This document shows positions 1-39,705 of a stretch of 39,705 nucleotides of DNA, one piece after another. Origin of the DNA: a virus; the IMG/VR virus record IMGVR_UViG_3300036546_000318; one strand, written 5' to 3'. Within the stretch, counting starts at the first letter, position 1. Every line of letters begins with the position of its first letter. Made by a program: the position numbers and the translations under genes. Under the pieces are notes generated by a model. It worked only from the letters and a program-made list of their open reading frames with translations, was not told the DNA's origin and did not search any database.

Positions 1-127
1 GTGCGCGGCGCGATCGACATCGGCGAAGACGTCTTCGCCGCTCCGAGCGGCACTGTCCAGGCCCTGCCCACCGCCGCCGGCGACTACATCAAAGTCGGCG
101 TGGCCCTCGAGGCCGCTGCCGAAGACG
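1..127. repeat. Terminal overlap, copy 1 (identical to 39579-39705)
   Basis: Base-by-base comparison of the first 127 nt with the last 127 nt shows no mismatch. Confidence 0.95.
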
Positions 128-186
128 GCGATGTGATTGAAGTTGTCCCCGCAGAAGGTGGCAAAGTCGTCACCGTTTCCGCCTAG
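1..186 (+). CDS. 3' end of the head decoration/cement protein gene (DUF2190-like); same gene as 39375-39705 across the circular junction
   Basis: Open from base 1 and in frame with the ORF starting at 39375 once the 127-bp overlap is collapsed (129 aa in total). It lies between the protease-scaffold and major capsid genes, as in lambda-like head modules. Confidence 0.6.
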   Translation: MRGAIDIGEDVFAAPSGTVQALPTAAGDYIKVGVALEAAAEDGDVIEVVPAEGGKVVTVSA

Positions 187-204
187 CTATAAAGGAGAAC
201 CCGC

Positions 205-1197
205 ATGATTCCCGAAAATGGAACTGAAAGACTTCGCCCGGATCTGGGTGTTCTGGTCCACGAGACCATGACCAACGCCCCCAGCATGGGCTTTATCGCT
301 TCCAAGGTCGCGCCGTATTACCCGGTCGGCTCCCAGTCGGCAGACTTCCCCGTGTTGCCTGCCAAGTACCTCTTCAACGTGGAGAAGGTCGAACGCGCTC
401 ACGGCGCTGCCTACCAGCGCAGTTCCGGCAAGTTTGAGGCCGGACACTACTCCTGCCGCGAACGTGGACACGAGCATCCTCTGGATGATCGATTCCGGGC
501 CATCTACAAGTCCCAGATCGACATGGAGAAGGGCGCCACCGACCTCTGCACCAACACTGTCCTTCGCGCCTTCGAGGTGGAAGTCGCCGCCAAGCTGACC
601 AACCCGAGCAACTTCCTTTCCGGAGCGGCCACGGCGAAGTGGACCGTCCCCGCCGATGCGGATCCGAAGCAGGATATCGACAACGCTCGCACCGAAGGCC
701 GCAAGAAAGGCGTCTTTTACAACAAGCTGATCATCACCTGGCAGACCTATCTGGATCTGACGCGCTGCAACAAGGTGAAAGACGCTGTCAACTACCTGTT
801 CCCCGACACTCGCAAGACCGGAACTATCGGCCTGCAGCACCTCGAAGCGTACCTGGACATCCAGATCGAGCTGGCCGGCGCCATGATGAATGGCGGCAAT
901 CGCGCCAAGAACCCCGAGCTGCAGGATATCTGGAGCGACGACGTTGCCGTCCTGGCTTGCGTTGCCGCCCAGGGCTCCGAGATCTACGAGCCGTCCATCG
1001 CTCGCACGTTCAAATGGAACGAAGGCGCGTCTGAAGACTTCGTCGTCGAGGACTACTACGACCCCGCTGTGCGCTCGACCATCATCCGTGTGCGCCACGA
1101 CATCGATGTGCGCCTGATCAAGAGCTACGACGACAATGGCAACGTGCTGTCCGACATCAGCAAAAACTGCGGATACGTTTTGACCACCATCCGATAG
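205..1197 (+). CDS. Major capsid protein, lambda gpE-like family
   Basis: 330 aa with RBS aaaggag 8 nt upstream. It sits after portal/protease/decoration, and its size and N-terminal region resemble phage major capsid protein E family members. Confidence 0.8.
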   Translation: MIPENGTERLRPDLGVLVHETMTNAPSMGFIASKVAPYYPVGSQSADFPVLPAKYLFNVEKVERAHGAAYQRSSGKFEAGHYSCRERGHEHPLDDRFRAIYKSQIDMEKGATDLCTNTVLRAFEVEVAAKLTNPSNFLSGAATAKWTVPADADPKQDIDNARTEGRKKGVFYNKLIITWQTYLDLTRCNKVKDAVNYLFPDTRKTGTIGLQHLEAYLDIQIELAGAMMNGGNRAKNPELQDIWSDDVAVLACVAAQGSEIYEPSIARTFKWNEGASEDFVVEDYYDPAVRSTIIRVRHDIDVRLIKSYDDNGNVLSDISKNCGYVLTTIR

Positions 1198-1210
1198 CCC
1201 CACTCCACCC

Positions 1211-1254
1211 GGGGGACGCGCCGTTTTTTCTTCCTTTTTTTCGGCGCGTCCCCC
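1211..1254 (+). terminator. Strong hairpin after the capsid gene (13-bp GC stem, T-rich 18-nt loop)
   Basis: gggggacgcgccg (1211-1223) pairs perfectly with cggcgcgtccccc (1242-1254). No U-run follows the stem, so it may be an mRNA stabiliser or partial terminator rather than a canonical terminator. Confidence 0.5.
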
Positions 1255-1286
1255 AAAGGGCGCAACCCGGCAGGAGATGTCGACCG

Positions 1287-1712
1287 ATGTTGAAAGAAGT
1301 TTTTTTAGACAACCTGACACTGAAATCCGTGTTCGCGGGCATCGGCGGCTGTTCAGCGTGGCTGCTTGGCGGAATCGACGTCGCGCTGCTGGCTTTGACC
1401 ATCCTTTACGTCACCGACTTCGCTCTCGGGTTTTATCGCGCCTGGGAAAACGGGACATACAACAGCTGCAAATTTCGCCGCGGCCTGTGCAAGTTTATAT
1501 TGTACGCCGTGGTTGTCATGTCTGCGCACATGCTCGATCTGGCATTGGCGGACCCGCTGCCATTCATATCCACCTATGTGCGCGACTTCATGGTCGCGTT
1601 CATCTGCATCAATGAGTTCCTCTCTGTCTGCCGCCATCTGGGCGAACTTGGAATGCGCGTCCCGCAGAAGCTGATCGTCAAGCTGGAGTCGTTTCAGGAG
1701 GGGAAGAAATGA
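1287..1712 (+). CDS. Holin (toxin secretion/phage lysis holin family-like)
   Basis: 141 aa with several hydrophobic helices and the C-terminal motif INEFLSVCRHLGELG typical of the Phage_holin_4-type family. It lies immediately upstream of a putative lysin. Confidence 0.7.
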   Translation: MLKEVFLDNLTLKSVFAGIGGCSAWLLGGIDVALLALTILYVTDFALGFYRAWENGTYNSCKFRRGLCKFILYAVVVMSAHMLDLALADPLPFISTYVRDFMVAFICINEFLSVCRHLGELGMRVPQKLIVKLESFQEGKK

Positions 1713-2167
1713 GGCAGACCGACCCTATTGACGTACTGATCATTCGCAAGAGTTCCACCGCACAAGGAACCGTGGGCTTGATCATCATCCCCGAGATGAT
1801 GTTCGCCACCCCTTGCATAGAGCTGCCCTGGCGAGACAACCAGACGAATATTTCGTGCATCCCCGAGGGGGAATACGAAGCCTTCAGGCGGTGGTCGAAC
1901 CACTGGAACAGCCACGTGTATCAGCTGAAGAATGTTCCCGGCCGCACCGCCGTGCAGATCCATGCCGGCAACGTCGCCGGTGACACCTCGCTCGGATACA
2001 AGACCCACAGCCACGGCTGTATCCTGCCGGGGTCTCGCGTTGGATCTCTGTACGGGCAGTCGGCCGTTTTGGCCAGCACTCCGGCCTTGTCTCGCTTCAT
2101 GGCCAGGACCATGCGCCGCCCCCTGAACCTCAGAATTTTTAGAGAAGGAGTTAATAGCAATGTCTAG
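1709..2167 (+). CDS. DUF5675-like protein, probable endolysin (peptidase-like HxGN...GCIxxG motif)
   Basis: Its start overlaps the holin stop (ATGA). Motifs present: GTVGLI, LPWRDNQTNISCIPEGEY, YQLKNVPGRTAVQIHAGN and SHGCILPG. Confidence 0.6.
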   Translation: MRQTDPIDVLIIRKSSTAQGTVGLIIIPEMMFATPCIELPWRDNQTNISCIPEGEYEAFRRWSNHWNSHVYQLKNVPGRTAVQIHAGNVAGDTSLGYKTHSHGCILPGSRVGSLYGQSAVLASTPALSRFMARTMRRPLNLRIFREGVNSNV

Positions 2168-2735
2168 CCTCGTGGACCTGATCGGAACCTCTCTCCTCGG
2201 AGTAGGGACGGGCGGCATCGGCACCCTGTTTCAGTCGATCTTTGGGGGAATATCCACCTGGATCGGCGAATGGCAGAAGCGCAAAACCGCTGCCTTGCTT
2301 CACCAGCAAGATCTGGAACGTGCCGACAAGGAAATCCAGATGATGCAGGTCGAGACGGACGGCAGGATTCAGGAGGCGCGGGAAGAACGGGCCTCCAGAG
2401 AGGTCGAGGTTGCAGCGGAGTCCTATCAGGCCAGCTTGCACCATGACCGCGCCACCTATTCCGCAGGGAAAACCACCTGGGCGGACTTCCTGCTGACCAT
2501 CACCGACTTTATCCGCGGCATCACCCGCCCGGTGATGACGGCCTTTCTTTGCTACGTGAGCTGGCGGACATACGTCCATTTCACCCAGTACATGACCGCA
2601 AACAGAATCCTGTTGGAGTCTGAACAAGCCGGGGAGATCACCACATACGTCGTGCACAACGTCATCTTCATGGCGTCCACTGCCGTCGGTTGGTGGTTCA
2701 GTTCCCGCAGCCCCAAGGGCCAGGTGAAGAAATGA
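2160..2735 (+). CDS. Membrane protein resembling the GTA-type 3TM holin family
   Basis: 191 aa with a Gly-rich N-terminus, a charged coiled segment and C-terminal hydrophobic helices. It is the third gene of the lysis cluster and has RBS aaggag. Confidence 0.45.
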   Translation: MSSLVDLIGTSLLGVGTGGIGTLFQSIFGGISTWIGEWQKRKTAALLHQQDLERADKEIQMMQVETDGRIQEAREERASREVEVAAESYQASLHHDRATYSAGKTTWADFLLTITDFIRGITRPVMTAFLCYVSWRTYVHFTQYMTANRILLESEQAGEITTYVVHNVIFMASTAVGWWFSSRSPKGQVKK

Positions 2736-3028
2736 GCATGATGGAAGCTATCCAGGACGATCTGGACATCTTCCTCGATGACTTTGGTTTGCCTGTTGTC
2801 ATCAATGGCACATCACTGATCGCCTTGGTCGACGACGAAGGTCAGGGGCCTGACGAGGCGCGGGAAAGCGTTAACGTCCAGGTCAAGAAGCTGGTGGTCA
2901 AGGAGGCGGAGCTGCAAAGACCGAAGTCGCATCGCCCTCTCATGCTGGACGACGAACAGTGGATTGTCTCCAGAACGGAAAGCCAAGGGGGCTTTCTCGA
3001 GATTCTTATCTACAGGGAGGTGTCCTGA
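2732..3028 (+). CDS. Head-tail joining protein (lambda gpFII-like)
   Basis: The preferred start at 2732 makes an ATGA overlap with the upstream stop. The 98-aa protein has an FII-like pattern (DDFG..V.ING....LVDD ... WIVSRTE..GGFLEILI). Confidence 0.5.
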   Translation: MSMMEAIQDDLDIFLDDFGLPVVINGTSLIALVDDEGQGPDEARESVNVQVKKLVVKEAELQRPKSHRPLMLDDEQWIVSRTESQGGFLEILIYREVS

Positions 3029-3645
3029 TGGCCCGTGACGACTTGATCAGAATAGACTCTTTTCATGCGGAGAAGGCCCTTGAGGGATTGCGGGATGTCT
3101 TGGCTCTGGTCCCCGGCGGGGCAAAGAAGGCTGTCTACAGGGCTTTGTCAAAAACCATCACCGGGATGCGCACCGACACGGTGAAGAAGGTCCGTGAAGA
3201 CTACAACGTCCCGGCCAAGCAGATCCGCGAACGCATCACCCTTATTAAGCCCCAGAAGGGAGCCGACTACCCCCGCGCCCTACTGAAGGCTGTGGGGAAG
3301 ATGTCCGTCCCACTGGTTCACTACGGAGCAAGACCACGAGTCCCCGTCACAGCCGGTGGACGGCGCCCGAAAAAAGGCGTTTCCGTCCAGGTCAAAAAAG
3401 CCTCCGGGCGCAAGGTTGTGGAGGGCTCGTTCATTCAAACCCCCCGCTCCGGTGGCGAGCCGCAGATATTTAAGCGCGTGGGCGAGGATAGAGAGCCCAT
3501 CCGCAGGCTGTACGGCCCCGGACATCTCCAGGCGCTGAAAGACGAAGGGAATCTTCTGGAGTTGCAGGAGCAGGCGTCTGAGCGCCTGACGAAGAACGTG
3601 CTGCACGAAGCCGACTACGTACTGCAGGAGGCTGGACTCAGATGA
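3028..3645 (+). CDS. Tail completion protein (lambda minor tail protein Z-like)
   Basis: Its ATG at 3028 overlaps the upstream TGA. At 205 aa, its size and position between the FII-like gene and the sheath fit a gpZ-type protein. Confidence 0.4.
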   Translation: MARDDLIRIDSFHAEKALEGLRDVLALVPGGAKKAVYRALSKTITGMRTDTVKKVREDYNVPAKQIRERITLIKPQKGADYPRALLKAVGKMSVPLVHYGARPRVPVTAGGRRPKKGVSVQVKKASGRKVVEGSFIQTPRSGGEPQIFKRVGEDREPIRRLYGPGHLQALKDEGNLLELQEQASERLTKNVLHEADYVLQEAGLR

Positions 3646-4106
3646 TCGCGCAGCTTGTAGCAGCTCTCGGACACTGCCTGGAAGACGGCCTGCGGGGCTT
3701 TCTTTTAGAGCACCCGGAAACGGGCGCCGGAGTAGTTCCCCCTGTCTACATCGGGGGGCTGCCGGACGACCTTGGTGCGGAAGAGGCGTTCCCGTGCGTG
3801 GTCGTGGCCTGGGAGTCCGTCGAAGACGATGAAGACGACAGCCTTATATCCGCCGAAGTGACGCTGTGCATGAGCTCAAACAGCGGCTCAAAGTCACTTG
3901 AGGAGTGGGCGGCAGGGTTTACGGACCGGGTGCGGTCCATCCTGCGAGACGTCCGCATTCTGGAAAACAAATTTGAACGGCAATGGCCGGTCCGGATTCG
4001 ACGCCCGGACCCCAGACGTGAACAGCATAGATACGCGGTCGTAGTCCTGACCACAACCTGGCGCAGGCCTGCTCCGCGGCAAACTGTGGAGGGATTTGAT
4101 TTATGA
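3642..4106 (+). CDS. Putative tail terminator/neck protein
   Basis: 154 aa, translationally coupled on both sides, acidic, and directly upstream of the sheath gene. Confidence 0.4.
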   Translation: MIAQLVAALGHCLEDGLRGFLLEHPETGAGVVPPVYIGGLPDDLGAEEAFPCVVVAWESVEDDEDDSLISAEVTLCMSSNSGSKSLEEWAAGFTDRVRSILRDVRILENKFERQWPVRIRRPDPRREQHRYAVVVLTTTWRRPAPRQTVEGFDL

Positions 4107-5344
4107 GCGCGTATAAACACGGCGTTTACGCCCTTGAGGTTCCCACCTCGATCCTGCCGCCGCGCCGAATTTCGGCATCGGTGCCTGTTGTTTTTGGCAC
4201 CGCACCAATCGAGGACCAAGACCCTGCCGACCGCAAGGTCAATGAACCGGTGCTCTGCTACAGCTATTCCGAGTTCGTAGCGGCATTCGGGGACAGCGAC
4301 GACTGGGAGAGCTATACCCTTTGCGAGTTCGCCAGGTCGCAGTTCGGCCTGTATGGCGTGGCTCCTGTGGTTTTCGTCAACGTGTATGACCCTGAAGTCC
4401 ACACGTCGGGGGATCCCGCCGTCCCGGATCCGGCCCAAGTTACTTCCGCAGACATCATCGGCGGAGTCGACGAAACTACCGGCAAGCTCACCGGGCTGGA
4501 GCTGATCAGCGAAGTTTTCACCCGCTTCCGCATCGTCCCCGGCCTGATCTGCGCCCCCGGGTGGTCCGAGGATCCGGCTGTGGCCATTGGCATGGCCGCC
4601 AAGGCCACGGGCATCAATGGCCTGTTCAAGGCCATGGCCATCGTGGACGTGCCCGACAGCACGGTTCCCAATTACACGGACGTTCCCGGGTGGAAAAACG
4701 ACAACAACCTCGCTGATCCGAACATGATAGTCTGCTGGCCGAAGGTAAAGCTGGGCGACGAAGTGTTCCACATGTCCACGCAGGTGGCCGGACTCATCGG
4801 TGATGTTGACGAGCAGGCCGGCGATGTGCCGTACCGCTCCCCGTCCAACAACCGGCTGTACGCAAACTCTGCGGTCGCCGCAGGCAAGGAAGTCTGGCTT
4901 GGCCTTGAGCAGGCGAACTACCTTAACGGCCAAGGCCTCATTACTGCCCTGAACTTCGTGGGCGGATGGAAAGCGTGGGGCAACCGCACCGGCTGCTACC
5001 CCAGCGTCACCGACCCCAAGGATGCGTTTATCCCCATCCGCAGGTTCTTCAGCTGGCACGCCAACACCTTCATCCTGACCTACTTCCAGAAGGTTGACTG
5101 GCCCATTACCCGCCGTCTGATCCAGACCATCATCGACAGCGAGAACATTCGCCTCAACGGTTTCCGCGCAATGGAGATCATTCTTGGCGGGCGCATCGTT
5201 TTCTCCGAGGACGAAAACCCGACCACGGACCTGATGGACGGCATCATCCGCTTCCACACGTATCTGACCCCGCCCTCTCCGGCACGCCAGATCGTCAACA
5301 CCCTGGAGTACGACCCCGCGTATCTCCAAAACCTGTTCTCGTAA
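4103..5344 (+). CDS. Contractile tail sheath protein (P2 FI-like)
   Basis: 413 aa with the N-terminus MSAYKHGVY...VPT typical of sheath proteins. It is followed by a tube gene. Confidence 0.85.
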   Translation: MSAYKHGVYALEVPTSILPPRRISASVPVVFGTAPIEDQDPADRKVNEPVLCYSYSEFVAAFGDSDDWESYTLCEFARSQFGLYGVAPVVFVNVYDPEVHTSGDPAVPDPAQVTSADIIGGVDETTGKLTGLELISEVFTRFRIVPGLICAPGWSEDPAVAIGMAAKATGINGLFKAMAIVDVPDSTVPNYTDVPGWKNDNNLADPNMIVCWPKVKLGDEVFHMSTQVAGLIGDVDEQAGDVPYRSPSNNRLYANSAVAAGKEVWLGLEQANYLNGQGLITALNFVGGWKAWGNRTGCYPSVTDPKDAFIPIRRFFSWHANTFILTYFQKVDWPITRRLIQTIIDSENIRLNGFRAMEIILGGRIVFSEDENPTTDLMDGIIRFHTYLTPPSPARQIVNTLEYDPAYLQNLFS

Positions 5345-5354
5345 GAGGTGACAC

Positions 5355-5888
5355 ATGGGCAACGTGAACAAGATTCCTGAAAAGACCATCGCGTTTAACG
5401 TCTACAAGGACGGCGCGGTACTGATGGGTGTAGCCACGGTCGACCTGCCTCAGCTGCAGTCCATGACCGAAACCCTCTCCGGCGCAGGCATCGCCGGCGA
5501 GATCGACAGCCCGACCCTCGGACACTTCCAGTCCATGACCGTCAAGCTGTCGTTCCGCACCAAGACGGCCAACTTCGTCAAACTCCAGGCCCCGGAGTCT
5601 CACCATCTCGATTTGCGAGCCGCTGTTCAGCATCACGACGGCGGCTCGGGCACGATCGGAGCAACCCCGGAGAGAATCATTCTGCGAGGCATGCCCAAGA
5701 GCGCGTCCTTCGGCAAGTTCGAAACCGCCAAGCCTCAGGACTCCGAGATTGAACTCGAGGTGACCTACCTGAAGCTGGTTCAGGACGGAAAGGAAGTGCT
5801 GGAGATGGACAAGCTGAACTTCATCTTCATGGTCGACGGAACCGATTATCTGACTGCCGTGCGCTCTGCGCTTGGCGTGGAGGGATAA
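5355..5888 (+). CDS. Major tail tube protein (P2 FII-like)
   Basis: 177 aa. The pattern IPEKTIAFNVY.DG...GVATVDLP is typical of P2-type tube proteins, and the gene follows the sheath. Confidence 0.8.
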   Translation: MGNVNKIPEKTIAFNVYKDGAVLMGVATVDLPQLQSMTETLSGAGIAGEIDSPTLGHFQSMTVKLSFRTKTANFVKLQAPESHHLDLRAAVQHHDGGSGTIGATPERIILRGMPKSASFGKFETAKPQDSEIELEVTYLKLVQDGKEVLEMDKLNFIFMVDGTDYLTAVRSALGVEG

Positions 5889-5892
5889 GGCT

Positions 5893-6192
5893 ATGGCGAA
5901 GCAGAACCTGACAAAAACGATACCCCTGAACGAGCCTCTGGAAATCGGAGGCAAGGACGTCACGGAGCTGACCATGCGCCGCTGCCTGGTTCGCGACCGC
6001 CTGGAAGCCCAGAAAGCGGCCGGCCCCGACGCAACCCCCGCCGAGGTCGAAGTGACCCTGTTTGGCCTGCTGTGTGACGTTCCCTCCGAGGAGCTCCTCG
6101 ACATGCCCGACGGCGACTACGACCTGCTTGTGGAGGCGTATCTTTTTTTGAAAAAGAGCCGCCGCCAGGCAAGCAAAAAGACGGAGGCATAA
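5893..6192 (+). CDS. Tail assembly chaperone (P2 gpE-like), zero-frame product
   Basis: ATG at 5893 after RBS agggataagg. It lies between the tube and tape-measure genes and contains the slippery TTTTTTG near its 3' end. Confidence 0.75.
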   Translation: MAKQNLTKTIPLNEPLEIGGKDVTELTMRRCLVRDRLEAQKAAGPDATPAEVEVTLFGLLCDVPSEELLDMPDGDYDLLVEAYLFLKKSRRQASKKTEA

Positions 6193-6335
6193 AGGATTTG
6201 AGACGGGCCATCCTCCTGCTGAGCAGGTTTTCCGGGTGGCCGCTGTCTGAGATCAAGGACATGGATCTGGCTGAACTGCTGGACTGGCTTGAGGAGGCTG
6301 TCCAGGTGGAAAAAGAGATAGGTCCTCAAGTGTAA
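5893..6335 (+). CDS. Tail assembly chaperone -1 frameshift product (P2 gpE+E'-like)
   Basis: After a -1 slip at T_TTT_TTG (6144-6150) the -1 frame stays open to TAA at 6333-6335. It encodes ...LRRAILLLSRFSGWPLSEIKDMDLAELLDWLEEA..., typical of E' extensions. Confidence 0.7.
6143..6150 (+). promoter_or_regulatory. Programmed -1 ribosomal frameshift slippery site (run of 7 T followed by G)
   Basis: Zero-frame codons are ctt ttt ttg. This is the same heptamer type as the conserved P2 E/E' site, and the downstream ORF is in the -1 frame. Confidence 0.7.
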
Positions 6336-6345
6336 CGGAGCGCAA

Positions 6346-8808
6346 ATGGCAGAGCGGAAACTCGGCATAACCATGGAACTCGGGGCCTCCCTGGGGTCGA
6401 CATTCAAGTCGACCTTCGGGGGGGCCGAGTCCCGGATCAAGGAACTCGGCTCGTCCATACGCGGCCTGAGAGAAGAGCCCACCAACAAGCTGATGCACAG
6501 CTTTTACAAATTGCGCGACAAGGTGCGCTCGTCAAGGGCGGAGCTTGGCCTCGCCGAAAGAAATCTAGCCAACTTAAAAGCACAGGCCGACGCTGCCGGC
6601 GGCGCCAGCGGGATGCTCGCACACCGCATACAGCGCGCCGAGGGGCGCGTTAAGAGCCTGCGCTCTTCTGTAAAAAACTCCACTCAGCAGTTTGTAGACC
6701 ATAAGCTGAAGATCGACGAGACAGGAAGAGGTCTTGGCGACCTGGCCTCCGACTATCGCCGACTGACGCAGGAGATGTCTCGGGCAAGAAAGACGCAGGA
6801 GGCCCTGAGTGAATTACAAGGGCGCCATCAGTCCGTCCTTGAGAAAAGGGACAACTTGCGCGGGCAGATGTTTGACATGGTTGCCCTCGGAGCAACCGCA
6901 GCCGCACCAGTTATGCATGCGATGAACATGGAGCAGGCGCAGGTCAGGCTAAAAACTGTACTGAACGCCGACGACAAGGATCGCGCCCTGGCCGAAGCGA
7001 AGACGGAAGCGCGAGGCCTCGCCAAGAGTGGTCTGGTGGGCCTCGGTGAAGCCTACGATATTCAGTACGCCCTCAACTCCGCAGGGTTGGATGCCGCAGC
7101 CGCTCGCAGCGCAAGCCAGGTGGTAGCCAGGGTAGCGAAGGTGACAAGTGGCGTCCCTGAGAAGGTGGGGGAGGTCGTGGCAACCACTTACAACAACCTG
7201 GGAAAAAGTTTGGAGGGCACGACGAGCGAAAGGCTTGGGAGGATTGGCGACCTCTTGACCAAAACCCAGCTTAAATTTCAGATCCGGGACTTTGGCCAAC
7301 TGGGCGAGTCGATGACAGAGGGGGCAGCCGGACTTGCATCGTATAATGTGGAGCTCGCTCAAGGTGTAACCCTACTTGGGCAGTTAAACACTGCCGGGAT
7401 GGGCGGCAGTAGGGCCGGGACAGCTTTGAACGCAGTGCTTAGATCTCTAGGGAAGGCCCAGAAGGAGTACGGCATAGATCTGGTACGCAACGAAAAGGGC
7501 CAGCTGGACATGATTGCGACCCTGGAGCAACTCCGAGACGCTACAGCCGACATGGATACTGACAGCAGAGCCCAATCTCTACAGAAAGTTTTTGGCGATG
7601 AAGGCGCGAAAGGCGTGGTGCCTCTGCTCAAGCAGTTGGATGAACTCAAGAGCGCGTACGGCGACGTCAAAGAGGGATCCAAAGGGATCGTTGACAGTGA
7701 GGTCAGGCTGTTCACAGAGAGCTCCGCCGGACAGATGGCAAAGCTTACGGGTACCATGTCTGTGCTTGGCTCCGTTGTTGGCGCAACGGTCCTTCCTGGC
7801 GTCAATGCGCTGTTCGGAGCGGTTGCCGGTATCCTCGGGCCAGTTGCCGAGTTCGCGGCCCAAAATGAAACACTGACCGCAGTCGTCACTGGGACGGCTG
7901 TTGGGCTTTTGGGCTTGAAGGTTGCGGCTATCGGGCTCGGTTACGGGTGGACCTTTGTCCAGGGCGGCGCACTCATGGTTCGCAAGGCTCTTCTATTAGT
8001 GGGGACTCAGGCCGGGTGGACTACCGTAAAAACCAAATTGCTCGGGGCAACCCAAAAGGCCTGGGCTATGGGGCAGACGTTTGTCGCCACCGCATCTTCA
8101 ATTGCCACTACAGCGATCCACGCCATCGGATCCACCTCGTCTTGGGCCGCCGTAAAAATGGCCGCACTGGGAGTTGCGCAAAAAGCGTGGGCTGTGGGAC
8201 AGGCAGTTGTAACGGGGGCCTGCGCCGCTATCGGGACAGCATTCAGGGTCATGGGTATGGCTGTCACGGCCAACCCAATTGGTCTGGTTGTTGGCCTCCT
8301 CGCCATCGGTGCTACTTTACTTATCTCAAACTGGGGCAAGGTAAAATCATTCTTTGTGGACGTGTGGACGTCAGTCGTGAAAGCGTTCAATTGGGCCTGG
8401 GAGAAGATCAAAGCCATCCCCCTCATAGGAACCCTCGTTGAAGGGGCTTCCGCGGTGGGGAGTCTGATTGGATCCGTCGCAAGCGCCGTTGGCGGCATAT
8501 TTGGCGATGACGAGGAGGCCCCCACTTCATCGCCGCCCACTGCGGCCGGTCCGAGCTACGCCACCCCAGCCCAACCCCAGAGCGCATCCGCAACCAGAGA
8601 GGGGCGCCTTTCCCAGATGGATCGCGCCGTCAAGTCCATCCCGCCGAGACAGAACATCACGTTCAATCAGACCGTAAACGTGAACGGCGGAGCATCTGCC
8701 GGAGACGTCAAGTCGGCGGTCTCCAAGGCGAACGAAGGACTGGAAGCAAGGGTCCGGAAGGTTGTTGCAGAGATGTTCCAGGAACGGGAGCGGACAGCCT
8801 ATGCCTAG
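6346..8808 (+). CDS. Tail tape measure protein
   Basis: 820 aa with a coiled N-terminal half and Gly/Ala-rich hydrophobic repeats in the C-terminal half. It directly follows the chaperone pair. Confidence 0.85.
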   Translation: MAERKLGITMELGASLGSTFKSTFGGAESRIKELGSSIRGLREEPTNKLMHSFYKLRDKVRSSRAELGLAERNLANLKAQADAAGGASGMLAHRIQRAEGRVKSLRSSVKNSTQQFVDHKLKIDETGRGLGDLASDYRRLTQEMSRARKTQEALSELQGRHQSVLEKRDNLRGQMFDMVALGATAAAPVMHAMNMEQAQVRLKTVLNADDKDRALAEAKTEARGLAKSGLVGLGEAYDIQYALNSAGLDAAAARSASQVVARVAKVTSGVPEKVGEVVATTYNNLGKSLEGTTSERLGRIGDLLTKTQLKFQIRDFGQLGESMTEGAAGLASYNVELAQGVTLLGQLNTAGMGGSRAGTALNAVLRSLGKAQKEYGIDLVRNEKGQLDMIATLEQLRDATADMDTDSRAQSLQKVFGDEGAKGVVPLLKQLDELKSAYGDVKEGSKGIVDSEVRLFTESSAGQMAKLTGTMSVLGSVVGATVLPGVNALFGAVAGILGPVAEFAAQNETLTAVVTGTAVGLLGLKVAAIGLGYGWTFVQGGALMVRKALLLVGTQAGWTTVKTKLLGATQKAWAMGQTFVATASSIATTAIHAIGSTSSWAAVKMAALGVAQKAWAVGQAVVTGACAAIGTAFRVMGMAVTANPIGLVVGLLAIGATLLISNWGKVKSFFVDVWTSVVKAFNWAWEKIKAIPLIGTLVEGASAVGSLIGSVASAVGGIFGDDEEAPTSSPPTAAGPSYATPAQPQSASATREGRLSQMDRAVKSIPPRQNITFNQTVNVNGGASAGDVKSAVSKANEGLEARVRKVVAEMFQERERTAYA

Positions 8809-9016
8809 CACGTACACAACGTCCCAGGGAGAGACTTGGGATTCGATAGCAAAGCGCGTTCTGGGCAGTGAGGTGCGCCTCCATCTGCTTCTGGACGCAA
8901 ACCCCGAACACAGGGGGGTACTGATTTTTTTCGCCGGCACCGTCCTGCGGATTCCCGACGTGCCGTCCATGGCCACGAAAACCGTAACACCTCCGTGGAA
9001 GCAATATGAAGTCTAG
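8801..9016 (+). CDS. Tail protein X-like (LysM-like small tail protein)
   Basis: ATG at 8801 overlaps the tape-measure stop. The N-terminus MPSTYTTSQGETWDSIAKRVLG matches the P2 gpX pattern. Confidence 0.7.
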   Translation: MPSTYTTSQGETWDSIAKRVLGSEVRLHLLLDANPEHRGVLIFFAGTVLRIPDVPSMATKTVTPPWKQYEV

Positions 9017-10037
9017 GGCTGCAAAGATCCAGATCGCATACCAGGGCGCCGACATCAGCAAAGACATTGCGCCGTTTGTTCGAGGTTTTTCCTACACCGA
9101 CAACGCACACGGCCAAGCTGACGACCTGCGTATTGACATGGACGATCGCGACCACCTCTGGAAGGGAGACTGGCTTCCCCAAAAGGGCGACACCATTGTC
9201 GCCTCTATCGTGTGCCTTGAAGAGTGGAACGGACCAGGGTCCCCCTCTGTGTCCATCCCTTGCGGCACATTTGAAGTCGACGAAGTAGAGCTTGCCGTTG
9301 GGGACCAGGGCGACACGGTTGCCCTGAAGGCGGTGAGCTCGCTGACGCAAAACTCCATCCGAAAAGAGAGCAAAAGCCGCGGATGGGAAAATGTCAGCCT
9401 TCGCCAGGTATTTAGCGACATAGCCTCCCCCGCAGGGTTCCAGCTCTCCTGGCAGGCCGATGACGTTCAGCTCCTCCGCCTTGACCAGCACGCGGAGACG
9501 GACCTGGCTTTCATGAAGCGAGTTGTCGACGAGTACGGCCTGAACCTCAAGATCAACGACGCGACGGTCATTGTTTTTGCTGGCGAAAAGTACGACGCCC
9601 ACCCGGTTTCACTCTCCGTTACCCGGGGCCAGTCCGACTTGCGAAGCGCGTCCCTGAAAACCAAGACGATCGAGATCTACAAGGCCTGCGAGGTCTCATT
9701 TCACGACCCCAAAGACAAAGAGCTCAAGACGTTCACGTATTCGCCTCCGGATCCTCCGGCCGGATCCGGGCGCATCCTGCGGGTCAATCAGATAGCCGAC
9801 GACATCGCCATGGCGGAACGGAAGGCCAAGGCTGCTCTGCGAAAAAAGAACCAGCGCGAAGTCGAGGGTGATCTGACGCTCATGGGGGAGCCGAGGCTGT
9901 TGGCCGGAATGAACATAGCCCTCGGAGGCTTTCGGCTTTTTGACGGCACATATGCGGTCGAGCAGGCGAAGCATAGTTTCACGCGCACTGGAGGATACTC
10001 CACATCGGTGAAGATAAGGAAGGTTTTGAAATGGTGA
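9006..10037 (+). CDS. Late control gene D-like tail/baseplate hub protein
   Basis: 343 aa, with the N-terminal pattern ...YQGADISKDIAPFVRGFSYTDNAHGQADDL.I typical of P2 gpD family proteins. Confidence 0.8.
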   Translation: MKSRAAKIQIAYQGADISKDIAPFVRGFSYTDNAHGQADDLRIDMDDRDHLWKGDWLPQKGDTIVASIVCLEEWNGPGSPSVSIPCGTFEVDEVELAVGDQGDTVALKAVSSLTQNSIRKESKSRGWENVSLRQVFSDIASPAGFQLSWQADDVQLLRLDQHAETDLAFMKRVVDEYGLNLKINDATVIVFAGEKYDAHPVSLSVTRGQSDLRSASLKTKTIEIYKACEVSFHDPKDKELKTFTYSPPDPPAGSGRILRVNQIADDIAMAERKAKAALRKKNQREVEGDLTLMGEPRLLAGMNIALGGFRLFDGTYAVEQAKHSFTRTGGYSTSVKIRKVLKW

Positions 10038-10816
10038 ATGAAATACTGAGACGTCTCGAAATGCTGGAATCCGTGGTTGGGCGGCTGCTGCGCGTTGGTG
10101 TTGTGACATCGGTCTACCCAGAGCGCGGCACAGTTAGAGTCCAACTCCCGGACGTGCACCATGGCGAAACATCCTTGGTGACAAGAGAGCTGCCGGTTCG
10201 ATTCGACAAGACCTGCAAGGACAAGCAGTACCACATGCCCGACATCGGAGAGCACGTGATGTGCCTCTTTTTGCCGACCGGGCAAGAGCAAGGCTGTGTG
10301 CTGGGTGCGATATACTCTCAGGCCGACGCGGTTCCTGTCGCAGATCCTGACAAGCGTCACTTCCGCTTCGATGACGGTTCGTGGTTCGAGTATGACCGCA
10401 AGCAACATCTTTTGTCCGGGCACGTCGTGAACGGATGCGCGGAACTGACCATCGACAAGGACCTGACAGCCGATATCGGCGGGACGGCCGTGGCGAGAGT
10501 GGAAGAGGATCTCTCTGTGGATGTCGGTGGGAATACCATCATCACTGCCGGCGGAGATCTGACAGCCGAATCGCAAGGCGTGGCCACACTGAAGTCTGCC
10601 AGTACGGTGCGGGTCGAAGCGCCGCAGATAGTCCGGACGGGCAACATAACCTCCTCGGGAGCCGGCGGCGCAGTCTCCACCGAGGTCAAGACGGCAAACG
10701 TCGACCATACCGGAGACGTAGAGCAGCAAGGGAATTACCGGATACACGGAACCCTGCACGTTACTGACCTGGTTGTTGACAATCCGATCAACGGCGTTCT
10801 CGCCGGAGGTGCGTGA
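10031..10816 (+). CDS. Baseplate spike/assembly protein V-like
   Basis: 261 aa. RVGVVTSVYPERGTVRVQLPD... (OB-fold N-terminal domain) is followed by a beta-helix-like repeat region, as in P2 gpV. Confidence 0.8.
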   Translation: MVNEILRRLEMLESVVGRLLRVGVVTSVYPERGTVRVQLPDVHHGETSLVTRELPVRFDKTCKDKQYHMPDIGEHVMCLFLPTGQEQGCVLGAIYSQADAVPVADPDKRHFRFDDGSWFEYDRKQHLLSGHVVNGCAELTIDKDLTADIGGTAVARVEEDLSVDVGGNTIITAGGDLTAESQGVATLKSASTVRVEAPQIVRTGNITSSGAGGAVSTEVKTANVDHTGDVEQQGNYRIHGTLHVTDLVVDNPINGVLAGGA

Positions 10817-11196
10817 TGCAGGTCGGCAGCTTTGGCCCTCTCGTTTTTCGTTCGAGTGCATCTGATGTGTTTACCCCTGTCGACCTGCGCCGCCGCCGAG
10901 TGGCTCAGTTCGCCGAACATCCGGTCGTCGACGGCCTTGCAAGGCTTCAACACCTGGGCACGTCGCTGGCTGAGGTGAGCTTCAAGGTTCAACTGGACCA
11001 CACGTTCACCGATGTCGAGGCGAAACTGATCGAGATCGACGCACTGCTTGAGTCCGGCGAGCATCACGCCCTTGTTATTGCTGGTCGCCGCTTGGGTCGC
11101 TTCGTGCTGACGGAATCGAACGAGGTGGCCAAGAAAATGTCGGCGTCCAAGGTTCTTTGGGCCGAAGTCGAGCTCAAGCTCAAGGAGTACAACTGA
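10813..11196 (+). CDS. P2 gpU-like tail protein
   Basis: 127 aa. The pattern FGPLVF...AEHPVVDG..RLQHLG...ALLESGEHHALVIAGRRLGRFVL...VELKLKEY matches the GpU family layout. Confidence 0.65.
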   Translation: MMQVGSFGPLVFRSSASDVFTPVDLRRRRVAQFAEHPVVDGLARLQHLGTSLAEVSFKVQLDHTFTDVEAKLIEIDALLESGEHHALVIAGRRLGRFVLTESNEVAKKMSASKVLWAEVELKLKEYN

Positions 11197-11525
11197 TGGA
11201 GTTTATCCTGGACACAACGCTTCCAGCGGAAGTCGTTATTGGCGCGACCGGGGTGACCGAGATCCTGCAGAATGTCCGCACGATCGTCTCGACAATCAAG
11301 GGCTCTGTCCCGCTGGACAGAGACTTCGGGGTCTCGGCGTCGTTTCTTGACAGCCCGACGCCCGAAGCGATGGCCGCGTTCACCGGGGAAGCCATAGACG
11401 AAATAGAGAAGCAGGAGCCCAGGTGCTCCGTTGTGTCCGTCGACTTCAAGCCTTTGGCCGAAGCCGCGATGGACGGACGCCTGTTCCCGGTAATCCGAAT
11501 CGCTATCGAGGGTAGATATGAGTAG
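11196..11525 (+). CDS. Baseplate assembly protein W (gp25-like)
   Basis: ATG at 11196 overlaps the upstream TGA. The 109-aa protein carries VTEILQNVRTIVSTIKGSVPLDRDFG, typical of the GPW/gp25 family. Confidence 0.8.
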   Translation: MEFILDTTLPAEVVIGATGVTEILQNVRTIVSTIKGSVPLDRDFGVSASFLDSPTPEAMAAFTGEAIDEIEKQEPRCSVVSVDFKPLAEAAMDGRLFPVIRIAIEGRYE

Positions 11526-12642
11526 CCTGAAGACAATTTTGCGTGACACTCAATTTTGCGAAACCGATGCGTCGGCAATTGAAACTGAGATCATCACTAC
11601 ATACGAACGAATCGCGGAATCCAAACTGTACCCGGGCGACCCTGTTCGGCTGTTTCTGGAAGGATTGGCGTACATCGTGGCTCAGCAGCGTTTCCAGATC
11701 GACTATGCCGCCAAGCAGAATCTGGTCTATTACGCCGATGGGGACAACCTTGACCACTTGGGTGCTCTGACAGACACGCGGCGGCTGAAGGCGTCCCCTG
11801 CGCTGGTCACTCTCCAGTTTTCACTTTCGGAGCCCTTAGCTCACGATGTCGTCATCCCGGCCGGAACACGCGCCACACCCGACGGCAAGCTGTTTTTTGC
11901 CACAACCGAAGTCGTATCCGTGCCAGCTGGCGAAACATCTTCATCTGTTGAGGCGGCCTGTCTGACCGCTGGCGCAGCGGGGAATGGGTTTCTGCCTGGC
12001 CAGATAAACAGATTCGTTGACACCGTGCAGAACGTGTCCTCCGTTGCTAACACGACGCCATCGGCAGGCGGGAGCGATCTGGAGTCCGACGACAACTATC
12101 GAGAGCGGATCCACATTTCTCCCGAGAAGTATTCCGTGGCCGGCCCTGATGGGGCCTACCAGTATTGGGCCAAATCGGCCCACCAGGACATCGAGGACGT
12201 ATCTGTGTCCAGTCCCGCCCCGGGAGAAGTTGACGTCTGCGTGCTGCTCAAAGGGGGCCAGATCCCGCCTGAAGAGATACTCAATCAGGTAAGAGCCACA
12301 CTCGATGCGGAGTCCGTTATTCCGCTGACCGATCTCTGTAAGGTCGTGCCTCCCACGCCCAGAGACTACTCCATCTCCGCCGTGTACTTCATCCACCAGG
12401 ACCAGGCAGCGCTCGCCGGACAGATTCAGGACTCCGTCAACCGTGCCGTGGACAACTTTGTAGACTGGCAGCGCTCGAAGCTCGGGCGCGACATCAACCC
12501 CTCTCAGCTCACCCACTTGATTCAGTCCGCCGGAGCCAAACGGGTGGAAGTCCTGGAGCCGGCCTTTGTCAGCCTGACCCCGCTGGAGGTCGCCAACAAT
12601 GTAAACATCGAGGTGCAGTATGGCGGGCTTGAAAGCGACTAA
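11518..12642 (+). CDS. Baseplate J-like protein
   Basis: 374 aa, following gpW as in P2-like baseplate modules. Confidence 0.8.
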   Translation: MSSLKTILRDTQFCETDASAIETEIITTYERIAESKLYPGDPVRLFLEGLAYIVAQQRFQIDYAAKQNLVYYADGDNLDHLGALTDTRRLKASPALVTLQFSLSEPLAHDVVIPAGTRATPDGKLFFATTEVVSVPAGETSSSVEAACLTAGAAGNGFLPGQINRFVDTVQNVSSVANTTPSAGGSDLESDDNYRERIHISPEKYSVAGPDGAYQYWAKSAHQDIEDVSVSSPAPGEVDVCVLLKGGQIPPEEILNQVRATLDAESVIPLTDLCKVVPPTPRDYSISAVYFIHQDQAALAGQIQDSVNRAVDNFVDWQRSKLGRDINPSQLTHLIQSAGAKRVEVLEPAFVSLTPLEVANNVNIEVQYGGLESD

Positions 12643-13672
12643 CCTTCACTTCTCGGAGATTCTGCCGAGCAGTATTTCCGATGACGAAAAACTTTCCGCA
12701 GCGTCCGAGTCACTGAATGGACACCTTGTCAGGCTGGCCAGCGACACCGACCTGGCACGTATTTACTCCCGCATTCCGGAGTTGCCCGAGGCTGCTCTCG
12801 ACCTGCTTGCCTGGCAGCTTCACGTGGACTTCTGGCTGCCCACCCTGCCTATCGAGTCAAAGCGAAGCCTGGTCGAAGGATCCATTGCTTGGCATCGGAA
12901 GAAAGGCACGGCCTGGGCCGTGAAGCAGGTCCTCTCCGACTTGGGCGTCGACGCTGAAATCATCCAGTGGCACCAACCGGGCGGAGAAGGCTTGGACCGG
13001 TTCACGTTTGCCGTCCGGGGGATGATTCGTCGTCCGCTGTTGCCCACCGAAATGTGGGGACCGGAAACCATCACGGAAGTGGAGAGAGCTATTTCCGTAG
13101 CGAAGAACACCCGCTCCTGGCTCGGTTGGCTGACCTTGGCCCTCGAGATGGATGTCCCTGTGAAGGCTCCCGGACACGACCTGACGCAAGCCGCTCGCAA
13201 GGCGTGCGTTGCGCCGCTTTCTTTTGGCCCCCTCTTTGACCGGGGAGCCGCTGAGGCTCTTGACGAATCAGGCATCGACCAAGCCCCCGTTGCACGAGAC
13301 GAAACATCGGCAGCGTGGACCATGGGTCGCCCCTGGTCCCTCGATATGTTCTACGAGGAGGGATCTGCAGGCTGGCTTGACCAGATGATTCCCGGAGTGG
13401 AAGGAGCCGCGCTTCCTCCGGCAGATTGTGTTCCCGTGTCCATCTTGCCGGCGTCAGTCCCTCTTTCGATCGCAGCCGCTGCAGCCGAATCTTCGCGCAA
13501 GAGCCATCGATTTTTTATTGGCATCAGTCCCGACGTCAAAAACAACTCAACCAGTACAGCGCCGGCGTATTTCGGGGCGGACGAAGTCTTTCTGGACGAA
13601 GCTCCCGGAATGGATGATGTCGCCTTGGATTTATGCCCGCTGGACGCACTTATGGAGGTAGCACATGCCTGA
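12620..13672 (+). CDS. Tail protein I-like with a long C-terminal extension
   Basis: The N-terminal 170 aa (LLPSSISDDEKL...LDLLAWQLHVDFW...KGTAWAVKQVLSDLG) match the P2 gpI pattern. The C-terminal ~180 aa were not recognised. Confidence 0.75.
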   Translation: MAGLKATNLHFSEILPSSISDDEKLSAASESLNGHLVRLASDTDLARIYSRIPELPEAALDLLAWQLHVDFWLPTLPIESKRSLVEGSIAWHRKKGTAWAVKQVLSDLGVDAEIIQWHQPGGEGLDRFTFAVRGMIRRPLLPTEMWGPETITEVERAISVAKNTRSWLGWLTLALEMDVPVKAPGHDLTQAARKACVAPLSFGPLFDRGAAEALDESGIDQAPVARDETSAAWTMGRPWSLDMFYEEGSAGWLDQMIPGVEGAALPPADCVPVSILPASVPLSIAAAAAESSRKSHRFFIGISPDVKNNSTSTAPAYFGADEVFLDEAPGMDDVALDLCPLDALMEVAHA

Positions 13673-14087
13673 GATCACGTGGAAGCGGGCTGAAATTCAG
13701 ACCCGGCTGTACGACAAGATAGGTCAGTCGCTGACCGGAGTCGGACCCTGTCCGCGGGTGGTGTCTTTCGCCGCCGGCTACGGGCACATCGACGAAACAA
13801 CCAATCCGCCAACCCTGGAATCCCTGCCCTTGAGCGCGAGCGAGGTTCCCGGATTCATTACGTCCGGGACACCTGAAGCCTCGATGTCCGACGGGCGTGC
13901 GCTTTTCGTCTGCGCCATCCCCGAGGATGCAGTCTCTGCGCCGCAGAAGTGCAACATTATCGGTCTGTACGATCAGGACGACGAACTTGTGGCCCTGGCG
14001 TCGTTTCTTCCCGAATGGCTGGCCCCGGGCAAGCGATACGAGAACTTCGTCTACATCACCTTCCCAGCCCCCGAGGAGGAAAGCTAA
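13665..14087 (+). CDS. Tail-collar fibre protein domain (DUF3751-like; fibre N-terminal, baseplate-attachment part)
   Basis: 140 aa. The segment CNIIGLYDQDDELVALASFLPEW resembles the conserved core of P2 gpH N-terminal domains. Confidence 0.55.
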   Translation: MPEITWKRAEIQTRLYDKIGQSLTGVGPCPRVVSFAAGYGHIDETTNPPTLESLPLSASEVPGFITSGTPEASMSDGRALFVCAIPEDAVSAPQKCNIIGLYDQDDELVALASFLPEWLAPGKRYENFVYITFPAPEEES

Positions 14088-14659
14088 TGCTCTCGAGTTT
14101 TGTGAAGTACAAAGAGCGCTACGCTTCGTTTGCGCTCAACAGGAAAATGGCTGGCGTGTTGACCCCGGGTGTGTACCAAGGGTTCGAGATCCTGCCGGCG
14201 GAGGGGCTGAACGTGCTTATCTCCGCATCTCACGACGACTACCCGGCCTCCGTGGCCGTAATCGAGCGCGAGGGATATTCCGTCACCCTGCGGATGGATG
14301 CCAGCGAAACCCTCCCCGTCGCAGGCCCCGGAACCTGGCATCCGGTTCTGGAGTCCTACTACACGCCGGGACAGGAAACATACCAACAGCTGAAGATCGT
14401 AGCCACACCTGAGCCGCACCATGTGGTTCTCGGGACCATCACGGTCCCTGACGGCGCCGCTGCAGTGACGGAAGACATGATCACCGACGAAGGCCGGATG
14501 ATCGGCTCTCAGGATCTGCTTGTGATGCAGTTCACCTCAGCCCTGATTGCCAATGAAACCGAACTGCTCGGATACAAACAGCGGCTGTCCAACATCGAAA
14601 ACTGGGCGCGGACCGCAGGATACGACCCCGCCAACCTTTATACCGGAGAAGGAGAATAA
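14087..14659 (+). CDS. Fibre-associated hypothetical protein
   Basis: ATG at 14087 overlaps the upstream TAA. The 190-aa protein sits between the collar domain and the receptor-binding fibre gene. Confidence 0.6.
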   Translation: MLSSFVKYKERYASFALNRKMAGVLTPGVYQGFEILPAEGLNVLISASHDDYPASVAVIEREGYSVTLRMDASETLPVAGPGTWHPVLESYYTPGQETYQQLKIVATPEPHHVVLGTITVPDGAAAVTEDMITDEGRMIGSQDLLVMQFTSALIANETELLGYKQRLSNIENWARTAGYDPANLYTGEGE

Positions 14660-14660
14660 G

Positions 14661-17165
14661 ATGGCATCCATGAATGAACGAGTGCAAGAGCTCATCAACT
14701 CTGTACAGACCTTTAACAACCAGGCGTCGCTGCTGTTGGCGGCCGTGGGACAGGGGCAGCTGGATCCCGAGAAGATCCAGGAGCAGATCCAGACAGCCAC
14801 CCAGTCGGCGATCGACGCCGTACTGGCCCAGCTCGACGGATATGACGCAACCACCATTCTGCAGCGACAGGATATGTTGAAGCTGGCGCAGGACATCCGC
14901 AACGTGACCGACGACGAGAAGTTTTTCTTCGAGTTCTTCCGCCGCCCGTTCTCGTTTGCCGACCAGATCGAAGTCGGCAGCGTTGTCACTGTGGCGGGCG
15001 ACGAATCCGTGGACTGCGCAGACACCTCCCTGCTGGAGGTCGGGCAGGAATACGTTATCTGCTCGGGAGACCTCCGCGAGACCGTGACTGTCGAGGCCGT
15101 ATTGACCTCCACCCGGTTCCGCGCCACGTCCGAGGTGTCCGCATCATACTCCGGAGCCACGCTGAAAAGGACATCCGCCCAACTCGACGGACAGTCTACC
15201 CGCTTTGCTCCCGGAGACATCTACTACGGCGGCAAGTTTGCGCTTGGCCTGGCCGATGTGGACAAGGCTATCCTCATTCGCCGCGGGGCTGTCGGAGAGC
15301 TGTCGGTCTACTTCCAGGACGCAACCCACGAATCTTGGACGCTGGCTCCCTGGGAATGGGTGCGGACCAATGAGGACGGTACACAGGATGTCGAATACCG
15401 ACTTCCAGCTCGCGGTGATTTTGATATCAAGATCGTGAACGAGTCCGACGTTGAAGTCGTGACTCAGTATATCGTTGGCGTGCACCAGGACACCGGCCTG
15501 CTGGGCGACCACCATCCGCCCGTCAAGCCCACCAACGTCTCTCCGGCCGCCGGGGCCATCGACCTGCAGGAAACCCCGACGCTGACCGGCTCTGTTTACA
15601 GTCACCCGCTCGGAACGTCGCAAGGCGCTCTGCAGGTTCGCGTCTACAGCGACGCGGACAGCTATGCGGAAGCGATCTACGACTCTGGCGAGCAGCCCGC
15701 CGGGTCCAGCTTCAAGCTCCCCGCGGGAATCCTTTCCGTAGGCGGCACGTTCAAGTGGGAGATTCGCTACAAAGACAGTCAGGGCGCATGGTCCCCCTGG
15801 TCGGATATGACCGCGTTCGATACTGCGGCTTCGTTTGTCTACATCGAGACGCCGACCCTCACCAACCCTGGCAACGGCGCAACGGACATTCCTGAGCAGC
15901 CGACCCTGACCAGCTCCCCGTTCACTGTGTCCGGCGGCTCTGACAACCACGTCGGATCCAGGTGGATGATCCGTGAAGCCGGAGGCTCCTACGACACCCC
16001 CGTTTACGACTCCGGCAGCTCGCTCGACTTGGAGTCTCACGTGGTTCCCGCCGGCAACCTGCAGGACGGTGAAGTCACATACTACGCCAAGGTCCAGCAC
16101 GAAGGTGAAACGCTTGGCGCTTCAGAGTGGTCCTCGGAGATCAGCTTTACCACCAAGGACCTGTTTGCGGTGATCGTCGGCATTGCCCAGGTGGCTTCCG
16201 GCGGCGGCGCAGGAACGTGGCAGCGCGTCGACGAAGACGGAAACAACAAGACTACCGACACCGCATACTTCAACAACCATCCGACCTACGCAGGGATTCA
16301 GGACGCCACCATCGACGGGCAGGCCATGGTCCAGATTCCCAAGTTCTACTACAAGGTCGCGCAGGCCCCCGCCGGCAGCGACCAAGCTGGCAAGAAGTGC
16401 TGGTGGATCTCCGATCAGCCCGCCGCAGGCTTTGAGCTGCACCCCGCATTCATGGACGGCGGAGTAGAGATCGACCGCTTTTACGTGGGTAAATACGAAG
16501 GCACCGATGACGCGGGAACCAAGGTCGGCTCCGCTGCCGGCGTTTCCCCTCTTGTGTCTGTCGACTTCACGACCATGCACTCCCGTTGCGCCGCCAGGAA
16601 TACCGACGGAGTTGAGGGGTTCCACATGTGGAACATCCACGAACTCAGCGCCATTCAGATGTTGGCGCTGATCGAGCTCGGCACGCCCGATGCCCAGTCG
16701 GCCATTTCCGCCGGCAACACGAACAGCTCTTCAGCGGTTAACACCGGCGCGTCCGGAGCAGTTTGGCGCGGGATCCACGAGCTGTGGGGGAACGTATGGG
16801 GCGCGGTTGACGGCTTTAAGACCGACACCAGCAACCGCTTGGAAGTCTTCGACCGCCTTGGCAACGAAACCTACATCAACACCGGGACGGTCATCACGAC
16901 CAGCGGGTGGACCACGTCCATGCTCGAAGCCTCTGGCGCAGATTGGGACTTTGCCAGCATGTTCGCTGCGGCCAATGTGGACAGCACTGAAGGCAACGGC
17001 ACTTTTGCCGATTACTGGCAGTCGAACTCCGCCGGCAGTGAATATGTCTGCTACCACGGCGGCAGCTGGGGCAGCGGCTCGCCCGCGGGCTTGTTCTCCT
17101 TGCTCTTGCACGCCGTCGCTTCGACCTCGTACGCGGACCGCGGCTGCCGCCTCGCCAAACGGTAA
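14661..17165 (+). CDS. Tail fibre / receptor-binding protein, DGR target 1 (C-terminal FGE-sulfatase/C-type-lectin-like domain ending in VR1)
   Basis: ATG at 14661 after RBS ggagaaggaga. It contains two ~100-aa tandem domains, and the C-terminus ...CYHGGSWGSGSPAGLFSLLLHAVASTSYADRGCRLAKR is encoded by VR1. Confidence 0.85.
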   Translation: MASMNERVQELINSVQTFNNQASLLLAAVGQGQLDPEKIQEQIQTATQSAIDAVLAQLDGYDATTILQRQDMLKLAQDIRNVTDDEKFFFEFFRRPFSFADQIEVGSVVTVAGDESVDCADTSLLEVGQEYVICSGDLRETVTVEAVLTSTRFRATSEVSASYSGATLKRTSAQLDGQSTRFAPGDIYYGGKFALGLADVDKAILIRRGAVGELSVYFQDATHESWTLAPWEWVRTNEDGTQDVEYRLPARGDFDIKIVNESDVEVVTQYIVGVHQDTGLLGDHHPPVKPTNVSPAAGAIDLQETPTLTGSVYSHPLGTSQGALQVRVYSDADSYAEAIYDSGEQPAGSSFKLPAGILSVGGTFKWEIRYKDSQGAWSPWSDMTAFDTAASFVYIETPTLTNPGNGATDIPEQPTLTSSPFTVSGGSDNHVGSRWMIREAGGSYDTPVYDSGSSLDLESHVVPAGNLQDGEVTYYAKVQHEGETLGASEWSSEISFTTKDLFAVIVGIAQVASGGGAGTWQRVDEDGNNKTTDTAYFNNHPTYAGIQDATIDGQAMVQIPKFYYKVAQAPAGSDQAGKKCWWISDQPAAGFELHPAFMDGGVEIDRFYVGKYEGTDDAGTKVGSAAGVSPLVSVDFTTMHSRCAARNTDGVEGFHMWNIHELSAIQMLALIELGTPDAQSAISAGNTNSSSAVNTGASGAVWRGIHELWGNVWGAVDGFKTDTSNRLEVFDRLGNETYINTGTVITTSGWTTSMLEASGADWDFASMFAAANVDSTEGNGTFADYWQSNSAGSEYVCYHGGSWGSGSPAGLFSLLLHAVASTSYADRGCRLAKR
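16206..16549 (+). repeat. Dispersed direct repeat, copy A (about 96.5% identical to 23138-23481)
   Basis: Manual alignment at a constant offset of 6932 nt gives 12 mismatches in 344 nt and no gaps. Confidence 0.9.
17058..17155 (+). repeat. DGR variable repeat VR1
   Basis: Gap-free alignment to TR 17889-17986 shows 18 differences. Seventeen are at TR adenines; one is a T-to-G difference at 17140. Confidence 0.9.
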
Positions 17166-17193
17166 ACTGAAACCTGCAACCTGAAACACTGAA

Positions 17194-17215
17194 GGTCCCC
17201 GCGAGAGCGGGGGCC
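17194..17215 (+). promoter_or_regulatory. Hairpin downstream of VR1 (9-bp stem with one G.T pair, GAGA tetraloop)
   Basis: ggtccccgc-gaga-gcgggggcc. The loop starts 38 nt after the stop codon, and an equivalent structure follows VR2. Confidence 0.7.
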
Positions 17216-17231
17216 ATAAAGGAGATACACT

Positions 17232-17531
17232 ATGAGTCTCGGACAGACTATTTCGTGGGGCCCTGTGGAAGATCTGAATCTGGACGCATTCAACTACAGC
17301 GTGCCCGAGGCGGACCATCGCCAACGCGTCAGGGTTTATTCCGTCCCCACTGACGTCGACGCCGGCGGCTACTTCGTCGCCGTGTCTGCGCCCTGGGACC
17401 CAGTCGTGGTCCCCCCCAGCAGGGTGAAGGACACCGCGCTGCTGGTTGAGTACGACCTTGACCCCGACGGAACCTTCCAGGTCAAGACCATGCTGCCGCA
17501 GATCAAGCGGGCAATGCAGGTGCCCTATTGA
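17232..17531 (+). CDS. Hypothetical protein between VR1 and avd
   Basis: 99 aa with RBS aaaggag. Its stop overlaps the avd start. No motif was recognised. Confidence 0.55.
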   Translation: MSLGQTISWGPVEDLNLDAFNYSVPEADHRQRVRVYSVPTDVDAGGYFVAVSAPWDPVVVPPSRVKDTALLVEYDLDPDGTFQVKTMLPQIKRAMQVPY

Positions 17532-17872
17532 GCCTGATGGACGGACTGAAGATCCTGGCCAAGATGGAGGAGCTTGACGCATACGCCCACAAGGCCATGC
17601 TTCAGTTTCCGAAATATGAACGCCATGTGCTGTGCGCGGCCATTCGCGAGACTTCCGCGGGGATTATCCGTTTGGTCGTGCGCTGCGCAAAGCGCTACCA
17701 CAAAAAGACCTCGCTTCAGGATTTGGACATTGAAGTCGAATACCTGAGAACTCTTGTGAGGAAGGCTCATGCGCTGGGCTACATCAACGTCCATCGCTAT
17801 GAAGTGTGGTCTCGCCATATTGACGAAGTGGGGCGCATGGTCGGGGGCTGGATCAAGCATGTAAAATCTTAG
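17528..17872 (+). CDS. avd: DGR accessory variability determinant (Avd, four-helix-bundle protein)
   Basis: About 111-114 aa, starting at TTG 17528 or ATG 17537. It is basic and helical, and the pattern AMLQFPKYERHVLCAAIRETSAGIIRLVVRCAKR...LGYI is typical of the Avd / 23S rRNA-IVS four-helix-bundle family. It lies immediately upstream of TR. Confidence 0.8.
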   Translation: MSLMDGLKILAKMEELDAYAHKAMLQFPKYERHVLCAAIRETSAGIIRLVVRCAKRYHKKTSLQDLDIEVEYLRTLVRKAHALGYINVHRYEVWSRHIDEVGRMVGGWIKHVKS

Positions 17873-17888
17873 GGCAGGCACCTGTTAC

Positions 17889-17986
17889 GGCGGCAACTGG
17901 AGCAACGGCTCGAACGCGGGCTTGTTCAACTTGAACTTGAACAACGTCGCTTCGAACTCGAACACGAACATCGGCTGCCGCCTCGC
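17889..17986 (+). repeat. DGR template repeat (TR)
   Basis: 98 nt containing 10 AAC codons (23 adenines) in the reading frame of the VRs. The invariant 3' end ggctgccgcctcgc is shared with both VRs. Weaker homology (ctgttac) extends to ~17882, with a 3-nt gap relative to the VRs. Confidence 0.9.
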
Positions 17987-18085
17987 AACCGGGCTCAAGC
18001 CAGAAGGGTGCGCTTTACGGAGCACACTCCAGCGCTTTTCGTTTGGGGCGCCTGTCCTCCCTACCCAACAGGGAAAGATACATAA

Positions 18086-18141
18086 GCCGAGGCGGCGAGT
18101 AAGCCCCGGAAAGGGGCCCAAAGTGGCCTCGGCCTTTTTTT
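18086..18141 (+). terminator. Intrinsic-terminator-like element in the TR-RT spacer
   Basis: An outer 8-bp stem, gccgaggc/gcctcggc (18086-18093 / 18126-18133), encloses an inner hairpin gcccc-ggaaa-ggggc and is followed by T7 (18135-18141). It ends 19 nt before the RT start. Confidence 0.55.
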
Positions 18142-18159
18142 GACCAGAGGAGAATACTG

Positions 18160-19230
18160 GTGCCGAAAACACATGGCGACCTTTGGAAACAGATCATCTC
18201 ATTCGACACGCTCTGCGGAGCCTTTAACCAGGCCCGCCTCGGAAAACGCTACACGCCTGAAGCACTACGGTTCGCCAGCCGACTTGAAGAAAATCTGATC
18301 AATATCCAGAACCACCTGATTTGGAAGACATGGTCTCCGGGTAAATGGAGGGAGTTCTGGGTTTACGACCCGAAGTGGAGACAGATTCAGGCGCCGCCCT
18401 TCTACGATCGCGTTGTCCACCATGCGCTTGTGAGCGTTGTTGAGCCTCTTTTTGAGCGCAAGTTTATTCACGACTCGTATGCCTGTCGGCGCGGTAAGGG
18501 CACTCACGCCGCCGTGTACCGCCTTCAGTCTTTCTTGCGACGCACGCGGCGGCACTGGCCGCGGGTTTACGTCGTCAAGGCCGACATCTCGAAATACTTT
18601 CCATCCATAAATCACTCCAGACTGGAGCAACAGCTCGGCAGAACCCTGCGCGACCAGGACGCCTTATGGCTGTGTAGCAAAATCATACGCGAAAACGGAT
18701 ATGAAAGGCGGGGCATTCCTGTGGGCGCCCTTACTTCGCAGCTTTTTGCCAACATTTACCTGAACGAGCTGGACCACTTCGTGAAGGATGAACTTGGAGT
18801 AAAGCACTATGTCCGGTACATGGATGACTTTGTTTTTCTTGGCCCGGACAAGGCCCGCTTGCGGCGGCTACTTTCCGTCATCGAGGAAAAGCTCGTCATG
18901 GATTTGCGGCTTGCCTTGAACCCAAAGACCTGCATTTTCCCCGCATCAAGAGGTGTGGACTTTGCCGGGTATCGCACTTGGGCCACCCACATAAAGCCTC
19001 GAAAAAAGAACGTCACAAGAATGCGCAAGCGGCTCACGCGCATGGCTGATCTTTACGCCCAGGGCCGCGCATCCCTTGAGGATGTCCGCGCAAGGGTGAT
19101 GTCGTTTATTGGATACATGAAACACTGCTCTGGCCACGTGACGACCCAAAGAGTTCTTCAGGAGATCGTTTTGACCAGGGAGAACAAGGCGCAGGAACAA
19201 GAGCCTGCGCCAAGGAGGTGGAAGTTATGA
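18160..19230 (+). CDS. DGR reverse transcriptase
   Basis: GTG start after RBS gaggag. Motifs: ADISKYFPSINH, IPVGALTSQLFANIYL (DGR-type SQ motif) and YVRYMDDFVFLG (YxDD). It is adjacent to avd and TR. Confidence 0.9.
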   Translation: MPKTHGDLWKQIISFDTLCGAFNQARLGKRYTPEALRFASRLEENLINIQNHLIWKTWSPGKWREFWVYDPKWRQIQAPPFYDRVVHHALVSVVEPLFERKFIHDSYACRRGKGTHAAVYRLQSFLRRTRRHWPRVYVVKADISKYFPSINHSRLEQQLGRTLRDQDALWLCSKIIRENGYERRGIPVGALTSQLFANIYLNELDHFVKDELGVKHYVRYMDDFVFLGPDKARLRRLLSVIEEKLVMDLRLALNPKTCIFPASRGVDFAGYRTWATHIKPRKKNVTRMRKRLTRMADLYAQGRASLEDVRARVMSFIGYMKHCSGHVTTQRVLQEIVLTRENKAQEQEPAPRRWKL

Positions 19231-20033
19231 ACAGTCCTCTTGCATGGCTTGGCGGGAAGTCTCGTCTAGCCAAGAAAATCGTCCCGATGTTGCCTCCTCA
19301 TGAACACTATGGAGAGCCGTTTGCCGGGGCCGGGTGGATATTCTTCCGCAAGGCCCCGTCTCGAGTCGAGTCTTTGAATGACATCAACTCGGATCTGGTG
19401 TCCTTTTATAGGGTGCTCCAGAACCACCTGGAAGAGTTTTGCCGGCAATTCCGTTGGCTGCTCTCTTCAAGGGAAATCTTTGAAGACTTCAACCGCCAGA
19501 GAGATGCCGGCGGGCTGACGGACATCCAAAGAGCTGCTCGGTTCTACTATGTTCAGCGGCAGGCTTTTGGGGGAAAGGTTTATGGCCAGTCGTTCGGGGT
19601 GGACCGGTCCAGTCCCCCGCGGATCAATCTCCTGCGCATCGAGGAGGAGCTGTCCGCAGTTCATCTCAGGCTTACCGGCGTCACTCTGGAAAACCTACCC
19701 TGGCACCGGTATCTCGAAAAATATGACGGGAAAGAGACGCTCTTCTACCTCGATCCTCCATACTATGGCTGTGAGTCCGATTACGGGAAAGATATATTCA
19801 CCAGGGGCGACTTTGACAGGCTTGCGGAGCGCCTTGCGAAGATCCAGGGCAAGTTCCTCCTCAGCCTGAACGACACCCCGGAGGTGAGAGATATCTTCGG
19901 AGGCTTTTTCGTTGAAGGAACCACTACCAGATACACGGTTAACGGAGCCAATCCGCGCACAGTTGGCGAGGTTCTAGTGATGAACTACAAGCCTTCTGCC
20001 GGACTACTGGATCTGATTGAGAACAAGAGCTAA
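19227..20033 (+). CDS. dam: DNA N6-adenine methyltransferase (Dam/D12 class)
   Basis: ATG at 19227 follows RBS aaggagg and overlaps the RT stop (ATGA). Motifs: PLAWLGGKS, EPFAGAG and FYLDPPYY. Confidence 0.85.
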   Translation: MNSPLAWLGGKSRLAKKIVPMLPPHEHYGEPFAGAGWIFFRKAPSRVESLNDINSDLVSFYRVLQNHLEEFCRQFRWLLSSREIFEDFNRQRDAGGLTDIQRAARFYYVQRQAFGGKVYGQSFGVDRSSPPRINLLRIEEELSAVHLRLTGVTLENLPWHRYLEKYDGKETLFYLDPPYYGCESDYGKDIFTRGDFDRLAERLAKIQGKFLLSLNDTPEVRDIFGGFFVEGTTTRYTVNGANPRTVGEVLVMNYKPSAGLLDLIENKS

Positions 20034-20043
20034 ACACAGGCCC

Positions 20044-20071
20044 AAAAGACTCCCCAGCACCAACGGGAGTC
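20044..20071 (-). terminator. Rho-independent terminator of the repressor gene (possibly bidirectional with dam)
   Basis: 7-bp stem gactccc/gggagtc (20048-20054 / 20065-20071) with a U4 tract on the minus strand (plus-strand aaaa at 20044-20047). It lies 18 nt past the repressor stop. Confidence 0.5.
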
Positions 20072-20088
20072 CTCGCTCTTGCCAAATA

Positions 20089-20979
20089 TCAAGAACCCAA
20101 GCCCTTGGCCCTGCGAGGCCCCTGATACTCATTCGTCTTCCTGCCCGAAGACGTGCCAACCTTCCTGGCCGGTCCCGCTTCTTCTGAGGCGGGGCCGCGC
20201 CGGGATTTTATCGCCTCGAGCATGGCCTGATGAACAAGCTCCTCCGGAGCGTTGGCTCTTTCGAACTCCCTTCGCACATCTTCCAGCTCTCGACCAAGCT
20301 CAGACTTGCCCGCCTCCTCGCCCTGAGATGGCCCCTGAGCGTCTTCTTTGTCTTTTCCGGGGAACACCCCGGCAAAGGCGGGCGAAATGCTCCCTGTCTC
20401 AAGTGAGGCAGTTTCTTTTGCCCACCTGCGCTGGGCAACCTCAGACAGAGGCCCGCCCTGTGAAAAAATATCTCCATCCACAGTAGGCTGCCCGATTTGC
20501 GCGAGAGCAAAGTTGGCGTTCAAGCCATAGCGGACTACCCACCGGGCCAAAGCCAGCGCCGGGGGCTGAAGACGTGCGCCAAGACAGGCGTCGAGACAGG
20601 CACGATTCATTCCACCTACTTTCGCGACTTCGTCCAGGTCGGCCTCAACCTCTCCTTCGAAAAAATCCCTCAGCGCATCCGCAGTGGCCACGAGATCCGA
20701 GTTGAACTCGGCGTCGGCTGGGTCGAAATAAGCATCCGGCCCCCTTGGCGCATACATTTCGCCTTCACCTGTCAGCAGCCAGCCAGGGTCAACGCCAAAA
20801 TTTAGTGAAAAAGCCGCGACGGTTTGCACGTTCGGCAGGGCAGCCCCCTCCAGATAGTTCCGGAGAGTCTGGGGCTTCTTGATACCGGCCTTTGCGGCCA
20901 TATCCTTGAGGGAGAGCCCTTGCTCATCTTTGATTGCGCAAAGCCGTTGCGCGAACTGTTCCTTGTTAAAAAAAGACAT
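20089..20979 (-). CDS. CI-like repressor (XRE-family HTH), without a recognisable S24/LexA-type peptidase domain
   Basis: N-terminal HTH: GLSLKDMAAKAGIKKPQTLRNYLEG..PNVQTVAAFSLNFGVDPGWLLTGEG. It is transcribed divergently from a Cro-like gene. The C-terminal half is low-complexity and coiled. Confidence 0.75.
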   Translation of the reverse strand: MSFFNKEQFAQRLCAIKDEQGLSLKDMAAKAGIKKPQTLRNYLEGAALPNVQTVAAFSLNFGVDPGWLLTGEGEMYAPRGPDAYFDPADAEFNSDLVATADALRDFFEGEVEADLDEVAKVGGMNRACLDACLGARLQPPALALARWVVRYGLNANFALAQIGQPTVDGDIFSQGGPLSEVAQRRWAKETASLETGSISPAFAGVFPGKDKEDAQGPSQGEEAGKSELGRELEDVRREFERANAPEELVHQAMLEAIKSRRGPASEEAGPARKVGTSSGRKTNEYQGPRRAKGLGS

Positions 20980-20992
20980 CGACTCCGTTTCC

Positions 20993-21008
20993 TAGTTGAC
21001 AGCAACTA
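20993..21008. promoter_or_regulatory. Candidate operator: perfect 16-bp palindrome TAGTTGacagCAACTA overlapping a TTGACA hexamer
   Basis: It lies in the 92-bp divergent intergenic region between the repressor (start 20979) and the cro-like gene (start 21072). TTGACA is at 20996-21001. Confidence 0.5.
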
Positions 21009-21071
21009 ACTTTTGGTCTACCAGTTAAGGCAACACATTTTTATAAACCTTTAACACAAGGAAATATCGTT

Positions 21072-21371
21072 ATGAAAACAAATCTTCCGCGTCAAGGCCG
21101 TATCGTCGGTTGGCTGAAGATGCAGGGCGCAACCCTGGGAGATTTGGCAGACCATCTGGGCGTGTCCGTTGGCCACACCAGCAAGATCTGCAACTCCGAA
21201 ACGGCCCCCACGTCCATCCGGGAAAAGATGGAGTCTTACAGGGCTCCCACTGGCGAGCGTATCCCAGTCGAGCTGCTGCCCGTCGGCAAAGACAGAAAGC
21301 GCGGGCCCGAGAAAGGCTGGCTTGACAGACTGAAGGCGCAGGCCGCGGCCGGCCAATCCATGAGCGCATAG
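21072..21371 (+). CDS. Cro-like HTH regulator
   Basis: 99 aa with HTH ATLGDLADHLGVSVGHTSKICN. It is the first gene of the rightward early operon, opposite the repressor. Confidence 0.6.
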   Translation: MKTNLPRQGRIVGWLKMQGATLGDLADHLGVSVGHTSKICNSETAPTSIREKMESYRAPTGERIPVELLPVGKDRKRGPEKGWLDRLKAQAAAGQSMSA

Positions 21372-21433
21372 TTTTCTCATGATTCGCTGATGCAATCTTT
21401 TTTCGAAACCTTCCACGATAAAAACGGAGAAAA

Positions 21434-21910
21434 ATGACCATGTCGATAGACCCGTCCACCCATCGGAGCCTTGTAGACCTCTTGTACGAGGTCGCCCACC
21501 GCGCTCCATCTGGAAAATCATTCACGCAGATCGCGGAGCTCATGAACAAGCCGTACTCGACTCTGGCCAGCGAGCTGAACGCCGGGATCGACACCCACAA
21601 GTTCGGGGCCGGGGATCTTCTTTTGCTTATGGAGCTTGCCGAGAGCGACGCCCCTGTCGACTTTCTGGCGCAAAAGCGTGGCGGCGTTTTTGTGAAGATG
21701 CCTCGCATCAAGGCCAAAGGGCCCATCGACCAGGCGTCCATTAAGGCTGTTAAGGAGTTTGGCGAACTCATGGCCGCGTATGGCCAGGCGCTTGAAGACG
21801 GAAAGCTCAAAAGCCACGAGCGCAAGGAAGTCCTCAAGGAAGGCTATGAAGCCATCGAAGCCGTGATGGCCCTGTTGCGCCACGTAGAAGATATGGAGAT
21901 CTCGGAATGA
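21434..21910 (+). CDS. CII-like regulatory protein (phage 186 CII/CP76 family-like)
   Basis: 158 aa. Motifs: SFTQIAELMNKPYSTLASELN....HKFGAGDLLLLMELAESDAPVDFLA and ALEDGKL...E. It follows cro. Confidence 0.45.
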   Translation: MTMSIDPSTHRSLVDLLYEVAHRAPSGKSFTQIAELMNKPYSTLASELNAGIDTHKFGAGDLLLLMELAESDAPVDFLAQKRGGVFVKMPRIKAKGPIDQASIKAVKEFGELMAAYGQALEDGKLKSHERKEVLKEGYEAIEAVMALLRHVEDMEISE

Positions 21911-22515
21911 GCTCGGCATGGATCCAGACACAGAGCGGCCAACAGTTCTTTCCTTTTGATCCCTTTCGCAACGAATACAGGATCGAGGACATAGCTCATG
22001 CGCTTGGGAATATATGTCGGTTCGCCGGGCACACCAAAGAGTTCTACAGTGTTGCCCAGCATTGCGTCTTGGTCTCGGAAAACGTCCTGCCGGAGTTCTC
22101 CAAGTGGGGGCTTCTCCATGATGCGGCCGAAGCGTACTTCGGGGACCTTCCGAGCCCAATCAAGTCCATCATGCCGGAATACCACGCCGTAGAACATCAA
22201 ACGGCAGCGCTTATTGCTGACGCGTTCGACATAACGCTCGACCCCGAGATGGAACTGGCAGTCAAGATGGTAGACAGGCTCGTTTTTTGGGGAGAGGTCG
22301 CGCAGCTGATGCAGCCTATTCACCCCGACCTCCGCCACCAGATGAAAGAGGTCGGCATCGGCGACCAGGGCCCGGACATCAAAATCACCCCCTTGCCCCC
22401 CGCCCAGGCCTCAGCGCTTTTCCTGAATCGGTTTCAGGAGCTCTGGCTCGACAAGAACAAGGAGAGCCGCGATGAAGACGCTCTTGGCTTTATGGAAAAC
22501 CAGAACCGAACTTGA
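21907..22515 (+). CDS. HD-domain phosphohydrolase (YfbR-like 5'-nucleotidase type)
   Basis: Motifs RIEDIAHALGNICRFAGH, SVAQHCV and LLHDAAEAYFGDLPSP. Confidence 0.7.
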   Translation: MSSAWIQTQSGQQFFPFDPFRNEYRIEDIAHALGNICRFAGHTKEFYSVAQHCVLVSENVLPEFSKWGLLHDAAEAYFGDLPSPIKSIMPEYHAVEHQTAALIADAFDITLDPEMELAVKMVDRLVFWGEVAQLMQPIHPDLRHQMKEVGIGDQGPDIKITPLPPAQASALFLNRFQELWLDKNKESRDEDALGFMENQNRT

Positions 22516-22690
22516 ACGGCTTTCTTGCCAGCCCGAGCTCCTGCCGAGCGAAAAGGCCGCGCTTCGCGGCGCGAGAGGGACTTTGAAGTTTATCGCCGAA
22601 CGGCTGGAAGAAAGGGAAGCCAGGGACAATGAACCAGACTGGAGAGAAGCCCAACTGCCGAACGGAGATCGAGAAGAACTTGCGAGGTGA
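22472..22690 (+). CDS. Hypothetical small protein
   Basis: 72 aa with RBS aaggagag upstream. It overlaps the 3' end of the HD gene in another frame. Confidence 0.4.
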   Translation: MKTLLALWKTRTELERLSCQPELLPSEKAALRGARGTLKFIAERLEEREARDNEPDWREAQLPNGDREELAR

Positions 22691-22692
22691 CC

Positions 22693-22842
22693 ATGTCGGC
22701 TACTTACGTGACCCTAGGCGCCCTGACCCTGTTTGCAGTGGGGCTGGCGGCAATTCGACTGATGAAAAGGCTCAAGGCCAAAAGACGCGAGACAGGGCTG
22801 TCTTTGGACTTTGAGAAGATGAAAGCAAACGAGCGAATATAG
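22693..22842 (+). CDS. Small single-pass membrane protein (49 aa; below the ORF-track cutoff)
   Basis: Hand translation gives MSATYVTLGALTLFAVGLAAIRLMKRLKAKRRETGLSLDFEKMKANERI. It fills the gap between neighbouring genes exactly. Confidence 0.4.
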   Translation: MSATYVTLGALTLFAVGLAAIRLMKRLKAKRRETGLSLDFEKMKANERI

Positions 22843-22852
22843 GAGCAAAAAC

Positions 22853-24064
22853 GTGAATACCAATGTTTCCGAAGCAATCAAGCTGGCCCTTGCTGAATTG
22901 GAGAAAGCCGAAGAAAAGCACCCCAACTGGCCATCCGATCCGATTCACGCGGCGGCAATAGTGGCCGAAGAGGCTGGAGAGCTGATCCAAGCGTCACTGG
23001 ACACCACCTATTCCGGCGGAAGCCAAGACAGGATGCGCGCCGAGGCATCTCAGGTGGCTGCTATGGGGCTTCGATTCCTTGCAAACCTCTCTACCCCAGG
23101 CCTTCGCGAACCTCACGTTGTCGGAGTTTCGTTCGACGGCGCAGGAACGTGGCAGCGCGTCGACGAAGACGGAAACAACAAGACCACCGAAACCGCATAC
23201 TTCAACAACCATCCGACCTACGCAGAGATTCAGGACACCACCATTGACGAGCAGGACATGGTCCAGATCCCCAAGTTCTACTACAAGGTCGAGCAGGCCC
23301 CCGCCGGCAGCGACCAGGCTGGCAAGAAGTGCTGGTGGATCTCCGATCAGCCCGCCGCAGGCTTTGAGCTGCATCCCGCATTCATGGACGGCGGAGTAGA
23401 GATCGACCGCTTTTACGTGGGCAAATACGAAGGCACCGATGACGCGGGAACCAAGGTCGGCTCCGCTGCCGGCGTTTCCCCCTTGGGCGGGCTTGATTTT
23501 TGCGAGACGAAAGAGCGCTGCGAAGCAAGAGGCGCAGGATGGGGGATGTGGGACATCTGGCAGCTTGGTGCCATCCAGATGCTGGCACTGATCGAGCTTG
23601 GCACGCCCGACGTCCAGTCTGTCGTCTCGAGAGGAAACGTGAACGGGTCGGGGCTACGGAAGACAGGGAGCACTGGAGCAGTCTGGCGCGGGATCCACGA
23701 GCTGTGGGGCAACTCTCTTCACATGGTGGACGGACTCGTTGCCAACCCTGAGAACCGGCTCTTTGTTCGTTCCTCTGAAAACCAGAAAGCATGGTTGGAT
23801 GTAGGCGCCGAAGCATGCGCAAGATCGGGATGGATAAGCGCATTCGAAAGCAAGGTTCCCGCCGCATTTGTCCCGAGCGAAACAGGGAGCGATGATGAAG
23901 TCGTGGGCGACTATTACTGGCCTGCATACAAGGGCGAGGAAAATATCTGCTACCACGGCGGCCACTGGAGCTACGGCTCGTACGCGGGCTTGTTCTACTT
24001 GGACTTGCACTACGTCGCTTCGTACTCGAACACGAACCTCGGCTGCCGCCTCGCCAAACGGTAA
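22853..24064 (+). CDS. DGR target 2: MazG-like (EExxE) N-terminal domain fused to an FGE/C-type-lectin-like domain ending in VR2
   Basis: GTG start 7 nt after aggag. Residues 1-95 (HPNWPSDPIHAAAIVAEEAGELIQA...EASQVAAMGLRFL) look like small phage MazG-type pyrophosphohydrolases. From codon 96 the gene is homologous to the fibre C-terminus, and its 3' end is VR2. Confidence 0.8.
   Translation: MNTNVSEAIKLALAELEKAEEKHPNWPSDPIHAAAIVAEEAGELIQASLDTTYSGGSQDRMRAEASQVAAMGLRFLANLSTPGLREPHVVGVSFDGAGTWQRVDEDGNNKTTETAYFNNHPTYAEIQDTTIDEQDMVQIPKFYYKVEQAPAGSDQAGKKCWWISDQPAAGFELHPAFMDGGVEIDRFYVGKYEGTDDAGTKVGSAAGVSPLGGLDFCETKERCEARGAGWGMWDIWQLGAIQMLALIELGTPDVQSVVSRGNVNGSGLRKTGSTGAVWRGIHELWGNSLHMVDGLVANPENRLFVRSSENQKAWLDVGAEACARSGWISAFESKVPAAFVPSETGSDDEVVGDYYWPAYKGEENICYHGGHWSYGSYAGLFYLDLHYVASYSNTNLGCRLAKR
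23138..23481 (+). repeat. Dispersed direct repeat, copy B (about 96.5% identical to 16206-16549)
   Basis: See copy A. Homology continues more weakly through to VR2. Confidence 0.9.
23957..24054 (+). repeat. DGR variable repeat VR2
   Basis: Gap-free alignment to TR shows 9 differences, all at TR adenines and all at the first base of a codon. Eight of them fall in AAC codons and the ninth is ATC to CTC. Confidence 0.9.
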
Positions 24065-24093
24065 ACTGAGCCCTGCAACCTGCATTCTGAACA

Positions 24094-24111
24094 GGATCGC
24101 GAAAGCGAGCC
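24094..24111 (+). promoter_or_regulatory. Hairpin downstream of VR2 (7-position stem with one mismatch, GAAA tetraloop)
   Basis: ggatcgc-gaaa-gcgagcc. The loop starts 37 nt after the stop codon. Confidence 0.65.
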
Positions 24112-24129
24112 TATTAGGAGGTTAAGAAA

Positions 24130-24411
24130 ATGAAACATGAAGCCGCCTCTTCGACAGTCGAGATAGTCAAGAACACCATCAAGGAGCTGTTTTCCGATGC
24201 TGCCGACCTGGCTCGTCTCGGGCACAAGGAGCTGCTCACGGGACGCGAGGTTGAACTGATCTACAGCTACCCGTCGTCAACCCAAGAAAAGGATCGGTGC
24301 GCAGGCATCGGGCCCTCGTACATCAAGAGGGGGAAGCGAGTCCTGTATCGTCGTCGGGATCTGGATCAGTATTTCGGCGCTTTGAGAGTGAAAACCAGAG
24401 ACCAGGTGTAA
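24130..24411 (+). CDS. xis: Excisionase-type HTH DNA-binding protein (AlpA/Xis family-like)
   Basis: Strong RBS aggagg. The pattern LLTGREVELIY......GIGPSYIKRGKRVLYRRRDLDQYF matches the excisionase HTH pattern, and the gene is adjacent to int. Confidence 0.65.
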   Translation: MKHEAASSTVEIVKNTIKELFSDAADLARLGHKELLTGREVELIYSYPSSTQEKDRCAGIGPSYIKRGKRVLYRRRDLDQYFGALRVKTRDQV

Positions 24412-25531
24412 TGTCATGACGGAAAGCCGCATCAATACAATCAACGGCCTGCCTCTGGACGTCGGGGCACAGGTGGCTATACCTCTCCGTCACTTCCTCG
24501 TTGGTGTGCCCCATCAGCTTGGCTATCCAATAGAGCGGGACGCCAGAGATGGCCAGCCAGCTCCCGAACGTATGACGAAGGGAGTGGAACACAACCCTGT
24601 GGCGGGAATCATCCACCCCTTTGTTGAACTCCAGCGCGTCCACGGCGCGTCGGAACATGGCGGACGGCTCCGTACGCACGCCGCCGGTGCGCGAAGGAAA
24701 GACGACCTGCCCCGGCGGCGTCGGCTTGCCCATAAACACGCGGCGCAGCTCTCCGGAGATAAAGACAGTCCGGTCCCTTCCAGACTTCGTATCCTGAACC
24801 CGGATCGTCCCCGCGGACAGGTTCACCTGTTCGCCCTTCAGGCTGGCGATCTCTCCAAAGCGCATGCCGGTGTAAAGAGCGGCCACACAGACGCACCAGA
24901 AAGACTTCTGCGGGTCTCTGCAGCGCCTGTAAACCTCTTCAAGCAAGGCCCTTGCTTCATCCGGAGACAGCCATCTTGCGCGGCGGTTGTCGTAGCGTGG
25001 CCACTGGATCCTATCCGTCGGCGCCTTTCCTCTGTAGACACCCCACGCCTCAACCTTGCGGTAGATTCTTCTGATCAGAGAGAGGGCGTGCTCAATGGTT
25101 TTCGGGCTTTTGCCCTGCTCCTGCAGGTCAGCCTTGAACGCTTCCAAATCCAGGGGGGATATATCGCTCAGCATTTTTCCGCCGAGGGCATCCTTGAGAA
25201 GCGAGTTCCATCTGGACAACGTCTTCTGCGGGCTCTTGGTGTTCGCCAGGCAGTGGTTGTCGTAATAAAGAGCCCACGCCTCCTTCAGCGTCAAGCTGTC
25301 CTCTCCGCGCACCTGAGGCTGCTCGCCAAGCCGAACCTGGTTGAGCAGCTCTGTGCGCTTCTGCGCGGCGTAAGCCGCATCGACACCATCGGAGCGCCAT
25401 CCAATTTTGTGCCGCTCTTTCTTGCCTTTGTTCTTTATTGTGACGTAGTAGCAGACGTCTGGACGGCCTTGAAACCGTCGGGTGGTAGACGCGTAAAAAT
25501 AGACCCCTGTGAACTTCTTGACCCGCTCCAA
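24323..25531 (-). CDS. int: Tyrosine integrase
   Basis: 402 aa with an apparent TTG start. Catalytic signature: TGMRFGEIASL, HSLRHTFGSW, GH and ERYSHL. It is adjacent to the tRNA-derived attP. Confidence 0.9.
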   Translation of the reverse strand: MERVKKFTGVYFYASTTRRFQGRPDVCYYVTIKNKGKKERHKIGWRSDGVDAAYAAQKRTELLNQVRLGEQPQVRGEDSLTLKEAWALYYDNHCLANTKSPQKTLSRWNSLLKDALGGKMLSDISPLDLEAFKADLQEQGKSPKTIEHALSLIRRIYRKVEAWGVYRGKAPTDRIQWPRYDNRRARWLSPDEARALLEEVYRRCRDPQKSFWCVCVAALYTGMRFGEIASLKGEQVNLSAGTIRVQDTKSGRDRTVFISGELRRVFMGKPTPPGQVVFPSRTGGVRTEPSAMFRRAVDALEFNKGVDDSRHRVVFHSLRHTFGSWLAISGVPLYWIAKLMGHTNEEVTERYSHLCPDVQRQAVDCIDAAFRHDITPGLWFSLSKRRNTDPDPDDDTGLASPS

Positions 25532-25534
25532 TTT

Positions 25535-25583
25535 TTTGCCCCTTTTTTGCCCCCATACAACGTATTTGCCCCCGTTTTGCCCC
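25535..25583 (+). repeat. TTTGCCCC direct repeats, left arm (2 pairs with 11-bp phasing); candidate integrase arm-type sites
   Basis: Copies start at 25535, 25546, 25565 and 25576. They lie between the int start codon and the tRNA-derived core. Confidence 0.6.
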
Positions 25584-25688
25584 TTTGTGCGGCAACATGC
25601 GGAAGCGTGAGGAAATTCAAAACCTCTTTAATACTGGGGACTAGCGGCGTCAAGCAGGGTGTGGAGGCTTGCGGCAAAGGTGTAGTAA

Positions 25689-25738
25689 TCGGGCTCATAA
25701 CCCGAAGGTCAGAGGTTCAAATCCTCTCCCCGCTACCA
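25689..25738 (+). other. attP core: 3' portion of a tRNA-Met(CAU) gene (anticodon arm through CCA)
   Basis: tcggg-ctCATaa-cccga anticodon arm, variable loop aggtc, T arm agagg-ttcaaat-cctct, acceptor 3' strand ccccgct, then A and CCA. No matching D arm or 5' acceptor strand lies upstream. Confidence 0.75.
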
Positions 25739-25747
25739 AGAATATCA

Positions 25748-25789
25748 AGGACTTACGGACATAGTTTCCGTAAGTCCTTTTTCTGTTTT
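25748..25789 (+). terminator. Rho-independent terminator following the tRNA fragment
   Basis: 12-bp stem aggacttacgga/tccgtaagtcct with a 7-nt loop, followed by ttttctgtttt. Confidence 0.8.
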
Positions 25790-25935
25790 GCCCCCTATTT
25801 GCCCCCACGCTGCAACCTGGCTGCGTCCTGCCGCCGGGAAAATCCCTCTTTCACCATAATTTTTTGCCCCCTATTTGCCCCCTGCTCAAGCCTTTTCGAG
25901 CTGTGCAGCGTAGGCTTTTGCCCCCTTTTTGCCAC
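25787..25935 (+). repeat. TTTGCCCC direct repeats, right arm (3 pairs with 11-bp phasing)
   Basis: Copies start at 25787, 25798, 25863, 25874, 25917 and 25928. The last is degenerate (tttgccac). Confidence 0.6.
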
Positions 25936-26270
25936 CCCTGACGATAGCACACGTCGCCACCTGGGCCTTCGTGCTTTGCCAGCCTGCGATCATCATCGCG
26001 GCCGCCGCCAGCGGCCGCATCCACTGAGTGGTCCGCACTCCCTTCTTTCCCCCCGCACCCCCTCCCAAAAGGGAGCTGAGAAAGGTCTAATTGCAGGTCC
26101 GCAAATCTGCAGCCGACTTTGGGTCCTCCCAAGGCCACCCGGAATACGGGTGCTCCGAATCTCGATGTTTTCGCGGGGTCGGACATTTAATTATTTTACA
26201 ACTTTACAATTCTTGCTCCGGCCTGCCGAAGGGCTCCGGCCAATAAAACTCGCGCAAAAGGTGGTCGACT

Positions 26271-27944
26271 ATGGACGTTAAAAAGGAAGTGGAACAGGCG
26301 GTCGCTGAAGAGCGAGCAGCCCACAAACCAAACGAGCAGCCAGAAAACGAACCGCCAAAGGACAGCAAGCCGCGGGACAAGAGCTTTTTCGACCAGCTGC
26401 GCAAAGACTTCGACGACAACCACATGGGGGACGCCCGCCGGTTTTCGGAAAAGTTCGACGGCAGGCTGGCCTACGACAATATCCAGGGCCGGTGGTTCAT
26501 CTACGAGAAGACGCATTGGCAACAGGATCGAGGGAAGGTCCACACACACAAGGTGACGGAGATCGCCGACGACTACAAAGCTCAGAGCCACTGGATGGCT
26601 CAAAAGATAAACGAGGAAAAGGCCAAGCCTGAGTTTCAGGCCATGGCCAAGGGAGAGCAGAAGGACTTCCTCCGCCCGATGATCGCCAACCAAAAAGCCT
26701 ACGAGTCCCGGGCAAAGGAACTCAAGGATCCGGCGCGGATTAACAAGGTGCTCTCGTTGGCCAGCGTGGCCACGCCTGGCTACCTGGGCGTGGTCGGCAA
26801 AGAATGGAACGAGGATCCCTGCCTATTTGCCTGTGGAAACAGGGTGATCGACCTGAGGACCGGGAAGGCGTTGGAACCAGATCCTAAGTTCTACATCAAC
26901 CGTGCCTCCACGATTGAGTGGGCTGGACTTCAAGCCGAAAGCCCCCTCTGGGAAAACTTCCTTAGCCAGGTGTTCAACGGAGATGTGGAGCTGATCGACT
27001 ACATCCAAAAGTGTGTTGGATACTGGATGACAGGACTCATGACCCATCAGGAGTTCTATTGCCTGTGGGGGCCACAAGGTCGCAACGGCAAAGGTGTGTT
27101 TTTCCGGACACTCCGGATGGTCATGGGCAGCTATTTCCAGATGATGCCTTCCAAATACCTGCTCGACGAAAAAAGCCTGCAGAACACCGACAAGCCGGAC
27201 CAGCACCTAGTGGCCCTTGAGCACACCAGGCTGGCCTGCGCATCCGAGGCCCCGAAAAAAGCACGATTCTCGGAAGGCGCAATCAAGCAGCTGTCTGGGG
27301 GTGACCCAGTTACCTGCCGCGGCATGTATGCGCTGGATGTGACTGAGTACATCCCGAAGTTCAAAATGCTTTTTGCAACAAACCGCGTGCCAACTGTCAA
27401 CGGCGACGACAAAGCATTTCAAGAGCGGCTCCGGATTATCAAATTCCCGTGCACATTCAAACACGGGGTAGAAGCGGATCCGGAAGCAAAGGTCTACCCG
27501 ATGGATCCACAGCTCGAAAAGAAGCTGCACACTATGGACAACCTCCAGGGGATTCTGGCCTGGGCTGTGCGCGGCGCCGTCGAGTTTATTGCATCGGGCA
27601 CCCTTATGCCGCCCGAGTCCGTTCTCTCAGACACCCGCAGCTTCATGGAAGACAACGACTTCATCGGCGAGTTCATACGCGACTGCCTCGAGGTTCACCC
27701 GGACGCGCCAGAAAGCAACACGCCGAAGGAGCAGAAGACTCAGATGAAGCACATCTACGAAGCCTTCCGCAAGTGGTCCATCGAGGAAAAGGCCGTACCT
27801 GAAAACAAGGTCTGGTCTATGCGAGCCCTGGGCAGCGACTTCGGGAACCGGACGGACATCCACCGCGTCAGCCCTAAGAACTTGGTTTTCTACAACATAA
27901 CCATCAAGCCGGAGTGGCGCGAGAAAGAGCAGGCTCAATTCTAG
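26271..27944 (+). CDS. Replicative primase-helicase (P4-alpha/D5 family SF3 helicase)
   Basis: 557 aa with Walker A GPQGRNGKG and a D5_N-like region upstream. The C-terminal ~70 aa form a P4-type DNA-binding-like tail. Confidence 0.8.
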   Translation: MDVKKEVEQAVAEERAAHKPNEQPENEPPKDSKPRDKSFFDQLRKDFDDNHMGDARRFSEKFDGRLAYDNIQGRWFIYEKTHWQQDRGKVHTHKVTEIADDYKAQSHWMAQKINEEKAKPEFQAMAKGEQKDFLRPMIANQKAYESRAKELKDPARINKVLSLASVATPGYLGVVGKEWNEDPCLFACGNRVIDLRTGKALEPDPKFYINRASTIEWAGLQAESPLWENFLSQVFNGDVELIDYIQKCVGYWMTGLMTHQEFYCLWGPQGRNGKGVFFRTLRMVMGSYFQMMPSKYLLDEKSLQNTDKPDQHLVALEHTRLACASEAPKKARFSEGAIKQLSGGDPVTCRGMYALDVTEYIPKFKMLFATNRVPTVNGDDKAFQERLRIIKFPCTFKHGVEADPEAKVYPMDPQLEKKLHTMDNLQGILAWAVRGAVEFIASGTLMPPESVLSDTRSFMEDNDFIGEFIRDCLEVHPDAPESNTPKEQKTQMKHIYEAFRKWSIEEKAVPENKVWSMRALGSDFGNRTDIHRVSPKNLVFYNITIKPEWREKEQAQF

Positions 27945-28000
27945 CGCCTACGTCGAAGGTCTCCGCTTTTGTCTATGGAAACGACTAAAGGAGTAAACAC

Positions 28001-28324
28001 ATGAAAACAAACATTTTTCCATTCCTTTTTATCCTACCTTACCCCTCTTACCCCTTTTTCTTAGAAAGTAGAGAGAGAGAGAAAGTAAAAAGAGAAATAG
28101 ATAGGTTTTACATAGGGGGGAGTAACAGTGAAAAAAGGTCTATTCTCTCTAAGTTTGACAGTTTTTTCAATTACTGCGGTTCTTTATACCAAAAGACTGT
28201 CTTTTTAAGGGGCCAGTCATTGACTAAGGAACTGAGACAAAGGCGAAGATTTGCCCCCGACTTTGACCTTTCGGCTGCCTGCTTGGCGAAAAGATGCCTG
28301 CCGGCAGAAGGGGGTGCGCAATGA
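28001..28324 (+). CDS. Doubtful ORF in the low-GC island (hypothetical, hydrophobic N-terminus)
   Basis: For: RBS aaggag 7 nt upstream, and its stop overlaps the primase ATG (ATGA). Against: ~35% GC over the first 200 nt and a homopurine/homopyrimidine composition. Confidence 0.3.
   Translation: MKTNIFPFLFILPYPSYPFFLESREREKVKREIDRFYIGGSNSEKRSILSKFDSFFNYCGSLYQKTVFLRGQSLTKELRQRRRFAPDFDLSAACLAKRCLPAEGGAQ
28014..28105. repeat. Adjacent ~49-nt polypyrimidine and ~43-nt polypurine tracts, including (GA)n
   Basis: tttttccattcctttttatcctaccttacccctcttacccctttttctt is followed directly by agaaagtagagagagagagaaagtaaaaagagaaatagatagg. Confidence 0.8.
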
Positions 28325-29808
28325 GCATGGCACTGGACCGCCTAGGCAGTGAGGAACGAAGGGTAATAGCTGAGAATCTGCTGACAGAAGCAAAGCCGTT
28401 CAAGGCTGGAGAGCTGACAGCACACTGCCCTTTCCACTTGGAAGGGACCCCCGGTGGCGCGTTTTTTTATAACCATGAGCGCGACCTGGCATACTGTCAC
28501 AGCTGCGGGCAGAACTCCGACCTGGTCGGGATATACAACGCGGTCAACGGTCGCGACGTGGACGATTCTGAGGGGTGTCGTGAGTTTCTAAAAACCTATT
28601 GCCCGAACTCTGGCGGGACACGCCCTGTCCGACAAGGTGAACGGCCTCGCCGGCCCGAAGGATGGTCCCCTCCTTCAACCGCGTTCCCCCCAGACTTGTG
28701 GATTCAAAAGGCGACCGACTTCGTAGGGCATTCGGTTGATCGCTTGCAGGAAAATAAAGAGCAACTTGCAGAGTTAGCCCGGTGTGGGATCAGCCCGAAA
28801 GTGGCCAAGCTCTGCAGAATGGGATGGAACGACAAAGACAAGTGGCCACCCGTTACAGCGTGGGGGCTTCCTCACGAGAAGAACGAACGGGGAAAAGAGA
28901 AAAAAATATGGCTCCCAGAGGGATTGGTTATCCCGGCGATACGAGATGGCCAAGTGGTCAAGCTGAAGGTGCGCCGCCCCAACCCCAGAACACCCTGGGG
29001 CGATGACCGTAAATACTGGGAAGTCAAAGGCGGCGCCAACGGCCTTTTCCATGTTTACGGGCGCCCGACATTCCGGATTTGGGTGCTCGTCGAAACAGAG
29101 CGAGACGCTGCAATGGTGTGGGCTCTTTGCCATGACCTGGGCGTCGGGGCGATCGGGGCCGGTGGAGCCGCAAAGCGTCCGTGTGAATTTGTGACCGGAA
29201 TCCTGCGCAGGGCCAAGGTTATACTCAACGCACTGGACTACGATCCCGCCGGCGCGACGAACACCTATAAGTTTTGGGAGCAGGAGTTCCCGAACAGCGT
29301 TCGCTACCCCGCCCCGCCGTCAATGGGAAAAGACGTCGGCGACGCGTACAGGAACGGCCTCGATGTCCGTCAATGGGTATGGGAAGGCCTCCCCGGATTC
29401 GTCCAAAGATATCTGCAAAACATGGCCGGCCAACCCGAAACGACGGAGCAGTCGCAGGAGTCAGCCGCCCAAGAGCAGCCTCAAGCGGCAACCCCACGCC
29501 CCACACTCGGGCAGGTTTTGCAATGGATGGAGCCCTGGCCTCTTTGGAGGCAGGAGCTTTCCGAGTTTTATTCCGCGATGGCGGAGACAGAGTTTCGAAT
29601 CTTTCGTCGTCAAGGGGATGACGGGCTTTGGATGGGCATCGAAAGCAATGACTGGGATGCGCTGAGAGAAGACGAGCCGCGCCGGATCCTTTTTGTCACG
29701 CTGAGAGAGCGGCTCTTCAACCGCATAGAGCTTGATCCTGATCTTGGCTTGAACTCGCTCGACAACATCATCAACCACTATTTCGGCGACTACTTGGAGG
29801 TGCGCTAA
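28321..29808 (+). CDS. DnaG-like primase (CHC2 zinc finger plus TOPRIM)
   Basis: The preferred ATG at 28321 follows gaaggggg. Motifs: zinc finger CPFHLEGTPGGAFF...CHSCG, and TOPRIM acidic motifs LVETERDA and NALDYDPAG. Confidence 0.8.
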   Translation: MSMALDRLGSEERRVIAENLLTEAKPFKAGELTAHCPFHLEGTPGGAFFYNHERDLAYCHSCGQNSDLVGIYNAVNGRDVDDSEGCREFLKTYCPNSGGTRPVRQGERPRRPEGWSPPSTAFPPDLWIQKATDFVGHSVDRLQENKEQLAELARCGISPKVAKLCRMGWNDKDKWPPVTAWGLPHEKNERGKEKKIWLPEGLVIPAIRDGQVVKLKVRRPNPRTPWGDDRKYWEVKGGANGLFHVYGRPTFRIWVLVETERDAAMVWALCHDLGVGAIGAGGAAKRPCEFVTGILRRAKVILNALDYDPAGATNTYKFWEQEFPNSVRYPAPPSMGKDVGDAYRNGLDVRQWVWEGLPGFVQRYLQNMAGQPETTEQSQESAAQEQPQAATPRPTLGQVLQWMEPWPLWRQELSEFYSAMAETEFRIFRRQGDDGLWMGIESNDWDALREDEPRRILFVTLRERLFNRIELDPDLGLNSLDNIINHYFGDYLEVR

Positions 29809-30650
29809 TGAGCAAGGAGACAATTTGGTTTAAGAACGCTGCACAGATACATCGCTACCTCACGTGCGAGATAGGTGAAGAGTATATCTACGGCGACAGA
29901 GAGGTGGCGACAAAGGAGAAAGGGCTGGTTTTCAGCGTTGCCCAGAAAACCGTCTATAACCACATCGACGCGGCGCTGCTGAAGTCCAGGCGCGGTGCAG
30001 GCGGCTATGCGAAGCGCACGGTCGACCAATACGCGAAGCGTGAGCTGGGGGACAAGATCGTCTCCGGCAGCAAAGGAGAGCTGCCCGAACCGGACGAAAC
30101 GGAAGATGAAACCGGCCTCGCCCGTTCGCGTAGAACCATGGCCGACGCGGAAGTAAAAGAGGTTGACGCTCAACTGAAGCGGCTCAAGCTCCAGGAGAAG
30201 CTCGGCGAGATTGTCCCCCTATCCCAGGTTGAACGCGAGCTCGGCGAACGGCAGCAGGCATGGAAGCTCTATATGACTTCCTTCATGCGAGACCACAAGT
30301 CCGAACTCATCTCCGCATTCGGCGGGGATCTGGACGTGGCGCAAGAGATTATCGCCCTGGTCGACGGAGACACAGAAAAGGCGGAGGCGCTGTCCGGATG
30401 GATGTTCGCCCGTTCCCCCGTCCTGCTGGACGCTTTTCGCAAGCGCATCGTTGACGGCCTGAACGCCTTTGCCATGGGTGAATGGTTTACCGACGAAGTT
30501 CGGGACGCATGGGAAAAATGGGACGCTGCCCGGAAAGCGAAAGACGTTGAAACGATGGAGATGCTCATCGAGCTCGTTGACGGAGACCCCGACCAGGCGC
30601 GTCTCGCACTCGACCGTTTTGAAGTCAAGATGAAAGGGGGTGCGGCATGA
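29808..30650 (+). CDS. Terminase small subunit (Nu1-like)
   Basis: 280 aa, directly upstream of and overlapping the gpA-type large subunit. It has an N-terminal HTH-like segment and a central coiled region (VDAQLKRLKLQEKLGEIVPLSQVE) reminiscent of Nu1. Confidence 0.55.
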   Translation: MSKETIWFKNAAQIHRYLTCEIGEEYIYGDREVATKEKGLVFSVAQKTVYNHIDAALLKSRRGAGGYAKRTVDQYAKRELGDKIVSGSKGELPEPDETEDETGLARSRRTMADAEVKEVDAQLKRLKLQEKLGEIVPLSQVERELGERQQAWKLYMTSFMRDHKSELISAFGGDLDVAQEIIALVDGDTEKAEALSGWMFARSPVLLDAFRKRIVDGLNAFAMGEWFTDEVRDAWEKWDAARKAKDVETMEMLIELVDGDPDQARLALDRFEVKMKGGAA

Positions 30651-32542
30651 GTTACAACACCCCTCCCATAGCTCTATATCCGGGTGAGATTCAGGTATTG
30701 CAGTCCCGTCCGTGGAAGTCCACGGCAGACTTTGCGTCCGACGACTTCGTGCTGGTCACCGGCCCGCACGCAGGCCAGACCTATCGGCATGATCTGTACC
30801 CCTATGGGCGCTGGATTATGGAGCTGTGGGACATGCCCTCCGTTCGGACCGTCTTCATTGTTGCACCTTCTCAGACTGGGAAGACGACCATAGCCTATGC
30901 CTGCCTGTGCTCCGAGATTAGCCGCAACCCTTCGTCTGCCGGCATCGGTATGCCAGACCAGAGCACAATGATTCGGATCTTCGATGAAAAGCTCGGCCCA
31001 CACTTCAAGCGAAGCAAAGCGCTGAGAGAGCTGCTGTCTGAAGACAGGCAGATAGCCCTCCAGAACGGCAAAATCCTGACGAAGTTCGGAGCCATCTACG
31101 GCATGTATGCAGGCTCCGACGCGTCCGCATCGTCGGTGACGCTCCGGCTGCTGGGTGTCGATGAAGAGGATGCGTATCTTGACAAGCAGGCGGCACACAG
31201 AATGCTCGAGCGGACCATGTCGTATGAGGACGAAGCGAAGGTGCTTCGCTTTTCCAAAGTCCGCGGCAACGAACGGCAGTCCACGATCTGGCGCGATATG
31301 AAGGCAGAGGCTCAGATAATATACCAGCCCCGCGCCAAGTGCCCGAACTGCGGCACCCTCCAGCTCATGGACTTCAAGCGGATCAAGGTCCCGGGCAAGA
31401 TGCGCGACCCGAAGCAGATCCTGCAGCAGCGTGCGGCATACTACGAGTGCGAAGGCTGCGCCATGCGCTGGAATGACCACCACCGGAACCTTGCCGTGCA
31501 GCGCGGGGATCTCTACTCGGAGCATGAAGTGCCCAGCCCGTCAGCTGTGGGCGTAATCATACCGTCCTGGTACAGCCGGACAGTTTCACTGAGTAAAGTG
31601 ATGTCCGATTGGTTCACCGCCCTCGAACGCGGAACGCCAGCCGACATGCAGGCGTTCGACAACGCCCATCCGTCAAAGCCATACCAGGTCGTGACATTCG
31701 ACACCCCGGAAGATCAGATCAAAAAAATGATCCTCCACGACAGGCCCCCTCGTATCGTGCCGGCGGAAGCCGTTGCGCTGACGATGGGAGTTGACAGCCA
31801 GAAATCCAGCTATTTCTTTGTAGTCCGCGCCTGGGCACGCTCCGGCGAGTCCTGGCTGATAGACTATGGTGAGCTGCCAAACAAAGAGGCGCTGGATACG
31901 CAAAGAACCAGATCCGCCTACCCGGTGGAAGGACGCGACGACGTGCTCATGCCGATCTGGCGGACCGCCATCGACTTCGGCGGCACCAGAGACGAATCCC
32001 ACATGGAGGGCTGGTCCAGGTCTGAAGAGGTCAAGCTGATGGTTCTCGAAGCCGATGACGACAACTTCTTTGCCGTCAAGGGCGCGTCCCGCAAGCAAGA
32101 CGTTGTGGTCCGCAGATCGGAAACCGGCGTACACCGGGATGTCCCGCGAGAGTACCAGCAGAACATCACCATCTACACGCTCGACACCATCGATCTGAAG
32201 GACCTGATCTTTCTGGTTCGGCTACGCCCCGACTCGCTGCAACCCATGTGGCTGCACAGAGAGGTCGGAGACGACTACCTTCGCCAGCTGAACTCGGAAA
32301 AGCGAGAGGTTGACGGCAAAGGCAATGCGACCTGGGTGCAGAAAAAAGCGGCAAACCACCTGCTTGACTGCGAAGTCTACGCGGCTGCGTGCGCGCACCC
32401 GGACTGGACGCCCGCCCTCCAGTTACTCGCCGAACCGCAGTACCGCAGTTCGACTCCTCAAAGCCACGCGGATCCGGAGCCTGCGGTTTCCATGTCACCC
32501 CTTTCCGGCCGTGTCATCAACCCCAACTTCCGGAGGTTCTGA
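30647..32542 (+). CDS. Terminase large subunit (lambda gpA family)
   Basis: 631 aa with Walker A APSQTGKT and an internal zinc ribbon CPNCG...CEGC, as in gpA-type terminases. Confidence 0.85.
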   Translation: MSYNTPPIALYPGEIQVLQSRPWKSTADFASDDFVLVTGPHAGQTYRHDLYPYGRWIMELWDMPSVRTVFIVAPSQTGKTTIAYACLCSEISRNPSSAGIGMPDQSTMIRIFDEKLGPHFKRSKALRELLSEDRQIALQNGKILTKFGAIYGMYAGSDASASSVTLRLLGVDEEDAYLDKQAAHRMLERTMSYEDEAKVLRFSKVRGNERQSTIWRDMKAEAQIIYQPRAKCPNCGTLQLMDFKRIKVPGKMRDPKQILQQRAAYYECEGCAMRWNDHHRNLAVQRGDLYSEHEVPSPSAVGVIIPSWYSRTVSLSKVMSDWFTALERGTPADMQAFDNAHPSKPYQVVTFDTPEDQIKKMILHDRPPRIVPAEAVALTMGVDSQKSSYFFVVRAWARSGESWLIDYGELPNKEALDTQRTRSAYPVEGRDDVLMPIWRTAIDFGGTRDESHMEGWSRSEEVKLMVLEADDDNFFAVKGASRKQDVVVRRSETGVHRDVPREYQQNITIYTLDTIDLKDLIFLVRLRPDSLQPMWLHREVGDDYLRQLNSEKREVDGKGNATWVQKKAANHLLDCEVYAAACAHPDWTPALQLLAEPQYRSSTPQSHADPEPAVSMSPLSGRVINPNFRRF

Positions 32543-32775
32543 TGCACGACTCGTTACGGGCGATTCCAAAAGAAGATCTGCGCAGGCTGGTAGAGGAGAT
32601 TCAGGGTGCCGGAGCGGTGGACTACAGCTCCAGATATGGCGCCATCTGCCCCGTGTGCGGAGCGGAGCGGTGCAGGGTGACAAGGACTGATCCGTGGTTT
32701 GGGTCTTGCCGAGAGCGGTTTCATCGATGCAAGGCCTGTGGGCTGAGATTCAAAAGCGTGGAGGCGGACAGATGA
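32542..32775 (+). CDS. Ogr/Delta-like zinc-finger protein (candidate late-gene activator) with a 35-aa N-terminal extension
   Basis: ATG at 32542 overlaps the terminase TGA. CPVCG-x6-TRT-x10-RFHRCKACGLRFKSVE parallels P2 Ogr (CPLC...RTSR...RYHQC..C..TF.T.E). Confidence 0.5.
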   Translation: MHDSLRAIPKEDLRRLVEEIQGAGAVDYSSRYGAICPVCGAERCRVTRTDPWFGSCRERFHRCKACGLRFKSVEADR

Positions 32776-33041
32776 TGCGAATCAGCCTTGAAGCCCAGGC
32801 GTCCGACTTCGCCGTAACCACCAGGCGCGACGGCACCACCGGGCTCTTCATCAAGCAAGAGGGAGCCAGTGTGGCCATCGAGCTTGACCAGGGCGGAGTG
32901 GACCGCTTGACCGAACTACTTTGCCAGTTGCCGCAGCGCTGCGAGGATTGCGTTCACGTTGAAGCCTGTCGCCATGCAACCGAAGACACAGACCCGAGCC
33001 TTTGCGGAGGCCGGTTCGAAAAGGAGAAAAGCCATGAGTAA
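32772..33041 (+). CDS. Cys-rich hypothetical protein
   Basis: 89 aa with an ATGA overlap upstream. C-terminal motif: CQLPQRCEDCVHVEACRH...LCGG. Confidence 0.5.
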   Translation: MMRISLEAQASDFAVTTRRDGTTGLFIKQEGASVAIELDQGGVDRLTELLCQLPQRCEDCVHVEACRHATEDTDPSLCGGRFEKEKSHE

Positions 33042-34026
33042 GATTGAATGGACAGACCAGACTTTGAACCCTGCCGTGGGTTGCTCACCAGTCTCTCCGG
33101 CCTGCGACAACTGTTACGCCGTGCGCATGGCCACCCGCTTGGCGGCGAATCCGAAAACCGCCCTCCGGTATGACGGCGTTGTCGCCGACGGGAGCTGGAC
33201 AGGGCGGGTAAATCTTTTCCCGGAGGTGATGGAAAAGGCGCTGCGCAGAAAGAGGCCAACCCGCTTTTTTGTCGGCTCCATGACGGACCTGTTTCACCCG
33301 AACATCCCGCTGCACTTCCTGGACAAGATTTTCGCCTACATGTGCGTCGCTCCGCAGCATGTCTTCCAGATCCTGACCAAGCGGCCTGAACGCATGAGGG
33401 AGTATGCCTCCAGCATGTACACGGTCGGATGGAAGCGCCGGCTCCAGATGCAGCTGCCACCGGAGCTGCAGCGAAGCAAAGTCTGGCGCGACTGCAATTC
33501 TCCCGTTGCAAACGTCTGGCTCGGAGTGACCGCGGAGAATCAGCTGCAGGCGGACAAGCGCATCCCTGCTCTGATCGAAACACCGGCGGCCGTGCGCTTT
33601 GTGAGCGTGGAGCCGTGCCTGGGCGAGGTGCATTTGGAGCCGTATCTTCTGAGCTCCTACGACAAAGCGGCTCACGATGCGCAAATGACCGGAGAGGAGC
33701 TCCGAACAGACAAACTGGACTGGGTGATATGCGGCGGAGAAACAGGCCCCGGCTCCCGGCCCATGCACCCCGATTGGGCGCGGAGCCTTCGAGAGCAATG
33801 TGACACATGGGGAACCCCGTTCTTTTTCAAGCAGTGGGGAGGCTGGGGGTTTGCCGGGGGCGACTGCACCCACTTCCTGCACACGAACGGGGCCCTGCGG
33901 ACCATGGGACAGAGAGGCGCAGACGGCAAAGGCGAGTGGCCATGCGCCCGTGTCGGGAAAAAGAAAGCCGGACACCTGCTCGACGGCCGTGAATGGCGGG
34001 AGTTTCCGAAGGTGGAGCTCAAGTAA
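33034..34026 (+). CDS. DUF5131 (phage Gp37/Gp68 family) protein
   Basis: ATG at 33034 after aaaggaga. Hallmark N-terminus IEWTDQTLNPAVGCSPVSPACDNCYA, and a C-terminal motif WVICGGETGPGSRPMHPDW...FFFKQWGGW. Confidence 0.8.
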   Translation: MSKIEWTDQTLNPAVGCSPVSPACDNCYAVRMATRLAANPKTALRYDGVVADGSWTGRVNLFPEVMEKALRRKRPTRFFVGSMTDLFHPNIPLHFLDKIFAYMCVAPQHVFQILTKRPERMREYASSMYTVGWKRRLQMQLPPELQRSKVWRDCNSPVANVWLGVTAENQLQADKRIPALIETPAAVRFVSVEPCLGEVHLEPYLLSSYDKAAHDAQMTGEELRTDKLDWVICGGETGPGSRPMHPDWARSLREQCDTWGTPFFFKQWGGWGFAGGDCTHFLHTNGALRTMGQRGADGKGEWPCARVGKKKAGHLLDGREWREFPKVELK

Positions 34027-34100
34027 ATCCTTCGCCGTGATTGATAGTGCAAGTTATTTTCTATAACTATACACGAATCAATCAAAAACGGAGGTACGAT

Positions 34101-34757
34101 ATGGCTCTACTAGACGGACACGGGCAGCCTGTTATCAGGTATGGAGCAAAAAGGATTCAGGACAGAGACATGGACGAGCTCATTGGAATATGTCGGGGCA
34201 TTATTGCTGATGAGGTTGTGGTGGAACAGGAGGCTCGGTTTCTCCTCAGGTGGCTTAACAAGAGGAGGGAAAGTATCGACACCTGGCACGGGCAACTCTT
34301 GTACGACAGAGTCAAAGAATACCTCTCCGACGGGGTGTGGTCAGCTGACGAACAAAAGAACTTCAGCCAGCTGGTCAAGAAGTTTGTTGGCGTAGACGGG
34401 AGAGATCCTGTCGAAGCCGGGAGGTCTTGCCAGCTTCCAGTCGACAACCCACAGCCGGAAATCATTTTCCAGGAAAAGGTTTTTGTGGCCACTGGCAAGT
34501 TCGCAACCGGGCTGCGACCAAAGGTCGAGGCAATGATCAAGGCTCGCGGTGGCGAAGTAAAGTCCGGCGTGAGCAAAAAGATCAACTATTTGGTCATTGG
34601 AGACTTTTCCAGCAAAGACTGGATCCACACCTCCTACGGTCGGAAGATTGAACGCGCTGCAGAGCTTCGTGAGCAAGGAGCCCCGATCAGCATCGTCAAC
34701 GAAGAACACTGGTACCTGGCTTGCGCCTCCTGCGAGTCGCCGGCCGGACTGCCGTAG
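34101..34757 (+). CDS. BRCT domain-containing protein (unknown N-terminal domain)
   Basis: ATG at 34101 after acggaggt. The C-terminal part, KVFVATGKF...RPKVEAMIKARGGEVKSGVSKKINYLVIGD...SYGRKIERAAEL, matches the LigA-type BRCT pattern. It is preceded by an AT-rich 74-nt gap. Confidence 0.7.
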   Translation: MALLDGHGQPVIRYGAKRIQDRDMDELIGICRGIIADEVVVEQEARFLLRWLNKRRESIDTWHGQLLYDRVKEYLSDGVWSADEQKNFSQLVKKFVGVDGRDPVEAGRSCQLPVDNPQPEIIFQEKVFVATGKFATGLRPKVEAMIKARGGEVKSGVSKKINYLVIGDFSSKDWIHTSYGRKIERAAELREQGAPISIVNEEHWYLACASCESPAGLP

Positions 34758-34819
34758 CTCTTGACATTATGAAAACAGTTATGGCAAAGACGGGATTACG
34801 GAGCGTCGAAACTCCAGAA

Positions 34820-34854
34820 GGCGGACACCGCCTCCCGTCAGCAGCGGTTTTTTT
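34820..34854 (+). terminator. Weak putative terminator after the BRCT gene
   Basis: ggcgg-aca-ccgcc hairpin plus a 4-bp ccgc/gcgg stem ending at a T7 run (34848-34854). Confidence 0.35.
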
Positions 34855-35032
34855 GCGTCCAGGCAAGACCGACCCGCCATAATTGGACGACAAAACAATA
34901 CCAGCCAGCTTTTGCCGGGAGTGGGGAAATGTCCAGGGCGTAAGCCTAAAATACCCAGCCTCGCCTTCTGAGGTTCGAACTCCCGGCTTTTCTATTAAGA
35001 AGGGCCCATTCGAAAACAGAAGGAGACCTATC

Positions 35033-35290
35033 GTGAACCCCCACCTGTATCACCAGTCGGCTACGCGCCTGCGCTGCCGCCGCGAGCAGCTGCAATCCCT
35101 CAGCACCCGCTTCACCGCCCTGCTCTGGGCCATGACCAGCTACCTCGACGAGCAAGAAGATACCGTCCTTGACGGCCTGTCCGAGTTTATGAACGACATC
35201 GACCGCGACCTCCGCCGCTTAAACGACGACGTGGATCGCGACGTGCGCGACATAGGCCAGAGCCTCTTCTCTGGAGGTGCCCATGTCTAA
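35033..35290 (+). CDS. Hypothetical coiled-coil protein
   Basis: The preferred start is GTG 35033, 7 nt after aggag; the track's TTG 34883 start has no RBS. The protein is 85 aa and acidic/helical. Confidence 0.5.
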   Translation: MNPHLYHQSATRLRCRREQLQSLSTRFTALLWAMTSYLDEQEDTVLDGLSEFMNDIDRDLRRLNDDVDRDVRDIGQSLFSGGAHV

Positions 35291-36083
35291 TCTCATCCCC
35301 TTTGACTTTGACGGTGACGCCGTGCGCGTCGTCATGCAGGGCGCTGCCCCTTGGTTTATCTTCAAGGATCTTTGCAGGTGCTTAGACCTCACTTGGAAGG
35401 GGTCCGACAGTACTGGTACCCCCTTGGATGAAGATGAAAGAAGCACTGTGGTGGCAGAGACTCCCGGCGGTCCGCAAAAGGTCTCCGCCGTTTCCGAGTC
35501 TGGCCTGTATTCCTTGATCTTCACCAGCCGGAAGCCAGAAGCTAAGCGATTCCGCAAGTGGGTCACTTCCGAAGTGCTTCCAACCATTCGCACCACAGGA
35601 AGGTATGAGGCTCAAAAATTCGCACCGGCAACGCCTTCGATTCCAGCCTCTTTGACGCTCAAACCATCCCTTCGTGGCCAGGCCATGCGTGCGGCAGTGC
35701 AAACCGCCCGGCTCTCCGGCGGCACGGAGGAGGATGTCAAGCGGCTGTATGAAGAGTTCTGCGGGCTGTTCGCCGCCCGCCCGGACCGGCCCAACCTACG
35801 CGACGGCCTGCCGTTCCCGGAGAATCAGGGACTTGTGGAGGAGTTCATTGCGGAAGAAATGACCATCGTAGACATCGACCCGAGCATCCCCACACCCCGA
35901 CACATGAAGACGCAGGCCAAGGATCTCTACGAGATGTTCCGCGTGTGGTGCCGCGGCCGGGGGACCCCCTCAAGGGACATCCCGACGCACAACCTCTTTG
36001 GCAGGTCGATCAAGATCATCCCCGGAGTGGAGCGGACAACACCCAAAAACAAGGTGTTCTACAACATCGTTCCACGCCCTTAG
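35283..36083 (+). CDS. Bro-N domain protein (antirepressor-type) with a C-terminal domain resembling the primase-helicase C-terminus
   Basis: N-terminus: FDFDGDAVRVV...PWFIFKDLCRCLDL ... SESGLYSLIFTSRKPEAKRFRKWVTSEVLPTIRTTGRY. C-terminus: KTQAKDLYEMFRVWC...PKNKVFYNI, compared with KTQMKHIYEAFRKWS...PKNLVFYNI in the 26271-27944 product. Confidence 0.75.
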   Translation: MSNLIPFDFDGDAVRVVMQGAAPWFIFKDLCRCLDLTWKGSDSTGTPLDEDERSTVVAETPGGPQKVSAVSESGLYSLIFTSRKPEAKRFRKWVTSEVLPTIRTTGRYEAQKFAPATPSIPASLTLKPSLRGQAMRAAVQTARLSGGTEEDVKRLYEEFCGLFAARPDRPNLRDGLPFPENQGLVEEFIAEEMTIVDIDPSIPTPRHMKTQAKDLYEMFRVWCRGRGTPSRDIPTHNLFGRSIKIIPGVERTTPKNKVFYNIVPRP

Positions 36084-36113
36084 GCACGCCCCTTGCTTTA
36101 TAATATGATACCA

Positions 36114-36153
36114 GCCCCCTGAATGGAGCCTCTCCCGGCACTGTTCAGGGGGC
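36114..36153 (+). terminator. Hairpin after the Bro gene (10-bp stem, 20-nt loop)
   Basis: gccccctgaa (36114-36123) pairs with ttcagggggc (36144-36153) and is followed only by ttt. A perfect TATAAT hexamer lies just upstream at 36099-36104. Confidence 0.45.
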
Positions 36154-36159
36154 TTTCGT

Positions 36160-36208
36160 GTAGCAAAACTCCACGTGTAGCAATTTGCTAATGCTGGAGT
36201 TTTACTAC
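36160..36208. promoter_or_regulatory. Nested inverted repeat upstream of the head genes
   Basis: Outer 14-bp arms gtagcaaaactcca / tggagttttactac (one mismatch) enclose the perfect palindrome tagcaa-t-ttgcta (36178-36190). The direct repeat gtgtagcaa occurs twice. Confidence 0.55.
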
Positions 36209-36281
36209 GCCGTAGATATAGACTTTCCCCTCCCTGCTGGTAATTTCGACGCATTATTACCGCCGCACGAAAACACGGCGA

Positions 36282-36512
36282 ATGGAGTCGAAACAAATGG
36301 CAGAAGATCCCAAACAGGTTGAAGATATTTTAGAATCTTCCATTGAGCAGGCAGCGCAAGTGGAAGAATACGAGGGATACGGGCGAAGGGTAAAGCGCCC
36401 CAATCTGACAACGCTCCTCAACGCACGCGAGGAGCTGGGCGGCGAAGACCGTGTCCGTCGCCAAGGCAACATCCTTGCCCGCGCCGGCAACGTCACAGCG
36501 AGGCGTGGATAA
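36282..36512 (+). CDS. Head-tail joining protein gpW-like
   Basis: 71-76 aa, starting at ATG 36282 or 36297. Its stop overlaps the portal ATG. The YGRRVKRPNLTTLLNAREEL pattern and the position before the portal match lambda gpW. Confidence 0.5.
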   Translation: MESKQMAEDPKQVEDILESSIEQAAQVEEYEGYGRRVKRPNLTTLLNAREELGGEDRVRRQGNILARAGNVTARRG

Positions 36513-38017
36513 TGCGCAAGCCCGTTGTCCCATCACGCCGCGCATCCCGCGCCAAGCACGCCCGCCGCTCCAGCGCGTCTCTCCAGGGAGCGCTTTCCAA
36601 CTGGACCAACTCCGTTGTCAGCCGCCGGGAGGCTGAACGGCAGATCGAACGCGCCAGCGAGCGTGCCCTGGATCTCTATCACAACGACGCCATGGCACAC
36701 GGCGTTCTGGAGTCGCTGGTGGTTGAGGCGGTGGGCATAGGACTCACGCCCCAGCCGGCACCCAGAACAGACTGGGTCGGCCGGACGCCGGAATGGGAAG
36801 CCGAATTTCAGTCCGCCGCCTCCCGCTGCTGGGAGGAGTGGGGACTCGACTGTAGACACTGGTGCGACGCCACGCGCCGTCTGAATATTTACGGCCTGCA
36901 AGCTCTCGCCTACTTCCAATGGAAGCTGCTGGGAGTGGGCGTCTTTCAGGTCGTAGCAAAGCCCCGGCCCGGAGCCCCGTTCTCTACCTGTCTCCTCCCT
37001 ATCGACCCCTTCCGGCTCGTCACACCCTCCGATCTCGCCGACAGAGACATCTACGACGGCGTCCAGATCGACAGGGATGGCGAGCCGGAAAAGGTCTGGA
37101 TCCGCAAGCCCGGGGCACTTTCCATGCGCCCCCCGTCCTCCGATTGCACATCGTTCGATGTGTACGACAAGACGACCGGCCTCCCCAGGTTCCTCCTTGT
37201 CAGCGATGTCCGCAATGTCGCTGAATACCGTCAAGACTCCGTGCTAGGTCCCATGATCGGTGAGATACGCCATTCCAATGACCTGGCGGAGGCCGCAGTC
37301 GTCGGCGCCATGGTGCGCAACCTCTTTACTCTCTTCATCAACGACTTCGGGCAGGGGGCCATTGACCGCAACACCCCATGGCACCAGCGAGTGATGGAGC
37401 TGGAAAAGGGCACTGTGCTGTTCGGATCCGGCAAGGAAAAGCCGACATTCTTCCAGCCCGACGCAGCCCCTTCGCGCTACTCCGAAATGTTCGGGGCGAT
37501 TATCGACCGTCTGGGGATGTCCACCGGACGTGGCGCAGAAAACGTCATGCGCAAGTTCCAGGCCAGCTACTCCGCAAGCAAGGCGTCCATGGAGAAGGCG
37601 GAGCAGTTCAACGAGTTTGAACACCGCGTCGTGAACGACCAGTTCAACCAGCCCATCTGGGCGTGGATCCTTTACGAAGCCACCCTGCGCGACAGGTTGC
37701 CGCTGACCCCCGAAGAATATCGCTCCAACCTGTACGCATACAGCCACGCCGAACACCTTGCCCAGCCCATGCGCCAGATCGACCGCGAAAAAGCGGCGAA
37801 GGCCTCTGTGCTCGAGCTCGGAAGCCACACCACGAGCTATCGCGCCATCTTTGGTCGCAACGGCCACGACTGGCGCGAAGGCCTCCGACAGGTGGCCAAG
37901 GAAAAGGCGTTCATCAAGAACCTGGAGGGAGAGTACGGCGTGGACATGAGTTCCTACAAGATTCCCGACTCCGCATGGAAGACGGAAGAACAGAGCGAGG
38001 ATGACGATGAAAGTTAG
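36512..38017 (+). CDS. Portal protein (lambda gpB family)
   Basis: 501 aa, between the gpW-like and S49 protease genes, with an acidic C-terminus. Confidence 0.8.
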   Translation: MRKPVVPSRRASRAKHARRSSASLQGALSNWTNSVVSRREAERQIERASERALDLYHNDAMAHGVLESLVVEAVGIGLTPQPAPRTDWVGRTPEWEAEFQSAASRCWEEWGLDCRHWCDATRRLNIYGLQALAYFQWKLLGVGVFQVVAKPRPGAPFSTCLLPIDPFRLVTPSDLADRDIYDGVQIDRDGEPEKVWIRKPGALSMRPPSSDCTSFDVYDKTTGLPRFLLVSDVRNVAEYRQDSVLGPMIGEIRHSNDLAEAAVVGAMVRNLFTLFINDFGQGAIDRNTPWHQRVMELEKGTVLFGSGKEKPTFFQPDAAPSRYSEMFGAIIDRLGMSTGRGAENVMRKFQASYSASKASMEKAEQFNEFEHRVVNDQFNQPIWAWILYEATLRDRLPLTPEEYRSNLYAYSHAEHLAQPMRQIDREKAAKASVLELGSHTTSYRAIFGRNGHDWREGLRQVAKEKAFIKNLEGEYGVDMSSYKIPDSAWKTEEQSEDDDES

Positions 38018-39371
38018 AGCGAAGCGGGCCTTCTCCGCCCTTGTGGGCGAAGTGTGGGCCCTTGAACCGAACAAGATGGAACAGGTGGCGGACTTTGCCC
38101 AGGCAATGCTGGAAGGCCGCGCCGGCAGTGGTGAAATTTTTGCGCAGCTGGCGGGAGAGTCCGACAGTGCCTCCCGTCCCTACGCCGTCGTGAACAACGT
38201 GGCCGTTGTGCCCGTCAACGGCGTAATCGCCCGTCGGTTGAACCTCTTCTCCGCCATATCCGGCGGGTGCAGCACGGAGCTGGTCGGCAAGCAGATCCGC
38301 CAGGCCGCAAACGACGAAGACGTTCGGGCCATCGTGCTGGACATCGACTCCCCCGGCGGCGGCGTATTCGGCCTGAACGACCTGGCCGAAACCATCGCCC
38401 GGGTGCGCGAGTCCGGAAAGCCTGTCATCTCCCACACCTCCGAGCTGATGTGTTCCGCTGCCTATTGGATCGGCAGCGCGGCGCAGGAAATGATCTGCAC
38501 CGCAGACGCGCAGGTGGGTTCCATCGGCGTGGCGGCGATGCACTTCGACTACTCGGAACGCGACAAGAAAGAGGGCATCACCAGAACCGTTCTGTCCGCC
38601 GGACACTACAAGCGGCTGGCATCCGACGAAAAGCCTTTGTCCGAAGAAGGCAGGGAATACCTGCAGGAGCGGGTCGACCACTATTATTCGCTGTTCGTCG
38701 ACGCCGTTGCGCAGCATCGAGGCATCTCCGCTGAAGAGGTGATCGAAAAGCTGGCGGACGGCTCGACTCACATAGGCCACGAAGCCCAGAAGAGAGGCTT
38801 CGTTCATTCCATCGGCAATCTGGACTTCGCCATTTCGCGAGCTCTGGAGCTGTCCGAACAACCCAACCAGGAGGAACATATGCCCACCGGAACCTCTTCC
38901 GCTGGTGACACCGACGCCCGTGGCGGCGATTCCGGTGTCATGAACCTGTCCGCGGTGACTGCCGAGCAGCTTTCCGCCTCCAACCCCAACCTCGCAGCAG
39001 AGCTGGAAGCCCGAGGCGCAGCCGCTGAGCGAGCCCGAGTCGTGGATTTGTTCGAAGCTCAGGCCGACATGGACATGACCCTGGAAGCGGTCAAGTCCGG
39101 AGCCGACCCCAAGGATTTTTACAAGGCCACGCTGGCCGCTGAACGCAAAGGCAAGAAAGAAGCGCTCAGCGAGTTTGAGCAGAGCATGGGCGAATCCGCC
39201 GGCCAGGATGGCCAGAACCAGTCTTCCACCGCCGCGGAAGGATTCGAAGCCCTGGTGGAAGGTCACATGAACACGGCGAAGTGCTCCAAGGGTGAAGCCA
39301 TCATAGCCATGGCTCGCCGTCACCCCGACGCCCACACGGCTTGGCTCGCCGGCAAGAACCAGGAGAAGTAA
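38001..39371 (+). CDS. Head maturation protease (S49/ClpP-like, lambda gpC-type) fused to a scaffold domain
   Basis: 456 aa. The S49-like core is IVLDIDSPGGGV...SAAYWIGSAA, and the C-terminal 160 aa are helical/charged and scaffold-like. Confidence 0.8.
   Translation: MTMKVRAKRAFSALVGEVWALEPNKMEQVADFAQAMLEGRAGSGEIFAQLAGESDSASRPYAVVNNVAVVPVNGVIARRLNLFSAISGGCSTELVGKQIRQAANDEDVRAIVLDIDSPGGGVFGLNDLAETIARVRESGKPVISHTSELMCSAAYWIGSAAQEMICTADAQVGSIGVAAMHFDYSERDKKEGITRTVLSAGHYKRLASDEKPLSEEGREYLQERVDHYYSLFVDAVAQHRGISAEEVIEKLADGSTHIGHEAQKRGFVHSIGNLDFAISRALELSEQPNQEEHMPTGTSSAGDTDARGGDSGVMNLSAVTAEQLSASNPNLAAELEARGAAAERARVVDLFEAQADMDMTLEAVKSGADPKDFYKATLAAERKGKKEALSEFEQSMGESAGQDGQNQSSTAAEGFEALVEGHMNTAKCSKGEAIIAMARRHPDAHTAWLAGKNQEK
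38880..39371 (+). CDS. Candidate nested in-frame scaffold protein (lambda Nu3 analogue)
   Basis: An internal ATG at 38880 lies 5 nt after caggagg, in the same frame as the protease gene. Confidence 0.45.
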   Translation: MPTGTSSAGDTDARGGDSGVMNLSAVTAEQLSASNPNLAAELEARGAAAERARVVDLFEAQADMDMTLEAVKSGADPKDFYKATLAAERKGKKEALSEFEQSMGESAGQDGQNQSSTAAEGFEALVEGHMNTAKCSKGEAIIAMARRHPDAHTAWLAGKNQEK

Positions 39372-39374
39372 CCC

Positions 39375-39705
39375 ATGAGCTACAACGATTATGGAATCGG
39401 GTCCCACCCCGCAGCTGAAGATATCGTCGAAGGACGTCGCGTGGAGTTCAACTCCAGCGGCCAGGTGGTTCACGCCCCGGCCACCCGTCTTGGTGTCGGG
39501 GTTTCCCGCATCTCGCAAAAGACCGGCGACCCCATCGGAGTCGCGTACTGGAACAAGCCGGGCACGCATCACCTTGAAGTGCGCGGCGCGATCGACATCG
39601 GCGAAGACGTCTTCGCCGCTCCGAGCGGCACTGTCCAGGCCCTGCCCACCGCCGCCGGCGACTACATCAAAGTCGGCGTGGCCCTCGAGGCCGCTGCCGA
39701 AGACG
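39375..39705 (+). CDS. Head decoration/cement protein (DUF2190-like), 5' part; continues at 128-186 after collapsing the overlap
   Basis: ATG at 39375 after aggag, with no stop before the window end. It encodes MSYNDYGIGSHPAAEDIVEGRRVEFNSSGQVVHA... Confidence 0.6.
   Translation, partial: MSYNDYGIGSHPAAEDIVEGRRVEFNSSGQVVHAPATRLGVGVSRISQKTGDPIGVAYWNKPGTHHLEVRGAIDIGEDVFAAPSGTVQALPTAAGDYIKVGVALEAAAED
39579..39705. repeat. Terminal overlap, copy 2 (identical to 1-127)
   Basis: See copy 1. Confidence 0.95.

What the first reader, a model, noticed from the sequence alone, without database searches (positions are those of the whole stretch)
17058..19230. Complete DGR cassette at the end of the tail-fibre module
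Seen in the sequence:
- The 98-nt TR (17889-17986) aligns without gaps to the last 98 coding nt before the final three codons of the fibre gene (VR1, 17058-17155).
- TR carries 23 adenines, 20 of them in 10 AAC codons in the VR reading frame.
- 17 of the 18 TR/VR1 differences fall on those adenines.
- The GC-rich 3' end ggctgccgcctcgc is invariant, and the two sequences diverge right after it (VR caaacggtaa, TR aaccgggctc). This fits an IMH/IMH* pair.
- At the 5' edge the VRs read tgc tac cac ggc ggc where TR reads tgt tac ggc ggc, a 3-nt indel that marks the homology boundary.

Established knowledge: adenine-specific TR-to-VR mutagenic retrohoming needs an RT with the SQ-containing motif plus an Avd four-helix protein. 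Both are present here (IPVGALTSQLFANIYL and YMDD in the RT, and the Avd gene), in the order VR-orf-avd-TR-RT.
Basis: partly seen in the sequence, partly recalled or inferred. Interest (0 to 1): 0.75.

Follow-up and report, generated by a model that had tools for sequence, protein, structure and literature searches.

The report
Active phage DGR with two targets
This is a complete, evidently active diversity-generating retroelement of the classic Bordetella-phage type in a temperate Desulfovibrio phage; it rewrites the tip of the tail fibre and of a second, non-structural protein, so it is a well-documented new example of a known system, not a new kind.

Summary
TR (17887-17986) matches VR1 (17056-17155) without gaps; 17 of 18 differences lie on TR adenines (hypergeometric p = 4e-13).

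The interpretation as a diversity-generating retroelement (DGR) is supported:
- The RT is closest to Bordetella phage bRT: 192 bits against 81 for group II RTs, 39% identity, with the SQ and YMDD motifs.
- Avd passes NCBI's DGR-Avd equivalog cut-off.
- 76 of 81 fetched loci carrying an RT relative have a repeat pair between the region upstream of the RT and elsewhere in the locus; nearly all are adenine-biased.
- The target domain models as a C-type-lectin fold (TaqVP E = 8e-15, Mtd E = 3e-4).
- GRNA-loop hairpins follow both VRs.
- The TR flanks form covariation-supported DGR-RNA helices.

Four 96-98% identical relatives, including a prophage in Desulfovibrio sp. 7SRBS1, give with the window 8 distinct VRs. 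Of 104 substitutions against TR, 102 lie at TR adenines. TR itself is essentially invariant.

It is ORF 22853-24064 (VR2 23955-24054), 6 kb downstream in the early, integrase-proximal region. It is a small helical early-gene domain fused to a copy of the fibre's lectin domain, and it is also being diversified.

Verdict: new member of a known kind, of modest interest.

The parts
14658..17165 (+). Target gene 1: tail-fibre protein (835 aa from ATG 14658). It has an Ig-like region and a C-terminal lectin-type domain of about 320 aa that carries VR1.
   Evidence: phrog_5302 tail protein, E = 5.5e-35, and Pfam Ig_Rha78A_N. It lies after baseplate and fibre genes. Its C-terminal domain is 64% identical to target 2. 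In L086 the equivalent gene is called at 834 aa.
17056..17155 (+). VR1, the variable repeat. It covers the last ~32 codons before LAKR-stop, 13 of them adenine-templated.
   Evidence: Gapless match to TR with 18 differences, 17 at TR adenines. It differs in each of the relatives L082, L083, L085 and L086, at TR-A columns apart from one C-to-A in L085.
17142..17162 (+). IMH of VR1: the GC-rich 14-mer GGCTGCCGCCTCGC plus CAAACGG.
   Evidence: The 14-mer is identical in TR, VR1 and VR2. The sequence after it is identical in both VRs and different in TR.
17194..17215 (+). GC-rich hairpin/cruciform, GGTCCCCGC-GAGA-GCGGGGGCC, starting 38 nt after the 14-mer. It has no T-run.
   Evidence: It has the GRNA 4-nt loop described by Guo 2011 (PMC3240598). 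29 of 65 VRs scanned, including the window's two, have such a hairpin within 100 nt downstream; it starts 28-39 nt downstream in all but BPP-1. The controls are 9 of 2000 random windows and 1 of 63 TRs.
17232..17531 (+). orf99, a small conserved ORF of unknown function between the target and avd.
   Evidence: No Pfam, NCBIfam or PHROG hit. Homologues at 33-42% identity lie beside related DGRs in L008, L029, L033 and L034, and after the RT in L009. It belongs to a small family of 92-101-aa proteins.
17528..17872 (+). avd, the accessory variability determinant (114 aa).
   Evidence: NF033474 DivGenRetAVD scores 111 bits against a cut-off of 80. PF22296 bAvd, E = 2e-27. phrog_3206 'Avd protein of DGR'.
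17871..17879 (+). 5' strand (AGGGCAGGC) of a long-range RNA duplex that brackets TR. It pairs with 18050-18058 and resembles the 'cPRT Stop' duplex.
   Evidence: 9 contiguous pairs here. In most of the 30 relatives examined, 8-14 pairs form at the same place, with different sequences in different loci. Element as described in bioRxiv 10.1101/2023.10.23.563531.
17887..17986 (+). TR, the template repeat. It is non-coding, lies between avd and the RT, and has 23 adenines within 17889-17986.
   Evidence: It is identical in L083 and L085 and has one A-to-G change in L086. It is 78% identical in DNA to the annotated TR of BPP-1.
17987..18159 (+). Spacer (Sp) part of the DGR RNA. IMH* AACCGG at 17987-17992. 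Stem-loop 18007-18028 with a UACG loop, closed by 17999-18000/18034-18035. Duplex strand 18050-18058. Short stem-loop 18059-18073, then an A-rich stretch 18074-18080. Stem 18086-18093/18126-18133, then T7 at 18135-18141. RBS GAGGAG at 18147-18152.
   Evidence: RNAalifold on 30 loci: 18 of 20 pairs have compensatory changes. 89.6% of cells are paired against 37-47% with partners slid, and the covariation score is 0.60 against 0.11-0.14. Coordinates. Terminator-like site.
18160..19230 (+). DGR reverse transcriptase (356 aa, GTG start).
   Evidence: The best PDB match is 8ub7 at 192 bits, E = 2e-55; the best group II RT scores 81 bits. The chain printed for 8ub7 reads the same as the BPP-1 Brt translation, to which the RT is 39% identical. 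phrog_1423, E = 1.6e-132. It falls below the cut-offs of the group II and retron models.
19227..20033 (+). Dam-type N6-adenine DNA methyltransferase. Its start overlaps the RT stop (ATGA). It is adjacent to the DGR but probably not part of it.
   Evidence: PF02086, E = 7e-24. TIGR00571 scores 95 bits, below its cut-off. Among the fetched loci, only L054 and the near-identical relatives have it after the RT.
22853..24064 (+). Target gene 2 (403 aa): an N-terminal three-helix domain (residues 1-80) fused to a lectin-type domain that carries VR2. It lies in the early region between a dNMP-phosphatase gene and the xis-like and integrase genes.
   Evidence: AF2 model pLDDT 85.6, with TaqVP 5vf4 at E = 8e-15 and Mtd 1yu0 at E = 3e-4. 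Homologues of the N-terminal domain are free-standing 72-158-aa proteins; the two whose contigs were read lie in phage early regions.
23955..24054 (+). VR2, the second variable repeat.
   Evidence: 9 differences from TR, all at adenines. It differs from the orthologous VR2 of L084 at 7 positions, all at TR adenines. The VR2 of L086 also departs from TR only at TR adenines.
24041..24061 (+). IMH of VR2. The 21 nt here are identical to those of VR1, and homology continues for a further ~20 non-coding nt (26 of the first 28 nt after the 14-mer match).
24094..24111 (+). Hairpin after VR2, GGATCGC-GAAA-GCGAGCC, with one mismatch. It starts 39 nt after the 14-mer.
   Evidence: It occupies almost the same position as the VR1 hairpin (38 nt) but has a different stem sequence.

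Best explanation
This is a canonical, currently active diversity-generating retroelement (DGR) of the Bordetella-phage BPP-1 type. It sits in a temperate contractile-tailed phage of Desulfovibrio.

Proposed mechanism:
1. avd, TR, the spacer and the RT gene are transcribed.
2. The RNA around TR folds into a long-range duplex that brackets TR (17871-17879 with 18050-18058). It also forms a stem-loop just after TR and a large 3' stem-loop.
3. The RT-Avd complex copies TR into cDNA and inserts random bases opposite the 23 template adenines.
4. The cDNA replaces VR1 or VR2. It is directed by the shared IMH (GGCTGCCGCCTCGC-CAAACGG...) and the GRNA hairpin about 38 nt downstream.
5. TR is protected because its own 3' flank (IMH*, AACCGG...) differs.

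Thirteen codons are rewritten: 10 AAC plus AGC, ACG and ATC. None can become a stop codon. This gives up to about 4e13 protein variants on the ligand-binding face of a C-type-lectin domain in the tail fibre, and the same in a second, early-region protein.

Shown here: the anatomy, family membership of the RT, Avd and target fold, covariation in the RNA, and adenine-restricted variation of both VRs across natural relatives with an invariant TR.

Inferred by homology with BPP-1: self-primed reverse transcription, the role of Avd, the roles of the IMH and hairpin, and tropism switching as the benefit.
For: TR and VR geometry and adenine bias:
- VR1 has 17 of 18 differences at TR adenines (p = 3.7e-13). 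VR2 has 9 of 9 (p = 5e-7).

Population test:
- Five lineages were compared: the window, L082, L083/L084 (Desulfovibrio sp. 7SRBS1), L085 and L086. The relatives are about 96-98% identical to the window.
- They give 8 different VRs.
- 102 of 104 substitutions against TR lie at TR adenines.
- All 23 adenine columns vary, and only 2 of 75 other columns do (Fisher p = 2e-20).
- TR is identical in three of its four copies. The single A-to-G change, in L086, is mirrored by G in both L086 VRs.
- VR1 carries 18 differences in 98 nt between the window and L083, against 143 in the whole 8 kb.

Proteins:
- RT: bRT (8ub7) at 192 bits, E = 2e-55, against 81 bits for the best group II RT. It is 39% identical to Brt, with aligned SQ and YMDD motifs.
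- Avd: 111 bits against a cut-off of 80 for NF033474.
- Clade behaviour: 76 of 81 fetched loci with an RT relative (39-63% identity) have a repeat pair between the 700 nt upstream of the RT and elsewhere in the locus. 71 loci, counting the window, pass a 60% adenine-bias filter.
- Target fold: TaqVP E = 8e-15, Mtd E = 3e-4, and PvdO and EgtB, which belong to the FGE-sulfatase type of the C-type-lectin fold by my own knowledge.

DNA and RNA elements:
- GRNA hairpins follow both VRs, matching PMC3240598.
- Spacer helices have covariation support, and an upstream:downstream duplex brackets TR. Both match the elements described in 10.1101/2023.10.23.563531.
Against: - There is no experimental or read-level evidence from this exact genome.
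- Two of the 104 VR substitutions are not at adenines: T17971 to G in the window's VR1, and C17903 to A in L085.
- 5' homology between TR and the VRs is only 8 nt (ACGGCGGC) before a 3-nt indel, which is short for cDNA integration.
- In this genome the 3' spacer stem is followed by T7, which looks like a terminator. That could limit RT expression.
- The priming adenosine could not be located by analogy with BPP-1 Sp A56.
- One relative contig (L082) lacks the Avd C-terminus, TR and most of the RT, so the element can apparently be lost.
Confidence: 0.95

Rival explanations
1. This is a decayed or fossil DGR. The repeats and genes are relics, and the VR differences were fixed long ago with no current activity.
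For: One relative contig (L082) carries a deletion of about 1.27 kb that removes the Avd C-terminus, TR and RT residues 1-296. A terminator-like T7 run precedes the RT.
Against: All ORFs are intact, and the catalytic motifs are present. Genomes that differ by only about 2-4% overall have completely different VRs. Both targets vary, while the four TR copies found show only a single change. That requires turnover more recent than the divergence of these lineages.
Confidence: 0.03
2. The three copies are ordinary paralogous repeats of a lectin-domain tail. They diverged by point mutation and recombination, and the RT is an unrelated group II intron or retron enzyme.
For: The RT's best NCBIfam hit by name is the group II intron RT/maturase model. 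One PDB relative is labelled 'retron-type'. The two lectin domains clearly recombine: a 300-nt block is 96% identical, and L085 looks recombinant.
Against: The group II model scores 137.6 against a cut-off of 300, and the retron models score 58 or less against cut-offs of 235 or more. bRT scores 192 bits against 81 for the best group II RT. Rfam finds no group II intron or retron RNA at gathering threshold. TR is non-coding. Random divergence cannot place 102 of 104 changes on 23 of 98 columns.
Confidence: 0.01
3. The DGR is real, but only the tail fibre is a biologically meaningful target. VR2 belongs to a recent, non-functional duplicate of the fibre tip that is diversified as a bystander.
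For: The 5' 300 nt of the lectin domain are 96% identical between the two genes, which suggests recent duplication or gene conversion. The fusion architecture is rare: only two other full-length examples were found, P0001 and P0002.
Against: The ORF is intact with a good RBS. It is conserved with the same architecture in L084 and L086. Its central part has diverged to about 73% or less from the fibre copy. Its IMH and hairpin are maintained, the hairpin with a different stem sequence. Its VR2 differs between lineages at adenine sites only.
Confidence: 0.25

Closest known systems
Bordetella phage BPP-1 DGR (mtd-avd-TR-brt; AY029185)
   Same: - Same gene order: target with C-terminal VR, avd, non-coding TR, then RT.
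- RT 39% identical to Brt, with the SQ and YMDD motifs.
- TR 78% identical at the DNA level, with AAC codons in register.
- A GC-rich 14-mer IMH core, followed by divergence between VR and TR.
- A GC-rich hairpin with a GRNA loop after VR.
- Structured RNA flanking TR.
   Different: - An extra 99-aa ORF lies between the target and avd.
- There are two targets, 6 kb apart.
- TR is 100 nt here and 134 nt in BPP-1.
- The hairpin starts 38 nt after the 14-mer. In BPP-1 it starts 2 nt after the annotated VR end.
- By Foldseek the target domain is closer to TaqVP than to Mtd.
- The host is Desulfovibrio, and the phage has a tail sheath.
- The spacer sequence cannot be aligned with that of BPP-1.
Thermus aquaticus DGR variable protein TaqVP (PDB 5vf4)
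   Same: It is the best structural match of the modelled target domain (E = 8e-15, probability 1.0, TM about 0.5).
   Different: Only 16% sequence identity. By my own knowledge, not tested here, TaqVP is a cellular rather than a phage protein and has a C-type-lectin fold with the variable residues at its C-terminal end.
DGR-bearing prophages of Desulfovibrio piger (PMC12724379), and multi-target or non-adjacent-target phage DGRs in the survey of Wu et al. (PMC5758913)
   Same: - Same host genus.
- RT, Avd-like protein and an FGE-sulfatase/tail-fibre target.
- The survey reports about 15% of DGRs with more than one target.
- It also reports many phage DGRs with non-adjacent targets within 50 kb.
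   Different: No sequence comparison with the D. piger prophages could be made here. A second target built on a small early-gene helical domain is not among the examples I found.

Membership tests
Diversity-generating retroelement (DGR) | The reverse transcriptase belongs to the DGR clade, with an [I/L/V]GxxxSQ motif and YxDD, and is closer to bRT than to group II or retron RTs. | tested here: met
   bRT (8ub7) scores 192 bits against 81 for the best group II RT. The RT is 39% identical to Brt, with LTSQLFAN and YMDD aligned. phrog_1423, E = 1.6e-132.
Diversity-generating retroelement (DGR) | A TR/VR near-repeat pair whose differences fall on TR adenines. VR lies inside an ORF, and TR is non-coding and next to the RT. 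| tested here: met
   VR1 has 17 of 18 and VR2 has 9 of 9 differences at TR adenines. TR lies between the avd stop (17872) and the RT start (18160).
Diversity-generating retroelement (DGR) | An accessory protein Avd. | tested here: met
   NF033474, an equivalog model, scores 111.1 bits against a cut-off of 80. PF22296 scores 96 bits against a cut-off of 40.
Diversity-generating retroelement (DGR) | An IMH at the 3' end of VR and a differing IMH* at the 3' end of TR. | tested here: met
   The 14-mer is identical in all three copies. The following bases are identical in VR1 and VR2 and different in TR. Whether it functions as a homing signal cannot be tested here.
Diversity-generating retroelement (DGR) | A GC-rich hairpin/cruciform with a 4-nt GRNA loop downstream of VR (phage DGRs; Guo 2011). 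| tested here: met
   The loops are GAGA and GAAA, and the hairpins start 38 and 39 nt after the 14-mer. 29 of 65 VRs scanned have one, against 0.45% of random windows and 1 of 63 TRs.
Diversity-generating retroelement (DGR) | The variable protein has a C-type-lectin fold, with the VR on its C-terminal face. | tested here: met
   In the AF2 model the domain has pLDDT above 90. Foldseek finds TaqVP at E = 8e-15, Mtd at E = 3e-4, and PvdO and EgtB.
Diversity-generating retroelement (DGR) | [quoted passage not shown] | tested here: met
   Covariation score 0.60 against 0.11-0.14 in the slid controls, with 0 of 500 shuffles as high. The upstream:downstream duplex has 9 pairs here and 8-14 in most of the 30 relatives examined.
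Diversity-generating retroelement (DGR) | Ongoing adenine-specific diversification with an invariant TR. | tested here: met
   8 distinct VRs in 5 near-identical lineages, with 102 of 104 substitutions at TR adenines. TR is conserved.
Diversity-generating retroelement (DGR) | Biochemical adenine mutagenesis and retrohoming by RT-Avd. | not testable with these tools
   This needs in vitro cDNA synthesis or an in vivo homing assay.
Group II intron RT/maturase | The protein passes the family model, and an intron RNA with its characteristic domains surrounds the ORF. | tested here: not met
   TIGR04416 scores 137.6 bits against a cut-off of 300. Rfam finds no group II intron at gathering threshold in the window.
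Retron | A retron RT model match, with an adjacent msr/msd RNA. | tested here: not met
   The best retron model scores 58 bits against a cut-off of 235. There is no retron RNA family hit.
MazG-like all-alpha NTP pyrophosphohydrolase (N-terminal domain of target 2) | A helical-bundle fold with the EExxE...ExxD metal-binding motifs. | tested here: inconclusive
   EEAGE and a later invariant E are conserved, but no ExxD motif is present. The confident three-helix model (pLDDT 90.8) finds MazG, HisE and DCTPP1 structures only at E of 0.7 or worse. Pfam PRA-PH reaches E = 0.11 in 2 of 22 members. The PDB profile search finds nothing relevant.

The most novel reading that the evidence does not exclude
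The phage uses one TR and one RT to diversify two proteins: its receptor-binding fibre and a cytoplasmic, non-virion early protein.

Target 2 has no signal peptide on inspection. It lies in the early region next to the xis-like and integrase genes. Its N-terminal domain belongs to a family of small proteins; the two members whose contigs were read lie in phage early regions. This protein may be a MazG-like nucleotide hydrolase, or an oligomerisation module, coupled to a hypervariable binding domain.

That would make it a DGR-diversified intracellular effector of a temperate phage, for example one aimed at variable host-defence or rival-phage molecules, rather than a host-range device.
Probability: 0.3. 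Interest if true: 0.55.

Novelty: new member of a known kind. Interest (0 to 1): 0.3.

Why it matters
The element itself is a textbook DGR, so its main value is as an unusually well-supported natural example. It has two targets, five near-identical lineages, an invariant template, 8 different VRs and a cultured host (Desulfovibrio sp. 7SRBS1) in which it could be studied. It also shows that the RNA elements recently defined by cryo-EM for BPP-1 are recognisable, with covariation support, in a whole clade of related phage DGRs. The one point worth following up is the second target. If it is a non-structural, intracellular protein, it would extend phage DGR function beyond tropism switching.

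Tried and rejected
- Sequence searches of the fibre protein against PDB gave only noise (Hia/Hsf adhesins, E above 0.03). Avd against PDB gave only a marginal hit to Bbp7 (E = 0.99). Profile libraries and fold comparison were needed instead.
- Pfam and NCBIfam have no model that recognises either lectin-type target domain or orf99.
- I tried to align the spacer with BPP-1's Sp to locate the priming adenosine. The sequences are not alignable beyond TR, so no priming site is claimed. The invariant CCAG at 18029-18032 is only a candidate.
- I suspected a MazG-like identity for the target-2 N-terminal domain. The PDB profile search, Pfam and Foldseek all stayed below significance, so this remains a lead only.
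- I considered that the hairpins after the VRs are intrinsic terminators. I rejected this for VR1 and VR2 because no T-run follows either.
- I considered that the Dam methylase is a DGR component, because it is translationally coupled to the RT. Among the fetched loci, only L054 and the near-identical relatives have it after the RT, so it is treated as a neighbour.
- The + strand ORF 24416-26281 (621 aa, no hits) is probably spurious. The real gene there is the minus-strand integrase 24323-25531.
- The GenBank phage collection has no close relative of this region. Only short matches of 60-80% identity were found, to TRs, RTs and methylases.

Full report
**Observation.**
- TR 17889-17986 matches VR1 17058-17155 without gaps. 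BLAST extends the match to 17887/17056.
- TR has 23 adenines, and 20 of them sit in ten AAC codons in the VR frame.
- Of 18 differences, 17 lie at TR adenines. The exception is T17971 to G.
- The 14-mer GGCTGCCGCCTCGC is identical in both copies, and the sequences diverge straight after it (VR CAAACGGTAA, TR AACCGGGCTC).
- The 5' edge carries the described 3-nt indel.
- The probability of at least 17 of 18 mismatches falling on 23 of 98 positions is 3.7e-13.

A third copy of the 14-mer at 24041-24054 reveals VR2 (23955-24054) at the end of ORF 22853-24064. It has nine differences from TR, all at adenines (p = 5e-7).

**Genes.**
- Avd (17528-17872) passes NCBI's equivalog model for DGR Avd, 111 bits against a cut-off of 80. 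It also matches Pfam bAvd.
- The RT (18160-19230) is closest among solved structures to 8ub7, at 192 bits and E = 2e-55. The chain printed for 8ub7 reads the same as the BPP-1 Brt translation. Group II RTs reach 81 bits and the Eco8 retron RTs 24.
- The RT is 39% identical to annotated BPP-1 Brt, with LTSQLFAN and YMDD aligned.
- It fails the curated cut-offs of the group II and retron models. Rfam finds no intron or retron RNA in the window.
- The fibre gene most likely starts at ATG 14658. It matches a PHROG tail-protein family and follows baseplate and fibre genes.
- A 99-aa ORF (17232-17531) lies between VR1 and avd and has no family assignment. It recurs next to related DGRs.

**Target fold.**
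The two targets share a C-terminal domain of about 310 aa, 64% identical. It has no Pfam or PDB sequence match. An AlphaFold model of target 2 built on 40 homologues has pLDDT above 90 across this domain. Foldseek finds the Thermus DGR variable protein TaqVP (E = 8e-15), then PvdO, Mtd (E = 3e-4) and EgtB. By my own knowledge PvdO and EgtB carry the formylglycine-generating-enzyme (FGE-sulfatase) type of the C-type-lectin fold, so the hit list is that of a C-type-lectin-fold DGR variable protein. Some homologues carry Pfam PF18454, which I recall to be the Mtd N-terminal domain; I did not check this.

**The RT clade behaves as DGRs.**
IMG/VR yielded 80 loci with RT relatives at 43-63% identity. 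I added the BPP-1 locus and ran a simple scan. It compared the 700 nt upstream of each RT with the rest of the locus.
- 76 of the 81 loci have a repeat pair.
- Nearly all pairs are strongly adenine-biased. 71 loci, counting the window, pass a 60% adenine filter.
- 78 of the loci then held (the 81 above plus L082-L084) encode an Avd homologue.

I searched for the IMH plus its 3' flank, which lies outside the variable columns. I also looked up contigs encoding homologues of target 2. Together these gave four close relatives:
- L082, an IMG/VR contig, 98% identical.
- L083 and L084, from Desulfovibrio sp. 7SRBS1, 98% and 97% identical.
- L085, a JGI metagenome contig.
- L086, a JGI metagenome contig, 96% identical, with the same gene order including target 2.

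With the window these are five lineages, and they give eight VRs, all different. Of 104 substitutions relative to TR, 102 lie at TR adenines. All 23 adenine columns vary, and only 2 of the other 75 do (Fisher p = 2e-20).

TR is identical in the window, L083 and L085. L086 has one A-to-G change in TR, and both of its VRs carry G at that position, as expected if they were templated from their own TR.

Between the window and L083, VR1 holds 18 differences in 98 nt, against 143 in the whole 8 kb. Both targets are therefore being rewritten on a timescale shorter than the divergence of these lineages. The test could have refuted the interpretation and did not.

**Target-site signals.**
Each VR is followed by a short GC-rich hairpin with a 4-nt GRNA loop and no T-run:
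- after VR1: GGTCCCCGC-GAGA-GCGGGGGCC, 17194-17215, starting 38 nt after the 14-mer;
- after VR2: GGATCGC-GAAA-GCGAGCC, 24094-24111, starting 39 nt after the 14-mer.

The stems differ while position and loop type are kept. Across the loci, 29 of 65 VRs scanned (including the window's two) have such a hairpin, starting 28-39 nt downstream in all but BPP-1. The controls are 9 of 2000 random windows and 1 of 63 TRs. This matches the element shown to be required for BPP-1 homing and described for other phage DGRs: a 7-10 bp GC-rich stem and a GRNA loop (PMC3240598). The non-coding 3' flank is nearly identical between the two targets, 26 of the first 28 nt, even though the middle of the lectin domains has diverged.

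**DGR RNA.**
An alignment of TR ends and spacers from 30 loci gives a consensus structure in which 18 of 20 pairs show compensatory changes.
- 89.6% of cells are paired, against 37-47% when partners are slid by 1-3 columns.
- The covariation score is 0.60, against 0.11-0.14 in the slid controls and 0.23 in shuffles (0 of 500 as high).

In window coordinates the elements are:
- a stem-loop at 18007-18028 capped by UACG, just after TR, flanked by an invariant CCAG;
- a large stem at 18086-18093/18126-18133.

The 9 nt at 17871-17879, which end 7 nt before TR, pair with 18050-18058. Equivalent duplexes of 8-14 pairs, with different sequences, occur at the same place in most relatives. A short stem-loop (18059-18073) and an A-rich stretch follow.

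These correspond to elements described from the bRT-Avd-RNA cryo-EM work (bioRxiv 10.1101/2023.10.23.563531):
- the Avd-binding stem-loop;
- the 'cPRT Stop' duplex, followed by a stem-loop and adenosines;
- an RT-binding stem-loop.

If the analogy holds, the stop duplex explains why TR/VR homology begins at 17887. I could not locate the priming nucleotide.

**Second target and genome context.**
The window is a circularly permuted genome of a temperate contractile-tailed phage. In window coordinates the genes run:
- major head protein 205
- tail sheath 4103
- tape measure 6346
- baseplate and fibre genes
- the DGR
- Dam methylase
- repressor, then cro-like and cII genes
- a dNMP phosphatase
- target 2
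- a xis-like ORF
- integrase, 24323-25531 on the minus strand
- a tRNA-Met-like attP, 25658-25738
- primase
- terminase 30647
- portal 36512
- protease 38001

Homology with the Desulfovibrio chromosome stops at 25788, beside the tRNA.

Target 2 therefore lies in the early, integrase-proximal region and not in the tail module. Its first 80 residues form a confidently modelled three-helix domain. Homologues of that domain are free-standing 72-158-aa proteins. The two whose contigs I read lie in phage early regions, beside ParB and integrase genes or after a Mu-type Gam gene. A MazG-like identity is suggested by the EEAGE motif and by the kind of weak structural hits, but it does not reach significance.

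Multi-target phage DGRs and phage DGRs with non-adjacent targets are already known (PMC5758913). DGR-bearing Desulfovibrio prophages have also been reported (PMC12724379).

**Verdict.**
The element meets every sequence-testable criterion of a BPP-1-type DGR and shows natural evidence of activity on two targets. It is a new member of a known kind. The only aspect with some novelty is the non-structural second target, whose function is unknown.

Noticed in passing
L082 (IMGVR_UViG_3300035530_000138), junction corresponding to window 17780|19047: A 98%-identical relative lacks about 1.27 kb: the Avd C-terminus, TR, the spacer and RT residues 1-296. The junction sits at an imperfect 13-nt microhomology (CATGCGCTGGGCT and CACGCGCATGGCT). 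The contig ends 80 nt later. This is either a DGR-loss variant with a frozen VR1 or an assembly artefact.
   Followed up: partly
window 16202-16501 versus 23134-23433; L085 10001-11245: The first 300 nt of the two lectin domains are 96% identical, while the rest is about 73% or less. That suggests gene conversion between the two targets. In L085 the target-2 N-terminal domain is joined to a fibre-type lectin domain (92% identical to the window's fibre tip), followed by orf99, avd and TR, and cII and most of the phosphatase gene are missing. This is either a real recombinant or a chimeric assembly through the repeat.
   Followed up: partly
window 19227-20033: The start of a Dam-type N6-adenine DNA methyltransferase overlaps the RT stop codon (ATGA), so the two may be translationally coupled. 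Among the fetched loci, a similar gene follows the RT only in L054 and the near-identical relatives. No link to adenine mutagenesis is shown.
   Followed up: partly
window 18086-18141: In this genome the conserved 3' spacer stem is followed by a run of seven T, giving a terminator-like site just before the RT's ribosome-binding site. Most relatives have no T-run there. It might define the 3' end of the DGR RNA or attenuate RT expression.
   Followed up: partly
window 24323-25738: A tyrosine integrase lies on the minus strand (24323-25531), next to a tRNA-Met-like sequence (ARAGORN 25658-25738; Rfam 25679-25735, 35.8 bits). Homology with the Desulfovibrio sp. 7SRBS1 chromosome ends at 25788, so this is probably attP. 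The 621-aa + strand ORF 24416-26281 that overlaps it is probably spurious.
   Followed up: partly
L086 5035-5134 (TR), 4204-4303 and 11103-11202 (VRs): This relative's TR has one A-to-G change, equivalent to window 17901. Both of its VRs carry G at that column, consistent with templating from its own TR and the loss of one mutable site.
   Followed up: yes
L016 1527-1629 (TR), 53-155 and 8696-8594 (VRs): A more distant relative (RT 59% identical) also has two VRs. One is about 7 kb downstream on the opposite strand. Each has 13 of 13 differences at TR adenines.
   Followed up: no
L038, L042 and L048, about 7660-8110 versus 9380-9840: These related loci appear to carry a tandem duplication of the avd-TR region: two avd copies and a second, non-adenine-biased TR-like repeat.
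   Followed up: no
window 17232-17531: orf99 belongs to a small family of 92-101-aa proteins with no annotation. It lies after the target gene in several related DGR phages, but after the RT in L009. It could be a fibre-associated protein or an unrecognised DGR accessory gene.
   Followed up: partly

What the first reader, a model, noticed from the sequence alone, without database searches (positions are those of the whole stretch)
22853..24064. Second, remote DGR target is a MazG-like::lectin-fold fusion in the early/lysogeny operon
Seen in the sequence:
- VR2 (23957-24054) matches the same TR with 9 differences, all at adenines.
- It has the same invariant 3' end and the same downstream flank as VR1, so the single RT/TR can plausibly service it in trans, 4.7 kb away.
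- The host gene is not structural by context. It follows cro, a CII-like gene, an HD hydrolase gene and two tiny ORFs, and it precedes xis.
- Its first 95 residues carry an EExxE-type motif (IVAEEAGELIQA ... EASQVAAMGLRFL) resembling small stand-alone phage MazG-type pyrophosphohydrolases.
- No signal peptide or fibre-like N-terminus is visible.

Inference: DGR targets are normally receptor-binding or surface-displayed proteins, so a hypervariable ligand-binding fold fused to a nucleotide-hydrolase-like domain and expressed with early genes would be unusual. Possible readings are an intracellular diversified binder (for example one that recruits or regulates the enzyme, or targets variable host factors), an alternative virion protein, or a chimeric spare cassette.
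Basis: partly seen in the sequence, partly recalled or inferred. Interest (0 to 1): 0.85.

Follow-up and report, generated by a model that had tools for sequence, protein, structure and literature searches.

The report
Second, non-tail target of phage DGR
A temperate Desulfovibrio phage uses its single mutagenic retroelement to hypervary its tail-fibre tip and also a second, apparently non-virion protein encoded among its early genes, so targeted hypermutation in phages may serve more than host recognition.

Summary

- **VR2 match.** VR2 (23955-24054) differs from the TR (17887-17986) at 9 positions, all TR adenines. It shares an identical 29-nt 3' end and flank with VR1, and a hairpin at the same offset.
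- **VR2 is active.** A 99.8%-identical genome from another sample differs at 36 of 15,127 nt. Of these, 17 lie in VR1 and 13 in VR2, and all 13 are at TR adenines.
- **The protein.** The 403-aa protein is an ~80-aa three-helix N-domain fused to a complete FGE-type C-type-lectin module (TaqVP, E 9e-16). That module is paralogous to the tail-fibre tip.
- **The N-domain.** It belongs to a very large, unannotated family of small phage proteins; the members whose context I examined sit in early regions. MazG likeness holds only at fold and motif level. Sequence and profile tests fail.
- **Selection and context.** Both domains are under purifying selection. The gene sits in the cro-cII-HD...xis operon, three genes from the tRNA-Met attachment site.
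- **Precedents.** The fusion is confined to this phage lineage. Stand-alone modules of the same kind occur in early regions of other temperate phages, and distal second VRs were noted in 2025.

This is a new variant of a known kind; its function is unknown.

The parts
22853..24064 (+). Second DGR target gene: 403 aa, GTG start, AGGAG 7 nt upstream, 10 nt after the stop of the 51-aa ORF
   Evidence: ORF list. The same start is called in relatives L001 and L075. dN/dS versus L001 is 0.10-0.22.
22853..23092 (+). N-domain (aa 1-80): three helices with conserved D29, H32, E39, E40, G42, E43, Y53, E64, R74. Member of a very large unannotated family of small phage proteins; NTP-pyrophosphohydrolase-like at fold level only
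   Evidence: Homologues are all 72-158 aa. 4,425 representative clusters match. AF2 pLDDT 88.7. Foldseek results. Conserved columns.
23114..24061 (+). Complete FGE-type C-type-lectin variable-protein module (aa 88-403), paralogous to the C-terminal module of the tail protein
   Evidence: AF2 pLDDT above 90. Foldseek hits: TaqVP 5vf4 at 9e-16, then PvdO, Mtd and EgtB. phrog_5302 'tail protein' at 8e-41.
23134..23481 (+). 348-nt tract 96% identical to 16202-16549 of the tail-protein gene (concerted evolution or gene conversion); the following ~460 nt are only ~60-70% identical
   Evidence: Paralogues are as similar as orthologues in three genomes. The L002 recombinant crosses over in this tract.
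23955..24054 (+). VR2: 100 nt, 9 differences from the TR, all at TR adenines. It has 13 variable codons (10 AAC, plus AGC, ACG and ATC), giving about 3.7e13 possible peptides
   Evidence: Population variation.
24041..24069 (+). IMH-type element: G+C-rich 3' end of the VR plus VR-specific flank, identical to 17142-17170 and divergent from the TR after CCTCGC
24093..24112 (+). Hairpin GGATCGC-GAAA-GCGAGCC, at the same offset after the VR as the VR1 hairpin 17194-17215
   Evidence: z -1.47 here; z -2.85 for VR1. Conserved in L001, L072 and L075.
17887..17986 (+). Template repeat (TR) that serves both VRs
   Evidence: Identical in L075.
17528..17872 (+). avd (accessory variability determinant)
   Evidence: phrog_3206 at 1.4e-37. 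bAvd Pfam family on the L001 orthologue.
18160..19230 (+). DGR reverse transcriptase; overlaps the start of a Dam-like methyltransferase gene (19218-20033)
   Evidence: RVT_1 on the orthologue. Methyltransferase match in PADLOC, MTase_II at 4e-76.
14661..17165 (+). First (cis) target: 834-aa tail protein whose last 100 coding nt before the flank are VR1 (17056-17155)
21072..22842 (+). Upstream genes of the same tightly packed rightward operon: cro-like, CII, HD 5'-deoxynucleotidase, a 72-aa ORF and a 51-aa ORF with a transmembrane helix
   Evidence: No terminator-like site on the + strand between them.
24130..25738 (.). Downstream: 93-aa excisionase-like ORF (+), integrase (-) and tRNA-Met, which marks the attachment site and prophage end
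   Evidence: Homology to the Desulfovibrio sp. 7SRBS1 chromosome ends at 25788.

Best explanation
**What is shown.**
- The 403-aa gene is a real, currently active second target of the phage's single diversity-generating retroelement.
- TR RNA is copied by the RT/Avd complex with adenine-specific errors. The cDNA replaces either VR, because both carry the same recognition signals.
- Those signals are an identical G+C-rich end plus flank, and a downstream hairpin with a 4-nt loop.
- VR2 lies 6 kb from the TR, so homing there is in trans.

**What the product is.**
- It has no signal peptide or transmembrane segment, so it is probably cytoplasmic.
- An ~80-aa three-helix domain is joined by a short linker to a complete FGE-type C-type-lectin module. 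The 13 variable codons of that module form the ligand-binding face.
- The three-helix domain comes from an abundant family of small phage proteins and has an invariant acidic cluster (D29, E39, E40, E43, E64).
- The lectin module is a paralogue of the tail-fibre tip. Recombination keeps its first ~116 codons nearly identical to the fibre copy.

**What is inferred.**
- The gene is translationally packed into the cro-cII-HD...xis early operon, and its N-domain relatives are early-region proteins. I therefore think it acts off the virion, early after infection or induction.
- In this reading it is a hypervariable intracellular binder. The lectin domain would recognise a variable partner, such as a host or rival-phage factor. 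The N-domain would supply either a nucleotide-hydrolase-type activity or simply oligomerisation for avidity.
For: **Target status.**
- 9/9 TR-VR2 mismatches are at adenines.
- The 29-mer IMH plus flank is identical in both VRs and unique to them.
- Hairpins sit at equal offsets.
- The RT, Avd and TR are present.

**Activity.**
- L075 differs from the window at 36 of 15,127 nt. Seventeen are in VR1 and 13 in VR2, all 13 at TR adenines. The TR is identical.
- Three cluster members are identical to the window protein outside the 13 TR-A codons (apart from the annotated initiator residue) but differ at 9-10 of them.

**Protein anatomy.**
- AF2 and Foldseek support both domains.
- Conserved columns are shown.

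**Functional constraint.**
- dN/dS is 0.10 for the N-domain and 0.22 for the scaffold. The VR shows 0 synonymous and 14 nonsynonymous differences.
- The fusion is intact in a cultured Desulfovibrio genome, several metagenomes, and the rearranged locus L002.

**Off-virion reading.**
- The gene order and 10-nt intergenic gap place it in the early operon.
- The two stand-alone N-domain homologues whose gene context I examined lie in early regions: Mu-like after Gam, and next to ParB and integrase.
- All 61 IMG/VR loci encode short ORFs, with no lectin or RT gene nearby.
- N-domain fusions to a dNMP-kinase-like P-loop domain and to DUF4406 exist, and an HD gene is adjacent in 3 other phages.
- Stand-alone lectin modules of the same family sit in early operons upstream of integrase in other temperate phages. 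One is verified as a DGR target (13 of 14 mismatches at A).
- A 2025 report describes distal second VRs near counter-defence genes.
Against: - Nothing here shows when the gene is transcribed or where the protein ends up.
- The lectin module is the same module that forms the tail-fibre tip. In another phage (L069) it is a stand-alone gene inside the baseplate/tail cluster, so a virion role cannot be excluded.
- The enzymatic reading of the N-domain is weak. No significant sequence or profile match to MazG families was found.
- Foldseek E-values to solved NTP pyrophosphohydrolases are all above 0.6.
- The family-invariant E40 is valine in two fusion relatives, P0023 and P0151.
- No N-domain gene lies next to the stand-alone early-region lectin modules, so the two parts are not a recurrent functional pair.
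Confidence: 0.6

Rival explanations
1. It is an alternative receptor-binding protein or virion-associated adhesin. The lectin module is displayed on the particle, perhaps by co-assembling with the fibre through the shared, homogenised first ~116 residues. The N-domain would act only as an adaptor or multimeriser. DGR variation at VR2 would then widen host range in parallel with VR1.
For: - The module is paralogous to the fibre tip and best matches phrog_5302 'tail protein'.
- A 348-nt tract is kept 92-96% identical to the fibre copy in three genomes.
- The same module occurs as a stand-alone gene in the tail cluster of L069.
- VR2 diversifies at a rate similar to VR1 (13 versus 17 differences).
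Against: - The gene is in the early operon, 5.7 kb past the end of the tail-protein gene and separated from it by the DGR, the methylase gene and the immunity region.
- The N-domain shows no similarity to fibre, collar or baseplate domains. In the contexts examined, its homologues are small early-region proteins.
- Three other phage lineages also place such modules among recombination and early genes.
Confidence: 0.22
2. It works mainly at the DNA level, as a spare lectin cassette. It would be a second, independently diversified scaffold that can be moved into the tail-fibre gene, or vice versa, by homologous recombination. The arms would be the 348-nt 5' tract and the conserved VR/IMH 3' end. 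The protein itself would matter little.
For: - High-identity arms flank a divergent ~460-nt core.
- Locus L002 is exactly such a recombinant: fusion 5' part joined to the fibre-type 3' part, then accessory ORF, avd and TR.
- Paralogues are as similar as orthologues in the tract.
Against: - The N-domain in the fusion is under strong purifying selection (12 synonymous versus 4 nonsynonymous changes, dN/dS 0.10). The divergent scaffold is also constrained (0.22).
- The reading frame and start site are conserved in all relatives.
- A silent cassette would not need an in-frame N-terminal domain with a ribosome-binding site.
Confidence: 0.1
3. Bystander diversification. A duplicated lectin module carried its IMH and hairpin along, so the DGR mutates it whether or not the variation is useful. 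The protein would function through its constant parts only.
For: DGR homing needs only the cis signals, and these are identical at both VRs. AAC-based TR design avoids stop codons, so variation is tolerated.
Against: - The recognition signals are conserved at VR2 in all relatives over dS ~0.2.
- Remote early-region lectin targets recur in independent phage lineages.
Confidence: 0.08

Closest known systems
Bordetella phage BPP-1 DGR (Mtd / Avd / TR / Brt)
   Same: Adenine-specific TR-to-VR mutagenic retrohoming. The VR sits at the C-terminus of a C-type-lectin fold. IMH at the VR end, IMH* in the TR and a downstream hairpin are present. The avd-TR-RT order matches. Mtd structures are among the Foldseek hits.
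   Different: BPP-1 has one target, a tail-fibre protein next to the cassette. Here a second target lies 6 kb away in the early operon and has a non-fibre N-terminal domain.
TaqVP, Thermus aquaticus DGR variable protein (PDB 5VF4; PMC6328139)
   Same: Best structural match (E 9e-16). It is an FGE-type CLec domain with inserts, a C-terminal VR, monomer-sized, with no signal peptide described.
   Different: TaqVP is cellular. Its N-terminal ~110 residues wrap the lectin domain and are not a separate three-helix domain. Sequence identity is only ~15-17%.
Distal second VRs in human-gut temperate phages (PMC12629997, 2025)
   Same: [quoted passage not shown]
   Different: Those are mainly Bacteroidota prophages, described in one paragraph and one figure, with no domain analysis. 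Proximity to a methyltransferase is noted there. Here the methyltransferase sits next to the RT, and VR2 follows an HD nucleotidase. No N-domain fusion is reported there.
Cyanobacterial remote variable proteins with N-terminal kinase or orthocaspase grafted to C-terminal CLec (PMC7517822)
   Same: A mostly cytosolic enzyme::CLec architecture. Remote VRs are served in trans. CLec paralogues are dispersed by recombination.
   Different: Those are cellular regulatory proteins, not phage early proteins, and the enzyme domains differ.
Viral DGR targets with a CotH-like kinase domain (PC_00012; 10.1101/2020.04.01.020958)
   Same: A noted exception to 'viral DGR targets are structural': an enzyme-like domain in the same protein as the VR.
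   Different: Those proteins are very large (about 2,300 aa), and the domain and context differ.
Small phage MazG-like / all-alpha NTP pyrophosphohydrolases (e.g. cyanophage S-2L MazG 7ODY, Bacillus MazG 5IE9, AF0060 2P06)
   Same: Size of ~80-100 aa, helical, with an EExGE helix aligned in register with MazG motif 1. These are the commonest annotated structural neighbours. Occasional links to nucleotide-metabolism genes occur.
   Different: No significant sequence or profile similarity. Three helices rather than the usual four or more. The second motif is E-x-x-Q, not E-x-x-D. No activity is known for any member.

Membership tests
DGR variable protein (target) | VR nearly identical to a TR, with differences confined to TR adenines | tested here: met
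   9/9 differences at adenines over 100 nt. The chance is about 3e-6 given 24% A.
DGR variable protein (target) | Cognate DGR reverse transcriptase, Avd and TR in the same genome | tested here: met
   phrog_3206 Avd at 1.4e-37. RVT_1 and bAvd on orthologues. The TR lies between them.
DGR variable protein (target) | IMH at the 3' end of the VR that differs from the IMH* of the TR | tested here: met
   The 29-mer is identical in VR1 and VR2 and found nowhere else. The TR diverges after CCTCGC.
DGR variable protein (target) | Hairpin/cruciform with a short loop just downstream of the VR | tested here: inconclusive
   Hairpins with GAGA and GAAA loops sit at the same offset and are conserved in relatives. 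The VR2 stem is no more stable than 12 of 200 shuffles. The role of this element is known from BPP-1 (my own knowledge) and was not tested here.
DGR variable protein (target) | VR forms part of a C-type-lectin fold at the C-terminus | tested here: met
   Model pLDDT above 90 for residues 89-403. Foldseek hits: TaqVP at 9e-16, Mtd at 4e-4.
DGR variable protein (target) | Observed diversification in natural populations restricted to TR-A sites | tested here: met
   13 of 13 VR2 differences between near-identical genomes are at TR adenines. Seven distinct VR2 peptides occur among 8 full-length sequences.
MazG / all-alpha NTP pyrophosphohydrolase superfamily | Significant sequence or profile match to MazG, MazG-like, PRA-PH or dimeric dUTPase models | tested here: not met
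   Pfam gives nothing significant. PRA-PH is hit by 2 of 22 and 4 of 97 family members at E ~0.1. NCBIfam gives nothing. PDB profile searches give nothing. hhalign against a YpjD-type MazG profile gives probability 7.8%.
MazG / all-alpha NTP pyrophosphohydrolase superfamily | All-alpha bundle fold superposable on solved members | tested here: inconclusive
   Three-helix model, pLDDT 88.7. PDB hits AF0060, HisE, MazG, DCTPP1 and S-2L MazG all have E above 0.6 and TM 0.4-0.6. BFVD hits annotated as NTP pyrophosphohydrolase reach TM 0.70/0.72 and rmsd 1.7 A at E 0.03.
MazG / all-alpha NTP pyrophosphohydrolase superfamily | EExxE ... ExxD metal-binding motifs | tested here: inconclusive
   E39, E40, E43 and E64 (plus D29) are invariant or nearly so across 97 diverse members. 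The second motif is E-x-x-Q/H. E40 is V in P0023 and P0151.
MazG / all-alpha NTP pyrophosphohydrolase superfamily | Nucleoside triphosphate pyrophosphohydrolase activity | not testable with these tools
   This needs purified protein and a nucleotide panel.
Phage tail fibre / receptor-binding protein (Mtd-type target) | Encoded in the tail morphogenesis module | tested here: not met
   The gene lies between the cro-cII-HD genes and xis-int. The tail module ends at 17165.
Phage tail fibre / receptor-binding protein (Mtd-type target) | N-terminal fibre, collar or baseplate-attachment domain | tested here: not met
   The N-domain matches only PHROGs of unknown function and small stand-alone proteins. 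It has no Mtd_N or Ig domain, unlike other hits.
Phage tail fibre / receptor-binding protein (Mtd-type target) | Physically present in virions | not testable with these tools
   This needs virion proteomics.

The most novel reading that the evidence does not exclude
Temperate phages of several lineages carry a class of DGR-diversified, antibody-like cytoplasmic binders in their early operons. In this lineage the binder is covalently coupled to a nucleotide-hydrolase-type domain. These binders would recognise fast-evolving intracellular partners, such as host defence proteins or rival prophage factors, during the first minutes of infection or induction. Phage DGRs would then diversify counter-defence or host-takeover functions as well as adsorption.
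Probability: 0.3. Interest if true: 0.85.

Novelty: new variant of a known kind. Interest (0 to 1): 0.62.

Why it matters
Phage DGRs are understood almost entirely as host-range devices acting on tail fibres. This is a clean, population-verified case in which the same retroelement also diversifies a protein that by every available criterion is not a tail part. That protein is encoded and apparently expressed with early and lysogeny-switch genes.

The case comes with useful material:
- a cultured host genome (Desulfovibrio sp. 7SRBS1);
- natural allele series at both VRs;
- a natural recombinant (L002);
- related stand-alone early-region targets in other phages.

Together these make the question 'what do non-structural phage DGR targets bind?' experimentally approachable. 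The work also brings to light a very large protein family (4,425 clusters at 50% identity) that has no database model.

Tried and rejected
**Searches on the full protein and N-domain that found nothing useful.**
- Pfam, NCBIfam and PADLOC scans gave nothing significant.
- PDB sequence searches with the protein and with two family profiles gave only chance hits: CnrR, an ATP synthase subunit and antibodies.
- All 55 GenBank phage homologues of the N-domain are annotated 'hypothetical protein'.

**Attempts to test the MazG link.**
- hhalign of the N-domain family against B. subtilis YpjD and E. coli MazG gave probabilities of 17.5% and 0.6%. The YpjD sequence was later validated at 97% identity to a PF03819 protein.
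- hhalign against a YpjD-family profile gave 7.8% probability.
- I tried to build a more diverse phage MazG profile by scanning viral contigs with the YpjD alignment. No relatives were found.

**Other ideas tested and dropped.**
- Rosetta-stone idea, that stand-alone early-region lectin modules have an N-domain gene next to them: rejected, as none is present in L068-L071.
- A third VR in the window: none.
- Assembly chimera as the origin of the fusion: rejected. The same fusion occurs in a 4.55-Mb Desulfovibrio contig and several independent metagenomes.
- Dead target: rejected.
- Rfam scan of the whole window: only the tRNA.
- Promoter and terminator scans were uninformative.
Full report
**1.

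The window is a complete circular phage genome. Its first 127 nt are repeated exactly at its end. The DGR core is as follows:
- avd at 17528-17872 (phrog_3206, 1.4e-37)
- a 100-nt TR at 17887-17986
- the RT gene at 18160-19230

In register with the TR are two variable repeats:
- VR1 (17056-17155) ends the 834-aa tail protein. It has 18 mismatches to the TR, 17 at adenines.
- VR2 (23955-24054) ends the 403-aa ORF 22853-24064. It has 9 mismatches, all at adenines.

With 24% A in the TR, 9 of 9 at adenines has a chance of about 3e-6.

Both VRs, but not the TR, continue into the same sequence. The 29-mer GGCTGCCGCCTCGCCAAACGGTAAACTGA occurs exactly twice in 39.7 kb and never in shuffles. Both VRs are followed at the same offset (+39 to +60) by a hairpin with a four-base loop, GAGA or GAAA. 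These hairpins are conserved in relatives. This is the IMH-plus-hairpin arrangement known from BPP-1 (my own knowledge of that system). VR2 starts 4.7 kb after the RT stop codon and 6.0 kb after the TR.

**2. VR2 is an active target**

The protein database holds a 90%-identity cluster of 11 sequences. Three full-length members are identical to the window protein at every residue outside the 13 TR-adenine codons, apart from the annotated initiator residue. They differ at 9-10 of those 13 codons. Eight full-length sequences carry seven different VR2 peptides.

At the DNA level, contig L075 comes from a different sample. It matches the window over 15,127 nt with 36 mismatches:
- 17 in VR1 (16 at TR adenines)
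- 13 in VR2 (all at TR adenines)
- 6 elsewhere

The TR is identical in the two genomes. One RT/TR diversifies both loci, at comparable rates.

**3. What the protein is**

*The lectin module.* AlphaFold2 with an 81-sequence alignment gives pLDDT above 90 for residues 89-403. Foldseek against the PDB finds the DGR variable protein TaqVP at E 9e-16, followed by PvdO, Mtd and EgtB. This is an FGE-type C-type-lectin fold, as described for TaqVP (PMC6328139).

The module is complete. It starts with the conserved beta-strand VVGVSF..GAGTW that begins the same module in many other proteins. It is a paralogue of the tail protein's C-terminal module:
- 348 nt (23134-23481) are 96% identical to 16202-16549.
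- The next ~460 nt are only 60-70% identical.
- The VR and its flank are again conserved.

In three genomes the paralogous tracts are as similar to each other as orthologues are. This points to continuing gene conversion.

*The N-domain.* Residues 1-80 are a separate three-helix domain, with pLDDT 88.7 when modelled alone. Its homologues are all small proteins:
- 21 hits of 72-158 aa in the 5.8-billion-protein set.
- 4,425 clusters at 50% identity, almost all of the 150 listed being 80-170 aa.
- 61 IMG/VR loci with a median ORF of 98 aa, none with a lectin or RT gene nearby.

The family has no Pfam or NCBIfam model. It is annotated 'hypothetical' in all 55 GenBank phages that carry it. The two stand-alone members whose gene context I looked up lie in early regions. 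One sits after Gam in a Mu-like phage. The other lies next to ParB and an integrase.

**4. Is the N-domain MazG-like?**

Evidence in favour:
- An acidic constellation (D29, E39, E40, E43, E64), together with G42 and R74, is invariant or nearly so across 97 diverse members.
- hhalign places EEaGEL in register with the first MazG motif.
- The annotated structural neighbours are mostly NTP pyrophosphohydrolases. These include AF0060, HisE, MazG, DCTPP1 and S-2L MazG in the PDB.
- A Pantoea phage 'NTP pyrophosphohydrolase' in BFVD reaches TM 0.70/0.72 and 1.7 A rmsd.
- A few family members are fused to a dNMP-kinase-like P-loop domain or to DUF4406.
- An HD nucleotidase gene is adjacent in three other phages. 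In the window the HD gene lies two genes upstream.

Evidence against:
- No sequence or profile comparison is significant.
- PDB Foldseek E-values are all above 0.6.
- The domain has three helices rather than four or more.
- The second motif lacks its aspartate.
- The invariant E40 is valine in two fusion relatives.

My conclusion is that the domain may work like a small all-alpha NTP pyrophosphohydrolase, but membership is not established. An oligomerisation role is equally compatible with the data.

**5. Context and lineage**

The gene follows a cro-like gene, CII (PF06892), an HD 5'-deoxynucleotidase (phrog_318), a 72-aa ORF and a 51-aa ORF with a transmembrane helix. The gaps are overlapping or minimal, and a ribosome-binding site lies 7 nt before the GTG start. 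No terminator-like site interrupts this + strand run.

Downstream come a 93-aa excisionase-like ORF (HTH_17, only E 0.015) and a convergent integrase. In the Desulfovibrio sp. 7SRBS1 chromosome, homology to the window stops just after tRNA-Met. The phage therefore integrates there, and the fusion is the third gene from that prophage end. The cro operon should be repressed in lysogens, so expression is expected after infection or induction. This is an inference.

The fusion is conserved in several places:
- L001 (89% amino-acid identity, same synteny)
- the cultured genome (93%)
- L075 and L076
- L002

dN/dS against L001 is 0.10 for the N-domain and 0.22 for the lectin scaffold. The VR shows 0 synonymous and 14 nonsynonymous changes. 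Outside this lineage, no other N-domain::lectin fusion was found.

**6. Relatives that inform function**

*L002.* This locus is a natural recombinant. The fusion's N-domain and 5' lectin tract are joined to the fibre-type 3' lectin part. The accessory ORF, avd and the TR follow. CII and half of the HD gene are deleted, and chromosomal genes lie alongside. This shows that the two lectin loci do recombine and that the fusion tolerates either scaffold.

*Other temperate phages.* Their DGR RTs, where seen (L069, L071), are 52-56% identical to this one. The same module occurs there as a stand-alone ~325-aa gene in one of two places:
- in the tail cluster, directly before avd (L069);
- in early operons, among cI/cro/cII, RecT/YqaJ, RdgC, SSB and DNA methylase genes; in L071 it lies upstream of the integrase (L068, L070, L071).

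In L071 the early-region copy matches a TR 4.6 kb away on the opposite strand, with 13 of 14 mismatches at adenines. Early-region DGR targets are therefore recurrent.

*Literature.*
- Viral targets are mostly structural, with a CotH-kinase exception (10.1101/2020.04.01.020958).
- Cytosolic enzyme::CLec remote targets exist in cyanobacteria (PMC7517822).
- Four gut prophage species have a distal second VR near counter-defence genes (PMC12629997).

**7. Interpretation**

Shown: this is an active trans target of the DGR. It is a two-domain protein without export signals, under purifying selection, and positioned in the early operon.

Inferred (about 0.5 given the rest): it acts off the virion as a hypervariable binder, with the N-domain supplying activity or avidity.

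Rivals:
- an alternative virion adhesin (0.22);
- a recombination cassette for the fibre (0.10), which may coexist with a protein function;
- bystander diversification (0.08).

**8. Verdict**

The finding is real and well supported. I classify it as a new variant of a known kind: a remote DGR target with a new N-terminal partner in a phage early operon. It is interesting mainly because it is a tractable, verified example of non-structural DGR targeting in a phage.

Noticed in passing
window 1-127 and 39579-39705: The first 127 nt are repeated exactly at the end of the window. The window is therefore a circularly closed (or terminally redundant) complete phage genome of about 39.6 kb.
   Followed up: yes
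window 25658-25788; L072 12806-12938: tRNA-Met lies just beyond the integrase gene. Homology to the Desulfovibrio sp. 7SRBS1 chromosome ends about 50 nt after it, so this is the attachment site and the host genus is Desulfovibrio. ARAGORN calls an 81-nt gene, but Rfam matches only 25679-25735.
   Followed up: partly
L002 8891-12200: This recombinant, partly deleted relative sits next to chromosomal genes (NrdD, chemoreceptor, histidine kinase). The fusion's N-domain is joined to a fibre-type lectin part, then accessory ORF, avd and TR. CII and the 5' half of the HD gene are missing, and a MarR-type gene replaces the cI-like repressor. It could be a prophage remnant that keeps a DGR with the fusion as its cis target. 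The contig ends in the TR region, so this cannot be decided.
   Followed up: partly
L076 1-260: This 3.4-kb metagenome contig carries a second copy of the VR2-type end and flank, joined directly to the middle of the 72-aa ORF upstream of the fusion gene. This is either a tandem duplication or an assembly artefact at the hypervariable repeat.
   Followed up: no
L071 14360-17493: Two reverse-transcriptase genes (56% and 47% identical to the window RT) flank avd on the minus strand, next to an integrase gene. The only VR seen in the locus is the early-region stand-alone lectin gene 4.6 kb away.
   Followed up: partly
window 17140: The single non-adenine TR-VR1 mismatch (TR T, window G) is private to the window. 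The near-identical genome L075 has T there.
   Followed up: yes
window 19218-20033: A Dam-like orphan methyltransferase gene overlaps the end of the RT gene by 13 nt. It is conserved in L001 and L075 and so is probably co-transcribed with the DGR.
   Followed up: no
window 22853-23092 and P0001-P0312: The N-domain family (motif DxIHAAAIVaEEaGEL...Y...EA.QtAAMa.RFL) has 4,425 clusters at 50% identity but no Pfam, NCBIfam or functional PHROG annotation. It also occurs in jumbo Erwinia and Dickeya phages as part of ~190-215-aa proteins.
   Followed up: partly
P0023 and P0151, residue 40 of the fusion: The glutamate that is invariant in 97 family representatives (E40) is valine in two fusion relatives. 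This hints that the putative metal site may be dispensable in the fusion context.
   Followed up: no
window 22472-22842: The 72-aa ORF and the 51-aa ORF with a transmembrane helix, directly upstream, stay with the fusion gene even in the rearranged locus L002, where neighbouring genes are lost. Neither ORF matches any family.
   Followed up: no
window 17232-17531: A 99-aa ORF lies between the tail-protein target and avd (88 aa in L002 and L075). It has no match in any library and may be a DGR accessory gene.
   Followed up: no
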